From Massalongia carnosa (taxonomy: Eukaryota): a stretch of 64,000 nt of DNA. How positions within the stretch are numbered: position 1 is the stretch's first letter; each line of letters starts with the position of its first letter. The notes beneath the pieces are model-generated. The model searched no databases and was not told the DNA's origin. It worked only from the letters and a program-made list of their open reading frames with translations. The stretch is taken from contig OZ287088.1 in the NCBI GenBank assembly GCA_965645245.1, positions 558,001-622,000 on the forward strand. The letters run 5' to 3'. The position numbers were made by a program, and so were the translations under genes. Positions 1 through 64,000 of this stretch are shown here, piece after piece.

Positions 1-1106
1 AACTGTGCAACCGAATTGGTAGCTCCCATTGGTATAGATGTCATTCGCAATAGTCCTATTGGTGTCATGAAGGCGGTCATGTCTCGACTATGAACATCGA
101 GTTCCATTTGGTCATATCCTGAAAACAAGTCGATCAAGGAAGCGATGTGGCAGCCAGCAAAGTCCTCTGAGAATTCGTCTACCGAAGGTGGCAGATTTGC
201 GTCTCGGATGGTCACTTTGTTCATGTCTAGAGCCGCATTAATTAATCGGTACTTATTTTTCTCTTTCTTCTTCACTATGAACCATTGATTTCGATAGGGA
301 CCATGACAAGGTTCCAACGTTCCTCGCTGCAGTCGGTCCTTCGGCATCTCTATCACCATCGGTACCAGGGCCCTTGGCAATGGGAATGATGGGGTCTGCC
401 ATGCCTCATGTGGAATGGTGTTGATTTTACATGGTGGAGACACCTCAGGTTTGACTCTGCCCATCTCCGAAAACTCCCATGACAGCGCTGCTTCTCGGTT
501 GTATAACATCTGGGTCAACACTTCTTTCTCAGCAGACGTCATACTGTCGCCCACTGTCATTCACTGCAGCCGTTCCGGTGTCAATCGTGAACCTTTGAAT
601 ATTGTCGAGAACTTTGGAATCAGCCAATCAGGAAAATTTTCTGACTTTGGTAGACCTCTCTCTTTCTCTAGCGCCTTCGCCTTCCAATCTGCCATTCCAC
701 CAGGTATGGTGCCATCCGACTGGTCAGAATTCACTGGTCGAACTTTTACCTCTTTCCGCTTATACGCCGTGTCAACTCTCACCGTACTCCGCTTGCCGAA
801 CACTCTGTTTTGATTGATTGTATATATGTCGAATTTTCGAGAGAACCTTAGAGAAGAAAGTCCGACCGAGCCAATTGAACGCGACGGTGTAAAGGCGCGA
901 ATATAGTGATCCATCGCTGCCACTTCCGCAATAGTCGCTGAGGGAGTTAGGGCTATTTGATTTAACAGGCCGGGCCTGTTAAATGGAACGGAAGAACCAC
1001 TTTCCGGAAGTCCCACCCTAACACTCGATACTTTCGCTCTCTCCAGGTTTTTACCACCACTACCAACCATGGACCTGTTCTGCACATGGTGGTTGGTCAG
1101 TTTAAA
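1..1106 (-). pseudogene. pol: pol (RT N-terminal part) of Gypsy 1, in the -1 frame relative to gag, with an in-frame TGA at 561-563
   Basis: The frame of ORF 561..1085 continues past the TGA as MTVGDS...KYRLINAALDMNKVT...SLIDLFSGYDQMEL...TAFMTPIGLLRMTSIPMGATNS, which are Ty3/Gypsy RT motifs. Confidence 0.88.
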
Positions 1107-3487
1107 TTCTCCTCTCGGCCCTCCGGAAACAGGTCCTCTGCAGTACGATTTTTACTAGTTGAGTCAGAAGTTGCGGTGAATTTGGCAGCTCGGTTTCCCT
1201 CCTCCGCATGTATAGTACATTCCACCTCGTTATTCTGATAATCCATATCGACACGCATCTGATGAAGGTAAGGTTGGCCCAACACTAATTGATGATCCGC
1301 AGCGTCGATGACAAATATGTGATTGAGCGACACTATTCCGCCAATATTAACCTCAACGTCCTCACATACACCTAGGAATTCTTTCCGGTCTCCAGTATGA
1401 GAAATAAGATTGATATTGGGATAGGGTCGCATAGCTAGGCCTTTACTCTTGGCCACGTTGTACGTCATCACATTCACTTCAGCGCCGGAGTCTAGGAGAG
1501 ACTTATACCTGTTGCCATCGCCGATCTGCACTTTGGCCTTTGGTGTTGACCTCGTGTAGGCCCTGCGAAGTCGCGGGTCCCGAATGCCAATTGAACCAAT
1601 TTTTACCGTTGGACCCTCTGCCTTTTCCGGTTCGGCATTCCGTGTCATCTTATTGACCACCGGTTTAAACGTAGGCATCATGGCCATCAGATTTCCATAG
1701 GTCAGTCCTCCAGCACCAGGCAAAGGTATTTGCAAACAACGACTCTGTATTAGGTCCATGTTGAACTCATGTTTCGCGATCCGTAGAAACTCTTCGGTGC
1801 CCATCTGTTCTATCGCAGACCGAACCTCCTTTCGGATGGGGCCTGTCGGAACCCCGACCCTATGTTTCTTTCCTTTGCCGCCGCCGCTGCTACTGCGGAG
1901 GCGGCTAGCTGGGCCCGCCTCCGTCATGGTCACATCTTCTTCCAAAGGGTCGGCGAATGTAACACGAGGTTCAGTCGCATGAGATTTATCAGTTACAATT
2001 GAGCTAGGTGGCCTTGATTGGTCAGAGTTGTCACTCCGACGTTCTACCGAGGCAGGAACCGGGTTCCAACTGCCATATCTGGGTGCTTTCGGTACTGCGA
2101 ACTTGTCCTCGCGTTCAGCCCTGCGTTTCAGAATTCGCTTAGCTGGCTCCCTCCAGCTCTCCTCGACAGGCTTCTGTTGTTCCGTTCTAGCTGAATTGAC
2201 AGAGGTGGTGTCGATGATGGTCACCTCAGGGTCCCATTCTTCATCAGATGAATATTCGTCCGCGCTATCCTCGCCAATTCGAACTGAGTGGACATCAGCA
2301 CTTTGGTCCGCATGACTGAATTGATTGGCCAGCATTTTTGCGCGCCTAATGGACTCCTTCTGTGTCACCCCGGGCACATGCCGAATGGGATTGGAATATG
2401 TGCCCATCGGTCCTAGACATAACAACCCTCGCTCATTCAGATGAATAACACCATTCCGCTGGTCGGCATCAAACTCCGGGCAGTTCCTCCGCCTATCATG
2501 GGTCTCCTTCTCTCCACAGTATGTGCAGGAATCCTCCCCTCCATACTGACGGTCATTCGGTTTCTGGCCATCATAAGGTGCCTGTCTACCAGGTGACTGT
2601 GAACGGTTCCGAGTCTGCTGACTGTTCTGATTGGCTGGACGGGCCTGAGTTCCCGCCATCAGGACCAGCGCATCAAACCTTTCGGTTAAACCGGCAATAG
2701 CCTTCTCCGTGGACTTCGACAAACTAACGGTCGAACTGTCTGCAACTGGTCGGGTAAGTGAATTCATGATATTTTCATGACCATCCAGCACTATCTTCCT
2801 ATCAAATTGATCGGCTAGGGCACTATATTTGTCAGTAACACTCTTCTCAGTCCGCATCACCTCTTTATATTTGAGCCTCGCCTCCACTAGTCCCAATGTC
2901 TTCTTCACCAATCCATCAAAGTCCTTCATCACATTATCGTCAAAATCAACACCTCGGCGGAAGAACAACTCCTCGCGTACGTCCTTGGGAAGGCCCTGTA
3001 GGAACCACTGATTGCGTGTATAAATATCTAGCTTTTCCTGACCAATTAGGACTTTGGATATGGCCCCGAACTTTCGGCAAAAGTTTCGCACGTCATCTTC
3101 ACTAGTACGTTCCTTGTCCTTGTATGACTCCAAAAACGCTCGAGAATTCACCTGCTGAATACTATCACCAGCCTTATACTCCTTCTTCATCACCTTACAT
3201 AGCTGAGCCCATCTTCTTTCCACAAAGTCAGGTAGTGACTCCACCGTCTGTCCAATTAGCATGTCACAATAGCGGGGTAACCTACGAATCTTTTCATTGT
3301 TCCCGACGTGGTAGTCTTCGCACATGTCTTCATACCTACTCAAGAACTCCGACACATTTTTACCTTGAAAGAATGGGGTCCCGGGAGTCCCCGGCTGAGG
3401 CATGGTCATCACAAACCCGAAGGGCCCTGCAGACATAGCAGGTCTATTCCCAGAGTACTCGGGACTAGTCGTAGAAGGAGTAGTCAT
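1097..3487 (-). CDS. gag: Gag plus aspartic protease polyprotein (796 aa) of Gypsy 1
   Basis: Fungal gag-like N-terminus (PFFQGKNVSEFL), Zn-knuckle-like CTYCGEKETHDRRRNC, retropepsin motifs LLDSGAEVN and LVLGQPY. Confidence 0.9.
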   Translation of the reverse strand: MTTPSTTSPEYSGNRPAMSAGPFGFVMTMPQPGTPGTPFFQGKNVSEFLSRYEDMCEDYHVGNNEKIRRLPRYCDMLIGQTVESLPDFVERRWAQLCKVMKKEYKAGDSIQQVNSRAFLESYKDKERTSEDDVRNFCRKFGAISKVLIGQEKLDIYTRNQWFLQGLPKDVREELFFRRGVDFDDNVMKDFDGLVKKTLGLVEARLKYKEVMRTEKSVTDKYSALADQFDRKIVLDGHENIMNSLTRPVADSSTVSLSKSTEKAIAGLTERFDALVLMAGTQARPANQNSQQTRNRSQSPGRQAPYDGQKPNDRQYGGEDSCTYCGEKETHDRRRNCPEFDADQRNGVIHLNERGLLCLGPMGTYSNPIRHVPGVTQKESIRRAKMLANQFSHADQSADVHSVRIGEDSADEYSSDEEWDPEVTIIDTTSVNSARTEQQKPVEESWREPAKRILKRRAEREDKFAVPKAPRYGSWNPVPASVERRSDNSDQSRPPSSIVTDKSHATEPRVTFADPLEEDVTMTEAGPASRLRSSSGGGKGKKHRVGVPTGPIRKEVRSAIEQMGTEEFLRIAKHEFNMDLIQSRCLQIPLPGAGGLTYGNLMAMMPTFKPVVNKMTRNAEPEKAEGPTVKIGSIGIRDPRLRRAYTRSTPKAKVQIGDGNRYKSLLDSGAEVNVMTYNVAKSKGLAMRPYPNINLISHTGDRKEFLGVCEDVEVNIGGIVSLNHIFVIDAADHQLVLGQPYLHQMRVDMDYQNNEVECTIHAEEGNRAAKFTATSDSTSKNRTAEDLFPEGREENLN

Positions 3488-4345
3488 GTCGCTGATTGTT
3501 GCACCACTAGACTGATTTTCGATTGTAGATATGGTAGCCGACGATGAACTCTCACACTCAGGTCGAGTTGGTGGGCTAGTTCGGACAGCAGTCTCAGTAG
3601 CAGGTTCAGTATGCTTGCAGGTAGTAGTAGCAAGTCGCTCAAATATAGGTAGGAGGTGTGTAACGATTTTCGAAAGAAGAGCTGTTGTTGTTTCCTTGTC
3701 CTCTCTATTCGACTGACAACAGTAGTGATGACAGTGCGGGCTAGTAGGATGAATGTATGGTGGAGGTAGGTCCGAAGGCCTGTTATGCTGATATGCTTTG
3801 TGCTCGACACTGTCTGACAGGATGAATAAGGTGAAAAAGATGGATGAAATGATCTGTTGAAGATGGGCAGTGAGGCAGCTTTTATGCCTCCTCGGTGCCG
3901 TTCAGTCGCCATGGTCTCGATTCCGGATAGCCTTCGGGCAGGAATGCGGTACTTTCCGAACCCCATGTTTCTGGTGGGTCCTTCTGTTCACATTGTCAAA
4001 TCGACGTCGTCGCTCAGTCCTCGAGGCTGCTCGCTTATTCTCACGATCTTCTCAAACAGGATTAGCTTGCCACCGAGACGAAATTCGAGCTCGCTGATTG
4101 GTTCGGGTCAAATCGGCCACCTATCTCCCGCCTATCGGAATCGTGATGTCGCTACGTTAGACTCTCGACCGTCTCCACCGTGTCGCAGACTATTCGAGTC
4201 CGTCTCTTCCCCTATAATCAATTCCGCACGTTCAGGTGAGGTCTGTTCGCATCGCCACCCTCTGTCAGGGTCAAATGGATGCCCCCGTTCTTTCTGTCTT
4301 CCTCCGGTCGCTGTATGTCGTTTTCCCACTATCTCTAGATCTCTG

Positions 4346-4450
4346 TACGCTGTCGCTGCTTCTAGATCGCTGTTTCCTGTCGCTGTCGCCTGTCGCTATT
4401 TCCTGTCGCTGTTTCCTGTCGCTGTCGCCTGTCACTGTCGCTGTCGCTGT
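4346..4450. repeat. Degenerate (CTGTCG)n simple repeat in the Gypsy 1 leader
   Basis: Repeated ctgtcg/cctgtcg units are directly visible. Confidence 0.8.
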
Positions 4451-4524
4451 AAGTCTACTGTCTGTCTCACATGTCTATCTAGACTCGTCGTTTGATTCCT
4501 GCTCCCGGTCAAATAGAGATCGCA

Positions 4525-4536
4525 CCGTGGTCGCCA
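4525..4536 (-). promoter_or_regulatory. tRNA primer-binding site of Gypsy 1 (TGGCGACCACGG), possibly for tRNA-Ser
   Basis: The minus strand reads ...TCCACA tt TGGCGACCACGG. Its complement ends in ...G-CCA (G discriminator, typical of Ser tRNAs); the tRNA identity is inferred. Confidence 0.65.
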
Positions 4537-4947
4537 AATGTGGAAGGAGGAACTGGGTGGTGTGCGTGGTCCACTACTGCTAGGAGTGCAAGAGAACAAA
4601 CAAACAAGAGAAGAACAGAACAATAGAATAAGAACAATAGCTCGACTGATCACTGTAAGCCTCGCGCCTCGTGCCTGATGCCTCGTGCCTGTGAACTGTA
4701 TGTGTTGATGCTATGTGTTGTAGCTATTGCTACGAACATGCTTGCTCTAAAAGGAAAAGAACTATCTATAACTAAACTAAAAGAAAGACTGTCACCTGAC
4801 TTCCCCGCTACCTTTACCGAGTATCAGCCGAAAAGAACCAACTCCCGAACCGCTAGCAATTTGAATTTAGAGTATCACCGCTCCACCCCCCTACACCGTT
4901 CAACCCGGTCAATTTTTTTTTGCAAATTAATCAAAAAAATTCGATCG

Positions 4948-6769
4948 ATGATGAAAATGATAATGATGATAAATTCTTATACCGATATGTTACCGGCCGA
5001 TGGCCGGCCCATGCGGGCGTGGTTCTATATGACTATTGTACAAAGGAAAACCTTTTTAAGAATAAAAACCTAGTAATCAGTATTATCGCCTGCAGGATCC
5101 CCATGACCCCTCAGTGTACCTAATAACATGTATCTATGAGGTCCTTAAAAGAAAAAGGAAAAGAACGAAAGAAAAGGGGAAGAAGTCAAATTTTTTAAAT
5201 GCTGTGTTGACGGGAAATATCTGTACAGCATGGTCGCTGCAAATGAAAACTGTTTTAGTATATCTGCCCGCATTAGCCATGCTGTCAACTTTTTCCATTT
5301 TGCGGAATTTTCAATTATCGTGCGATAATTGTTAGTTTTCACTTGATTAAATAATTCATTTCTTCCTTCTATAAACTGAGAGTGCATGATGACGTGTTTA
5401 GCCGTCTGCCTTGGCTATCCATATATGCACGCCGGTGAGTTTACATTGGGTACCCTTCGGTTGAAAAGAAAGTTGGCTAGCCCGATTTCTCCGTGCGAAT
5501 TTGCGTTGCTAGTAAACTCTCCGCTTTTGCCAAATTGCTGTGAATTTTTAATCTCTTTTTGTCAAGCGAAGCTTGTTGATTCTCGGTGGGGAGTGGAATG
5601 CGCTTTTGATAAGTCGCCTATGTTGACTTCTATATTTTCAAATGATGCTCCATGAGCCGCGTATAATGTGCCCGTTAGGCCGTTCGCGCTTCACTTAGCT
5701 CCTTGGGATATTCTGGACTAGCCTTATACCAAGGGGGCGCGGAAGGCGGTAATCTGACGGCGGCTTCTCTAATTAACATTGCCTTGGCCCATGCTAGTTT
5801 GTCTATGGCGAGAGCTAGTGCGAGACCGATGCTATTCGGCTACCAGCGGATCGGCTACCAGCGGTTCTCCACGCTTGACGGGGACAAAAGGTGATGCAAA
5901 ATCCGGACCTCTTCGGTGTTGCACGGTTATCCGCCGGGACCTGGTTGGGATAATGACGGGTGATCAGATAGGGAAGGATAGATGACAGGGGGGAGATGGA
6001 GGCTATATAGAGGGCCAAAGCAGTCCTATATCTCCTCATCATCTCGGATTCGGAGGTAGCACTGTAAAGTAGTTTTTGACCCACCCACCCACTCCAGGTC
6101 TCAGCCGCAAAGGTAGAGGGAGTATCCACCGCGATCTGCACCAAGGCCCGAAAGGGGGCGCTAGGTAGAGGTGGCGGCGAGAGTGACGGTGCCAGCGAGG
6201 TGCAGATCGCTGTGTTTCCGCCAACCTTAGAAATAGAAGCAATACGAGGTCACATGAACTAGTGTGTTTTAGTTCTTTGGGTGTTGGCGGCGGAGTTCTT
6301 CTTCGACCCGCTCTTTCCCGTAGCTTGTTAGCTATTATCTTACATGTGGAGTTAGCGAGTGTTTTTTGCCCTGTGATTCGTAGTCGATATCTGGATTTAG
6401 CCTGCAGTTGATCCAAATACATATCTATTGGGGCTATATGTATTTCTGCCACCAGCACCAGTATCGGGGTAGCCTTGAACACTCCGGCGACAATGCGTGG
6501 TTATCTGTTCTGAATGACCGCCAATTTGGACGTTATAGATTTATTTCTATTTACGTCTTTCGGGGTGTGCCAGACGATTGAACCATATGTCGTGGCCGGC
6601 CACACTACCGCCGTGTATACTTGCCTGGCCCTAGCGAACGATATTCCCCAGGTAGACGTGGAAGTTTTTGTTAAGGCCATACTCTGCTTGACTATCTTCT
6701 GCATTTTCCGTATGTGAGCACCCCACTTAAGTTTGGTATCTATTTAAAGACCGAGTATTCTTATATCCG
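4948..6769 (-). mobile_element. Tad1-like LINE family B, 3' half (RT C-terminus, CCHC tail, 3'UTR, (ATC)n-like tail), degenerate
   Basis: DIRILGL*IDTKLKWGAHIRKMQK..., WGISFARARQVYTAVV, FKATPI, TQIRTEK and LTAWLMRADIL; 3'UTR motif gcatgggccggccatcggccgg. Confidence 0.85.
5794..6262. mobile_element. 469-bp insertion in LINE-B, possibly solo-LTR-like
   Basis: Removing it restores ...KELKHT-WAKAML in frame. Ends are CTAGTT...AACTAG, with an internal TATATA and a TG...CA core at 5800-6254. Confidence 0.5.
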
Positions 6770-6774
6770 ACATG

Positions 6775-6990
6775 AGAAGCAGACAGCTGCTATCATGGAA
6801 GGGATAAGGGAATATAACCTGAATGGGGGAGTAGATGTCCTGCTACCATGAAGGGAGAATAACCCGAATGGGGAAGCAGATGCCCTGCCATCATAAGGGA
6901 AATACAACTCGAATGGGGGAGCAGATATCCTGCCACCATAAAGGAAGTATATCCCAAATAGGGGAGCAGCTGTGCTGTCACCATAAGGGA
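6775..6990 (-). repeat. ~45-bp tandem repeat (4-5 units) of an unclassified element that continues at 17206+ on the plus strand
   Basis: The unit resembles ATGATGGCAGGGCATCTGCTTCCCCATTCGGGTTATTCTCCCTTC and appears as repeated MVAGHLLPHSGY in ORF 6793..7095. A related unit lies at ~17262-17300 (+). Confidence 0.75.
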
Positions 6991-7439
6991 TAGAATAGAA
7001 GTTGCAAAGAGAGGATAACTCGCATGACGGAGCACATCACTTGCTATTGCCATAATGGAAGGAAGTGTAGAAAGAACAACCAACTTCGTTAGCACCCTGC
7101 TCTGTTGATACGAAGTAGTTTTTTCATTTTTATCTTTCTTTTACATGAGAAAGTGATATTGTCTTCGATCAGTTACTGAATTTTAATACTACCTTCACCA
7201 CGGCTACACCGATAAGGAAATTGATCGGAAATGGGAGTTTAAATTATCCTCTAACCCCCTTTATAGGTGTAGCGCAGCCCTGCGAGCCTTCTCCTTTATG
7301 CAGTTTTCTCTCCTCCCTACCTGATATACTATTTAAGTCGAAACATCAAAAAAATTTCATAAATATTAACTCTTTGATTAATGAAAATATATTTATTGAT
7401 TAAATTTTCACTGATATTTATATTATTGTAATATTTAAA

Positions 7440-7732
7440 GGCGAAGTACGAACAGTGTGACTATATGGCTATACAGTAGTAGTAGGATAATAGAATAGGA
7501 CTCGCTATGGAATAGAAGTAGGTGGAGTGTAATCAATAGATTGATTAGTGGCCCTCCGAAAGAGGTAGGCGAAGGGCTCTTTATCCTATATCCCTACCTC
7601 GATAAGGCTACGTTCGTCAAACTAATTACTATTATATGATTGGACGGTTAGGACTATCGCACGGGTACCTTCCCGCGCATCCCCTGCAGAAGTGTGTGAC
7701 CGCTTCATGTCTTGTAGGAAGCTGTCCTGATA
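7440..7732. mobile_element. Solo LTR-like repeat, family Y (inverted relative to the 25175-25686 copy)
   Basis: Collinear reverse-complement similarity, for example gtaggtggagtgtaatcaatagattga...gtggccctccgaaagaggt. Confidence 0.7.
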
Positions 7733-7842
7733 AAAATTAACCGTAATTTCTCTTTTTTTTTCTTTTCATTTCATAAGACGTCACATTTTTAACAATATTT
7801 TCGCTTTGCTTCTTCTTTTCGACGTCGACTCGATATCACATC

Positions 7843-8040
7843 TGTTATGATCTATCTAGAGACAAGTTATAGGACACTGAAAACGAATACAATAAAGATA
7901 AAGAGGGAAAAGACAATCGAGAGCCAGATCCTGCCCCTATATATCCTATACTGCGCTAGTACTCATGTGGTATAGTCGTTATGGAACCTTCAAGTAGCTG
8001 CGGGATCGAAATCGAAAGTGCCCGCGTATTCCATCTACGT
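7843..8040. mobile_element. Solo LTR family X, truncated by a TIR element at 8042
   Basis: Starts TGTTATGATCTA and is similar to 27345-27595 and to the reverse complement of 25182-25407. Confidence 0.8.
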
Positions 8041-8041
8041 A

Positions 8042-8190
8042 CGCCGCGCAACAGGTCGGGTGTAGTCAGGTTTTAACTAGTCGAACCCGACCCGCTACCG
8101 GGCTGAGGAACCTGTAGTGCTTAACCCGGTGGGTTGGGGAACCGTTCCCGGGTTAACCCGTTTGACCCGTTCGACCCGGTCGATTTTCTA
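8042..8190. mobile_element. End of a TIR DNA element or MITE with the same TIR as 26091-26238
   Basis: ta|cgccgcgcaacaggtcgggt matches that MITE's TIR and is followed by aacccg-type subterminal repeats. The right boundary is uncertain. Confidence 0.6.
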
Positions 8191-8384
8191 TGTCATTTTT
8201 AAACGTGTTTATTAGACGTTTTAAACACATTTGAAAATTCAGAAAATTCAGAAAATTAATCATTAAGAAACGATAATTAGTAAGCAAAATTTTTATCGTT
8301 TTAAACTTCATATTTCGATCAAATTTTTTTTTAATCTTTTCATTGATTTATATCATGGCTTCCTCGCAGAGTAAGCATGATATA

Positions 8385-9110
8385 TTGATTGATTGATTTA
8401 TTTATTCTTATTCCGATATGACACCGGCCGAAGGCCGGCCCATGCGGGCTGTCTATGTTTATCATACAAGGAAAACCCTTCTTGGGAATAAAAACCCCGT
8501 AGACTACGCACTACCTCCGGAGCCTCGCTGGCAACAGGCTGCTCTCTGTGATCGTTTTTCTTTAGAATCCTTGACGAAAATGAGAAGTTATATCTCGTAT
8601 AACATTTGCGATGCTAGTGAGAACTGTGTTAACAAGTTTGCTTTTATTATCCATGCAGTTAGCTTTTTCAGCATTTTCGACGAACGCGTAATCGTCCGGT
8701 AGTCGTGGGTGCCCAATTGTCTGAGCAGCTCATATCTGCCTTCGATTAGTCTGCAGTGTAATATGATGTGTTTGGCAGTCTGTTTCTGCCAGCCACACGA
8801 GCAAGCTGGAGTCATAGCTCCCGGAACCCGACGATTGAACAGGAAGTTTGCCAAACCTATTTTCTCAGTGCGGATTTGCGTGGTTAGCGCGCTTTCCGCC
8901 TTCATCAAGTTGTCATGAATCTTCAATCTAGTTCTGTTGAGTGGTCCGAGCTGTGCCTCTGTTGGGTAGGGAACGCGGTCCTGATACGCCTTCCACCTGG
9001 TCTCCCAACGCTCCTTGATTCGTACTGTAATGGTCTTTGCGTGCTTTCCGATAATTCAACGTGCCGTGATGTATTTCTCGAGACGGACAGGGTCGGGTCC
9101 TGACAGCATG
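8385..9110 (-). mobile_element. 5'-truncated LINE family B-related copy (ORF2 C-terminus, 3'UTR, (CAAT)n tail)
   Basis: ORF 8588..8926 has KAESALTTQIRTEKIGLANFLF...CSCGWQKQTAKHIILHC; 3'UTR ccggccttcggccgg hairpin. Confidence 0.88.
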
Positions 9111-9211
9111 ATATATTTACGTTTAACATGAAATGAAAAAATTTATATAATAATTACGTTATAGATTTGCAGATTCTTGTATTAAATGTATATGAGTTGT
9201 ATCGAGCGACC

Positions 9212-10876
9212 ATGAACGAAAATCTCGTACCAAGAAGTGCACAGTGCGAAAGTGAGCATAGAAAGGCGAAAGAGTCTCTAGTAATTAAAATCAAAGAGTA
9301 TCTTGCCCGTGTCTGTAACGTAGGAGACCCGGTTGCGTTGCAAATTTTGCAGGAATCGAGAATTGTGCTGGAGGCACAAAATCATTTAGACAAAAAATCG
9401 CACGACACCACATACGTGGTATCTGCTCTAAATGATATCAAAAGCACTCTATAGAGAATTGAAAGTAGAAAGGAGATCCCAACAGCAAGAAACTATGCCG
9501 CCGTCGCCGCGACGGGACACCTCAATGAGGGCGGATCTGTGCCGGTTCGAAGCACTCTTAAAAACGTAAAGACGTAGAAAGCGAAGGAACAAACACCAAG
9601 TATGATCAAAAGGGCAAGGGAACTCACCATACGAGTGACGAAGAGCGAGGACCGATAATGAATAAAACTAACGTCTACAAAGGACTTGGTGGAGGCGCTA
9701 CAGAAAAGAAATGCAGGAATAATAGGAGTATCGCGTCTCAACAGTGGTGACATTAGGATACATACTGAAACGGCAGCGATTAAGAAGTCACTGTATTACA
9801 ATACGGGCTGGGTGTGTGAAGTAGCCGCATCGGCAATGGTGCAAAAGCGTATCTTTGCCATATAGGTACGTGGCGTCAGGATGCAACACATCGACGTCAC
9901 CAATCAGACGAGAGCCATTGAGTATCTGCATGCCGTTAATGCCCGACTGCATTCGGGACTGAAGATCGTAAAGGTCGCTTGGTCTAACAAGGCCATCAGA
10001 GAAGGAAAAGTGTACTCTACGCTGCACATGGAAGTTGAAACTGCACCGATGGCCAACCAGCTCATCGCTGAAAGTCTACTCGTAGACTACGAGATCAAGC
10101 ACTGTGAAAGATTTCACAAAAATAACGTACTAGTGCAATGCTTCAACTGCTATAAGTATGGGCATATCAGTAAATGGTGTAAATACCACATGGCCTGTAG
10201 GCATTGTGCCGGCGGATATTCTACGCACGAGTGCAATCCCGAGACGACCGGAGCCCACCCCATGTGTGCCACGTGCGAGAAACCTGTTCACCCAGCGTTG
10301 TCCCCTGTGTATGTAGTTCGAACAAAGGAGATGAAGAAAGTAAACGACGCAAGGAAAAAGAAAAGTTCATCTATACGAAGCTGAAGGGCTGGCGGTGGCG
10401 CCAGCATTCAATTTCAGAGCCAGCAACCCCTCAGCAGAGGCAGGGACTACAACGGTAGACCTAGACTTACGGACGGAAGACTTGCCTACCACATGGAGTC
10501 ATATTAATGTGAAAATAAGGAAATTATCGCGCACAATAACCCAATCCGCCACAGAGGCGAATCAGCCGAGGAGCCTACCAGGTGCCAAGACCGGAATCAC
10601 ATGGAAGAACATCGAGATCATAAACCCGGCAAATAGAATAAGGGCGATGACGAAGCCCACTCTGGGTAGAACCCCCAACGCTGTCAATAGTGCCCCCTGC
10701 CCCCTACTACCCTATCTCCTCCTATCCCTCTCCTATCCAAATCAGCAGTCACCCTAACCGCTCCGCCCCCCACCTACCATCCCACCGCGACCGCTCCGCA
10801 AGGGGCCTACTTGGAAGTACAAATCCCTACCCAATCGAAAACGACTCCCTCGAGAGACTTGGATGAAGCTTTATGA
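9212..10876 (+). pseudogene. LINE-B ORF1 (gag-like, three Cys/His knuckles) with stops and frameshifts
   Basis: QCFNCYKYGHISKWC..CRHCAGGYSTHEC..CATCEKPVH in ORF 9881..10384. It ends with an ATGA overlap into ORF2 at 10873-10876. Confidence 0.85.
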
Positions 10877-13800
10877 AGGACAATAAATCAATTAGCATCC
10901 TACAGTACAATTTCAGAAAAGATCGCGTAAGTACTATAATACCATTGCTAGCGGATTCAAAGATACAGGACTACGACATCATAGCAATCTAGGAGCCGTG
11001 GCACAACCCCCACGCTGCGACCACGCTCAGCCCGCATCAAAGCGGCTTTTATCTACTCTATCGGCCAGGAGGTGACATGTGCTTCTACATCAACGATAAA
11101 ATAGATCCGGAAAGCTGGAAAGTAGAATTTCCAACCGCTGACATATGCACATTGATATTGCACCCCCGCGAGAATGACGGAAGCCACAAGGAAATATACA
11201 TTCACAACGTCTATAATCCATCACCCACCTCATATTCTTCAAGAGACAGCCCCTCTACCCTCTCAGATGCTCAACGCCAGCTCTCCGCCGACGCTCATCA
11301 CATCTTACTCGGGGATTTCAATCTACACTATCCTTTCTGGAATGGAGCCACCAGACCCACGCAACACGCAGCCGCGGATCAGCTGCTAGGTATAGTCGAT
11401 GAAGCCAATCTGTCTCTAACCCTGCCCAATGGAACCGTCACATGGGAAGCCCGGAACTCATTCAGTACAATCCATTTGGTTTTCATGTCAGAAAATTCCT
11501 AACAGAGAGGCTAATTCACTGCATGTCAAGACCAGAACACAACCAGTCATCCGATCACATTCCGATATCCTTCCGCATCTCTTTAGAAAGTGAGACGCTA
11601 ACACAGACAAAACGCAGAGCCTGGAAGCTGCTGAACATGGAAAAGTTGAGAATAGCAGAATGCAACGCTCCCCCGATAACACTTCCTTGTATAGTGGAGG
11701 AGATTGATCGACAGACGGATAAAATACAAAAGTCCTTACATGAAAAAATATCTGCGGCCGTTCCATGGGCAAGGCCTAGTGCTTATGCAAAACCATTCTG
11801 GAACGAGAACTGCAACAACGCCATGAGAGAAACACGCAGAATTCGAAAAATTTGGACAAGCTCTCGAAATCTCAATGACTGGAAAACGTACATGAAATCG
11901 AATAACAAAAAGCAAAACATAATCAAGAAAGCCAAAATATTGTCATTCCGAAACGAGATCAGTAGAGTGTCTGAATCATCTCAGGGCATATGGCGGCTGG
12001 CGAAATAGTCAGAGGACAAGAGTCACAAGGCGCGCGAAACACCAAAAATGCAAACACTGACTTTCAAAATTCTCAGTGCGAACACCTTTGAAGAGAAGGC
12101 TGAAATGCTGAAAGGCATCTTCTTTCCTGCTCCGCCTCCGGCGGATCTACAGGACATACTCGGGTCGGTCTATCTGGTAGCCTCGGAGTGCCCTACAGTC
12201 ATAACGAAGAAAAGAGGTGCTCACGAACATTCTACGCCTCAAATCCGACACGGCTCCTAGACTGGATTGTATACCCAACAGAATTCTCAAAGCGTGCTCT
12301 GAGACACTGACCGAGTTGTTAACTCTTCTATTTCAGGCGTGCGTAAGTCTAGGATATCACCCGCGAGTATTCAGAATAGCGCACACGATAACGCTGAAAA
12401 AGGCGGGCAAAGACAATTACGAAACGCCGAAGGTCTATCGGCCGATAGCACTGCTGAATAAGCTAGGCAAGGTGATAGAAGCTATCATGGCAAGCAAGAT
12501 TACTCACATGGCCGAAAAACACGAGTTACTTACTACCAGGCAGCCAGATAGGAGCCAGACGAAAGGTCTACCGAGTCAGCACTGGAGCTGTTAACCGAAC
12601 AGATTCACACAGTGTGGGGTTAAGGTAATGATAAAGTTGGAACGCTACTCAGCATAGACGTGGCCGGCGCACACGACACGGATTCGCATCAAAGACTGAT
12701 CCGCAATCTTCAAAGAAGAAAAATTCCACAGCGGGTCACCAACTGGATAGAATGCTTTTTGAAAAACAGAAGGACCACTCTTACGATCAACCGACGAACC
12801 ACCTACGAGTTTGATGCGAGAACCGGAATTCTGCAAGGTTCACTCATCTCTCCGATTCTGTATTTGTTCTACAATGCGGATTTACTAGACATATGTAACA
12901 GGCCCGGCACGAAAACGAGCGGACTCGGATTCGTCGATGATATCAATGTACTAGCATATGGAAAAAGCACGCAAGAATTTTTTTATTTTATTTATTCATT
13001 AAGAGTATTCAACCTAAGGTTATGACACTAAACTATTTTAAGATATGGTTTGATTTTACAAATAAATCAACCCTTTATAACCCAACTATGTATCGTCAAT
13101 ATTGCCCCGTTTTTACTCCGTGTTAGTAACAACCTTTAGTAATCGAAATATCGATTTTAAAAATTGTTTTTGTAAAGCTCGTAAATATTCCAGCATAAAT
13201 CATTTCTAATTTTACTGTTCGATCTCTCCCCAACCTCCCGTTTCGATATTTTCGTCATCGAGCTGACCTAGCATCCATTTTCTAGTCGCGATTTTGTTAT
13301 CAACAATAAATTTAATCAAAATATTATTTCCGATCCTAGTTTTAAACAACATTTTTAAAGTAATTGTGGTATCGATATTTTGTTTCATGTTTAGGATTTC
13401 ATTTGAATAATGTATGCAATTCATCAATAAGTGTTCTGGCGTTTGACGTTCGTTGCAGCGCCCTGTGCATTTTGACGAATTATAATCTTTCAATCGGTGC
13501 AGATATGATCGAAAATAACCGTGTCCGAATTTCATTTGCATAATAGTTGCAAAGATTAATTTAGAACAATTATTCGACAGATAATAAAAACTCGATTTGC
13601 CCGGCTGCATTTCGAAGTTCTCATAGTATTTGCCTTTTGACTTGCATTGTTGCCATTGATTCGCCCATGTGGCTAACATATTTCGATTTATTTGACCCTT
13701 CACATAATCAAATGTTATTATCGAAGACTCGACTAGGATTCGACTATGTCCCGCTTTTGCTGCTTTATCTGCAATTTCATTTTCGACGATTTTCGAATGA

Positions 13801-16800
13801 CTAGGAATCCATTGTAGAACCCCTGATAATTGTTTCCGAATAAGCATTTCGAGAATTTTCGAATTTGTTTTGCGTAAGTATGATTTGTCAAGTTCTGAAT
13901 TTCGTTTATCGCGTTTATGCTATCGGAAAAAATCCAAATCGTTTTCTCCAAATTGAAGAGAATATTCGCAATTGTCAATTTGTATGCCCATTTTATTGCT
14001 TGTAGTATCGCATACTGTTCAGCGTTTTTAACGCTTGACTCTTTGTTTAATTTCCAGCTTTTCGAAATCGTATGATGTTTGAGGAGACAATCTTTTTCGA
14101 TAAAACGATTGAAGTTATCGGTGAAATTGTTCCAATTACGCGTAATTGGTGCAAATGTGACAGCGGAAGTTGAAAACTCGGTTTTTGATCCATCGGTATA
14201 GAGTAAAATTTGCGATTTATCGGCGTTTATTGATTGAATTTTTGATAAAGTCGAATAATAACTTGACTTTGCTTTTTCTTTGGATCTTTCGATTTGGAAC
14301 TTGATTTTACAAGACGGCTTCCATGGTTTGATGAAATTATTTACTTATTCGAATTCATCAGTTTTGTGAACTATATCCGAAACGGAATGAAGAATACGGA
14401 TAAGCTGACTAGGATGAGGTTTATTCGATTTTTTCTCGTCTTCGTTCCATTCAGCATATCTGTTGTTCCATAAACTAGTGTCAAAACCAATGTTTTCAAA
14501 TTTCACCGTATAGGTACTGGGAATTCTTTGACAAATAGGATTATTTTCGGCAATCTTCAATAATCGAATTGCGTATTTTTGATTTTTCATCAACAATCGT
14601 AGCTTGGCTGGTAAAATATGCGATTCAATTTCTATCGCCTGAACAGGCGTCGTTTTGAATGTGCCTAAAATCTTTCGAATCATTCGATTTTGCAGATTCT
14701 GAAATAGCTTTTCATATTTCTTTTGACCGTTATACCAGATTTCTGAGCCATAGTCCTAAATAGGAATAATGCATGACAAATAGAGCTGTCTGCATGCAGT
14801 TGGCTTTAGTCCCCATTCAGACTTCATTAAATTTTGAATTGCGAAAAACGATCGATTTGCAGAAGCAATTCGCGTTCCGACGTGTTTTTTGTAATTTAGT
14901 TTTCGGTCTAACCAGACTCCTAACCATTTGACAGAATTTTTCGGTTCTAGTATTGTCCCGTTTGGTAATTGCACATTGTCTTTTGATGCATTTCTTGACT
15001 TTTCGAAGTGAATCAACTCAGATTTGTCGTCATCAAATTTGACATTATTCGTTGCGGCCCAATCAAAAGCTGTTTTGACAATAATTTCGATTTCTTTGCA
15101 ATTCTGTATGGCAGTTTTATTTTCGACATATATTGCAACATCGTCTATAAAGCTAGGTGAATGAGCATTGAATTTCATTCGTATTTTCGGAAATAAGTAA
15201 CGAATATAAATCAGAAATAGAATTGGCGAAATAGGTGAACCTTGTGGAATTCCAGATTCGATATAGTACGTTTTGCTTTTGTGTTCATCGAATATCAAAT
15301 TGATCGATCGTTTTGTCATAAAATGCTTGACCCATTGAATAACTGTGCGAGATAAATGCAGCTTTTTCATGACATTTAGCAATTGATTAATCGAAACAAA
15401 GTCAAATGCTCCTTTGACATCGAGTAATAGACATGATAAAACGTTTTTGTTTCGGTTTGCGATTTCGATATCTTGAACGACGTTCATTACCGCATCGATT
15501 GCAGAATGATTTTTCCGTCCGCCCATTTGTTCGGTATCTAACAAGCTCGAATTTTCGCCGAGGTAGGCTAGTCGATTAGCAACTATTTTCTCCGCAATTT
15601 TACCAAGACAATTCAGTAAGGTAATAATTCGATATGATTTTGGCAGCGAGTAGTCTGGTTTATTAGGTTTTTTTAAAACAGCACCGAGTCCTGTTCGCCA
15701 ATATAACGGGTGATAACCGATTTGAATAAATTTAGAATAAATAGTAAAAAACACGTTTTTCAATGGCTGAAACGATTTTTGAATTATTGTGAAATTGATT
15801 GCATCAGGTCCACATGATTTCTTTGGATTAAACAAACTAATCGCATTTTGCAATTCATTTTCGGTTAAATTCGGCCAATTGTTGTCATTTTCGCTGTCTT
15901 GATTCGTTAAATCTTCAATATTATCATCCGTGAACGGGTTTTTTGTGTACATTGCTGACACAAACGCATCGCATTTGTGATCGAATTGAACATTTAACTT
16001 ATTTTCATATTGAATAGGTGGTATTTTTTCGAACGTGCGCGGTTTAGTGTATTTATAAGCTGTAAATACGTCTTTATTTGCTGCGTTTTCGAGGAAAGCC
16101 AACCAAGTTTGCTGTTTCGCTTTTCGAATTGCATGAAAGTACTCGATTCGACTATGTCTAAATGTTTGATGACTAAAATAGGACGGATTATTCTTCCATT
16201 CTCGACGATGTCTACACATGATTTTTCGAAGTCCGGATAAATCTTGCGACCACCAATTTTTCGATTTTGCGCATATTTTTGTCTTCGGAATAAACATTTC
16301 AGCCGCGTTTTTGATAACGTTTTGCAAATATAACGCTGATTCATCAAATTGATAATTGTTCAATAGACTTTGTATTTGGGACTCGTAGTTTATTGCATTT
16401 TCGTCTAGGAACTTCGCGAATTTATCCCAATCGGCTTTATTGCAGTTGTATTTATTCGATAATGCGGTTGCGTGTGACGTCAAGTTCTTGAAAGACGCGA
16501 TAAGTTCAAATCGAATAACTTCATGATCTGAACCCGTGACTGCGTTTTCATCGATTGACCAATTTGTAATTGCGTTTTCGATTTCAAAATTTGCGAATGT
16601 TAAATCAATAATAGATGAAGAGTTTCCTGAATGAGCAAAAAATGTATATAGATCAGGCGTATTTATCAAACTACATTTGTTTAATTTTAACCATTTGACT
16701 AGATTTTCTGATCGAATTGCATTTTGAATCTTCGAATTCCACCAGCTATGATGTGCATTGAAATCTCCATATATGACAAATTGATCAGTTGATATAGGTT

Positions 16801-17205
16801 GATATTTAACTAAAAGTCGATCGATTGTATATGTTTCTCGATCGTTTAGACTTTTTTCATTGTAAAGGTTAAAGATCTGCACTTTTCGAACTTCATCAAT
16901 TGTAATTTCGATAATTTGCAGATCAGTATCGTTTATAAGATCCGTTCTAGGCGTGCATTGTAATTTTGGATTGCATTTTGTAACGAATATAGCTACTCTC
17001 GGCCAATAAGTCGCCATTTTCGGAGCACGCAAGAATATTGCAGAACGCTAGAAAGAATTCACAGAGAATATGAAAGATGGGCTATGCAGCACGGATCCTT
17101 AGTTGCTCCGGCTAACTACGAGCTTATTCATTTATCTAGATATCCAAAGAAATTTGATATGACGGCTACTATTAATATAGAAAACAGCCTAATCAAACCA
17201 AAAGC
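10873..17205 (+). pseudogene. LINE-B ORF2 5' half (APE endonuclease and RT), interrupted by a LINE-A copy at 12979-17023 and cut at 17205
   Basis: ILQYN, LLGDFNLHYPFW, SDHIPI, YRPIALLN, GILQGSLISPILYLFY, GFVDDIN; resumes as ...WAMQHGS...YELIHL...IKPKA. Confidence 0.88.
12979..17023 (-). mobile_element. 5'-truncated LINE family A (subfamily A2) inserted antisense into LINE-B; 13-bp TSD AGCACGCAAGAAT
   Basis: TSD at 12966-12978 and 17024-17036; A-rich tail at the left end; APE-RT ORF 14756..17032 plus RNase H and CCHC fragments. Confidence 0.93.
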
Positions 17206-17717
17206 AGTCTCTTCCTACATCAGATGGGTGTTTTCTATTTCTTGTACGGAGTCCTCTCGATATGATGGCAGCCTATCTGCTCTCTCATATCGGTAGTCCC
17301 GGGCACCCTGCGGTACCCCCTTCATATATCCCCTATCTCCTCCACGGCATTCGGTGAAACGATATCCAAATGATAGAATGATGATAGTTAGGGATTTTGC
17401 CTGAGGATGTCCTGTAGGCGGAGGTCGTAATCTCTAAAAAAGGAATAAAGGTCTGAAATTAATATAAGACCGAAGGTCAAGATAATGTTCGAATAAATTG
17501 GGTGGTGGGTAGGTTTTTGTGCGAATGGATCACTGAGGTTGAGACTGTTTTGGACGAAGGACATCGATAGTAGTAGCTAATAGCTAGTACTCAATGTGTT
17601 AGAAGAGAAATTCATAAAACCCGATCGGTAATTGAAGTCGAAAAGGCAGTTTTTTGGGAACTGTATCAAGTTTAACAGCGACGAAGCGGTTGGTAGGTTC
17701 AACTGTGTCGCTCGATG

Positions 17718-17887
17718 TGTAACGGTTCGACTAAGCGTGGTGCGGACGGCAGGACCTACAGCGAACATAGCAGGATTCCCGGTTATAGTAGAATAGAGCT
17801 TGGTCTGCGTACTAAGTATTGTGCCTTTTGGTCGGAAGGACAGGTGGCGCAATGGTAGAAATCTATTCACTATCTCGCTTCGTCACA
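17718..17887. mobile_element. Solo LTR family Z (170 bp), TSD CGATG
   Basis: TGTAAC...GTCACA; CGATG at 17713-17717 and 17888-17892; second copy at 25824. Confidence 0.9.
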
Positions 17888-18138
17888 CGATGGCCGAGTG
17901 AATATTTGATTTGGCGACCTCTTATCTTCGGCGATTTGGCTTGTTTGTCTTCCGCTAAATACACGTATCGAGCTGCCGTTTTCACTTGATTTGTCTCTTG
18001 ACCCTCAAGAGACTCGTAATCAGTTGCCGAAGTACTAATTCTCTATCACCAAAAGAGACCGTAAAAAGCTGAGGGAATTCAGAGTAATCACGCGCTCTGA
18101 CCGAAGACAAGCACATATCTCCCTTTATCCATGCCTAT

Positions 18139-18667
18139 TATAAGAAGGACAGTAGACACTAGTCCTTATGGGTTATAATGCTCAGTGTGACTGCTAATAG
18201 ATTGGTAGGTGCTAAAGCTAAAAGCTGATTCCCTGAAGATGGGAATCGAGCTTTCTATATACCCCTTGGGGTCCTATTTACTAACTACTTGTCTGGTTAC
18301 CTGTCTGCCTTGTTGCCTTCAGCTGAGGTCTAGTAGATAGCCTTGCTGCCTTCAGCTGAGGTCTAGCAGATAACCTTGTTGCCTTCAGCTGAGGTCTAGC
18401 AGATAGCCTTGTTGCCTTCAGCTGAGGTCTAGCAGATAGCCTTGTTGCCTTCAGCTGAGGTCTCCTAGGCGTCCCAGGCCTCCCATGAGGTCGAGGCTTA
18501 TCTGAATAGCTTCAGTTGCTGCCTAACAAACTGGTAAGGCTGATTGCTGATGGCTTAGTATTGCTATCCGCCTTATCATGACTAAGCATCCAGATTATCA
18601 GTCACCCGGTCTTCTTGGGTGAGTCATCCCAGGAGCTAGCGCAGTCCTGTATTGCCGCGCTATTACA
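18139..18667 (-). repeat. 3' LTR of Gypsy 2, containing ~5 copies of a 33-bp tandem unit at ~18307-18463
   Basis: Direct repeat of 24170-24698; unit gccttgttgccttcagctgaggtctagcagata. Confidence 0.95.
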
Positions 18668-18670
18668 ATT

Positions 18671-18682
18671 ACCTCCCTTCTA
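18671..18682 (-). promoter_or_regulatory. Polypurine tract of Gypsy 2
   Basis: The minus strand reads AGAAGGGAGGT-aat immediately before TGTAAT of the 3' LTR. Confidence 0.8.
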
Positions 18683-19044
18683 GTAATGAGCTTCTGCGAA
18701 ATTCATCCCAGGTAGTTCGTGCGTTCAGCCCATCATCGCGTGGTAATTGCAAGCGGTTAATCGTGCCGATGGCTTTAACGTCGATGGCCGCTTGAATGCA
18801 GGCTAGCAAGAGTTGGATTTTGTAAGAGCTTGGAAGATATTAGGATAACATAACTTGATGCTCTGGCTCAGCCTCATTAAAAACCTCCCACCTCCCTTCT
18901 AGGGAAGGTGCTAGGAAAAGAGCTACTGGCCTGGATGGAATCGAGCATGACGTTACTGCAACACATTGCTGAGCTCCTAGCGCAGCCTCATTAAAAACCT
19001 CCAACCTTTTTTCGTGGGCAGGTGGTAGGAAAAGAGTGCTGGCC

Positions 19045-20538
19045 TTATTTAGTCCTCTTTGTGCGTCGTCCTGTTTCTTTCGCTAATGAGGGAGTCCTAG
19101 TGGCCTGAGGGGTGGACTTTGCTGTTGGCTTGGTAGGATTTTTCTCATGAAATTCCCTCAATAGCTTTCGTAGATGTTTGACGCCGGCGACGGGCTCCCA
19201 TGTGTCTTCCGCGTCGGGATAACCTTTCCAATGCACTAGATAATATAATCCAGCCGGTCGTCCGTCTTCTGCTTCTTTTGCATAGACTGCACTATCTCGT
19301 ATGCACTCTACTTCATACTCTTGCATGTCATCGTCTTCGAATTCAAGCTGTTCAGCCATTTGTTCGTCTACTACCTCCCTTCTGGTGGTGTCTCTTTCCA
19401 GCAGAGACACATGAAAGACTGGGTGTATTTTCCAACTTTTCGGAAGTTCTAGCTCGTAAGCTTGAGTGCCTACAGGCCTCAACACCTTAAAGGGACCCAA
19501 GAACTTATGCTCAAGCTTCTTGTTCCTTTTCGTCTTAATATGTTTGCTGTTTAGCCAAACCATATCATCGGGAGCGTAGCAACGTTCTTTCACCGTTCTA
19601 TTGTGATATTTGGCTTGATTGTCTTGGGCTAATTGCAGGTTATTTTTCAACTCTGCTAACAAATCGCGTAGATTTTTAGCCTGTTCCTCAGCTGTCTTCG
19701 ACTTCGATCGAGGGTCTTGGTTATCTTCATAACTCATCCTTGGGTGGTAGCCTATATTAGCCTCGAACGGGGTGAGCTTGGTGCTTGAATGACGGGTGTT
19801 ATTGTATGCAAATTCAGCGGTAGGGAGCCATTGCACCCAGTCATCTTGCTCGAAACGGCAGTAAGACCTAAGGTAAGCTTCCATGGTACTATTTTGACGT
19901 TCTGTCTGACCGTCTGTTTGTGGATGGAAGGCTGTGCTTAGCCTACGCTTTATCTTCATGTAATAGCATAGGGATGACCAGAAGTTTGATGTAAATAGCG
20001 AGCCCCGATCGGTGAATATGGAGTCAGGTAGGCCGTGATACTTGAACACGCAGTGCCTTAGCACTTCAGCTAACTGTTCAGCAGTCAGCGTTTTCTTCAC
20101 TGCCTCATAGTGCACCATCTTGGTGAGCCTATCAACGACGACTAGGATAGAGTCATAATCAACTCCCCTCCAGTCCTTACTCTTAGGTAAGCCAGTGACG
20201 AAGTCCATCGTAATGTCCTTCCACTTATGAGTTGGTATAGGCAACGACTGCAAGTTTCCATAAGGCTTATGCCTCGTAGCTTTGCTACTCATGCAGACGT
20301 CGCAACCCTCTACATAGCGTGCTATGTCTGACTTCATCGATGGCCAGTAGTACTTTCTACTCACTAGCTCAATCGTCTTGTCTTTCCCGAAGTGCCCTGC
20401 CAGCGGATCATCATGATTTAACTCAAGAATTTCTCCTCGTAAGGAGGCTGGGATGTAGGCCTTTCCTTCATAGACAGTGGTCCGAGTCCGACCATGGCTC
20501 GCTGGAGGGCGCCACCTCCTGGGTCCCCGACACGTCAC
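19045..20538 (-). CDS. pol: Integrase plus chromodomain of Gypsy 2 (out of frame with RT-RH; true coding begins ~20470)
   Basis: HHCC (HDDPLAGH...CDVC), D,D35E core (MDFV, TDRG, QTERQN), GPF motif, chromodomain EYEVECI...YLVHWKGYPDAEDTWEP. Confidence 0.92.
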   Translation of the reverse strand: MTCRGPRRWRPPASHGRTRTTVYEGKAYIPASLRGEILELNHDDPLAGHFGKDKTIELVSRKYYWPSMKSDIARYVEGCDVCMSSKATRHKPYGNLQSLPIPTHKWKDITMDFVTGLPKSKDWRGVDYDSILVVVDRLTKMVHYEAVKKTLTAEQLAEVLRHCVFKYHGLPDSIFTDRGSLFTSNFWSSLCYYMKIKRRLSTAFHPQTDGQTERQNSTMEAYLRSYCRFEQDDWVQWLPTAEFAYNNTRHSSTKLTPFEANIGYHPRMSYEDNQDPRSKSKTAEEQAKNLRDLLAELKNNLQLAQDNQAKYHNRTVKERCYAPDDMVWLNSKHIKTKRNKKLEHKFLGPFKVLRPVGTQAYELELPKSWKIHPVFHVSLLERDTTRREVVDEQMAEQLEFEDDDMQEYEVECIRDSAVYAKEAEDGRPAGLYYLVHWKGYPDAEDTWEPVAGVKHLRKLLREFHEKNPTKPTAKSTPQATRTPSLAKETGRRTKRTK

Positions 20539-22969
20539 TGTCTTTCAAGGTAGCTAACCTTTTCCGAACAGTGATAGCGACCTCGTCAACCTGTTGCAAC
20601 TCAGGAAGACGCTCTAATACTCCCCTAGAAGCGGGTTGAGTATAAGGTGACTCGCGCTGTGCGAGAGAGTTTCGCAATGAACTCCAGTATGCCTTCACCT
20701 TCGGAACAACCAATGTTCCGCATGTTATGATCTTCCATATTTCACCGTGGTGAGACCCCGTCGGGCCAGAAGCATCATCTAACGACTCCCCTGACATTGC
20801 CCTCATTAGACAAACGCGTGCGTTCTTATCTGCTAGGGATGTCTGCAAAAGGTGGAGCGTTTTGCGGTTTTCAACCAGCACTTCGCCATCATCATCGCCA
20901 GCGGTAGGAGGTCTTGACAGCCCATCGGCTGGGTTCCTCTTACCCTGACGATAATCGATGCGGAAATTATACCTGGAAAGCTCTTGAGCCCACCTTACTT
21001 GCCTGCCGCTTAGGCGCTTGGTATCCATAAACCTCGTAAGGTTATTGTGATCAGTCAACACGAGAATTTCGTGAGACGACCCCTCAAGGTAATGTCTCCA
21101 AATTTTGAAGGCCTCGACTATCGCTAATAGTTCAGCATCATGGGTCTCGTAATTACGCTCAGCCGGTAGCATCTTGCGTGAGTAATAGGCAACAGGGTGC
21201 CATTGTCCCTCGTCATCTTGCTGAGCCAATATGCCGCCAATAGCATAACCTGACGCATCGGTTTCCACGCGTACTGGTTTACTAGCATCGTAATGCCTTA
21301 GTACCGGGGCCTCTATGAACGACTTTTTCAGCTTCTCAAAAGCCTCTAGAGCTTCCTCCGTAAGGAACTCGCATTCGACACCCTTAGGTGCTTTCTGTCT
21401 ATGATTAGCGGGCTTTGTTTTCAGCATAGCGGTAAGTGGCCCTGCTATTTTACTGAACCCACGAATGAATCGTCTATAGAAATTGGCGAAGCCTATGAAC
21501 ACCTGTATATCGCGTACGCATGTGGGCCGTGGCCAATTTTGCACTGCTTGGATGCGATCTTTTCGCATATAAACACCCTTAGGATTGATGACATAGCCTA
21601 GGAATTCGACTTCGTCGGTGCTGAATCGGCATTTTTGTAAGTTACAAAATAAGCCATGCTTGCGGAGTTGTTCTAACACCCATCGCACAGCATCTTCATG
21701 GGCCTTACCCTTCTGTTCGGTATAGATCAGTATATCATCCAAATAAACGATGCAGAAGACATCCAGTTTTAGTGCCAACGCTTTATTGATATAGGCTTGG
21801 AAGGAGGCCGGAGCATTGGATAATCCGAACGGCATGACGCAGTATTCGAAATGGCCATATCGGGTGCGAAAGGCTGTCTTCCATTCGTCGCCTTTCTTAA
21901 TTCTGATGCGATTATAGGCTGCAGTCAAATCCAATTGGGTGTACTGTTTGGCCCGTCCTAGTCGATCTAAAGACTCGCCTACTAATGGTAGCGGGTAGCG
22001 ATTTTTAACTGTCAGATTGTTCAGACCCCTATAATCCACGCAGAGCCTCAGGGTACCATTTGCCTTAGGCACGAAGAGAATAGGAGCTCCAGCTGGTGAG
22101 GTAGATGGCCGGATAAACCCATTAGCCAGGTGAGCATCGAGGTAGGCCCTTAGCACTGTGAGCTCTGTTTCTGATAGGCTATAAATAGGTCCATATGGAG
22201 GCTGCTTTCCATCCACGAGGTCGATCGCATGATCATGTAGCCCGTGCTCTGGTAGCTCGGCTGCACTATCTTCCGAAAAGACATCTGCGAAATCCTTATA
22301 AGCCTCAGGGACCTTGATTTCTTGTACCTTCACTGAGGCTATTCTAGCTCGACGGCTCGAATGGATGTTATCTACACCTAGCGCCTTAGCATGGACCACG
22401 TAGGTCGGTGTATCTTCTGATAACGCCTCTTCTATGAAGACTTCTGGTTCTATAATCTCTATCCGATGAGTAGTCATCAGGGCCGATTGAACGCTTAGTT
22501 CTCGCCAATTCAGGGTCCTTGCTGACCAATCGATATCGGGATTGGCTAGCTGCAGGAATGGCATGCCCAACACGATATTATGAGGTATATCTGCTATTAG
22601 GAATGTTTCCTCAAAGAAACGTTGCTGACCTAATTGATCAGTTACCCCGAACACCAACAGACCCATGCCATGTGTCATGACTTGCTGGTGATTAATAGCT
22701 TCCAAACTGACGCTGGAGTGTAACACTGTCAGAGCGCATATATTTGCGTAAGCTCTAGAAATAAGGTTAACTTCACTTCCGCTGTCAATTAGTGCTTTTG
22801 CTGTTTCTTTAGCGTGTGTTATTTCGTACTCTATGCAGGGTGCGACTTCCAATGTCTTAGGACTTGCCGATGCCTCTTTGATAGTAGTCGCCGGTAGGGA
22901 GGCAGCAGCGGCGACTATGCTTTTTTTGGATGGGGACAGTCTTTTACCCAATGTTCGAGGGATCCACAA
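20468..22969 (-). CDS. pol: Pol (protease, RT, RNase H) of Gypsy 2, reached by -1 frameshift from gag
   Basis: ALIDSGSEVN, LRLCVDYRGLN, VYLDDILIY, VETDASGYAIGG, LTDHNNL, ADGLSR. Confidence 0.95.
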   Translation of the reverse strand: MWIPRTLGKRLSPSKKSIVAAAASLPATTIKEASASPKTLEVAPCIEYEITHAKETAKALIDSGSEVNLISRAYANICALTVLHSSVSLEAINHQQVMTHGMGLLVFGVTDQLGQQRFFEETFLIADIPHNIVLGMPFLQLANPDIDWSARTLNWRELSVQSALMTTHRIEIIEPEVFIEEALSEDTPTYVVHAKALGVDNIHSSRRARIASVKVQEIKVPEAYKDFADVFSEDSAAELPEHGLHDHAIDLVDGKQPPYGPIYSLSETELTVLRAYLDAHLANGFIRPSTSPAGAPILFVPKANGTLRLCVDYRGLNNLTVKNRYPLPLVGESLDRLGRAKQYTQLDLTAAYNRIRIKKGDEWKTAFRTRYGHFEYCVMPFGLSNAPASFQAYINKALALKLDVFCIVYLDDILIYTEQKGKAHEDAVRWVLEQLRKHGLFCNLQKCRFSTDEVEFLGYVINPKGVYMRKDRIQAVQNWPRPTCVRDIQVFIGFANFYRRFIRGFSKIAGPLTAMLKTKPANHRQKAPKGVECEFLTEEALEAFEKLKKSFIEAPVLRHYDASKPVRVETDASGYAIGGILAQQDDEGQWHPVAYYSRKMLPAERNYETHDAELLAIVEAFKIWRHYLEGSSHEILVLTDHNNLTRFMDTKRLSGRQVRWAQELSRYNFRIDYRQGKRNPADGLSRPPTAGDDDGEVLVENRKTLHLLQTSLADKNARVCLMRAMSGESLDDASGPTGSHHGEIWKIITCGTLVVPKVKAYWSSLRNSLAQRESPYTQPASRGVLERLPELQQVDEVAITVRKRLATLKDSDVSGTQEVAPSSEPWSDSDHCL

Positions 22970-24069
22970 TTATAGCAGCTATTTTTGTTATTGTCTTGTA
23001 TCTCGGTCACAGTGCCTAGCGGAATGGCATTGCTATTGGTCGACGGCGCGCTAGTACCAGCCGGAGCCGCATTCCTGCCGCCTCGGCCTCTTCCGCCTCT
23101 ATTGCCTCTTCCGTGGTGACTACCTCGATGACCTCTTCCGCCTCGACCTCCGCGATGATTAGTTGGATATGGTTCTCGGCGGCCCTGATCGTTAGAAGCC
23201 GGGGCACCTTGCTCCCGCTTGGAGTAGCCTCTACCTGTTGATGATGGCAACACAGCCGCTCCCTCAGCTAGTTGTGCATCACTGATGAATTCCGCTATGG
23301 TAGCGGGATGTCGATGACCTAGTGCTAAGGAATTCCGAATTATTGGTATGACTCCCGTACGAAGCTTCTGGACCATCTGTTCTTCGGTAATAGGATGTTC
23401 CGGATCTGCATCGGCTAATATTGTTCGTAGGCGTTGTAAGTAGGCCGCAAAGGATTGAACAGTATCATTGGGACGTTGTTGTGCATGATGGTACTGCATC
23501 CAGGTTCGATCTTTGAAAACTTCTGTAGAGCCTAGTTGATTCATGAGGTTCTTTTTGAACTCCTTCCAGGTAAGATTCAGATGACCCCCTCGTGATAGTA
23601 TCTCATGCCAATTGTCGCTAGGGGTGTCTCGAAGGTAGCTGCCTGCATAGGCTATACGACGATCTTGTTCCGTTTCAGGCATGCCACTAGTGTTAAAGAC
23701 AGCCTCGCATTGTCTGGTGAATTCGAACAAGGTCTTATGGTCCTTGCCATAATACGGGTCGGGCGACTTAGCTTTGAGGTTATACCTGACAGATCGTTCC
23801 ATGGAGCGAGGACGACGAGACTCTCTTTCCTCGTGCAGTCGTTCTAATTCCCTTTCATTGGCAGCGAGACGGGTACTTTGCTGAGTCAACAAGGTAGCCT
23901 GGGCCTGCATGGCTGCTGTCTGTTCGGTCAAATGGGCCTGCATGGCTCTAATCTCGTCGATTAGCTGGTTTGGTGGTGTTTGTTCCAGCGTATCGTAGTC
24001 CAGTAGGTCATCACCCTGATTGGACGTGGGATTGGCCGAATTCTGGCCGCTTCGTCCTCGTGTGTTCAT
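22915..24069 (-). CDS. gag: Gag (384 aa) of Gypsy 2
   Basis: Capsid-like region (QRPNDTVQSFAAYLQRL), RGG-rich segment and CCHC knuckle CYNCGSLEHWVKDC. Confidence 0.93.
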   Translation of the reverse strand: MNTRGRSGQNSANPTSNQGDDLLDYDTLEQTPPNQLIDEIRAMQAHLTEQTAAMQAQATLLTQQSTRLAANERELERLHEERESRRPRSMERSVRYNLKAKSPDPYYGKDHKTLFEFTRQCEAVFNTSGMPETEQDRRIAYAGSYLRDTPSDNWHEILSRGGHLNLTWKEFKKNLMNQLGSTEVFKDRTWMQYHHAQQRPNDTVQSFAAYLQRLRTILADADPEHPITEEQMVQKLRTGVIPIIRNSLALGHRHPATIAEFISDAQLAEGAAVLPSSTGRGYSKREQGAPASNDQGRREPYPTNHRGGRGGRGHRGSHHGRGNRGGRGRGGRNAAPAGTSAPSTNSNAIPLGTVTEIQDNNKNSCYNCGSLEHWVKDCPHPKKA

Positions 24070-24169
24070 GTTGACGATAAATAGGTTGAATTGTTTGGAC
24101 GGTAGGTGTGATAGGATTGAACTATCAACAGTCGGACCAAGCTATCCTAAGATATGGAGCTTTTAGAAT

Positions 24170-24698
24170 TATAAGAAGGACAGTAGACACTAGTCCTTAT
24201 GGGTTATAATGCTCAGTGTGACTGCTAATAGATTGGTAGGTGCTAAAGCTAAAAGCTGATTCCCTGAAGATGGGAATCGAGCTTTCTATATACCCCTTGG
24301 GGTCCTATTTACTAACTACTTGTCTGGTTACCTGTCTGCCTTGTTGCCTTCAGCTGAGGTCTAGTAGATAGCCTTGCTGCCTTCAGCTGAGGTCTAGCAG
24401 ATAACCTTGTTGCCTTCAGCTGAGGTCTAGCAGATAGCCTTGTTGCCTTCAGCTGAGGTCTAGCAGATAGCCTTGTTGCCTTCAGCTGAGGTCTCCTAGG
24501 CGTCCCAGGCCTCCCATGAGGTCGAGGCTTATCTGAATAGCTTCAGTTGCTGCCTAACAAACTGGTAAGGCTGATTGCTGATGGCTTAGTATTGCTATCC
24601 GCCTTATCATAACTAAGCATCCGGATTATCAGTCACCCGGTCTTCTTGGGTGAGTCATCCCAGGAGCTAGCGCAGTCCTGTATTGCCGCGCTATTACA
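24170..24698 (-). repeat. 5' LTR of Gypsy 2 (TATATA at 24287-24292)
   Basis: Direct repeat of 18139-18667. Confidence 0.95.
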
Positions 24699-25174
24699 CC
24701 TATAATGGGTAGCCTCATGCCAACCCGGGCTTATAACCAGTTAAATAGTATATCAGGTAGGGAGGAGAAAAGATTGCATAAAGGGCTTTCTGTCTTTTTT
24801 AACAACGTGTATATTTTCAATTGTTTTATGTTCGGTAAAAATAATTGCGATATAAAGAATTGATGACGCGATTTTGATGTGCGCTACACTAGTCATTTTA
24901 AACCTTCAATTATCGTGTTTTAATTAGTTGCATTTGTTTTTAACGAGTCAACGTTTTTACGAATACTTCGCGAATATGCGTTAAAAAAGATTCGAATTAT
25001 AATAAACTTGTTTTGAATAATTAAACGATTTTTGCGTTGATCAATACATTTTTAATATAACTATTCTTTAGCTTTCTCGGAGTGAGTTTTTAAAGACATT
25101 TGTTATTTGTCTTGCCATGAAGTTGTTATTTATTAATTATTTTGCTGCATGCGAAAAAATAATCTTCGATTGAT

Positions 25175-25686
25175 TGTCAGGTGTCACGATTCTACACGGC
25201 ACGACTTCTGTAGATGGAACACGCGGGCACTTTCGATTTCGTTCCCGCAGCTACTAGAAGGTTCTATAACGACTATACCACATGGGTACTAGTGCAGTAG
25301 AGGATATATAGGAGCAGGTTCTGGTTTTCGATTGTGATTTTCCTTCCTTATCTTTATTGTATTCGTTTCTAGCATCCCTATGACTTGTCTCTAGGTAGAT
25401 CATAACATCAGGATAGCTTTCTACAAGACAGGAAGCGGTCGCAAAGTTCGGCAGGGGGTGCACGGGAAGAAACTTATACGATAGTCTCAACCGGTCCAAT
25501 CATGTAATAGTAACGTGGCCTGATCAAGGTAGAGCTATAGGATAAAGATCCCTTTGCCCACCTCTTTCGGAGGGCCACTGATCAATCTATTGATTACACT
25601 CCACCTACTGCTGTTCTATAGCGAATCCTATTCTATTGTCCTACCACTACTGTAGAGCTGTATAGTTACACTGTTCGTACTTCGCA
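25175..25686. mobile_element. Solo LTR-like family Y, carrying a nested family X LTR
   Basis: TGTCAGG...TTCGCA; homologous to 7440-7732. Confidence 0.7.
25182..25407. mobile_element. Solo LTR family X, TSD TCAGG
   Basis: TGTCACGAT...ATCATAACA; TCAGG at 25177-25181 and 25408-25412. Confidence 0.9.
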
Positions 25687-25823
25687 TCATATTAGTCTTC
25701 AATTCGAAATCGATATCTGACGTGCGTCTGTAACTTGTCGAGATGTATATTTATCAATGTTATATATGTTTTTGCTTCAAGAACTGATAAGAAGATAACT
25801 TTAAAAGTATCGATTATAATACG

Positions 25824-25992
25824 TGTAATTGTTCGACCAAGCGTGTTGCGGAGGGCCGGACCTACAGCAAATATAGCAGGAATCTCAGTTATAGTAGAAT
25901 AGAGCTTGGTCTGCGGACTAAGTATTGTACCTTTTGGTCTGAGGACAGGTGGCGCAATGGTAGAAATCTATTCACTATCTTGCTTCGTCACA
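25824..25992. mobile_element. Solo LTR family Z, TSD ATACG/ATGCG
   Basis: TGTAAT...GTCACA; collinear with 17718-17887. Confidence 0.85.
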
Positions 25993-26090
25993 ATGCGAAG
26001 ACAATTATTTTGCCAAAGGAAAAACTTACTCGTTAACGTTTTTGACTTTTTGACTACTTTGAACATGTGTCATACATTGACTCGTATGTA

Positions 26091-26238
26091 CGCAGCGCAA
26101 CGGGTTGGGTTTCCGCTACAAAATTGCTTTTTCACCATCGGGATTTTCTTTCAAACTTCAGCCCGGACACCAAAATCCTTAGGGTTCGCAACAAACATAT
26201 TATGTTTTCAAAATAGAAACCCGACCCGTTGCGCGGCG
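26091..26238. mobile_element. 148-bp MITE with ~23-bp TIRs flanked by TA (Tc1/mariner-type); decayed direct copy at ~26271-26375
   Basis: ta|cgcagcgcaacgggttgggtttc ... gaaacccgacccgttgcgcggcg|ta. Confidence 0.8.
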
Positions 26239-26434
26239 TACTCGTATATCATAATCGAACGCATTATAGTACTCCGTGTAACGGGTTGGATATTCGCCAC
26301 AAAATTGCTATTTCGCAACCGGGTTTTTCTTCAAAACTCATCCCTCATACCAAAAATTATAGGGTTCGCCATAATCGAGTTTTTGATAAGGCGGTACCAT
26401 GTATCGTGTTTAAATTACTACCTTTAGCTGTCAC

Positions 26435-26507
26435 TCTCGAGTAGCTCAGTTGGTAGAGCGGAACACTGAAGTTGTTTAGGTTATAAGTTCAAATCTTATT
26501 TCGAAGC
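26435..26507 (+). tRNA. trnF: tRNA-Phe(GAA)-like, mitochondrial style; probably a NUMT or pseudogene
   Basis: D arm GCTC-AGTTGGTA-GAGC; anticodon arm GAACA-CTGAAGT-TGTTT (GAA at 26468-26470); T arm ATAAG-TTCAAAT-CTTAT; imperfect acceptor stem TCTCGAG/TTCGAAG. Confidence 0.75.
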
Positions 26508-27090
26508 TCATGTTGTATCACCTTAAGCTGGTAGTATAATTTTAGCTAGTATAGTTTTAAAATTAAGTGTAGTCTATTGCTTTTTATTTTATAAATAAAA
26601 AGCCTTATCCTTCAGCTTTCCAAATTGTTGAAATATTGGATTATTTCAAATCGAATGACTTTATGATCTGTACCTGTGACTGCGTTTTCATCGATTGACC
26701 AATTTGTTATTGCATTTTCGATTTTGGAATTTGCTAATGTTAAATCAATAACAGATAAGGAACTTCCAGAATTGGCGTAAAATTTGCATAAATTGGGCGT
26801 ATTTATTAAACTACACTTGATTAATTTAACTTATACGTTTGACTAGATTTTCAGATCGAATTGCAAGCTATATTTTCGAATTTTACCAATTATGATATGT
26901 ATTGAAATCTCCACATATGACGAATTGCTCATTGAATATATGTTGATATTTGACTAAAAGTCGGTCGATTATATATGTTTCTCGATCGTTTTGATATTCT
27001 TCATTGTAAATAATAATAATCTGCACTTTTCGAACTTTATCAATTGTAATCTGGATACTTTGCATATCGGAATCGTCAATAAGATCCGTT

Positions 27091-28418
27091 TTTGTTTTAT
27101 TTATTCAATAAGTGTATTCACCTCAACCTAAGGTTATGACACTAAACTACTTTATGATATATTCTTATAATACTAATAAATCAACCCTTTATAACCCATC
27201 TATAAACCTTTACTATTTCTCCGTTTTTACTCCGTGTTAGTAACAACCTAAAGAAATCGAATTTTCGATTTTATAATTTATCTTTTTAAAGTTCGTAATT
27301 GTTTCAGCATAAATCAATTCTGATTTTACTATTTAATCTCTCCTTGTTATGATCTACCTAGAGACAAGTCATAGGGATGCTAGAAACGAATATCATAAAG
27401 ATAAAGAAGAGAATTGACAATCGACAACCAGAACCTGCTCCTATATATCTACTACCGCGCTAGTACCCATATGGTATAGTCGTCCTGGAATCTTCTAGTA
27501 GCTGCGGGAACGAAATCGAAATTGCCTATGTGTTCCATCTACGATTACCCTAGGCGGTGCCGAGTGCCTAGGTCGTGCCGAGTAGAATCGTGATACTCCT
27601 CAACCTCCCGTTTCGACAATTTCGTCTTCTAGCTGACCTAGTATCTATTTTCTAGTAGCGATTTAGTTTTTAACAATAAACTTTATCAAATGTTACTTCC
27701 AATTTTGGTATTGAATAAAATGTTTAAATTGTTTGTAGTATCGATATTTTGTTTCATTATTTGAATTTCTTTAAATAGTGAATGCAGTTCAGATGTTCTG
27801 GCGTTTGGCGTTCGTTGCATCGATTCGTGTATTTTTACGAATTTTAATCTTTGAATCGATTTAGATTTGACCGAAAATAAGCGTGTCCGAATTTCAGTTG
27901 CATAATAGTAGCAAATATCAATTTAGAATAATTGTTTGACAAATTATAAATCTCGATTTGCCTGATTGCATTTCAAATTTCTCGTAATATTTGCCTTTTG
28001 TCCTTCATCGTTGCGATTGATTAGTCAATTTGTTTGGCGTATTTTGATAGATTTGACTTTCCAAATAGTCAAATGTGATCGCCGAGGACTCGGTTAGGAT
28101 TCGTCTGTGTCCTGCTTTCGCCGTTTTGTCTGCAATTTCGTTTTCGATAATTTTCGAATGACTAGAAATCCATTGCAGAATTTTCTGATAGTTGTTTTCG
28201 AATAAACATTTTGCAATCTTTCGAATTTGCTTCCCATAAATATGATTTGTTAAAACTAGAATTTTGTTTATCGCGTTTAAACTATCCAATAAATCCATAT
28301 CGTTTTTTCTAAATTCGATAATATATTCGCGTTCATCAATTTGTATACCCATTTGACTACTTGTGAAATCGCATGAAGTTCAGCATTTTTAAAGCTTGAC
28401 TGTTTGCTCAATTTCCCG
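27091..28418 (-). mobile_element. 5'-truncated LINE-A (A3-like) in the same orientation as its host, 14-bp TSD
   Basis: TSD at 27077-27090 and 28419-28432; family-A 3'UTR and A-rich tail; RNase H remnant in ORF 28005..28352. Confidence 0.88.
27345..27595. mobile_element. Solo LTR family X, TSD CTCCT, inserted in the last codons of LINE-A ORF2
   Basis: TGTTATGATC...ATCGTGATA; CTCCT at 27340-27344 and 27596-27600. Confidence 0.9.
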
Positions 28419-28503
28419 CAATAAGATCCGTTCTAGGCGTGCATTGTAATTTCTAATTGCATTTTGTGACAAATACAGCTACTCTAGAGCTATATGCTGC
28501 TAT

Positions 28504-31500
28504 TGTCATAGATAAGGTCCAGATATGGAGATATGAAAGAGTTACTATTAGAAAGCTAGGTCTATGGATAGTATACAAGACGTCCGACGAAGAGCTCTAA
28601 ACACCTGAGAAACCACATAGGTTTTACAGCTATGGCTTCCAACTCCCCTATTCTTTACTTGCTCTCATCTTTGTTCCTGATCTAATTTCCTAACCATGAT
28701 CGCTTTGGCCTGTTCCGCCTTTCTCTATGCCGAAGCAATCTCTCTCTGCTGGGCAATCCCAGTCGTAGGCTTGAATAGTGGAGACGTTGAGATTGGATTC
28801 GGGATATAGGAGTTTTGGAGTGCACTGAAGGAGGTTTCAGGATAGTTTGGAATAACGGGCCACGGTTCTATTTAACATGCAGGGGAGGTTTCACGGCAAG
28901 AGAGCCTGTTAAATACTAACCCGATCAGGAAACGTGGGAGGGTGCGAGATAATTCCATGACAGTAGGTCCCTCTTCAAGGCGGAGCTCCTGCGATGCTAC
29001 TATTCCTGGCAGCGGCAATGGGTAGATTGCAAGGGGTGTGATATGGTCCGGCAGCTGTGGGGTAAGCCTGATGATATTCGTTTAGAGCTTGCTGACAGTT
29101 GGTTAGGAAATTGAAAGGTTCCTATGTGGGATTGTGACCTTCCCAATTAACAAATTATTGAAGGAGTGGAGGTTGAAATCGTCGGTCGTATTTGTAGTTC
29201 AATATGCTGTTCACATATCATTCTCGCTGTCCGTCTTCTGCTTCGACAGGTTCACGAGGGACGGGATGCTGGCCAGGAAGGGGGTTATCTGCTTCATGCT
29301 ACAGAAGGTTTGCATGGAAAAGTGGGTGGATCTTGACACCAGGAGAAAGCTCCAATTGTATTACTAGAGGGTTTGAGAAAACACGGCTTAACGTATAGGG
29401 CCCGATGTTTCGATCGTCTAAGTTGCCGGTGGGTCTGGCTGTTTGAAGATTCTTTGTGTTTAACCATACCATATCACCCACTATATAGCGGGGGCATGAT
29501 CGGCGGTTTGCATTGGCAGTGGATTCATAGATGGCTTGAGCGATTAACATTTCATCATGAAGATGAGTTTCTAAGTCTATCATCATATCCGCGAACTTAT
29601 TAGCTGCGATCAGATTATTTCGAATTTGAGCGGTAATGTTCGTCGGGAGAGGCTTGGAGGGTTCAAATCCTATACGGGGGTGTTGACTAGAATTTGCTAA
29701 AGATGGCGAAGCAAGAGTTATAGAAGAGTCCGTATTATTAGCCGCGAATTCGGCGCCTTGTAGCCACTTGGCCCAATCATCCTGCATATGGTTGACATAG
29801 GCTCTAAGTAATGCTCCATGGAGGCGTTGGCTCGTTCTGTCTGGCTATCGGTTTCCGGGTGGTATCCAGTGGACTACCGTGCGGCGATTTTTAGCCGCTT
29901 ACACAGCAATTTCCATAGTTCCGATACGAACTGCGACCCTCGATCTGATACGAGAACACCAGGTAAGCTATGATGCTTCCATACATTCTGATAGAAGGCA
30001 TCTACGGCTTCTTCGACTTCCATTGATGTGACTGGAGCCAGATGGCGCATCTGGGTTAGGCGATCTATGAAAACTAGAATGTACCGATAGGTGATTCCCA
30101 TGAAGGTGCTGGCCGAGGGGGGTCCGACATAATCTATAGAAACATCGCGCCAGCGACGCTTAGGTGCAGGTAAGGGCCTAAGCCACCCTGATGACGTTCA
30201 CGGGAGAGATTGGCTCTTTTGCAGATATGGCAGTTTCTGAAGAATCGTTGCATCGTTTTATGCATGCAAGGCCATCAATAAGAGCGACTGATGAGTTCAT
30301 AAAACTTGGCACGGCCTGGGTGTCCACCTGCGACACTATTGTGAGCGAGTTGTAGGATTCTTAGGCGAAGGCTATCTGATTTCGGTACGTAATGTCGATT
30401 TCTGAAGTACAAAATCCTATTTCTGTCTTCGCACTCTGCTAGTTGTATGCCGCTATGATATCTCGATCCGTTTCGAAGTATTTCTAGAATACGGGGTGAA
30501 AAAACTTATCCTATCCAGGGCTCGGTTCCAAAGGTCCTGAGTGGCCACGTCCATTGGGTCATCGTCAGGGTTTAGCTGATCAGTAACTAAATCTAGTTGG
30601 GGTTCTTTACGATCCGTCTCTGTGTTATCGTCTTCGTCAAGATCTTGTTCTTGATCAAGAATAGCAGGAGCGAGCACTATTGGGTCTAGAGAGGTTCCAA
30701 CCACGGTTGAATTGAAGCTCTCGGCTACTCCGTCGTCTAGGTTATGCGTTTTCAGTATCGTCTGATGCTGAAATGAGTTCCGCTTATCGGTTTCAGCCTC
30801 CTTTTCAGGGAGGTCTCCTGACCCTCGAGTTAGGGCATCCGGTTTACCGCCGGAACTCCTAGGTCGGTAGACTATCTTATAGTCGAATCGAGAAAGAAAC
30901 TCACTCCATCGGGCCTGGCGCCGACTCAAAAAGCATAGTAGAGGTGGAATATTCCAGGTTCTTATGGTCTGAAATAATATCGATAGGTTGGGCGGAGCCT
31001 TCTAGTTCAGGTCTCTAAACTATGGCCATGAGTTCTTTGTCATAGATCTCCTAGTTACACTCGGCAGGGTTATGTTTTTTCGAGAAGTTTGCGACGGAAC
31101 GCAAGATATGTTTTTCATCATATTGCGATAGGATACCCGCCGATACAAAGTCGGAGGCCGTTTCGACCACGATTTTCTTATCTGGATCAAAGTACATGAG
31201 AATAAGATCGGAGGTAAATGCTTTTTTCATCGTATTGAAGGCTTGCTGGCAATCGCTAGTCCAGGAGAATTTCGTTCCCTTCTCGGTTAGGTTCGTCAAC
31301 ATCGAGGCTATTTCACTGAATCCCAAAACGAAACGTCTGTAGAAATTGGCGAATCCTAGAAAGCTTTGAAAATCTCTAACGTTAACGGGCACAGGCCAAT
31401 TGATGACGGTATCGATCTTGGCAGAATCTATCTTGACTCCCTTAGTAGTGACGATGAGACCCAATTAGGGGACCTCGGTTACTCCGAAGGCGCACTTGGT

Positions 31501-34500
31501 GATGCTCGCTTGGAGCCCGGCCTCTCTGAGTTTGACAAGGACTTGTTTTACATGTAGGTCATGTTCGATAACGTCATCACTATAGATGAAGATGTCATCT
31601 AGATACGCGGTGCAGAATCTATCTAGGTATTCCCTCAGGGTGTCATTGATAAAATGTTGAAATGAGGCAGGTCCGTTGCGGAGACCGAAAGGCTTAACAA
31701 GATATTTGTAGAGACCTTAACGAGTCTGGAAAGTAGTAAGTTCTTCGTCTCCCTCTTTGATTCTCAGGCGATTGAATGCTGATATAATATCTAACTTGGT
31801 AAATAGCTTGGCTTTGCATAAACGGTTAATGGTCTCGGTTATCTATATAGTACTGAATTACCGTTTAATGCGGAGAGGACGTCGTGCGGACAGGAGCAAA
31901 ATCTCCCCTCTTGCCTCCACCGTACCCGACCGTTTTACTTCGTCAAACTTGGTAGATCAACTGATCCTGTAGATATCAATCCGTATCGCGAAAATTACGT
32001 TCTTTTACGCCCGTTGTGGGCCGTGAGAGGTGGTCGTATTTGAGGTTTTCATGTTTTGATGCTCCCGAGAACCGCGCTAAATCCGTCCGTCTAACGAACT
32101 TGCGAAAAACCTCGAATCGGTTTAACGTTGACTCGATGTAGTTTAGTGTCGATTATATCATCATTATTATTGTTTTATTTACGCGTTGCTACTTCATCAC
32201 TTACTTTATCATCTGCTTTATCTATTTCATAATTTATTTCAATTATTATTAATTACTGACTATTCAATTATTTCAGTGGTTGACACAAAATGGTCTGGCA
32301 GGTGGAAAAAAGGTATTCTGGGTGATAGATAAAAGGAGGTCTTGATAATAGAAAAAAGATAGTCGGGCAGTTGGACAAAAGGTGGTCTGGGTGATAGACA
32401 AAAGGTGGTCTGGGTAGCTTGGTGATAGACAAAAGTTGGTCTGGTAGGTGGTCTGGCAGGTGGTCTAGAGGATGATCAAAAGGTGCTATAAGTGATGGAC
32501 AAAATTTGGTCTGGCTGGTGGTCAAAAGGTGATATTAGCTGTGGACAAAAGGTGATCTGGCAGGTAGAAAAAAGGTGGTCTGGGTGATAGATAAAAGGTG
32601 ATCTGGCTGGTGGTCTGGATTATGATCGAAAGTTGATTTGAGGGATAGACAAAAGTTGGTCTGACAGGTGGACAAAAGGTAGTCTGGCAGGTGGACAAAA
32701 GATAGTCTGGCAGGTAGACAAAAGGTGGTCTGGTAGGTAGACAAAATATGGTATGGCAGGTGGTCTGGACGATGATCAAAAGGTAATATGAGTAGTAGAC
32801 AAAAGGTGGTCTGGCAGGTAGACAAAATGTGGCCTGACAGGTAGAAAAAGGTTATATTAGTGGTAAACAAAAGGTGGTCTAGATAATGGACAAAATGTGG
32901 TCTAGATAATGGACAAAAGGTGGTCAAAAGGTGTTCAAAAGGTGGTCTAGACGATGGACAAAAGGTGATCTGAGTAATAAACAAAAAGTTGACCTGACAG
33001 GAGAAATAAATGTTATTAGTGGTAGACAAAAGATGGTCTGGGTGATGATCAGAAGTTGGTCAAGACGATGAACAAAAGATGATATGGAAGATAGACAAAA
33101 GCTTATATAGACGATTGACAAAAGATGATATGAACGATAGAAAAAAGATGATCTGATAGGTAGACAAAGATAATATGGGAGGTGGAAAAAAGGGGATCTG
33201 AATAGTGATTATAAAGTAGTCTGAGTGATGGTCAAAAAGTGGTCTTGCAGGTAGACAAAAGATAATATAAACGTTGGTCAATAGATGATGTAAGTGATAG
33301 ACAAAAGATAATATGAATAGTGATCAAAGAGGGTCTTAATGATAGACAAAAGGTAATCTGGATAATGATTATCAGGTGGTCTGGACGATGATCTGTCAGT
33401 TGATCTGGACGATTGATAGAAGATAGTCTGGAGGGTGGACAAAAAGTAATACGGGTAACGATCAAAGTGTGATCAGGGTAGTGGTCAAAAGGTGGTCGGG
33501 ACGGTGATCAAGAGATGGTTTAGATAATTGACAAAAGGTGGTCTAAATGGTAGATAAACGGTATTCTGGGTAGCAGACAAAAAAATACCGAGGTGGAATA
33601 TTCAGGGAAAAAAGGGAGGCTATTTGAAAAGCGGCAGAGACTATTTCAAGGCTATTTAGGAGCTAGATATGGGGCCTTATTACAATCAGCGGAGGCTATC
33701 TAGCAGACTATTTGAAAGATGTTTTGACAGATGCCTTGACGGGTGGCAAGGAGATAGCGCAGGGCCGTTGCAAAGCGAAGCGGAGCAGGTCCGGAGCAGA
33801 AATCCGAGATATTTTAAGATTCTCATGAAAAAATAGCAAGCCAAATAGTAAGCAAATGAAAAGTAGTAGCAAATTAATCTCAGGTCTGAGATGGCACAGT
33901 CTTGTTAAAGGTATTGGATAACGATTTTTTATGGTGACAGCGTTAGTCCTCGGTAGTCGACGCAGAATCGAAGTCCTCCGCCGTGCTTCTTAATAAACAT
34001 AACCGGGGAGGCTGCATGTGAGCGGCTAGATCAAATGAATCCTTTGGTGACATTCTTATCTAGATAACGACGAAGTTCCTGGACCTCATCACGAATCATC
34101 CCGTAAAGAGCTTAATTAGGTTGTTGAAAACCTTCTTTTAAGACGATAGCGTGATCAGGGGAGCGGTTTTCCGGTAGTTTATTGGACTCCTTTCTGGAAA
34201 AGACATCTAGGTAGTCGTGATATTGCTTTGGAAGCAGAGGTGCCGAGTCAACGTTCTTTTGCTGCCTAACGTGCTCAAGTTCTTCTTGAGTAACGGAGGT
34301 TTCTAGGGTGAGTTTATTATGCATTCTGCAAATGGCTAGGTACATGTCCTTATCACTTGGACAGCCCTTAGTGTTAAAAGGGGGGGAAACTTGGGTTGCT
34401 ATTAACTTAGTAGATGACCTGTAGCTAGGGCTAGGGGGTTTTAAAGGCGATTCTATACCTAAGAACCGGTCTATTTCTTGGATGGAGATACTGAATATCT

Positions 34501-34620
34501 CGTAGTCCTTCTATCTTGCGAGGCGGTCGAATGTGCCGGCGCTCACCTCACTGACTCGAAGCTGGGCTGAGTAGATTGGTGCGGATTCAACCGCGGTTAG
34601 TTCGAGATGCTTAGGGACAG
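28504..34620 (-). mobile_element. Degenerate Ty3/Gypsy retrotransposon 3: 3' LTR 28504-28962, PPT ~28968-28976, IN-RH-RT fragments, interrupted at ~31844-33910, 5' end missing
   Basis: TGTCAT...ATGACA; minus-strand GAAGAGGGA before the [58 protein letters not shown] split by the insertion. Confidence 0.87.
32275..33580. repeat. Degenerate ~23-bp minisatellite (approximately GACAAAAGGTGGTCTGGCAGGTG), roughly 50+ units
   Basis: Recurring gacaaaa and ggtctg motifs are directly visible; the overlapping low-complexity ORFs are by-products. Confidence 0.88.
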
Positions 34621-35500
34621 TCCCCCCCCGACCGTCCCCCCCCGACCGTCCCCCCTGTGTAAATCTTTACTAGTAAACAGCCATTTTACTACTCATTTAG
34701 GGTGCGTACAAGCTAGCAGTTACACTACGTGACTACGTATTAATAACGTTATTGTTATTAACTAAATGTATTCAAAATCTAAAAATCTACCTATTGCGAT
34801 GACTTCAATCCCAAAAACTCGTCAATCAATTGCGATACATTATCTTTTCTAGGCTTCATGATTTTAGCCACCTTTATTATCGTCGTTTCCTTTCTCGCTT
34901 GACTCCTAATCTGATTTACTGATTTCTCGACCCTTTCCTGAGATTCCAACTCCAACTGAGCCTTTGATTTCTTCGTCACATCTCGAGACCTTCGCGTTGT
35001 TGCGGAGGAAGTAGGAAGAATTTGACTGACGCGCAAGTTTTGACTAAGACTATAAAGAGATGAAGGCGGCGCTGCCTGAAATAGTGCTTTTTGACTAGTT
35101 ATGCTTGGCAAGCACATCGTCAATATCATCGAGCGAATCCGACGAGGCTTCAGATGAAAGCATAACATCATTATCGTCAACCGAAGGAAGCATAGGACTC
35201 ATAGAACGACCGAGAATGGGTTGAGTGTTTCTATACTGTACCTCGTCGACGTCGGAGATGATAGGCGCGTTTTCGATCCTCTTCATGACTAAGTTTTCTC
35301 CTAAACCTATTGTACCTTGTATCCATTATTAGCCGCAATAGTGAGTTGTGTGATCAACGCGAAGCCTCGGATGAATGCATAGTCTTGAAGACGAGTCTTC
35401 GGCTTCTTTCAAGACGAAACTAACTCATTCTCTTGCGGAGGGAGGAGGCGAGATAGGGGTAGAAGGGCAATGGCATGTTGCTTCCGTGTATCCAAAGAAG
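34617..35500 (-). mobile_element. Unclassified, probably decayed DNA-transposon remnant
   Basis: Three cgtccccccc-type units at 34617-34655 truncate Gypsy 3; broken ORFs follow, with weak resemblance to a FAR1/MULE-type N-terminus near 35350-35475. Confidence 0.3.
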
Positions 35501-35674
35501 TATGATCGGACTCCATCACGATGAAGAATAATAACATATATAATATGAGGTATAGCATAAGTGGAAGGGCAGATTTAGGGGAGGGCAAAGGTGAGGATGA
35601 GGGTATGCTTTATCAGACCGAGTAGGGTAATTATTGTTGAACAAAAAACCAACCAGGCATACGGCAGCGAGATG

Positions 35675-37817
35675 TTGACGATGTTGCAATATATGTCGAA
35701 AATAAAACTGCAAAACAAATTTGCAAAGAAATCGAAATCATAGTCAAAACAACTTTTGATTGGGCCGCATCGAATAATGTCAAATTTGATGTGGATAAAT
35801 CCGAGCTGATTCACTTCGAAAAGACAAGAAATGTATCGAAAGACACATTGCAATTACCAAACGGGACAATACTCGAACCGAAAAATGTTGTCAAATGGTT
35901 GGGCGTCTGGCTAGACGGAAAACTAAATTTCAAAAAACACGTCGAAACGCGAATCTCTTCTGCGAATCGATCGTTTTTTGCAATTCAGAATTTGATGAAA
36001 TCCGAATGGGGTCTGAAACCGACCCCATGCAGACAGCTCTATTTGTCATGCATTGTTCCTATTTCGGACTACGGCTCAGAAATTCGGTATAATGGTCAAA
36101 AGAAATATGAAAAACTATTTCAGAATTTGCAAAATCGAATGATTCGGAAAATTTTAGGAACTTTCAAAACCACACCTGTTCAGTCGATGGAAATTGAATC
36201 ACATGTTTTACCAGTCAAACTTCGATTATTAATTAAAAATCAAAAATACGCAATTCGATTATTGAAGATTACCGAATAATCCCATTTGTCAAAGAATTCC
36301 AAACACATATTTTCGATAAAATATGAAAACATCGGTTTTGACATTAGCTTATGGAACAACAAATATGCCGAATGGAACGAAGATGAAAAACAGTCAAATA
36401 AACGACACCCTAGTCAGCTTATTTGCGTTCTTAATTCCGTTTCTGACATAGTTCACAAAACTGATAAATTTGAACAACTAAATCATTTCATTAAACCTTG
36501 GAAATCGTCATGCAAATCGAATTTCAAATCGAAAAAACAAAAGAATCTGCAAAATCAAGTTATTATTCGACCTTATCAAAAATTCAATCAATGAACTCCG
36601 ATAAATCCCGAGTTTTACTTTATACGGATGGATCAAAAATCGAATTTGCAACGTCTGCAGTCACATTTTCACCAATTTTGCGGAGTTGGAATAATATTAT
36701 TGATAATTTTTATCGATTTATCGAAAAAGATTGTCAGATCAAGTATCATACGCTTTCGAAAAGCTGGAAATTAAGCAAACAGTCAAGCATTAAAAATGCA
36801 GAACTGCATGCGATTTTACAAGCAATGAAATTGGTCTATAAATTGTCGAATACTAATATTTTATCGAACTTAGAAAAACCGATTTGGATTTTTTCTGATA
36901 GCATAAAGGCGATAAACGAAATTCAGAACTTGACAAATCATATTTTTGCAAGACAAATTCGAAAGCTCGCAAAACGATTATTTGAAAGCAATTATCAGGT
37001 GATTTTGCAATGGATTCCGAGTCATTCGAAAATTACCGAAAACGAAATTGCAGACAAAACAGCAAAGGCGTGAAATAATCGAATCCTAGTCGAGTCCTCG
37101 GCGATAACATTTGACTATATAAAAGATCAATTAAATCAAAATATGCTAACTACATGGATGAATCAATGGCAACAATGCAAATCGAAAGGCAAATACTATG
37201 AGCAACCTGGCATATCGAGTTTTTTACTATTTATCAAACAACTGCTCCAAATTGATATTTGCCACTATTATGCAATTAAAATTCCGACACGGCTATTTTC
37301 GATCATATTTATATCGATTGAAAGATTATAATTCGACAAATGCACAAATAGATACAATCAACGACAAACGCCAGAACACTTGTTATTGAATTGCATTCAA
37401 TATTTCGATGAAATTCAAAACATAAAACAAAATGTCGATACTACTATCAACTTGAATATGTTGTTTAATACAAAAATTGGAAATGACATTTTGATTAAAT
37501 TCATTGTCAATAACAAAATCGCGACTAGAAAATGGATACTATGTCAGCTTGATGACGAAATTGTTGAAACGGGAGGCTGGAGAGAGAGATTAAACATTAA
37601 AATCAGAAATTATTTATGTTGAAACATTTACGAACTTACTAAGACAAATTGTAAAATCGATAATTTCTCGATTACTATAGGCTGTTACTAACACGTAGTA
37701 AAAACGGGGGAAAATTGACGATACATAGATGGGTTATAAAGGGTTGATTTTTTTGTATTATAGAAACATGTCCTAAATATTTTAGTGTCATAACCCTAGG
37801 TTGAATACACTTAATGA
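35675..37817 (+). mobile_element. 5'-truncated, degenerate LINE-A (subfamily A1)
   Basis: Fragments from DDVAIY through RNase H (LYTDGS, NAELHAI, FSDS) to the family 3'UTR. Confidence 0.9.
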
Positions 37818-39796
37818 GTGTGGGGATAAAATCTCGTTATTCGATATTAACATGCAATATTTGCAAACCGGAACCGAAAAATACAATTCGAATATGCAGA
37901 TCGAAACACAAGTACCGCAACTTTTGATACTCTATAACTTTTACAGTCAATTAAGCCTCTATTTCTCAGTCATTTGAGCTCCTCCAGAACAAAAACGGAC
38001 TCATATTGAGTGTAGGAGAGCTCTAGCAAAGCTCCAGCAGAGATTTTCTGCTGGTCGCACGCGATAGACGTGATAAAGCGCGCTCAAGAAGTTTTAAAAA
38101 ACAACAAATACCAACAAGATCACCAAAAATCGCTCATTTTTCTCACTTTCTTCTGTTCTGTTGTCGCATTCTCCTCAATTATTACTACAAGAATTATCTA
38201 CAAAAAATATCTACTGTCGCGGTACTGTACAACAACTGTCGCGACGACAAACTTTTTTGAAGTTCATTTCTCATTTAAGGTTACGGGAACTTCCGCTAGC
38301 ACAAATTTTCACAGTATATTTCACGTATAATTTCTGCATATACCATTTTAGGCTTTATCGATCTCCATTGAACGGCCGGTCAACAGATCACTGAAAAGAA
38401 GGGGAAAAACGTCTGGAATAGGATTATACCAAAGGTCCTGTTTCAGATTAATCAGAATAGGAAGTCTCTTATTATCTTACCTTGCCTTAGATCTATTTAT
38501 ATCGAAAAAAAAAAAAAACTTTCATTATTTTCAACTATTGTAGTGTCTGGTAAAGGGTTAAATAAGATTTACTGCCTAAGCGAGGAACGGTCTACTTTAA
38601 CCCGATAAGGATTTATTTGACTTGTTATTGTCAATTAAATTGGGATAGGAAAGAAAGAGTTATTTGACCAGTAAATCGGTGTAATTTCTGTTCTGACTAG
38701 TACGTCTGGGGAACGTCAGAATAAACTATTTGGTGGTGATAAAAGGGATATAGAAAAGGCATGTTCAACCAGGTAATCAACCCGGTAACCAACTCTGCAC
38801 TTCCTAGAAATAGGCGATTTTTGGCGAGACCAACCCTCCAAGGCCCCCCACCGAGAAATTATCGGCCCCCCCGAGTACTCCCCCGGGTCCGCCCCGAAAC
38901 GACTCTCCCGCGCCATCTTCAGTAGCCATGATAGGGAGCTCACCCCCATCCGACGAGTTTATAGAAGCTATGGACCAGTCAGGGAAATTTTCGTCCGCCC
39001 CCTCCACACCGACCCCTAAAGCGAAGGCGTTCATTGCTCCATCTGGTGAATTTACTACTAATTTATCTATGCCGTCATTAAATTCGAATATTGGATTAAG
39101 CCCGCCAATCAAACGCAATAAAAGAAGAACATTTGACGAGTATTCGATTCAAAGTCAAGAAGTCATCAATCGAACGAAATCAATTCAACTATTGAATACA
39201 GCTAAAAACGCACTATTGGAGTCATTCGTATTAGATCAAAATCCCGAAACGGCTATTGTCATTGATAACATCAACTCTCTACTGATAAAGAAAACAATCA
39301 AGCCTAAAGCAACGCTGGAAATGATTGATTGGAAATTGAATAGGGTGCTAGAACAAACTAACAAAATTCCAGAAACAACGGAACAATCGGTGCGACCTAC
39401 GCAAGCAAATTCGAATGGAAATTCGAATTTGAATAAAAACGTCAAACAAGCCATTCGGAGGGGAACCGCCGAGGTCCCGGGGCCGCAGGTCAACGAGTCA
39501 ACTAAAACATGGAGTCAAATGCTCGGAAGAGCAACCTCTAATTCCGAAAATTGGACCACCGTTTCTCGAACGAAAAAATCGAATACTAATTCTAATTCGA
39601 ACAAATTCGATAATACGGAGGATTTTAACGCGATTAAATCAAGACGATTAATTATTACACCGAAAGCTCAAATCGGCGATATCGATTCATTGTTGCTTCG
39701 AAACCAAATCAATTCGCTTTTAAAGACGAGAAATTCACTATCGTTGTCAACACGGTCGAAAAGTCCAAAACGGGACAAAATATCGTTCTGACTACT

Positions 39797-40627
39797 CCGA
39801 GTCATTCAAATATTACCGAAAACGAAATTGCAGACAAAATAGCAAAGACGGGCCATAATCAAATCCTAGTCGAGTCCTCGGCTATAACATTTGATTATGT
39901 AAAAGATCAAATAAATCAAAATATGCTAACCACATGGACGAATCAATGGCAACAATGCAAATCAAAAGGCAAATACTACGAGAAATTCGAAATGAAACCT
40001 GGCATATCGAGATTTTATTATTTATCAAACAACTGTTCCAAATTGATATTTGCTACTATTATGCAATTAAAATTCGGACACGGCTATTTTCGATCATATT
40101 TACATCGATTGAAAGATTATAATTCGTCAAAATGCTTAAATCGATGCAATCAACGACAAACGCCAGAACACTTGTTATTGAATTGCATTCACTATTTCGA
40201 TGAAATTCAAAACATGAAACAAACCATCGATACTACGATCAACTTGAATATGTTGTTTAATACAAAAATCGGAAATGACATTTTGATTAAATTCATTGTC
40301 AATAACAAAATCGCGACTAGAAAATGGATACTAGGTCAGCTTGATGACGATATTTTCGAAACTGGAGGTTGGGGAGAGATCGAACAGTAAAATCAGAAAC
40401 GATTTATGCTGAAACAGTTACGAACTTACAAAGATAAATTGTAAAATCGATAATTTTCGATTACTATAGGTTGTTACTAACACGGAGTAAAAATGGGGAA
40501 AAATTGACGATACATAGATGGGTTATAAAGGGTTGATTTATTTGTAATATAGAAACATATCCTAAAATAGTTTAGTGTCATAACCTTAGGTTGAATACAC
40601 TTAATGAATAAATAAATATAAAAAAAA
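39797..40627 (+). mobile_element. 5'-truncated LINE-A1 nested in ORF1, 15-bp TSD ATCGTTCTGACTACT
   Basis: TSD at 39782-39796 and 40628-40642; ORF 39923..40390; poly(A). Confidence 0.93.
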
Positions 40628-41654
40628 ATCGTTCTGACTACTAGTCCAGAGAACACTGCTGAAGATTTATTGAACAATAAATCAATATGGGAGCATTTAT
40701 TTGACCCACGAACAGTTCGAAAGGATGAATCGTGGTTTAAAGTAATCGCGCATGGCATAAATATTGCAACGTTTGATGAAAACATGCAATATTTGCAGGA
40801 TGAAATTCAACAGTTCAATTCGAACATGCAATTATGCGATATTCCAAGATGGCTAGCACGTGATCGTCAAAACAAGATCAAATCGTCTGTTGTTTTGACG
40901 TTCAATGATCGAAATATGGCTTTGAACGCGTTGAAAGGAGTAAATATCGCGGGAAGACACTGTGACACTGTGACACGGAAATATTTACCTCCGTTCGACC
41001 AAATACGCAATGCATCAATTGCCAAAAATTTGGCCACAAGCATTATCAATGCAAAAATCAAGCGAAATGCAATATATGTGCACAAAATCATGAAACTCAC
41101 AATCATGAATGCACAACTTGCAAATCCAAAATCGCGTGTGCAGATGTCGTCGTCAAATGCGTCAATTGCAATCTAAATAATCAGTCAAATGATGAAGGAT
41201 GTGAAATGATTGCATCGTTAAACGTTCGAAAATCGACTGACGAATTATCCGTGTTGTAATGGCAGGACAACATTCGTTGACAAACATCGAAAATACACAA
41301 AATGTCAAATTTATTCAAAACAATTGTGCAAAGTCAACGAATGCAATGATTTCGTGTCTGGAATACGCAGTATTAAATCAAATTGATATTGTTTTATTTC
41401 AGAAACCTTGGACACGCGATCAAAAAACTATTTCTCATCCTTCATTCACATGAATTATGCCGAAAATAGCAGCTTATCGCTCGAGAGTAGCTGTATTTGT
41501 CACTAAATGCAATTCGAAACTAGAATGCACGCCTAGAACGGATCTTATTGACGATCCCGATATGCAAATTATCCAGATTACAATTGATGATATTCGAAAA
41601 GTACAGATTATCAACATTTACAATGAAAAAAGTCAAAACGATCGGGAAACATAT

Positions 41655-43977
41655 TGATATTTGATGAAAATTTAAGCAAAACATATTATGTCGAATCAGG
41701 AATTCCACAAGGCTCACCAATCTCGCCTATTCTATTTCTGATTTACATTCGTCACTTGTTTCCGAAAATACGAATGAAATTCAATGCACATTCTCCCAGT
41801 TTTATTGACGATGTTGCAATATATGTCGAAAATAAAACTGCAAAACAGAATTGCAAAGAAATCGAAATCATAGTCAAAACGGCCTTTGATTGGGCCGCAT
41901 CGAATAATGTCAAATTTGATGACGATAAATCCGAGCTGATTCACTTCGAAAAGACAAGAAATGTATCGAAAGACACATTGGAATTACCAAACGGGACAGT
42001 ACTAGAACCGAAAAATGTAGTCAAATGGTTGGGCGTCTGGTTAGACCGAAAACTAAATTTCAAAAAACACGTCGAAACGCGGATCTCTTCTGCGAATCGA
42101 TCGTTTTTTGCAATTCAGAATTTGATGAAATCCGAATGGGGTCTGAAACCGACCGCATGCAGACAGCTCTATATGTCATGCATTATTCCTATTTCGGACT
42201 ACGGCTCAGAAATTTGGTATAATGGTCAAAAGAAATATGAAAAACTATTTCAGAACCTACAAAATCAAATGATTCGAAAGATTTTAGGAACTTTCAAAAC
42301 CACACCTATTCAGGCGATGGAAATTGAATCACATGTTTTACCAGTTAAACTTCGATTATTAATGAAAAATCAAAAATACGCAATTCGATTATTGAAGATT
42401 GCCGAAAATAACCCTATTTGTCAAAGAATTCCAAACACATATTCGATAAAATTCGAAAATATCGGTTTTGACACAAGTTTATGGAACAACAAATATGCCG
42501 AATGGAACGAAGACGAAAAACAAACAAATAAACGACATCCTAGTCAGCTTATTCGCGTTCTTCATTCCGTTTCCGATATAGTTCACAAAACTGATGAATT
42601 TGAACAATCAATTCATTTTATTAAACCTTGGAAATCGCCTTGCAAAATCAAATTTCAAATCGAAAATACAAAGGAATCTGCTAAATCAAGTTATTATTCG
42701 ACCTTATCCAAAATTAAATCAATGAACTCCGATAAATCCCGAGTTTTACTTTATACAGATGGATCGAAAATCGAATTTGCAACGTCTGCAGTCACATTTG
42801 CGCCAGTTATAAGGAATTGGAGTAATATTATCAATAATTTTAATCGATTTATCGAAAAAGATTGTCTGATCAAGTATCATACGATTTCGAAAAGCTGGAA
42901 ATTAAGCAAAAAGTCAAGCATTAAAAATGCTGAACTGCATGCGATTTTACAAGCAATGAAATGGGTCTATAAATTGTCGAATACTAATATTTTATCGAAC
43001 TTAGAAAAAACGATCTGGATTTTTTCTGATAGTATAAACGCGATAAACGAAATTCAGAACTTGACAAATCATATTTTCGCCAGACAAATTCGAAAGCTCG
43101 CAAAAATCTTATTTGAAAGCAATTTTCAGGTGATTTTGCAATGGGTTCCGAGTCATTCAAATATTACCGAAAACGAAATTGCAGACAAAATAGCAAAGAC
43201 GGGCCATAATCAAATCCTAGTCGAGTCCTCGGCGATAACATTTGATTATGTAAAAGATCAAATAAATCAAAATATGCTAACCACATGGACGAATCAATGG
43301 CAACAATGCAAATCAAAAGGCAAATACTACGAGAAATTCGAAATGAAACCTGGCATATCGAGATTTTATTATTTATCAAACAACTGTTCCAAATTGATAT
43401 TTGCTACTATTATGCAATTAAAATTCGGACACGGCTATTTTCGATCTTATTTAAAGCGATTGAAAGATTATAATTCGTCAAAATGCACAAATCGATGCAA
43501 TCAACGACAAACGCCAGAACACTTGTTATTGAATTGCATTCACTATTTCGATGAAATTCAAAACATGAAACAAAATATCGATACTACCATCAACTTGAAT
43601 ATGTTGTTTAATACAAAAATCGGAAATGACATTTTGATTAAATTCATTGTCAATAACAAAATCGCGACAAGAAAATGGATACTAGGTCAGCTTGATGACG
43701 AGATTTTCGAAACTGGAGGTTGGGGAGAGATCGAACAGTAAAATCAGAAACGATTTATGCTGAAACATTCACGAACTTACAAAGACAAATTTTAAAATCG
43801 ATATTCTTCGATTACTATAGGTTGTTACTAACACGGAGTAAAAATGGGGAAAAATTGACAATACATAGATGGGTTATAAAGGGTTGATTTATTTGTAATA
43901 TAGAAACATATCCTAAAATAGTTTAGTGTCATAACCTTAGGTTGAATACACTTAATGAATAAATAAATAAAAAAAAA
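41655..43977 (+). mobile_element. 5'-truncated LINE-A1 nested in the endonuclease domain, 15-bp TSD GATCGGGAAACATAT; uninterrupted 695-aa RT-RH-CCHC frame
   Basis: TSD at 41640-41654 and 43978-43992; GIPQGSPISPILF, FIDD, LYTDGS. Confidence 0.93.
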
Positions 43978-46900
43978 GATCGGGAAACATATACAATCGA
44001 CCGACTAATAGTCAAATATCAACCTACATTCAATGATCAATTCGTAATATGTGGAGATTTCAATGCACATCATAACTGGTGGAATTCGAAAATTCAGCAT
44101 GCAATTCGATCTGAAAATCTAGTGAAATGGTTAAAATCAAAAAAGTGTAGTTTGATTAATACGTCTGATTTATGTACATTTTACGCCCATTCTGGAAGTT
44201 CTTCATCTGTTATTGATTTAACATTTGCAAATTCTAAAATCGAAAATGCAATAACAAATTGGTCAATCGATGAAAACGCAGTCACAGGTTCAGATCATGA
44301 AGTCATTCGATTTGAATTAATCGCATCTTTCAAGAATTTGACGACACATGCAACCGCATTATCAAACAAATACAATTGCAATAAAGCCGATTGGGACAAG
44401 TTCGCGAAGTTTCTAGATGAAAATTCAATAAACTATGAAACACAGGTTCAAAGTTTATTGAATAATCATCAATTCGACGAATCAGCGATCTATTTGCAAG
44501 ATATTATTAAAGACGCAGCTGAAATGTTTATTCCGAAGACCAAAATATGTGCAAAATCAAAAAATTGGTGGTCGCAAGATTTAACTGAACTCCGAATAAT
44601 TATGTCTAGACATCGTCGAGAATGGAAGAATTATCCCTCCGTTTTTAGTCATAGAACCTTAAAACATAGCCGAATCGAATATTTTCATGCAATTCGAAAA
44701 GCAAAACAACAAACTTGGTTGACTTTTCTAGAAAATGCAGCGAATAAAGACGTATTTACAGCGTATAAATACACTAAACCGCGCATATTCGAAAAAATAC
44801 CACCAATTCAATATGAAAATAAGTTAAATGTTCAATTCGATGACAAATGCGATGCATTTGTTGCAGCAATGTACACAAAAAACCCATTTATAGACGATAA
44901 TTTCGAAGACTTATCGAATCAAGACAACGAAGATGACAATAATTGGCCGGATTTGACCGAAAACGAGTTGCAAAATGCGATTAGTTTGTTTAATCCGAAA
45001 AAAGCATGTGGCCCTGATGCAATCAATTTTACAATTGTTCAAAAATCGTTTCAATCGTTGAAAAACGTGTTTTTTATGATTTATTCAAAATTCATTCAAA
45101 CCGGTTATCATCCGTTATGCTGGCGGACAGGACTCGGTGCAGTTTTGAAAAAACCTAATAAATCAGATTATTCGCTGCCAAAATCATATCGGATTATCAC
45201 TTTACTAAACTGTCTTGCTAAAATTGCTGAGAAAATCGTTGCAAATCGCCTTGCCTACTTCGGCGAAAATTCGAGTTTATTAGACATCGAACAGATGGGC
45301 GGACGCAAAAATCACTCTGCAATTGACGCAGTAATGACCGTCGTTCATGATATCGAAATAGCGAACCGAAAAAAGAACGTTTTATCATGTTTATTACTCG
45401 AAATCAAAGGCGCATTTGACTTTGTATCGATTAATCAGCTGTTAAATGTCATGAAAAATCTGAAATTATCTCGCATAGTTATTCAATGGGTCAAAAATTA
45501 TGACAAAACGATCGGTCAATCTAATATTCGATGAAAATAAAAGCAAAACCTATTATGTCGAATCAGGAATTCCACAAGGCTCACCTATTTCGCCTATATT
45601 ATTTTCGATCTACATTCGTCACTTATTTCCGAAAGTACGAATGAAATTCAATGCACATTCTCCTAGTTTTATAGACGATGTTGCAATATATGTCGAAAAT
45701 AAAACTGCAAAACAGAATTGCAAAGAAATCGAAATCATAGTAAAAACTGCATTTGATTGGGCCGCATCGAATAATGTCAAATTTGATGACGAAAAATCCG
45801 AACTGATTCACTTCGAAAAGACAAAAATGCATCGAAAGACACACTGCAATTACCAAACGGAACTATACTGGAACCGAAAAATGTTGTCAAATGGTTGGGA
45901 ATCTGGCTAGATCGAAAACTGAATTACAAAAAACACGTCGAAACTCGAATTTCTTCTGCAAATCGGTCATTCTTTGGGAATCAAATTTTGATGAAATCAG
46001 AGTGGGGTCTTAAACCGACTGCATGTAGACAGCTTTATTTGTCATGCATCGTTCCTATTTCGGATTATGGTTCAGAAATTTGGTACAATGGTCAACAGAA
46101 ATATGAGAAACTATTTCAGAATTTGCAAAATCGTATTACTCGAAAGATTTTAGGAACATTCAAAACCACACCTGTTCAGGCGATGGAAATTGAATCACAT
46201 ATTCTACCAGTAAAACTACGATTATTGATGAAAAATCAAAAATATGCTATTCGATTGTTGAAGATTGCCGAAAATAATCCCATTTGTCAAAGAATTCCAA
46301 ACACATATTCGATGAAATTCGAAAACATCGGTTTTGATACTAGCTTATGGAACAACAAATATGCCGAATGGAACGAAGACGAAAAACAAACAAATAAACG
46401 AAATCCTAGTCAGCTTATTCGTGTTTTGCAATCCGTTTCGGACATAGTTCACAAAACTGATGAATTCGAACAATCAAATAACTTCATAAAACCATGGAAG
46501 TCGTCGTGTAAAATCGAATTTCAAATCGAAAAGTCAAAAGAAACAGCAAAATCAAGTTATTATTCGACTTTGTCCAAAATTCAATCTATGAATTCCGAAA
46601 TATCACGAATATTACTTTATACGGATGGATCAAAAGTAGAATTTGCAACTTCTGCGGTCACATTCGCACCAATTATGCGAAAATGGAACAATTTTATCGA
46701 TGATTTCGATCACTTTATCGAAAAAGATTGCCTTATCCAACATCATACAATTTCGAAAAGCTGGAAATTGAGCAAACAGTCAAGCATTAAAAATGCTGAA
46801 CTTCATGCGATTTTACAAGCAGTCAAATGGGTATACAAGTTAACGAACGAGAATATATTATCGAATTTAGAAAAAACAATATGGATTTTTTCCGATAGTT

Positions 46901-49900
46901 TGAACGCGATAAACGAAATTCAACATTTAACAAATCATATTTATGCGAAGCAAATTCGAAAGATTGCAAAATATTTATTCGAAAACAACTATCAGATAAT
47001 TCTGCAATGGATCCCTAGTCATTCGAAAATTATCGAAAATGAAATTGCAGACAAAACGGCGAAAGCAGGACACAGTCAAATCATAGCGGAGTCCTCGGCG
47101 ATCACATTTGACTACTTGAAAAGTCAAATTCATCAAAATACGCTAAACTCATTGACGAATCAATGGCAACGATGCAGGTCAAAAGGCAAACATTACGAGA
47201 AATTTGATATGCAACCTGGCAAATCGAGCTTTTATCATTTGTCAAACAATTGTTCGAAAATGATATTTGCTACCATTATGCAGCTGAAATTTGGACACGG
47301 TTAATTTCGTTCATATCTATATCGATTGAAAGATTACAATTCGTCAAAATGCACGAATAGATGCAACGAACGTCAAACGCCAGAACATCTATTGTTGAAC
47401 TGCAATCACTATTTTGAAGAAATTCAAATATTGAAACAAAGTATCGATACTACAATCAATTTGAAAATTTTATTCAATACCAAAATTGGAAATGACATTT
47501 TGATAAATTTTATTGCCAAAAACAAAATCGCTACTAGAAAATGGATACTAGGTCAGCTAGAAGACGAAATTGTCGAAACGGGAGGTTGGGGAGAGATCGA
47601 ACAGTAAAATCAGAATTGATTTATGCTGAAACACTTACGAACTTTACAAAGACAAATTGTAAAATCGAAAATTCGATTACTATAGGTTGTTACTAACACG
47701 GAGTAAAAACGGGGAAAAATTGAAGATTCATAGATGGGTTATAAAGGGTTGATTTATTTGTATTATAGTAATATATCTTAAAATAGTTTAGTGTCATAAC
47801 CTTAGGTTGAATACACTCAATGAATAAATAAAAAAACAATTCGAATATGCAACAATGCGATTTACCAAGATGGCTTGCTCGGGATCGTCAAAACAAAGTC
47901 ACGTCGTCTGTAGTTTTGACTTTCAATAATCAAAATCAAGCGTCAAACGCGTTAAGTTGCGTGAATATTTCGGGTAGAAATTGTGACATGGAAATATTTG
48001 CTTTGGTTCGTCCAAACACGCAAAGTATTAATTGTCAGAAATTTGGACATAAGCATTATCATCACTGCAAAGGTCCGGCAAAATGCAATATATGCGCACA
48101 AAGTCATGAAACGCATAATCATAAATGCACAACATGTAAGTCTAAAATCGCATGCTCATATGCAATTCTGAAATGCGTCAATTGCAACAAAAATAATAAA
48201 TCGAACGATGTAGGATGCGAAATGTTTATCTCGCTAAATACTAAAAAATTGAATGATGAATTAATGCTTGGTTAATGGCGGGACAACATTCGTTGACAAA
48301 TATCGAAAATACACAAAATGTCAAATATATTCAACATAATTATGCAAAGTCAACGAATGCAGTGATTTCGTGTCTGGAATATGCAGTATTAAATCGTGTA
48401 AATATTCTTTTATTTCAGGAACCATGGACGCGAGATCAAAAAACAATTTCCCATCCGTCATTCACATGTATTATGCCGAAAATAGCGACTTATCGGTCGA
48501 GAGTAGCTATATTCGTTACAAAATGCAATTCGAAATTACAATGCACGCCTAGAACGGATCGTATTAACGATTCTGATCTGCAAATTATCGAAATTACAAT
48601 TGATGAAGTTCGAAAAGTGCAGATCTTTAACCTTTACAATGAAAAAAGTCTAAACGATCGAGAAACATATACAATCGATCGACTTTTAGTCAAATATCAA
48701 CCTATATCAACTGACCAATTTATATGTGGAGATTTCAATGCACATCATAGTTGGTGGAATTCGAAAATTCAACATGCAATTCGATCAGAAAGTCTAGTCA
48801 AATGGTTAAAATTAAACAAATGTAGTTTGATAAATACGCATGATCTATATACATTTTTTATTCATTCAGGAAAATCTTCATTTATTATTGATTTAAGATT
48901 TGCAAATTCTAAAATCGAAAACGCAAAAACAAATTGGTCAATCGATGAAAACACAGTCACGGGTTCAGAGCATAAAGTTATTCGAGTTGAACTTATCACG
49001 TCTTTCAAGCTTGACGTGACACGCAACCGCATTATCGAATAAATACAACTGCAATAAAGCCGATTGGGATAAATTCGCCAAGTTTCTAGACGAAAATAAA
49101 ATAAACTACGAGTCCCAAATACAAAATCTATTGAACAATTATCAATTTGACGAATCAGCGTTATATTTGCAAAACATTATCAAAAACGCGGCTGAAATGT
49201 TTATTCCGAAGAAAAAAATATGCGCAAAATCGAAAAATTGGTGGTCGCAAGATTTAACTGGACTTCGAAAAATCATGTGTAGACATCGTCGAGAATGGAT
49301 GAATAATCCGTCCGATTTTAGTCATCAAACATTTAGATATAGTCGTATCGAGTACTTTCATGCAATTCGAAAAGCGAAACAGCAAACTTGGTTAGCTTTC
49401 CTCGAAAACGCAGCGAATAAAGACGTATTTACAGCTTATAAATACACTAAATCGCGCATGTTCGAAAAAAAACTACCCATTCAATATGAAAACAAGTAAA
49501 ATGTTCAATTCGATCACAAATGCGATGCGTTTGTGTCAGCAATGTATACAAAAAACCCGTTCACGGACGATAATATTGAAGATTTAACGAATCAAGACAG
49601 CGAAAATGACAACAATTGGCCGAATTTAACCGAAAATGAATTGAAAATGCGATTAGTTTGTTTAATCCAAAGAAATCATGAGGACCTGATGCAATCAATT
49701 TCACAATAGTTCAAAAATCGTTTCAACTATTGAAAAAGGTGTTTTTTACTATTTACTCTAAATTTATACAAATCGGTTATCACCCGTTATGCTGGCGAAC
49801 AAGACTCGGTGCAGTTTTAAAATAACATAATAAACCAGACTACTCACTGCCAAAATCATATCGAATTAGTACATTACTGAATTTTCTTGGTAAAATTGCG

Positions 49901-52510
49901 GAGAAAATAGTTGCTAATCGACTTGCCTACCTCGGCGAAAATTCGAGCTTGTTAGATACCGAACAAATAGGCGGACGCAAAAATCATTCTGCAATCGATG
50001 AGGTTATGAACGTCGTTCATGATATCGAAATCGCAAACCGAAACAAAAACGTTTTATCATGTCTATTACTCGATGTCAAAGGAGCATTTGACTTTGTTTC
50101 CATTATTCAATTGCTAAATGTCATGAAAAAGCTGCATTTATCTCGCATAGTTATTCAATGGGTCAAGCATTTTATGACAAAACGATCGATCAATTTGATA
50201 TCGATGAACGCAAAAGCAAAACGTACTATATCGAATCTGGAATTCCACAAGGTTCACCCATCTCGCCAATTCTATTTCTGATTTATATTCGTTACTTATT
50301 CCCGAAAATACGAATGAAATTCAATGCTCATTCACCTATCTTTATAGACGATGTTGCAATATATGTCGAAAATAAAACTGCCAAACAGAATTGCAAAGAA
50401 ATCGAAATTATCTTCAAAACAGCTTTTTATTGGGCCGCAACGAATAATGTCAAATTTGATAACGACAAATCTGAGTTGATTCACTTCGAAAAGTCAAGAA
50501 ATGCATCAAAACACAAAGTGCAATTACCAAACGGGACAATACTAGAAACGAAAAAATCTGTCAAATGGTTATGAGTCTGGTTAGACCGAAAACTAAATTA
50601 CAAAAAACACGTCGAAACGCGAATTGCTTCTGCAAATCGAATGTTTTTCGCAACTCAAAATTTGATGAAGTCTGAATGGGGACTAATGCCAACTGCATGC
50701 AGACAGCTCTATTTGTCATGCATTATTCCTATTTCGGACTATGGCTCAGAAATCAGGTATAATGGTAAAAAGAAAAATGAAAAGCTATTTCAGAATCTGC
50801 AAAATCGAATGATTCGAAAGATTTTAGGCACATTCAAAACCAAGCTTGTTCAGGTGATGGAAATTGAATCGCATATTTACAAGCCAAGCTACGATTGTTG
50901 ATTTAAAAATCAAAAATACGCAATTCGATTACTGAAGATTGCCGAAAATAATCCTATTTGTCAAGGAATTCCCAGTACCTATTCGGTAAAATTCAAAAAC
51001 ATCGGTTTTGACACTAGTTTAAAGAACAACAGATATGTTGAATTGAACGAAGACCAGAAAAATCGAATAAACCTCATCATAGTCAGTTTATCCATATTCT
51101 TTATTCCGTTTCGGATATAGTTCACAAAACTGATGAATTCGAATCAGTATATAATTTCATCCAACCATGGATGCCCTCTTGTAAAATCAAGTTCCAAATC
51201 GAAAGATCAAAAGAAACAGCGAAGTCAAGTTATTATTCGACTTTATAAAAAATTCAATCAATTAACGCAGATAAATCGCGAGTGTTACTCTATACTGATG
51301 GATCAAGAACCGAGTATTCAACTTCCGCTGTCACATTTGCACCAATTATGGGAAATTGGAACAATTTCACTGATAACTTCAATCGTTTTATCGAAAAATA
51401 TTGTCTCCTCAAACATCATACGATCTCGAAAAGCTGGAAATTAAAAAAACAGTCAAGCGTTAAAAAGGCTGAACTGTATGCGATACTACGAGCATTAAAA
51501 TGGCCATATAAATTGACAATTGCGAATATTCTCTCCAATTTAGAAAAAACGATTTGGATTTTTTCTGATAGCATAAACGCGATAAACGAAACTCAGAACT
51601 TTACAAATCATACTTACGCAAAACAAATTCGAAAATTCTCGAAATGCTTATTCGGAAACAATTATCAGGTGGTTCTACAATGGATTCCTAGTCATTCAAA
51701 AATCGTCGAAAATGAAATTGCAGATAAAGCAGCAAAAGCGGGACATAGTCGAATCCTAGTCGAGTCTTCGATAATAACATTTGATTATATAAGGGTCAAA
51801 TAAATCGAAATATGTTATCCACAAGGGCGAATCAATGGCAACAATGCAAGTCAAAAGGCAAATACTATGAGAAATTCGAATTGCAGCCGGGCAAATCGAG
51901 TTTTTATTATCTGTCGAATAATTGTACAAAATTGATATTTGAGACTATTATGCAAATGAAATTGGGACACGGTTGTTTTCGATCATATCTGCACCGATTG
52001 AAAGATTATAATTCGTCAAAATGCACAGGGCGCTGCAACGAACGTCAAACGCCAGAACACTTATTGATAAATTGCATACATTATTCCAATGAAATCCTAA
52101 ACATGAAACAAAATATCGATACCACAATTACTTTAAAAATATTGTTTAATACTAGGATCGGAAATAATATTTTGATTAATTTTATTGTTGATAACAAAAT
52201 CTCGACTAGAAAATGTATGCTAGGTCAGCTCGATGACGAAAAAATAGAAACAGGAGGTTGGGGAGAGATTGAACAGTAAAATTAGAAATCATTTATGCTG
52301 GAATATTCACTAGCTTTCAAAAACTAATTGAAAAATCGATATTTCGATTACTAAAGATTGTTACTAACACGGAGTAAAAACGGGGCAATATTGACGATAC
52401 ATAGTTGGGTTATAAAGGGTTGATTTAATTGTAAAATAAAAACATATCTTAAAATAGTTTAGTGTCATAACCTTAGGTTGAATACACCCAATGAATAAAT
52501 AAATAAAAAA

Positions 52511-53020
52511 TCACTAGCAACACAGATAAGAACGGAAAAAATCAGACTGGCCAACTTTCTATATCGGCGTAAGGTCCCAGGTATGAACACGGCGGCATGT
52601 CCCTACGGAAGCCTCTTACAAACAGCCAACATGTAATCATGTTCTGCAGACTGCACGAACACAGAACGCACATGCTACGAACGGCAGGCTCGTCAGACTA
52701 CCGCAAGCTAATTACCGAACCCAAAGCTCTCAAAGTAGTAACCGCGTGGCTAATGCGCACATGTATTTTAACACAGTATTTCATTGCCACGCAACTGCTT
52801 GAACAGCAGCCGTGCAGTCTCTCTTCAGTTTGAAAAACAGATATAGCAGATTTTCGAGATTCAGAAATCAATTCGCGGGAGAGGCGAACCCCCGATGAAG
52901 CGGATACGCAGGAATAGTTTTTCACCTTTAGGTTTTCTACTTATTACATAGCTTATATAGCATCCCCTGCATGGGCCGGCCTCCGGCGGGTGACACAACT
53001 GCGTAAGAATAATCAAATCA
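52511..53020 (+). mobile_element. 3' end of a LINE-B-related element
   Basis: SLATQIRTEKIRLANFLYRRKVPG, VTAWLMRT; 3'UTR gcatgggccggcctccggcggg; CAAAT-type tail. Confidence 0.82.
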
Positions 53021-53024
53021 AACC

Positions 53025-53392
53025 AACGCGATAAACGAAATTCATAACTTGACAAATCATATTTTCGCAAGACAAATTCGAAAGCTCGCAAAACGCATTT
53101 TTGAAAGCAATTATCAGGTGATTTTGCAATGGGTTCCGAGTAATTCAAATATAAACAAAATAGCAAACACGGGTCATAATCAAATCCTAGTCGAGTCCTC
53201 GGCGATAACATTTGATTATGTAAAAGATCACATGAATAAAAATATGCTAACCACATGGATGAATCAATGGGAACAATGCAAATCAAAAGGCAAATACTAC
53301 GAGAAATTCGAAATAAAACCTGGCATATCGAGATTTTATTTATTTATTAAACAACTGTTCGAAATTGATATTTGCTACTATTATGCAATTAA
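53025..53392 (+). mobile_element. LINE-A1 RNase H fragment ending abruptly at 53392
   Basis: ORF 53049.. matches A1 copies up to ...tatgcaattaa, then changes to unrelated sequence. Confidence 0.85.
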
Positions 53393-55287
53393 CAAGCATC
53401 TCGAACTTTGTAAAGTGGTACGAGGAATGTCAAATATGCGAGCAGCGCATATCTTGCTTTCAAGTGGATTTTCTATTAGAAACTGCTTAGCATCATTCGC
53501 GTGACAGTATCATTACAATTCATGATTGTTAAATGAACAAGTTACCATCGGTCCTCACCACGGAGACGCCAAAGGCCTCACCGTGGGGCGACCGTCAAAC
53601 ATAGATTTGCTCCTATCTCTTCGCATCAAAACAATGCTAATTTAACGCGTTCACACGCGTCGCAGACGTACGTACGGAAGAGGATACGAAGGCCAACCGC
53701 CGGGGGGTAGAATGCGCGCGTCCCTGCACCATGCTTCTAAGGGTTCAAGTCCCTTCATGCAGTCATCAGCTGGAAGAAGATGTGGACCAAAGGAGCCGCA
53801 TCATCCCCCACCCGGGCACAGTCGACACGCGTTCTAGCTCCTGAGAGTTCAAGTCTCCCCATGCAGTCATCAGCTGGGATCAACAGAACGCGTAAAGGCA
53901 CCGGGGCGAATGCTGTCACCTCAAGAAAACTCCATCTCGGAGCAGAATAACAATATCCCATTTAATAGGCCCGGCCTGTTAAATAAAATCGAGGAAAACA
54001 AAGTCACAAAACACATAGTCATCAATCACACGTTGTACAAAGCACACAGTCACAAAGCACACAGTCACAAACATACAGTCACAAATACACAGTCACAAAA
54101 CACACAGTCACAAAAAGCACAGTCACAAATCAATAACACGTCCCTGTGAAGGGGGTTCTGCGGGGGCTCGTTAAGACAGATCTGCACCCCGTTAATATCG
54201 GAGTACATATTTTTAGAGGTTCAAGTCCTTTCTAGCAGTCATCAGCTGAAAATAATGTATTTTGACACGGGCATGGTGTGGATTTGACACGGGTAGACCT
54301 CGATGGATCACAAAACGAATGAAAAGAGTTCAGCGGAACTTCGTTAATATTGTTCTCGAAGACCTCGTTAATAAGATTTTCATAGATCTCGTTAACAACG
54401 TTCGGTCATACTCTTAAAGGTTCAAGTCCTTTCATGCAGTCATCGGCTGAGAGCTAAAGACGTACTACACGGGTCAGCTATGTCTATCACACGGGTCTCC
54501 TTCGTCTACAACACGGAGCCCTCCGGCTGAAAGAAATAAAAAATATAGACACATAGTGTAGGGTCACACCCTACACGATACAAGGGATTTAGGTTATGAA
54601 AACCATCCGATTGATGGCTACCGTGAGCAACACGGCCCGAACCGGAGTCGTACCGGGGATGGTGGAGGCAACCTAGTCATCAAATAGGACACCCTTGGGA
54701 CAAGAAGAGGGCAATATACGAGGAACCCGTTAATTGATAACAGTCTAGGCCCTGAGCTAATAGACGAATTTCAAACGAGCACCCCTCCGAGTTGTCCTCG
54801 ACTTGTTTTGGTTAGTAGGGACGGAAAATCGATACTATACTGCCTGGTCAGGAGCATAGCTGTCGAAATCCCTGCGAGACATGGTCGGTTCATAAACGGG
54901 AGACCTTTATGAATAACGCGAAGTGGGCGTAAAAAACCCGTGAGGCGTGGTATGCAATGGCGGCCACCGTACGGAGACCGTCTGCATAGCCCGAGAGGAC
55001 AGTATGCGCATGTCGGTGTATATAGAGCAGGGAATGTCTATCTCGCTCGTAACGAGACCCCGTCGGTTCGCCGGCGCATAGGCTACGGCTAGACTCGCCC
55101 TTGATATATGCTTAAGGAGTAAACTGGGTTTGACCTGGGCGAAAGGGACGTCGTTCACCCCAATCGTAGAATTCATCAATAGTCTTGGGCCGTAAAACGC
55201 ACCAGTGAGATGAACGAAAACTGGGATAGAGACTTCACGAAGGAGATGTCAACTCTATTTTATCATTCTTAGCCCCGTCTTGAACCT
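53393..55287 (+). ncRNA. Large structured RNA region, probably the 5' leader of the LINE-A2 copy downstream
   Basis: Four covarying T-loop junction modules, long G-U-rich rods, many GNRA/UNCG hairpins and no credible ORF; directly abuts ORF1. Confidence 0.6.
54000..54130 (+). repeat. ~12-13-bp tandem repeat (CACAGTCACAAA)n, about 8 units
   Basis: Directly visible. Confidence 0.9.
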
Positions 55288-56718
55288 ATGGATCAAACTC
55301 GCGAATATGCATCAGCCCCGTCAACACCGACACCAAAGGCAACGAAATTCCTATCGGGTCCATTTTCCACTATCTTGCCGATGCCTTCATTGAACTTAAA
55401 CATTGGATTAAGCCCACCAATCAAACGAAATAAAAGACGCACATTTGACGAACATTCGAGAGATAGCCAAGAAGCGATCAATCGGGCAAATTCAATTGAG
55501 CTTCTAAAGTCGGCCAAAAAAGCATTATTGCAATCATTTGTACTGGACCAAAATCCACAAACGGCTATCGTAATTGACAACGTTAATTCGTTGATTTCGA
55601 AAAAATCAATCAATTTACAAACATCCTTAGATATGATTAACTATAAAATGGGCATAGTACTTGATCAAACTAGTCATCTTTCCTCAAAAACGTCACAACA
55701 ACAAACGACTCCACTACAGAATGGTCCAAAAATCCAAAAACCTGTTGTTAAATTGAACGAAAATTCAATTATCGAAAATCAGACCATTCGCAAAGGAGCC
55801 ACCGGGGTCTCTGGTAACAATGTTAGCACAACCGGTACATGGAGTTAAATGCTTGGAAAAGCAACCGAAAACTCCGAAAATTGGACTACTATTCAAAGGA
55901 AAAGTTCGAATCATAATTCGAACAAAGTCGATCGATTTCATGCAATCAAGGCCAGACGACTCGTGATTTCACCGAAAAATCCTGACGCTCAAATCGACTC
56001 TATGAAGTTGCGTGATGAAATTAACGCGCTATTAAAAAACGCAAATTTAAACATCATCGTCAATACTTTTGAAAAGTCCAAAACCGGTCAGAATATCGTT
56101 CTCACCACTAGCCCTGACAACAATGCCGAAGAATTGTTGAAAAATAAATCTTCATGGGAACAGATTTTCGAATCACAAAGAATTCGAAAAGACGAATCCT
56201 GGTTTAAAGTCATAGCACACGGAGTAAATATCTCGTTATTCGATAATAACATGCAATATTTGCAAACCGAAATCGAAAAATACAATTCGAATATGCAACT
56301 ATGCGATTTACCAAGATGGCTTGCTCGGGATCGTCAAAACAAAGTCACGTCGTCGGTAGTTTTGACTTTCAATAATCAAAATCAAGCGTCAAACGCGTTA
56401 AGAGGCGTGAATATCGCGGGTAGACATTGTGACACGGAAATAATTGCTTCCGTTCGTCCAAACACGCAATGTATTAATTGTCAGAAATTTGGACATAAGC
56501 ATTATCAATGCAAAAGTCCGGCAAAATGCAATATATGCGCACAAAGTCATGAAACGCATAATCATGAATGCACAAGCTGCAAGTGTAAAATCGCATGCGC
56601 ACATGCAATTCTGAAATGCGTCAATTGCAACAAAAATCATCAATCGAACGATATAGGTTGCGAAATGTTTATCTCGCTAAATCCTAGAAAATCGAATGAT
56701 GAATTAATGCTTGGTTAA
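55288..56718 (+). pseudogene. LINE-A2 ORF1 (three Cys/His knuckles) with one in-frame TAA at 55846-55848
   Basis: QCINCQKFGHKHYQC..CNICAQSHETHNHEC..CVNCNKNHQSNDIGC; homologous to ORF 38928. Confidence 0.92.
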
Positions 56719-59700
56719 TGGCGGGACAACATTCGTTGACAAATATCGAAAATACACAAAATGTCAAATTTATTCAACATAATTGTGCAAAGTCAACGAA
56801 TGCAATGATTTCGTGTCTGGAATATGCAGTATTAAATCGTGTTGATATTGTTTTATTTCAGGAACCATGGACGCGAGATCAAAAAACAATTTCCCATCCG
56901 TCATTCACATGTATTATGCCGAAAATAGCGACTTATCGGCCGAGAGTAGCTATATTCGTTACAAAATGCAATCCAAAATTACAATGCACGCCTAGAACGG
57001 ATCTTATAAACGATACTGATCTGCAAATTATCGAAATTACAATTGATGAAGTTCGAAAAGTGCAGATCTTTAACCTTTACAATGAAAAAAGTCTAAACGA
57101 TCGAGAAACATATACAATCGATCGACTTTTAGTTAAATATCAACCTATATCAACTGATCAATTTGTCATATGAGGAGATTTCAATGCACATCATAGCTGG
57201 TGGAATTCGAAGATTCAAAATGCAATTCGATCAGAAAATCTAGTCAAATGGTTAAAATTAAACAAATGTAGTTTGATAAATACGCCTGATCTATATACAT
57301 TTTTTGCTCATTCAGGAAATTCTTCATCTATTATTGATTTAACATTTGCAAATTCTAAAATCGAAAACGCAATTACAAATTGGTCAATCGATGAAAACGC
57401 AGTCACGGGTTCAGATCATGAAGTTATTCGATTTGAACTTATCGCGTCTTTCAAGAACTTGACGTCACACGCAACCGCATTATCGAATAAATACAACTGC
57501 AATAAAGCCGATTGGGATAAATTCGCGAAGTTTCTAGACGAAAATGCAATAAACTACGAGTCCCATATACAAAGTCTATTGAACAGTTATCAATTTGATG
57601 AATCAGCGTTATATTTGCAAAACGTTATCAAAAACGCGGCTGAAATGTTTATTCCGAAGACAAAAATATGCGCAAAATCGAAAAATTGGTGGTCGCAAGA
57701 TTTATCCGGACTTCGAAAAATCATGTGTAGACATCGTCGAGAATGGAAGAATAATCCGTCCTATTTTAGTCATCAAACATTTAGACATAGTCGAATCGAG
57801 TACTTTCATGCAATTCGAAAAGCGAAACAGCAAACTTGGTTGGCTTTCCTCGAAAACGCAGCGAATAAAGACGTATTTACAGCTTATAAATACACTAAAC
57901 CGCGCATGTTCGAAAAAATACCACCTATTCAATATGAAAATAAGTTAAATGTTCAATTCGATCACAAATGCGATGCGTTTGTGTCAGCAATGTACACAAA
58001 AAACCCGTTCACTGATGATAATATTGAAGATTTAACGAATCAAGACAGCGAAAATGACAACAATTGGCCGAATTAAACAGAAAATGAATTGCAAAATGCG
58101 ATTAGTTTGTTTAATCCAAAGAAATCATGTGGGCCTGATGCAATCAATTTCACAATAATTCAAAAATCGTTTCAACCATTGAAAAACGTGTTTTTTACTA
58201 TTTATTCTAAATTTATACAAATCGGTTATCACCCGTTATGTTGGCGAACAGGACTCGGTGCTGTTTTAAAAAAACCTAATAAACCAGACTACTCGCTGCC
58301 AAAATCATATCGAATTATTACCTTACTGAATTGTCTTGGTAAAATTGCGGAGAAAATAGTTGCTAATCGACTAGCCTACCTCGGCGAAAATTCGAGCTTG
58401 TTAGATACCGAACAAATGGGCGGACGGAAAAATCATTCTGCAATCGATGCGGTAATGAACGTCGTTCATGATATCGAAATCGCAAACCGAAACAAAAACG
58501 TTTTATCATGTCTATTACTCGATGTCAAAGGAGCATTTGACTTTGTTTCGATTAATCAATTGATAAATGTCATGAAAAAGCTGCATTTATCTCGCATAGT
58601 TATTCAATGGGTCAAGCATTTTATGACAAAACGATCGATCAATTTGATATTCGATGAACACAAAAGCAAAACGTACTATATCGAATCTGGAATTCCACAA
58701 GGTTCACCAATTTCGCCAATTCTATTTCTGATTTATATTCGTTACTTATTTCCGAAAATACGAATAAAATTCAATGCTCATTCACCTAGCTTTATAGACG
58801 ATGTTGCAATATATGTCGAAAATAAAACTGCCACACAGAATTGCAAAGAAATCGAAATTATCGTCAAAACAGCTTTTGATTGGGCCGCAACGAATAATGT
58901 CAAATTTGATGACGACGATTCTGAGTTGATTCACTTCGAAAAGTCAAGAAATGCATCAAAAGACAAAGTGCAATTACCAAACGGGACAATACTAGAACCG
59001 AAAAATTCTTTCAAATGGTTAGGAGTCTGGTTAGACCGAAAACTAAATTACAAAAAACACGTCGAAACGCGAATTGCTTTTGCAAATCGATCGTTTTTCG
59101 CAATTCAAAATTTGATGAAGTCTGAATGGGGACTAAAGCCAACTGCATGCAGACAGCTCTATTTGTCATGCATTATTCCTATTTCGGACTATGGCTCAGA
59201 AATCTGGTATAACGGTCAAAAGAAATATGAAAAGCTATTTCAGAATCTGCAAAATCGAATGATTCGAAAGATTTTAGGCACATTCAAAACGACGCCTGTT
59301 CAGGCGATGGAAATTGAATCGCATATTTTACCAGCCAAGCTACGATTGTTGATGAAAAATCAAAAATACGCAATTAGATTATTGAAGATTGCCGAAAATA
59401 ATCCTATTTGTCAAAGAATTCCCAGTACCTATACGGTGAAATTTGAAAACATTGGTTTTGACACTAGTTTATGGAACAACAGATATGCTGAATGGAACGA
59501 AGACGAGAAAAAATCGAGTAAACCTCATCCTAGTCAGCTTATCCGTATTCTTCATTCCGTTTCGGATAGTGTTCACAAAACTGATGAATTCGAATCAGTA
59601 AATAATTTCATCAAACCATGGAAGCCGTCTTGTAAAATCAAGTTCCAAATCGAAAGATCAAAAGAAACAGCAAAGTCAAGTTATTATTCGACTTTATCAA

Positions 59701-60731
59701 AAATTCAATCAATAAACGCCGATAAATCGCAAATTTTACTCTATACCGTTGGATCAAAAACCGAGTTTTCAACTTCCGCTGTCACATTTGCACCAATTAC
59801 GCGAAATTGGAACAATTTCACCGATAACTTCAATCGTTTTATCGAAAAAGATTGTCTCCTCAAACATCATACGATTTCGAAAAGCTGGAAATTAAACAAA
59901 CAGTCAAGCGTTAAAAACGCTGAACTGTATGCGATACTACAAGCAATAAAATGGGCATACAAATTGACAATTGCGAATATTCTCTTCAATTTGGAAAAAA
60001 CGATTTGGATTTTTTCCGATAGCATAAACGCGATAAACGAAATTCAGAACTTGACAAATCATACTTACGCAAAACAAATTCGAAAATTCTCGAAATGCTT
60101 ATTCGGAAATAATTATCAGGTGGTTCTACAATGGATTCCTAGTCATTCGAAAATCGTCGAAAATGAAATTGCAGATAAAGCAGCTAAAGCGGGACATAGT
60201 CGAATCCTAGTCGAGTCTTCGATAATAACATTTGATTATGTGAAGGGTCAAATAAATCGAAATATTTTAGCCACATGGGCGAATCAATGGCAACAATGCA
60301 AGTCAAAAGGCAAATACTATGAGAAATTCGAAATGCAGCCGGGCAAATCGAGTTTTTATTATCTGTCGAATAATTGTTCTAAATTAATATTTGCAACTAT
60401 TATGCAAATGAAATTCGGACACGGTTATTTTCGATCATATCTGCACCGATTGAAAGATTATAATTCGTCAAAATGCACAGGGCGCTGCAACGAACGTCAA
60501 ACACCAGAACACTTATTGATGAATTGCATACATTATTCAAATGAAATCCTAAACATGAAACAAAATATCGATACCACAATTACTTTAAAAATGTTGTTTA
60601 ATACTAGGATCGGAAATAATATTTTGATTAAATTTATTGTTGATAACAAAATCGCGACTAGAAAATGGATGCTAGGTCGGCTCGATGACGAAAATATCGA
60701 AACGGGAGGTTGGGGAGAGATCGAACAGTAA
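56718..60731 (+). pseudogene. LINE-A2 ORF2 (APE-RT-RNase H-CCHC), one frame with stops at 57171-57173 and 58074-58076; 3'UTR and poly(A) to ~60969
   Basis: FIQHNC, FQEPW, GDFNAHH, SDHEVI, YRIITLLN, LLDVKGAFD, FIDD; the first RNase H Asp is mutated (YTVGS). Confidence 0.93.
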
Positions 60732-60969
60732 AATTAGAAATGATTTATGCTGGAATATTTACGAGCTTAACAAAAACAAATTTTAAAATCGATATTTCGA
60801 TTACTAAAGGTTGTTACTAACACGGAGTAAAAACGGGGCAATATTGACTATACATAGTTGGGTTATAAAGGGTTGATTTATTTGTAAAATAAAACCATAT
60901 CTTAAAATAGTTTAGTGTCATAACCTTAGGTTGAATACACTTAATGAATAAATAAAAAATAAAAAAAAA

Positions 60970-63900
60970 TTTGCTTCCGTTCGTCCAAACACGCAATGTA
61001 TTAATTGTCAGAAATTTGGACATAAGCATTATCAATGCAAAAGTCCGGCAAAATGCAATATATTCGCACAAAGTCATGAAACGCATAATCATGAATGCAC
61101 AACATGCAAGTCTAAAATCGCATGCGCACATGCAATTCTGAAATGCGTCAATTGCAACAAAAATCATCAATCGAACGATATAGGTTGCGAAATGTTTATC
61201 TCGCTAAATCCTAGAAAATCGAATGATGAATTAATGCTTGGTTAATGGCGGGACAACATTCGTTGACAAATATCGAAAATAAATAAAAATGTCAAATTTA
61301 TTCAACATAATTGTGCAAAGTCAACGAATGCAATGATTTCGTGTCTGGAATATGCAGTATTAAATCGTGTTGATATTGTTTTATTTCAGGAACCATGGAC
61401 GCGAGATCAAAAAACAATTTCCCATCCGTCATTCACATGTATTATGCCGAAAATAGCGACTTATCGGCCGAGAGTAGCTATATTCGTTACAAAATGCAAT
61501 CCAAAATTACAATGCACGCCTAGAACGGATCTTATAAACGATACTGATCTGCAAATTATCGAAATTACAATTGATGAAGTTCGAAAAGTGCAGATCTTTA
61601 ACCTTTACAATGAAAAAAGTCTAAACGATCGAGAAACATATACAATCGATCGACTTTTAGTTAAATATCAACCTATATCAACTGATCAATTTGTCATATG
61701 AGGAGATTTCAATGCACATCATAGCTGGTGGAATTCGAAGATTCAAAATGCAATTCGATCAGAAAATCTAGTCAAATGGTTAAAATTAAACAAATGTAGT
61801 TTGATAAATACGCCTGATCTATATACATTTTTTGCTCATTCAGGAAATTCTTCATCTATTATTGATTTAACATTTGCAAATTCTAAAATCGAAAACGCAA
61901 TTACAAATTGGTCAATCGATGAAAACGCAGTCACGGGTTCAGATCATGAAGTTATTCGATTTGAACTTATCGCGTCTTTCAAGAACTTGACGTCACACGC
62001 AACCGCATTATCGAATAAATACAACTGCAATAAAGCCGATTGGGATAAATTCGCGAAGTTTCTAGACGAAAATGAAGTAAACTACGAGTCCCAAATACAA
62101 AGTCTATTGAACAATTATCAATTTGATGAATCAGCGTTATATTTGCAAAACGTTATCAAAAACGCGGCTGAAATGTTTATTCCGAAGACAAAAATATGCG
62201 CAAAATCGAAAAATTGGGGGTCGCAAGATTTATCCGGACTTCGAAAAATCATGTGTAGACATCGTCGAGAATGGAAGAATAATCCGTCCTATTTTAGTCA
62301 TCAATCATTTAGACATAGTCGAATCGAGTACTTTCATGCAATTCGAAAAGCGAAACAGCAAACTTGGTTGGCTTTCCTCGAAAACGCAGCGAATAAAGAC
62401 GTATTTACAGCTTATAAATACACTAAACCGCGCATGTTCGAAAAAATACCACCTATTCAATATGAAAATAAGTTAAATGTTCAATTCGATCACAAATGCG
62501 ATGCGTTTGTGTCAGCAATGTACACAAAAAACCCGTTCACGGATGATAATATTGAAGATTTAACGAATCAAGACAGCGAAAATGACAACAATGGCCGAAT
62601 TTAACCGAAAATGAATAGCAAAATGCGATTAGTTTGTTTAATCCATAGAAATCATGTGGACCTGATGCAATCAATTTCACAATAATTCAAAAATCGTTTC
62701 AACCATTGAAAAACGTGTTTTTTACTATTTATTCTAAGTTTATACACATCGGTTTTCACCCGTTATGTTGGCGAACAGGACTCGGTGCTGTTTTAAAAAA
62801 ACCTAATAAACCAGACTACTCGCTGCCAAAATCATATCGAATTAGTACATTACTGAATTTTCTTGGTAAAATTGCGGAGAAAATAGTTGCTAATCGACTA
62901 GCCTACCTCGGCGAAAATTCGAGCTCGTTAGATACCGAACAAATGGGCGGACGGAAAAATCATTCTGCAATCGATGCGGTAATGAACGTCGTTCATGATA
63001 TCGAAATCGCAAACCGAAACAAAAACGTTTTATCATGTCTATTATTCGATGTCAAAGGAGCATTTGACTTTGTTTCGATTAATCAATTGCTAAATGTCAT
63101 GAAAAAGCTGCATTTATCTCGCATAGTTATTCAATGGGTCAAGCATTTTATGACAAAACGATCGATCAATTTGATATTCGATGAACACAAAAGCAAAACG
63201 TACTATATCGAATCTGGAATTCCACAAGGTTCACCAATTTCGCCAATTCTATTTCTGATTTATATTCGTTACTTATTTCCGAAAATACGAATGAAATTCA
63301 ATGCTCATTCACCTAGCTTTATAGACGATGTTGCAATATATGTCGAAAATAAACTGCCACACAGAATTGCAAAGAAATCGAAATTATCGTCAAAACAGCT
63401 TTTGATTGGGCCGCAACGAATAATGTCAAATTTGATGACGACAAATCTGAGTTGATTCACTTCGAAAAGTCAAGAAATGCATCAAAAGACAAAGTGCAAT
63501 TACCAAACGGGACAATACTAGAACCGAAAAATTCTGTCAAATGGTTAGGAGTCTGGTTAGACCGAAAACTAAATTACAAAAAACACCTCGAAACGCGAAT
63601 TGCTTCTGCAAATCGATCGTTTTTCGCAATTCAAAATTTGATGAAGTCTGAATGGGGACTAAAGCCAACTGCATGCAGACAGCTCTATCTGTCATGTATT
63701 ATTCCTATTTCGGACTATGGCTCAGAAATCTGGTATAACGGTCAAAAGAAATATGAAAAGCTATTTCAGAATCTGCAAAATCGAATTATTCGAAAGATTT
63801 TAGGCACATTCAAAACCACGCCTGTTCAGGCGATGGAAATTGAATTGCATATTTTACCAGCCAAGCTACGATTGTTGATGAAAAATCAAAAATACGCAAT

Positions 63901-64000
63901 TCGATTATTGAAGATTGCCGAAAATAATCCTATTTGTCAAAGATTTCGCAGTACCTATTCTGTGAAATTCGAAAAGATCGGTTTTGACACTAGTTTATGG
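60970..64000 (+). mobile_element. Second LINE-A2 segment, restarting in ORF1 (equivalent to ~56443) and running off the right edge
   Basis: Near-identical to 56443-59475; shares the TGA at 61699-61701. Confidence 0.92.

What the first reader, a model, noticed from the sequence alone, without database searches (positions are those of the whole stretch)
53734..54453. Four covarying T-loop three-way-junction RNA modules upstream of a LINE ORF1
Seen in the sequence: four copies at 53734-53776, 53839-53879, 54209-54253 and 54411-54453. Each reads P1-[P2: 5-bp stem, loop TTCAAGT]-C(AT/TA)-[GC-AGTCATCR-GC]-T-P1'. Loops and junction are almost invariant while the stems vary and keep pairing. P2 is AAGGG/CCCTT, GAGAG/CTCCC (one mismatch), AGAGG/CCTTT and AAAGG/CCTTT. 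P1 is CTTCT/GGAAG, TCCT/GGGA, ATTTTT/GAAAAT and CTCTT/GAGAG, always closed by a U-G pair. The G-U pairs favour the plus strand, which is the LINE sense strand. Established: a 5-bp stem with a UUCRANY loop is the tRNA T-arm, and GTTCRANNC is also the Pol III B-box. There is no D or anticodon arm here. Inference: this is a multicopy structured RNA motif that I cannot match to a known class. It could be a tRNA-elbow mimic for processing or translation, a nuclease block, a protein-binding module or a new small ribozyme.
Basis: partly seen in the sequence, partly recalled or inferred. Interest (0 to 1): 0.88.

Follow-up and report, generated by a model that had tools for sequence, protein, structure and literature searches.

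The report
Conserved T-loop RNA modules heading LINEs
The four repeats are real, covarying RNA hairpin caps with a tRNA-like T-loop, and they belong to a conserved non-coding leader that is found joined at one fixed end to jumping genes (LINEs) in many fungal-type sequences, a structured RNA that matches no catalogued family.

Summary
Four copies sit at the stated coordinates (0 expected by chance), and only these four are in the window. The same motif occurs in about 48 distinct contexts in metagenome contigs.

Each cap tops a hairpin of about 100-140 nt. It is framed by a second conserved, covarying helix (CUCGU/ACGGG) and an asymmetric internal loop.

The modules are not simply the LINE's own 5'UTR. 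They lie in a discrete non-coding "head" of about 1.75-1.9 kb (window ~53393/53544-55279). Its 3' domain of about 480 nt is also conserved and covarying. The head ends at a fixed 3' nucleotide (...TCTTRG(C)). After that it is joined to a full-length LINE here, and to LINEs truncated at different points elsewhere. This is the architecture of Magnaporthe MINE (WEIRD RNA + 5'-truncated MGL), which was attributed to reverse-transcriptase template switching.

There is no Rfam match, no tRNA call and no hammerhead fit, and neither searched 11-nt sequence term turned up a relevant paper among those listed.

The function is inferred. Most likely these are protein-recognition or tRNA-elbow-like scaffolds of a head RNA that rides on LINE machinery. 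Homology to WEIRD, expression and catalysis remain untested.

The parts
53393..55279 (+). Non-coding 'head' unit that carries the modules. The 5' limit is uncertain (53393 = break in the older LINE fragment; 53544 = start of high multicopy depth). The 3' limit is sharp at about 55279 (...TCATTCTTAGC).
   Evidence: Unique within the window apart from its internal repeats. LINE homology upstream stops at 53388-53392. It is multicopy in runs X2, X3, X6 and X7, with contigs ending or diverging at 55274-55279. The fixed 3' end is shared with 13 other copies. No Pfam family was found in 3 of its ORFs (79, 90 and 68 aa).
53734..53776 (+). Module 1 cap: P1 CTTCT/GGAAG, P2 AAGGG-TTCAAGT-CCCTT, CAT, GCAGTCATCAGC, T.
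   Evidence: 68.2 bits.
53839..53879 (+). Module 2 cap (one A-C mismatch in P2). It sits on a 9-bp outer stem ACGCGTTCT/AGAACGCGT (about 53827-53892).
   Evidence: 61.7 bits.
53998..54130 (+). 15-nt tandem repeat ACACAGTCACAAAAC (about 9 copies) between modules 2 and 3. It shares CAGTCA with the invariant P3 loop.
54161..54299 (+). Module 3, whole nested hairpin (cap 54209-54253). Two CGTTAA frames lie on the 5' side (54169-54175, 54190-54195) and two ACACGGG frames on the 3' side (54265-54273, 54287-54295).
   Evidence: The MFE is a single long hairpin, z -2.6, with 3 of 200 shuffles folding as well. CM score 66.8 bits.
54360..54498 (+). Module 4, whole hairpin (cap 54411-54453, loop variant ...CATCGGC). 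It has two CGTTAA frames on the 5' side and two ACACGGGT frames on the 3' side.
   Evidence: (66.2 bits).
54545..54705 (+). Conserved block A of the head.
   Evidence: 71-78% identical to 19 loci over 43-156-nt matches, in the same order after the modules in most (in L018 one module lies downstream of block A).
54727..54785 (+). Frame-only remnant (CCGTTAAT...ACAGTCTAGG...TTTCAAACGAGCA) without a T-loop hairpin.
   Evidence: Read. No CM hit.
54804..55279 (+). Conserved, structured 3' domain of the head, ending in ...ATCATTCTTAGC.
   Evidence: 66-77% identical to 19 loci. In an alignment of 11 copies, 58 of 122 RNAalifold pairs carry compensatory changes. G-U 168 against A-C 31, and the + strand folds better than the - strand.
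55288..56718 (+). LINE ORF1 (186 + 289 aa in one frame, with one in-frame stop at 55846-55848; Cys/His-rich C-terminal part).
   Evidence: Homology to a second LINE family starts at 55282.
56718..60731 (+). LINE ORF2 in three pieces (56718-57173, 57273-58076, 58089-60731): endonuclease, reverse transcriptase, RNase H.
   Evidence: Pfam Exo_endo_phos_2 (E 9e-5, below the curated cut-off), RVT_1 (E 4e-33), RNase_H (E 1e-7).
60732..60967 (+). LINE 3'UTR and A-rich tail, directly followed by another 5'-truncated copy.

Best explanation
Shown. The four copies are apical caps of long RNA hairpins read on the + strand. Each cap has a 5-bp P1 closed by a conserved U-G. P1 runs on directly into a 5-bp stem that carries a canonical T-loop (G-UUCAAGU-C). 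A 3-nt linker follows, then an invariant 12-nt element GCAGUCAUCAGC (at most a 2-bp arm), then one U. Below the cap come a variable helix, an asymmetric conserved internal loop and a conserved helix CUCGU/ACGGG. This frame is often repeated in two nested tiers.

Shown. The modules stand in arrays inside a discrete non-coding head of about 1.75-1.9 kb. The head also has a conserved, covarying 3' domain of about 480 nt and a fixed 3' end. Beyond that end lies LINE sequence in the same orientation. In this window it is a full-length LINE. In other copies the LINE starts at different internal points.

Inferred. The head exists as an RNA with a defined 3' end. LINE reverse transcriptase, after copying all or part of a LINE RNA, switches template onto that end, as was proposed for WEIRD-MGL (MINE) chimeras. 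Fused copies then carry the head as their leader.

Inferred, weakest step. The modules are multivalent recognition scaffolds. The T-loop hairpin would dock with the invariant 12-nt element, like a tRNA elbow. The scaffolds would bind LINE proteins (a Cys/His-rich ORF1 protein, or the RT) or tRNA-elbow or T-arm-binding host factors. This would keep the head RNA stable and close to the LINE particle, making it the preferred partner for the switch.
For: Motif and chance: 4 hits, 0 in shuffles; 4 hits at 62-68 bits, next 10 bits. The prokaryote and viral collections give 1 unpaired chance hit and 0 hits.

Family: the metagenome scan gave 111 loci and 130 matches. Of 106 distinct contexts, 49 have the 8-nt spacing and at least 4 of 5 P2 pairs (one of these, L046, has 0 P1 pairs and is probably a chance match); the other 57 are chance-like. 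The CM finds 90 modules in the 37 loci searched, mostly 2-5 per locus.

Structure: RNAalifold on 33 sequences returns P1/P2/P3, and 8 of 12 pairs carry compensatory changes. Paired cells are 79.4% against 67.7% in shuffles. The covariation score is 0.493 against 0.271, with 0 of 500 shuffles reaching it. Slid registers give 42-57%. The frame helix covaries: C-G 7, U-A 5, U-G 2, C-A 1, C-C 1.

Strand: G-U 29 against A-C 5 and 68 against 31. For the head 3' domain it is 168 against 31.

Head unit: conserved blocks run in the same order in many loci at 66-78% nucleotide identity, while the adjoining RT is only 25-41% identical in protein. The fixed 3' end is followed by divergence in the window and 13 other copies. 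The junction partners differ: ORF1 ATG in the window, RT aa about 234 in L063, about 266 in L023, 45 in L035, 338 in L036/L054, 387 in L005, and within ORF1 in L033. LINE protein hits lie downstream on the same strand in 9 of 9 loci that have a hit; two of these overlap one contig. Run contigs end or diverge at 55274-55279.

Precedent: PMC2104539 (abstract, Results, Methods read) describes MINE as full-length WEIRD, a 1.1-kb non-coding RNA, plus variably 5'-truncated MGL LINE. No solo WEIRD was found, and template switching was proposed.
Against: No RNA data: no listed run is on record as RNA, so transcription, a free head RNA and its 3' end are all unproven. Target-site duplications around head+LINE could not be examined because flanks were at most 1.5 kb. 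Insertion of LINEs at a preferred site next to the head is therefore not excluded. In this organism the depth of the head and of the ORF1 5' region is similar in X2 and X3, which also fits the head simply being this LINE's leader. P3 has no covariation support, and the proposed T-loop docking rests on analogy only. Single modules are not thermodynamically unusual, and several whole modules do not fold as one hairpin by MFE (L055, L016, L001, L106). Sequence homology to WEIRD is not shown: two published WEIRD primers have no match at up to 5 mismatches.
Confidence: 0.55

Rival explanations
1. The head is just the genuine 5'UTR and internal promoter of these LINEs. The modules would act as DNA: repeated promoter monomers as in mouse L1, or arrays of Pol III B-box / TFIIIC sites that insulate the element from silencing. 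Copies with truncated LINEs would come from internal deletions.
For: GGTTCAAGTCC fits the B-box consensus (recalled). Tandem 183-bp monomers vary in number, 2 or 3. Head and ORF1 depths are similar in X2 and X3. The LINE ATG lies only about 8 nt after the head end.
Against: DNA binding does not explain compensatory changes in P1, the outer P2 pairs and the frame helix, nor the G-U over A-C strand bias. Head nucleotide identity (66-78%) far exceeds LINE protein identity (25-41%), so the head did not simply co-diverge with one LINE lineage. At least 7 different junction partners all start at the same head nucleotide. A second LINE family in the window has no module.
Confidence: 0.15
2. The modules, or the head 3' domain, are processing elements. 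They could be a new self-cleaving ribozyme, or a tRNA-like signal for RNase P/Z, that cuts the leader. This would, for example, create the fixed head 3' end and release LINE mRNA.
For: The core is a three-way junction with invariant residues. The head 3' end is fixed. In the consensus fold the 3' terminal ...AUCCUUGG pairs with an invariant UGCUUAAGGAGUAAAC. 5' ribozymes are known in other LINEs (recalled: R2, L1Tc HDV-like).
Against: No Rfam ribozyme family reaches E 10 on the head or on 10 loci. The minus strand has CUGAUGA but no GAAA and no helix II in the right place, as read. The module topology is not that of tRNA: the T-arm follows the 5' strand of P1 directly, and ARAGORN is silent. 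Heads are copied full length through all modules, so the modules are not efficient cleavage sites. The last module is about 830 nt from the head 3' end.
Confidence: 0.12
3. The modules are exonuclease-resistant structures, like flavivirus xrRNAs, that stall 5'-3' decay and protect the downstream domain and LINE RNA.
For: Tandem three-way junctions with invariant junction residues upstream of the protected part resemble the layout of tandem xrRNAs (recalled).
Against: No match to Rfam xrRNA families. No conserved 5' pseudoknot partner was seen. There is no read evidence for decay intermediates, as no RNA run was listed.
Confidence: 0.06
4. The modules are decaying relics of tRNA-derived SINE heads, or chance repeats, with no present function.
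For: T-arm identity. Many copies carry transition-type damage.
Against: Invariant loops alongside covarying stems are seen across 33 divergent copies from many contigs and several organisms. There is no cloverleaf. The nested frame architecture is conserved.
Confidence: 0.04

Closest known systems
MINE chimeric retroelements of Magnaporthe (WEIRD RNA + MGL LINE), Fudal 2005 (recalled) / Gogvadze 2007 (PMC2104539: abstract, Results, Methods read)
   Same: A non-coding 5' part of about 1-2 kb is present in full up to a fixed 3' end. It is directly fused, in the same orientation, to a LINE truncated at many different 5' points. The 5' part has not been seen on its own. It is explained by RT template switching.
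   Different: The sections of the paper read describe no WEIRD structure, and the paper says WEIRD has no relatives in other genomes. Here the head is conserved across many contigs and organisms, is richly covarying, and in this window it precedes a full-length LINE.
tRNA T-arm / tRNA-like elements (mascRNA, viral TLS, bacterial YrlA)
   Same: A 5-bp stem closed by G-C with the 7-nt loop UUCAAGU equals the T54-Psi55-C56-R57-A58 consensus. It is the expected motif for T-arm enzymes (Pus4/TRUB1, Trm2, Trm6/61; recalled).
   Different: There is no acceptor, D or anticodon arm and no ARAGORN call. The strand continuity is reversed relative to tRNA: P1 5' strand runs straight into the T-stem. The modules are arrayed on long hairpins.
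U6 snRNA-L1 chimeric pseudogenes of mammals
   Same: A small structured nuclear RNA is fused 5' to variably truncated LINE copies by template switching (as cited in PMC2104539).
   Different: U6 has independent genes and a known function. The head here is 10-20 times longer, and no solo head copy was seen in the flanks examined.
Hammerhead and other small self-cleaving ribozymes in retroelements (PLE hammerheads, R2/L1Tc HDV-like)
   Same: A small junction with invariant nucleotides, multicopy, at the 5' side of a retroelement. The minus strand reads CUGAUGA.
   Different: There are no GAAA and no helix II, and the folding strand is the + strand. No Rfam hit.
Mouse L1 5'UTR monomers
   Same: Tandem units of about 200 bp, variable in number, at the 5' end of a LINE.
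   Different: Those act as DNA promoters and are not known for covarying RNA structure (recalled). Here the stems covary.

Membership tests
tRNA / tRNA-like structure | T-arm: 5-bp stem, G53-C61 closing pair, loop UUCRANN | tested here: met
   G-TTCAAGT-C is invariant in all 33 aligned copies, but the pattern used to select them fixed it. P2 is 96.4% paired.
tRNA / tRNA-like structure | Cloverleaf with acceptor, D and anticodon arms, detectable by a tRNA finder | tested here: not met
   ARAGORN finds only tRNA-Phe at 26435-26507 and nothing at the modules. The arm order is P1-5' / T-arm / linker / 12-nt element / P1-3'.
Hammerhead ribozyme | CUGAUGA + helix II + GAAA + helix III + UH around three helices | tested here: not met
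   Only CUGAUGA is present, on the minus strand. No conserved GAAA or helix II was seen by reading. No Rfam hammerhead hit at E up to 10.
Any Rfam 15 family (HDV, twister, pistol, hatchet, xrRNA, SRP, snRNA and others) | Covariance-model match | tested here: not met
   Window 50000-60000, the head alone, and 10 loci were scanned. No hit lies on the modules. The best hit in the head is a 26-bit sub-threshold match to a Streptococcus sRNA.
MINE/WEIRD-type chimeric retroelement | Non-coding 5' part present up to one fixed 3' end | tested here: met
   ...TCTTRG(C) is followed by divergence in the window and 13 other copies. No Pfam family in the three head ORFs tested.
MINE/WEIRD-type chimeric retroelement | 3' part is a LINE truncated at variable 5' points, in the same orientation | tested here: met
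   At least 7 different junction partners. 9 of 9 loci with LINE protein hits have them downstream on the same strand.
MINE/WEIRD-type chimeric retroelement | The whole chimera is flanked by target-site duplications | not testable with these tools
   Locus flanks were at most 1.5 kb. In the window the LINE 3' end abuts another LINE copy. Records behind the loci are not held.
MINE/WEIRD-type chimeric retroelement | Sequence homology to Magnaporthe WEIRD | tested here: inconclusive
   Only two 20-nt primers were available (PMC3978060, passages read). No match at up to 5 mismatches.
Pol III B-box / TFIIIC site | GGTTCRANTCC consensus, with TFIIIC occupancy | tested here: inconclusive
   The consensus is met in copies 1, 3 and 4 and is two letters off in copy 2. 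Occupancy is not testable. Covariation outside the box is not explained by it.

The most novel reading that the evidence does not exclude
The head is a previously unrecognised large functional RNA of fungi and an obligate 5' partner or parasite of LINEs. It has a conserved, multi-helix 3' domain of about 480 nt that defines, or even cuts, its own fixed 3' end. It also has an array of tRNA-elbow-mimicking T-loop modules that recruit LINE or tRNA-binding proteins. LINE reverse transcriptase would therefore re-attach the head to each new cDNA by template switching. On this reading WEIRD of the rice blast fungus would be one diverged member, and its long-unknown nature would be explained.
Probability: 0.25. 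Interest if true: 0.9.

Novelty: new variant of a known kind. Interest (0 to 1): 0.74.

Why it matters
The architecture 'non-coding RNA fused to truncated LINEs' has been known since 2005-2007, in one fungus. There the RNA (WEIRD) stayed without structure, relatives or function. The 5' RNA here is conserved across many contigs and several organisms. It is far better conserved than the LINEs it is attached to, and it is full of compensatory base-pair changes. It also contains a compact recurring module with a perfect T-loop that no RNA family catalogue holds. This gives a concrete, testable handle on several open questions. One is how LINE reverse transcriptases choose template-switch partners. 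Another is how LINEs acquire and exchange leaders. A third is whether tRNA-elbow mimicry is used by retroelements. If the head or its modules prove catalytic or protein-recruiting, it would be a new class of eukaryotic structured RNA.

Tried and rejected
1. Hammerhead or C/D-box reading of the minus-strand CUGAUGA. Rejected: no GAAA, no helix II, no box D next to a terminal stem, and the folding strand is +.
2. Single-sequence thermodynamics. Caps are not more stable than shuffles. Whole modules are mixed: z is -2.6 and -2.5 for window module 3 and L100, and about 0 for others.
3. Own-genome search: no genome is held for this window. The records behind the loci are not held either, so full chimeras and target-site duplications could not be read.
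4. Expression: no RNA holder was listed among 14 runs. All laid runs were contigs, so they give no RNA ends.
5. Earlier scan notes: nothing by place, by sequence (two tries) or by words.
6. Literature by sequence string: CAGTCATCAGC occurs in 60 papers (10 listed, none relevant by title or abstract). CAGUCAUCAGC occurs in 3, all unrelated. A keyword search for fungal chimeric retroelements returned only the 2007 MINE paper as relevant.
7. WEIRD homology through primers: no match. The supplements of PMC2104539 are .doc files and could not be read; they hold the chimera sequences and primers that could have settled this.
8. Telomerase RNA, SRP Alu domain and H/ACA pocket resemblances were considered from memory only. 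None has Rfam support, and none explains arrays fused to LINEs.
9. An HDV-like descriptor search at the LINE 5' end was considered but not run, because a single sequence would give weak evidence.
Full report
**Observation.** The sequence at 53734-54453 holds the four copies exactly as described. A 30-nt degenerate pattern hits 53743, 53847, 54219 and 54420 on the + strand with no mismatch. It gave no match in 100 dinucleotide-preserving shuffles. Folding each copy alone is not informative. MFE z-scores are -0.26 to -0.90 on + and +0.49 to -1.19 on -.

**Setting in the window.** The window is a low-GC eukaryotic stretch. It is filled with + strand copies of one LINE family, most of them 5'-truncated and set tail to head.
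- The only copy that reaches ORF1 runs from about 55282 to 60967.
- ORF1 is 55288-56718, with one in-frame stop.
- ORF2 is 56718-60731 and carries endonuclease, RVT_1 and RNase_H.
- The 1.9 kb before it is unique within the window apart from the four modules.
- A second, 66-72% related LINE ORF1 at 38964-39796 has no module upstream.

**Is it a family?** One scan of metagenome contigs with TTCAAGT-N7-9-GCAGTCATCNGC returned 111 loci and 130 matches.
- Of 106 distinct contexts, 49 have the 8-nt spacing and at least 4 of 5 P2 pairs. One of these, L046, has 0 P1 pairs and is probably a chance match.
- The other 57 look like chance hits without pairing.
- As controls, a 21-base version of the pattern has 0 hits in the viral collection.
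- It has 1 hit in 596 Gb of prokaryotic genomes. That hit is unpaired and lies in a GC-rich stretch that looks coding.

**Structure of the cap.** I aligned 33 non-redundant copies (4 from the window, 29 from loci).
Compensatory changes occur in 8 of 12 pairs.
- On a gapless 73-column alignment, 79.4% of cells pair against 67.7% in shuffles. The covariation score is 0.493 against 0.271, with 0 of 500 shuffles as high. Sliding the 3' partners by 1-3 columns drops pairing to 42-57%.
- P2 is 96.4% paired.
- The junction pair is U-G in 29 of 33 copies, U-A in 3 and C-G in 1.
- G-U outnumbers A-C by 29 to 5 in P1 and P2. The ratio is 68 to 31 in the wider model-derived set, which includes many damaged copies. 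The + strand, which is the LINE sense strand, is therefore the one under selection to pair.

**Bias from the search pattern.** The loops are invariant in the first set by construction, because the pattern selected them. A covariance model removes that bias.
- It finds only the four copies in the window.
- It finds 90 modules in the 37 family loci searched.
- The 36 distinct variants that miss the exact pattern mostly differ by transitions. Two recurrent forms also appear, ACAGTCATCGGCT and GCAGTCACCGGCT.
- P3 therefore has no covariation support. Its outer pair is A-C in 6 of 78 distinct rows.

**The module is larger than 43 nt.**
- The flanks carry conserved CGTTAA(T/G) on the 5' side and ACAC(G/A)GG(C/T)A on the 3' side. 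These are often two of each in nested order, as in window modules 3 and 4.
- They form a helix, CUCGU/ACGGG. Its middle pair covaries: C-G 7, U-A 5, U-G 2, C-A 1, C-C 1.
- Between this frame and P1 lie an asymmetric conserved internal loop and a variable, covarying helix.
- Window module 3 and L100 fold by MFE into one long nested hairpin (z -2.6 and -2.5). Other examples do not.

**The modules belong to a discrete head.**
- After the modules, two further blocks of the window (54545-54705 and 54804-55279) recur in many loci, mostly downstream of the modules and in the same order, at 66-78% nucleotide identity.
- The 3' block is a multi-helix domain. In 11 diverse copies RNAalifold gives 122 pairs, 58 with compensatory changes. 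G-U is 168 against A-C 31, and the consensus energy is better on + than on -.
- All copies share sequence up to ...TCTTRG(C) and then diverge.
- What follows is LINE sequence in the same orientation, starting at different points. These are the ORF1 ATG in the window, RT residue about 234 (the IDDV motif) in L063, about 266 in L023, 45 in L035, 338 in L036/L054, 387 in L005, and within ORF1 in L033.
- L055, L071 and L002 share one further partner with no protein match in the 620 nt available.
- L025 is a different case. It keeps only one module, followed 155 nt later by an ORF that begins in the endonuclease-RT linker.
- LINE protein identity to the window's ORF2 is only 25-41% in these loci. 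The head is therefore far better conserved than the LINEs it is joined to.
- In the 183-bp-array type, the head is 1.78 kb relative to L055 and extends up to about 190 nt further 5' in other copies. The 5' ends are ragged.
- Contigs of four public runs show that 53544-55279 is multicopy. Contigs end or diverge at 55274-55279 (X3 record 13, X7 record 25). One of these runs is labelled lichen metagenome and the others are coded.

**Comparison with what is known.**
- No Rfam 15 family matches the modules, the head or 10 loci at E up to 10.
- ARAGORN calls no tRNA there.
- The T-arm identity is exact, but the arm order is not that of tRNA.
- The minus strand contains CUGAUGA, yet nothing else of a hammerhead.
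- The closest known system is architectural: MINE of Magnaporthe. In MINE a full-length 1.1-kb non-coding RNA (WEIRD) is fused to MGL LINE copies truncated at 28 different sites. No solo WEIRD is known, and the fusion was ascribed to RT template switching (PMC2104539: abstract, Results and Methods read).
- I could not test homology. The WEIRD sequence sits in unreadable .doc supplements, and two published primers do not match.
- Literature searches by sequence string and by keywords found no description of this motif.

**Mechanism.**
- Shown: a + strand RNA fold with conserved loops; arrays of modules; a discrete conserved head with a fixed 3' end; variable LINE partners.
- Inferred from the MINE precedent: the head exists as an RNA with that 3' end and is joined to LINE cDNA by template switching.
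- Inferred from form only: the T-loop hairpin docks with the invariant 12-nt element to make an elbow-like knob on a long helix. The array then serves as a multivalent binding platform for LINE proteins or for T-arm or elbow-binding host factors. This would keep the head RNA with the LINE particle.
- The DNA-level reading (promoter monomers or TFIIIC boxes) may coexist, but it cannot explain the covariation.
- Ribozyme, RNase P/Z and exonuclease-block readings remain open. They have no positive evidence.

**Limits.**
- No RNA data were available.
- Target-site duplications could not be examined.
- The family alignment was seeded with an exact pattern.
- Related copies are not independent events, so the shuffle statistics overstate significance.
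- The organism's identity is hidden.

Noticed in passing
window 53998-54130: A 15-nt tandem repeat, ACACAGTCACAAAAC (about 9 copies), lies inside the head between modules 2 and 3. Its CAGTCA core is the same hexamer as in the invariant element GCAGTCATCAGC, so it may offer extra sites for the same binding factor.
   Followed up: partly
window 54804-55279 (and homologous parts of L016, L001, L020, L018, L040, L058, L002, L023, L063, L057): The head's 3' domain is a conserved, multi-helix RNA of about 480 nt, with 58 of 122 predicted pairs carrying compensatory changes. Its last bases, ...AUCCUUGG, pair in the consensus fold with an invariant UGCUUAAGGAGUAAAC. It matches no Rfam family.
   Followed up: partly
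window 54727-54785: A frame-only remnant of a module (CCGTTAAT ... ACAGTCTAGG ... TTTCAAACGAGCA) that lacks the T-loop hairpin.
   Followed up: no
window 52480-52515 and 60940-60970: LINE copies end in an A-rich (AATA)n-like tail and are directly followed by other 5'-truncated copies. Run X2 shows further tail-to-head joints (52494>56230, 52509>55428, 52510>55987). This suggests insertion into the tails of earlier copies.
   Followed up: partly
window 52511-53024: A stretch of about 0.5 kb, GC-richer, lies between a LINE 3' end and an older LINE fragment. It is multicopy in runs X2, X3 and X6 at lower depth than the LINE. Its nature is unknown.
   Followed up: no
window 26435-26507: tRNA-Phe(GAA) gene, the only tRNA call in the window.
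   Followed up: no
L005, L033, L036, L055, L058, L089, L090, L106: In one head type the module and its two frames form a 183-bp tandem monomer, present in 2 or 3 copies. This recalls the variable monomer number of mouse L1 leaders.
   Followed up: partly
window 38964-39796: A second LINE family (66-72% identical in ORF1) has a GC-rich, C-tract-rich upstream region and no T-loop module.
   Followed up: partly

What the first reader, a model, noticed from the sequence alone, without database searches (positions are those of the whole stretch)
54150..54532. Modules 3 and 4 cap long rods built from a repeated CGU-UAANA / AC-ACGG internal-loop unit
Two YCGTTAA motifs precede module 3 (~54168, ~54189) and two ACACGGG follow it (~54265, ~54287). 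Three precede module 4 (~54341, ~54365, ~54389) and three ACACGG follow it (~54467, ~54489, ~54511). The counts match and the motifs nest: YCGT pairs with ACGG, leaving UAANA opposite a short C/AC strand. The spacers pair too: CAGATCTGCACC/GGTGTGGATTTG, TCGGAGTACAT/ATGTATTTTGA, ACGTT/GACGT, CATAG/CTATG, CGAAG/CTTCG and TTCAGCGGA/TCCGGCTGAA. Module 2 likewise sits on ACGCGTTCT/AGAACGCGT. Regularly repeated asymmetric loops suggest an array of protein-binding or tertiary docking sites (inference). Tandem duplication alone does not explain this, because the spacers differ in sequence.
Basis: partly seen in the sequence, partly recalled or inferred. Interest (0 to 1): 0.78.

Follow-up and report, generated by a model that had tools for sequence, protein, structure and literature searches.

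The report
Loop-studded RNA rods in LINE leader
The flagged stretch is part of the long untranslated leader of a fungal jumping gene (a LINE), where the RNA folds into long hairpin rods that carry the same small internal loop at regular steps and end in a tRNA-like cap, and this design recurs in very distantly related elements and has not, as far as I could find, been described.

Summary
All ten motifs are at the stated places and they nest. Rod 3 folds exactly as described. Rod 4 is 4 kcal/mol from its minimum-energy fold in this copy, and 0.3 with the two letters that most other copies carry.

The region lies in the ~1.74-kb 5' leader (53544-55287) of the one full-length Tad1-like LINE in a head-to-tail LINE array of an ascomycete, probably lichen-associated.

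A metagenome scan found the cap motif in 39 loci. In 11 of them LINE reverse-transcriptase sequence follows on the same strand.

- **Cap:** a three-way junction with a tRNA T-arm look-alike (GUUCAAGUC loop). Eleven of its 15 pairs show compensatory change.
- **Rods:** other lineages also have 1-3 nested copies of a 5'-UAANAY/AC-3' loop, flanked by YGU/ACR and YGG/YCR helices, at fixed distances from the cap. The spacers differ in sequence but pair with their own partner (0 of 5000 permutations do as well).
- **Conservation:** these motifs are nearly invariant although the reverse transcriptases are only 24-34% identical.

Function is inferred: most likely a multivalent binding platform for a conserved, probably host, factor on the sense RNA. 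No transcript evidence was available. No matching description was found in six literature searches.

The parts
53544..55287 (+). 5' untranslated leader (~1744 nt) of the one full-length Tad1-like LINE copy in the window. GC is 0.49 against 0.36 in the ORFs. It holds 26 upstream ATG and no ORF of 100 aa or more.
   Evidence: Unique in the window (self-BLAST). Copies in other runs share sequence from 53544 onward (loose ends). ORF1 starts at 55288 and APE/RT/RNase H follow.
53743..53772 (+). Cap module 1, a three-way-junction core made of a T-arm-like hairpin and a CAGU/GCUG mini-hairpin. It has a short P1 and no loop-bearing rod.
53847..53876 (+). Cap module 2. Its P1 is extended by ACGCGUUCU (53827-53835) paired with AGAACGCGU (53885-53893).
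   Evidence: z -3.09, 0 of 200 shuffles as good.
54161..54296 (+). Rod 3: a hairpin with two nested loop units, capped by module 3 (54219-54248). The 5' loops UAAGAC and UAAUAU lie at 54172-54177 and 54193-54198. The 3' AC dinucleotides lie at 54287-54288 and 54265-54266.
   Evidence: The minimum-energy fold equals the nested structure.
54329..54531 (+). Rod 4: a hairpin with three nested loop units, capped by module 4 (54420-54449). The 5' loops lie at 54345-54350, 54369-54374 and 54393-54398. The 3' AC dinucleotides lie at 54511-54512, 54489-54490 and 54467-54468.
   Evidence: nested fold -50.8 against a minimum of -54.8 kcal/mol. With the majority letters seen in other runs at 54387 and 54466 the gap is 0.3 kcal/mol.
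54581..54697 (+). Domain A: a conserved branched RNA domain downstream of the rods, closed by CAAGGG/CCCUUG.
   Evidence: RNAalifold on 10 lineages gave 36 pairs, 20 of them with compensatory change. Its order relative to the modules is conserved.
54727..54781 (+). Orphan rod: CCGUUAA followed by a degenerate 3' motif (AAACGAGCA) with no cap. L007, L008 and L034 have a capped rod or module at this place.
54806..55030 (+). Domains B and C: conserved sequence blocks (CUUUGGUUAGUAGGG ... GAGAGGACAGUAUGCGCA) ending in UAUAUAGAGCAG (55019-55030).
   Evidence: The anchors occur in the same order in most loci. Their structure was not analysed.
55288..60964 (+). Coding part and 3' tail of the LINE. 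ORF1 is broken into three frames (55288-57173). APE is at 57273-58076 and RT-RNase H at 58089-60731. An A-rich tail ends at about 60964.

Best explanation
Shown. The interval is part of the sense-strand 5' leader RNA of a Tad1-like LINE. That leader is built from repeated 'rod plus cap' domains.

The cap is a three-way junction with these parts:
- P1, which continues into the rod.
- One invariant U.
- P2, a 5-bp stem with the loop UUCAAGU, a look-alike of a tRNA T-arm.
- A 4-nt joiner.
- P3, CAGU/GCUG with the loop CAUCA.

The rod is a long helix interrupted 1 to 3 times by the same asymmetric internal loop, 5'-UAANAY-3' over 5'-AC-3'. On the outer side of each loop is a 4-5-bp helix (YYGU/ACRG). 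On the inner side are at least 3 bp (YGG/YCR).
- The first loop lies 28-31 nt before the cap and 15-20 nt after it.
- Further loops follow every 21-28 nt on the 5' arm and every 22-24 nt on the 3' arm.

Inferred. The identical loops are a multivalent landing platform on the LINE RNA for one conserved trans-acting factor, and each rod tip carries a tRNA-like T-arm handle. The factor is more likely a host RNA-binding protein than the element's own fast-evolving ORF1p. Together they would assemble or protect the ribonucleoprotein, or drive scanning-independent use of ORF1 behind a leader with 26 upstream AUGs.

Rough odds:
- A conserved sense-strand RNA structure that belongs to the LINE leader: about 0.9.
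- Loops acting as repeated binding sites for a protein: about 0.45.
For: Presence and nesting in the window are shown.

The design recurs. The cap pattern has exact matches in 39 metagenome loci on 37 contigs, giving 90 hits at up to 4 substitutions.

Cap covariation (43 distinct sequences, gapless alignment):
- 88.5% of cells are paired against 77.1% in shuffles (0 of 500 shuffles reach it).
- 11 of 15 pairs have changes on both sides.
- Sliding the partner columns gives at most 55.5% paired.

Rods in other lineages. Outside the 183-nt-repeat family, 14 of 19 module contexts with at least one 5' motif have equal 5' and 3' counts: L007 2/2, 3/3 and 1/1; L034 2/2; L039 1/1 and 2/2; the window 2/2 and 3/3. 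Distances from the cap are fixed.

Loop and flanks in 23 non-redundant units:
- U, A, A and the fifth-position A are invariant or nearly so, and AC is present in 21-23 of 23.
- The outer helix pairs in 23, 23, 19, 23 and 15 of 23 units. Its third pair switches between C-G (14) and U-A (5), with 4 C.A.
- The inner helix pairs in 18, 20 and 21 of 23. Its first pair is C-G in 8 units and U-A in 7.

Spacers differ in sequence but pair with their own partner. The mean duplex energy is -10.4 kcal/mol against -4.6 for partners from other loci. None of 5000 permutations does as well, and the cognate partner ranks 1-3 of 28 in 21 of 28 cases. The nested fold is within 1.2 kcal/mol of the minimum in 14 of 19 rods.

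Strand. G.U pairs outnumber A.C on the + strand, 45 to 26 in the caps and 31 to 5 beside the loops. There is also an invariant U.G in P3.

Link to the LINE. RT or APE homologs follow on the same strand in 11 loci. Internally deleted elements keep the leader.

For a conserved, probably host, partner. The RT is 30% identical to L007 and 24% to L010, and 26-34% over the local matches. ORF1 gave one weak tblastn hit. The cap loops are nevertheless identical. GUUCAAGUC on a 5-bp stem fits the GUUCNANNC stem-loop that yeast Pus4 modifies in vitro (passages of PMC13492117).

For multivalency. Loop number varies from 0 to 6 per element, and whole rods are tandemly duplicated with a 183-nt period.
Against: No transcript, probing or binding data exist, so function is wholly inferred.

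Single-sequence thermodynamics is only moderate:
- The whole interval has z -1.85, and the minus strand folds as well.
- The inner part of rod 4 and module 1, folded alone, are no better than shuffles (z +0.36 and 0.00).
- The anchor G:C pair of a unit appears in the minimum-energy fold in only 16 of 30 units.
- In a fixed register the outer helix does not extend beyond 5 bp. A permutation test on positions 3-8 was negative (observed 2.17, permuted 2.53).

The loops are dispensable. L008 (4 caps) and L005 (3 caps) have none.

Within-family variation from four other runs is not clearly compensatory. Of 8 variable places in 54150-54532:
- One restores a pair (54466 T>G).
- One keeps a wobble (54486 A>G).
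- Two break pairs (54258 T>C, in 22-100% of depth per run, and 54202 A>C).
- Three lie in unpaired positions (54176, 54254, 54387).
- For 54404 the effect on its predicted pair was not judged.

Many loci are related or overlapping, so sequences are not independent. Counts are of sequences, not of evolutionary events.
Confidence: 0.5

Rival explanations
1. RNA architecture rather than protein binding. The UAANAY/AC loops are tertiary motifs, either receptor-like with stacked adenines or bend-inducing. They would dock rods onto each other or onto domains A-C. This would compact the leader into a large fold that works as an IRES-like or export-competent particle.
For: The loop has invariant adenines next to a Watson-Crick helix. 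In that respect it resembles the UAA/GAN motif and the 11-nt tetraloop receptor (recalled; only the title of Lee, Gutell & Russell 2006 was seen, in a reference list). The leader holds further covarying domains. It has 26 upstream AUGs, as many as chance gives, so plain scanning looks unlikely. The first loop sits at a fixed distance from the cap.
Against: Loop number varies from 0 to 6 per element, and lineages with none keep the caps and domains A-C. That is unexpected for an obligatory docking partner. No complementary or receptor partner was identified. The UAA/GAN definition is not met, because the would-be G position is Watson-Crick paired and covaries.
Confidence: 0.22
2. Processing signals. 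The caps mimic tRNA so that tRNA-processing or tRNA-modifying enzymes act on the leader, or the caps cleave themselves. Either would define RNA ends in read-through transcripts of tandem LINE arrays. This would be analogous to HDV-like ribozymes at the 5' ends of other LINEs.
For: The hairpin is T-arm-like, with G-C closure and the GUUCNANNC consensus. The elements sit in head-to-tail arrays where co-transcripts are likely. There is a precedent for 5' ribozymes in LINEs (abstracts of PMC3383444 and PMC4035085 in the listing).
Against: There is no cloverleaf or acceptor-like continuity. The linker lies between the T-arm and the 3' strand of P1, the reverse of a tRNA. ARAGORN and the Rfam tRNA model found nothing there, and no ribozyme family matched at E up to 10. 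The minus-strand CUGAUGA lacks a helix II and is CCGAUGA in module 4. This idea explains the caps but not the repeated loops.
Confidence: 0.1
3. DNA-level elements. The invariant GGTTCAAGTCC is a Pol III B box (a TFIIIC site), and ACGCGT and CAGCTG are transcription-factor sites. Together they would make up the internal promoter or an insulator, and the pairing would be secondary.
For: The cap loops and the ACGCGT palindromes are conserved as sequence, not merely as pairs. A LINE must carry an internal promoter in its leader (established knowledge). B-box likeness is recalled.
Against: Stems P1, P2 and P3 and the rod spacers covary, which DNA binding sites do not require. The excess of G.U over A.C is specific to the + strand RNA. 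No A-box-like partner was seen.
Confidence: 0.08
4. No function of their own. The rods are neutral products of repeated local duplication in a tolerant leader.
For: Rods are duplicated in tandem with periods of 183 nt and about 201 nt. Loop number varies, and some lineages lack loops.
Against: Matched counts on both arms, near-invariant loop letters and compensating spacers are kept across elements with 24-34% RT identity.
Confidence: 0.05

Closest known systems
Structured 5' RNA of other non-LTR retrotransposons: the R2 5' protein-binding RNA (recalled), and the Pr77/HDV-like ribozyme of L1Tc (abstracts of PMC3383444 and PMC4035085 seen in the listing)
   Same: It is a cis-acting, conserved RNA structure in the 5' leader of a LINE. 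It travels with the element and is kept in deleted derivatives.
   Different: There is no sequence or Rfam likeness. It is much larger (about 1.7 kb), modular and repetitive. No ribozyme fold was recognised. The repeated UAANAY/AC loop and the T-arm-like cap have no counterpart there.
tRNA T-arm / T-loop motif
   Same: A 5-bp stem with a G-C closing pair and the 7-nt loop UUCAAGU. U is at loop position 1 and A at position 5. The sequence fits GUUCNANNC (passages of PMC13492117).
   Different: It is not part of a cloverleaf. It sits in a three-way junction with a 4-bp mini-hairpin, and its 5' strand, not its 3' strand, runs on into the long helix. No tRNA is detected.
UAA/GAN internal loop and the 11-nt GAAA-tetraloop receptor (recalled; only the title of Lee, Gutell & Russell 2006 was seen in a reference list)
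   Same: UAA lies directly 3' of a Watson-Crick helix, opposite a short A-containing strand. Invariant adenines could stack or form a platform.
   Different: The loop is 6 x 2 nt. The position that would be the G of GAN is Watson-Crick paired and covaries. No tetraloop partner is present.
Multivalent protein-binding RNAs with repeated short motifs, such as CsrB with its many CsrA sites (mentioned in PMC12510878)
   Same: One short motif is presented many times on hairpins of a single RNA, in a variable copy number.
   Different: The motif here is an internal loop within long rods, not a hairpin loop. The organism, context and partner are all different or unknown.
Stem-loops in 3' UTRs of 'stringent' LINEs, recognised by their own reverse transcriptase (recalled)
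   Same: LINE-borne RNA hairpins that are conserved through compensatory change.
   Different: Those lie at the 3' end, where reverse transcription starts. Here the 3' UTR is AT-rich, lacks these motifs and folds no better than shuffles (z +0.48).

Membership tests
Tad1-like (APE + RT + RNase H) non-LTR retrotransposon: context of the finding | An ORF2 with endonuclease, reverse transcriptase and RNase H domains, and fungal relatives. | tested here: met
   Pfam hits to Exo_endo_phos_2, RVT_1 and RNase_H. There are 697 homologs at E<=0.001, and the named ones are from Lasallia and Sclerotinia. The clade name Tad1 is my assignment from domain order and fungal relatives, not from a phylogeny.
Tad1-like LINE: the finding belongs to its 5' leader | The structure lies upstream of, and on the same strand as, the LINE ORFs in independent copies. 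| tested here: met
   In the window ORF1 starts at 55288. RT or APE homologs lie downstream on the module strand in 11 of 39 loci, and the rest are too short or degenerate to tell.
tRNA gene or tRNA-derived SINE | A cloverleaf detectable by tRNA models. | tested here: not met
   ARAGORN and the Rfam tRNA model find only the tRNA-Phe at 26435-26507. Nothing is found at 52500-55400 even at E<=10.
T-loop / T-arm-like hairpin | A 5-bp stem, a G-C closing pair and a 7-nt loop with U at position 1 and A at position 5, fitting GUUCNANNC. | tested here: met
   GTT-AAGTC is invariant in 43 of 43 sequences and the loop C in at least 90%. The closing G-C is present in 43 of 43, and 4 of 5 stem pairs covary. 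The consensus is from passages of PMC13492117. The U1/A5 rule is recalled.
T-loop / T-arm-like hairpin | The three-dimensional T-loop fold: a U-A reverse Hoogsteen pair and an intercalated base. | not testable with these tools
   No RNA 3D prediction or probing was available.
UAA/GAN internal loop motif | 5'-UAA-3' opposite 5'-GAN-3', where the G forms a sheared pair with the last A (recalled definition). | tested here: not met
   UAA is invariant (23 of 23). The nucleotide before AC is G in 12, A in 7, U in 3 and C in 1. It pairs in Watson-Crick fashion with the position after the loop (C-G 8, U-A 7).
Kink-turn | A 3-nt bulge followed by tandem sheared G.A pairs (recalled). | tested here: not met
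   No G.A/A.G tandem can be formed. The loop strands are UAANAY and AC.
Hammerhead ribozyme (minus strand reads CUGAUGA) | CUGAUGA, then helix II, then GAAA, then helix III, with the cleavage triplet (recalled). | tested here: not met
   Only 6 nt separate CUGAUGA from GAAA-like letters, so there is no helix II. Module 4 reads CCGAUGA. Rfam finds no match at E<=10.
Pol III B box (TFIIIC site) | A GGTTCRANNCC-like DNA sequence (recalled) together with an A box, and TFIIIC binding. | tested here: inconclusive
   The sequence fits in most caps. No A-box-like partner was seen by eye, and binding cannot be tested.
Any curated RNA family (Rfam 15) | A covariance-model match. | tested here: not met
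   Only two weak matches to bacterial sRNA models (26.3 and 18.7 bits, below their gathering scores of 50 and 60) were found in 52500-55400 at E<=10.

The most novel reading that the evidence does not exclude
A previously undescribed, deeply conserved RNA super-structure forms the leader of a large group of fungal LINEs. Its parts are tRNA-T-arm-capped rods studded with a new 6x2 internal-loop motif, plus at least one further covarying domain. It is held more constant than the reverse transcriptase because it plugs into universal host machinery. That machinery could be tRNA-modifying or tRNA-handling enzymes at the caps and one RNA-binding protein, or the ribosome, at the loops. If so, it would be a new way for retrotransposons to secure translation, export or protection of an uncapped or AUG-laden RNA.
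Probability: 0.3. Interest if true: 0.85.

Novelty: new variant of a known kind. Interest (0 to 1): 0.72.

Why it matters
LINE leaders are usually regarded as fast-evolving promoter regions. Here an RNA design of about 1.5 kb is shared by elements whose enzymes have diverged to 24-34% identity, and parts of it are letter-perfect. That points to a strong, unexplored constraint, most simply a contact with conserved host machinery.

The motifs are small and sharply defined: a 30-nt cap and a 6x2 loop with its flanking pairs. They can therefore be used in three ways.
- As search models across fungal genomes.
- As baits to find the binding partner.
- As a structural-biology target, because the loop is a possible new recurrent RNA motif.

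If the caps are substrates of Pus4, Trm2 or Trm6/61, they would be a natural case of a mobile element borrowing tRNA identity marks.

Tried and rejected
- **Own genome:** none is held for this window, so other genomic copies could only be reached through public runs and metagenomes.
- **Expression:** The look-up of sequencing runs listed no RNA holder. This says nothing either way.
- **Variation in four other runs (contigs):** the copies are too alike (mostly 90-99%) to give covariation. Eight variable places were mapped, with a mixed outcome.
- **Rfam:** gathering thresholds on the whole window and E<=10 on 52500-55400 gave nothing relevant.
- **Hammerhead on the minus strand:** rejected, because there is no helix II.
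- **Kink-turn and UAA/GAN:** rejected on sequence and covariation.
- **RNAalifold on a plain MAFFT alignment of whole units:** it recovered only P2 and P3, because indels in the spacers put the outer stems out of register. I replaced it with anchor-based counts and duplex-energy permutations.
- **Extending the outer helix beyond 5 bp in a fixed register:** failed.
- **Looking for the same motifs in the LINE 3' UTR:** none found, and its fold is no better than shuffles.
- **ORF1 conservation across loci:** one weak tblastn hit only.
- **Pfam on ORF1 pieces:** no family.
- **Earlier notes of this scan:** nothing on this genome or sequence. The two notes returned by a word search concern other LINE hairpins and did not bear on this one.
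- **Literature:** no paper in the library holds the string CAGTCATCAGCTG or CAGUCAUCAGCUG. Searches on structured fungal ncRNA motifs, on Tad1 with UTR structure, and on non-LTR with T-loop or tRNA-like gave nothing matching. Term searches in Li & Breaker 2017 (PMC5640933) for 'transpos', 'T-loop', 'tRNA-like' and 'repetitive' found none. The T-loop review PMC3748142 is not held.
Full report
**What is in the window**

Bases 36000-64000 are a head-to-tail array, all on the + strand, of mostly 5'-truncated copies of one non-LTR retrotransposon. Its ORF2 has endonuclease, reverse transcriptase and RNase H domains. The closest named relatives of the RT are from ascomycetes (Lasallia pustulata, Sclerotinia). 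The best hit of all is an unnamed protein at 86% identity.

Only one copy is full-length. Its ORF1 starts at 55288. The 2.8 kb before that has no other copy in the window, apart from a 370-bp LINE fragment at 53025-53392. Contigs from four other public runs share this sequence from 53544 onward (loose ends at 53544 in three runs). I therefore take 53544-55287 as the 5' leader. It contains no ORF of 100 aa or more. Its GC content is 0.49 against 0.36 in the ORFs, and it has 26 ATG triplets, as many as chance gives.

**The observation**

The four caps, GTTCAAGTC-N7-GCAGTCATCRGCTG, start at 53743, 53847, 54219 and 54420.

| Stretch | Result |
|---|---|
| Rod 3 | The minimum-energy fold is the described nested hairpin; z -2.48, 3 of 200 shuffles as good |
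| Rod 4 | Fully nested fold -50.8 against a minimum of -54.8 kcal/mol; z -1.90 |
| Rod 4 with the letters most other copies carry at 54387 and 54466 | The gap shrinks to 0.3 kcal/mol |
| Module 2 | Sits on ACGCGUUCU/AGAACGCGU; z -3.09 |
| Whole interval 54150-54532 | z -1.85 on the + strand and -2.17 on the minus strand |

Energy alone would therefore not settle the matter.

**Relatives**

One scan of metagenome contigs for the cap pattern returned 39 loci on 37 contigs. They hold 90 cap hits at up to 4 substitutions. Some loci overlap, and many belong to one family of 183-nt tandem repeats.

RT or APE homologs lie downstream on the cap strand in 11 loci.
- In L007 and L014 the spacing is that of a full element.
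- In L009, L025, L039, L015 and L010 the leader is joined directly to RT sequence. These are internally deleted elements that kept the leader.
- RT identity to the window is 30% for L007, 24% for L010, and 26-34% over the local matches.
- ORF1 gave one weak hit.

**The cap**

A gapless alignment of 43 distinct caps supports a three-way junction. Its parts are:
- P1, of which 6 pairs were tested and all show changes on both sides.
- One U, present in at least 90% of sequences.
- P2, a 5-bp stem in which 4 pairs covary and the closing G-C is invariant, around the loop UUCAAGU.
- A 4-nt joiner.
- P3, CAGU/GCUG. Its first pair is C-G in 38 sequences and G-C in 2, and its U.G is present in 41 of 43.

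Overall 88.5% of cells are paired against 77.1% in shuffles (0 of 500 reach it) and at most 55.5% when the partner columns are slid.

P2 looks like a tRNA T-arm and fits GUUCNANNC, the consensus of stem-loops that Pus4 modifies in vitro (passages of PMC13492117). It is not a tRNA, because no cloverleaf is detected. The strand topology is also the reverse of a tRNA: the extra hairpin lies between the T-arm and the 3' strand of P1.

**The rods**

In other lineages the 5' motif YGUUAA lies 28-31 nt before the cap, with further copies every 21-28 nt. The 3' motif ACAC(R)GG lies 15-20 nt after the cap, with further copies every 22-24 nt.

Counts on the two arms:
- Outside the 183-nt family, counts match in 14 of 19 contexts that have a 5' motif.
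- The five exceptions have specific causes. In two the extra 3' motif belongs to a neighbouring rod or domain. Two are twin caps that share one rod with a degenerate 3' motif. One has an extra adjacent 3' copy.
- In the 183-nt family, 13 of 22 contexts are 2/2. The others have lost a motif.

After collapsing 58 distinct units to 23 at less than 80% identity, the picture is as follows.
- **Loop:** 5'-U A A N A Y-3' over 5'-A C-3'. U, A and A are present in 23 of 23 units, the fifth A in 22 of 23, and AC in 23 and 21 of 23.
- **Outer helix:** pairs in 23, 23, 19, 23 and 15 of 23 units. Its third pair is C-G in 14, U-A in 5 and C.A in 4.
- **Inner helix:** pairs in 18, 20 and 21 of 23 units. Its first pair is C-G in 8 and U-A in 7.
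- **Beyond 5 bp:** the outer helix does not continue in a fixed register, and that test was negative.

The spacers between motifs are unrelated in sequence between lineages, yet they pair with their own partner. The cognate duplex energy averages -10.4 kcal/mol against -4.6 for partners from other loci (n = 682). None of 5000 permutations does as well, and the cognate partner ranks in the top 3 of 28 in 21 of 28 cases. One of the 28 was a mis-assigned pair.

The nested fold lies within 1.2 kcal/mol of the minimum in 14 of 19 rods (median 0.5, maximum 6.8). However, the anchor pair is in the minimum-energy fold for only 16 of 30 units.

G.U pairs exceed A.C on the + strand (45 to 26 in the caps, 31 to 5 beside the loops). 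The sense RNA is therefore the folded molecule.

**Surroundings**

The same leaders carry a covarying branched domain A (54581-54697). RNAalifold on 10 lineages gave 36 pairs, 20 of them compensatory. Conserved blocks B and C follow in a fixed order.

The 5'-proximal caps have no loops. They are instead closed by pairs of ACGCGT palindromes in several lineages. L008 and L005 have caps but no loops at all. The LINE 3' UTR has none of these motifs.

**Interpretation**

What is shown is a conserved, modular sense-RNA structure in a LINE leader. The loop and the cap loops are kept almost letter for letter, while the element's proteins diverge to 24-34% identity. This argues for a conserved partner, so a host factor or an RNA contact is more likely than ORF1p. 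Loop number ranges from 0 to 6, and whole rods are duplicated. That fits a multivalent, dosage-like binding platform better than an obligatory tertiary dock.

I therefore favour repeated protein-binding sites presented on rods whose tips carry a tRNA-like handle. They would serve RNP assembly or protection, or scanning-independent translation. Odds are given under Best explanation. The rivals are tertiary architecture, processing signals, DNA-level promoter or TFIIIC sites, and neutral duplication.

**Weaknesses**

- There are no RNA data of any kind.
- The thermodynamic signal is moderate.
- The sequences are not phylogenetically independent.
- Within-family variants are mixed: one restores a pair, one is neutral, two break pairs, three are in unpaired positions and one was not judged.
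- All 3D comparisons are recalled rather than tested.

**Novelty**

Rfam has no match. No paper in the searchable library contains the P3 string. Four further searches found no description (in the library; inside Li & Breaker 2017). The library lacks most subscription journals, so prior description cannot be excluded.

Noticed in passing
window 36000-64000: A head-to-tail array of one Tad1-like LINE. Most copies are 5'-truncated, and each starts directly after the A-rich tail of the previous copy. The 3' ends lie near 37817, 40624, 43975, 47835, 52510 and 60964. This suggests repeated insertion into the element's own tail or template switching.
   Followed up: partly
window 53645-53650, 53655-53660, 53827-53832, 53888-53893; also L005, L007, L008, L010, L034: ACGCGT palindromes flank the 5'-proximal caps in several lineages. 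They can pair with each other as RNA. Their strict sequence conservation also fits MluI-cell-cycle-box-like promoter sites (recalled).
   Followed up: no
window 54030-54130: A CA-rich minisatellite (CACAGTCACAAA-like units) lies between modules 2 and 3. Contigs of other runs skip or repeat 41-122 nt here, so its length is polymorphic.
   Followed up: partly
window 54581-54697: Domain A, a branched RNA domain downstream of the rods, has 20 of 36 pairs showing compensatory change in 10 lineages. It includes a long unpaired conserved stretch (GGYUAUGAAAACCAYCCGA) that might form a pseudoknot.
   Followed up: partly
window 54806-55030: Conserved blocks B and C end in TATATAGAGCAG (55019-55030). 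The same 12-mer also stands upstream of the caps in L009, L017, L023 and L039. It could be a TATA-like start signal for a shorter transcript or part of the RNA fold.
   Followed up: no
L009, L025, L039, L015, L010: In these loci the leader is joined directly to the middle or start of RT, and ORF1 and the endonuclease are missing. These are internally deleted, presumably non-autonomous derivatives that keep the structured leader.
   Followed up: partly
L001, L002, L014, L016, L022, L024, L031, L032, L037 and relatives: Whole rods (two loops plus a cap) are repeated in tandem with a 183-nt period, 2-3 times per leader.
   Followed up: partly
window 54727-54781: A rod with the 5' loop motif and a degenerate 3' motif but no cap. 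Other lineages have a capped rod or module at this place.
   Followed up: no
window 19045-24069 (- strand), 14756-17032 (- strand), 1097-3487 (- strand): Other mobile elements lie in the left half of the window. They are a chromodomain Ty3/gypsy element (gag, RT-RNase H, integrase), a second LINE type without an RNase H hit, and an ORF with an aspartyl-protease domain.
   Followed up: no
window 26435-26507: A tRNA-Phe(GAA) gene with an AT-rich T-arm (AAGTTCAAATCTT) is the only tRNA in the window.
   Followed up: no
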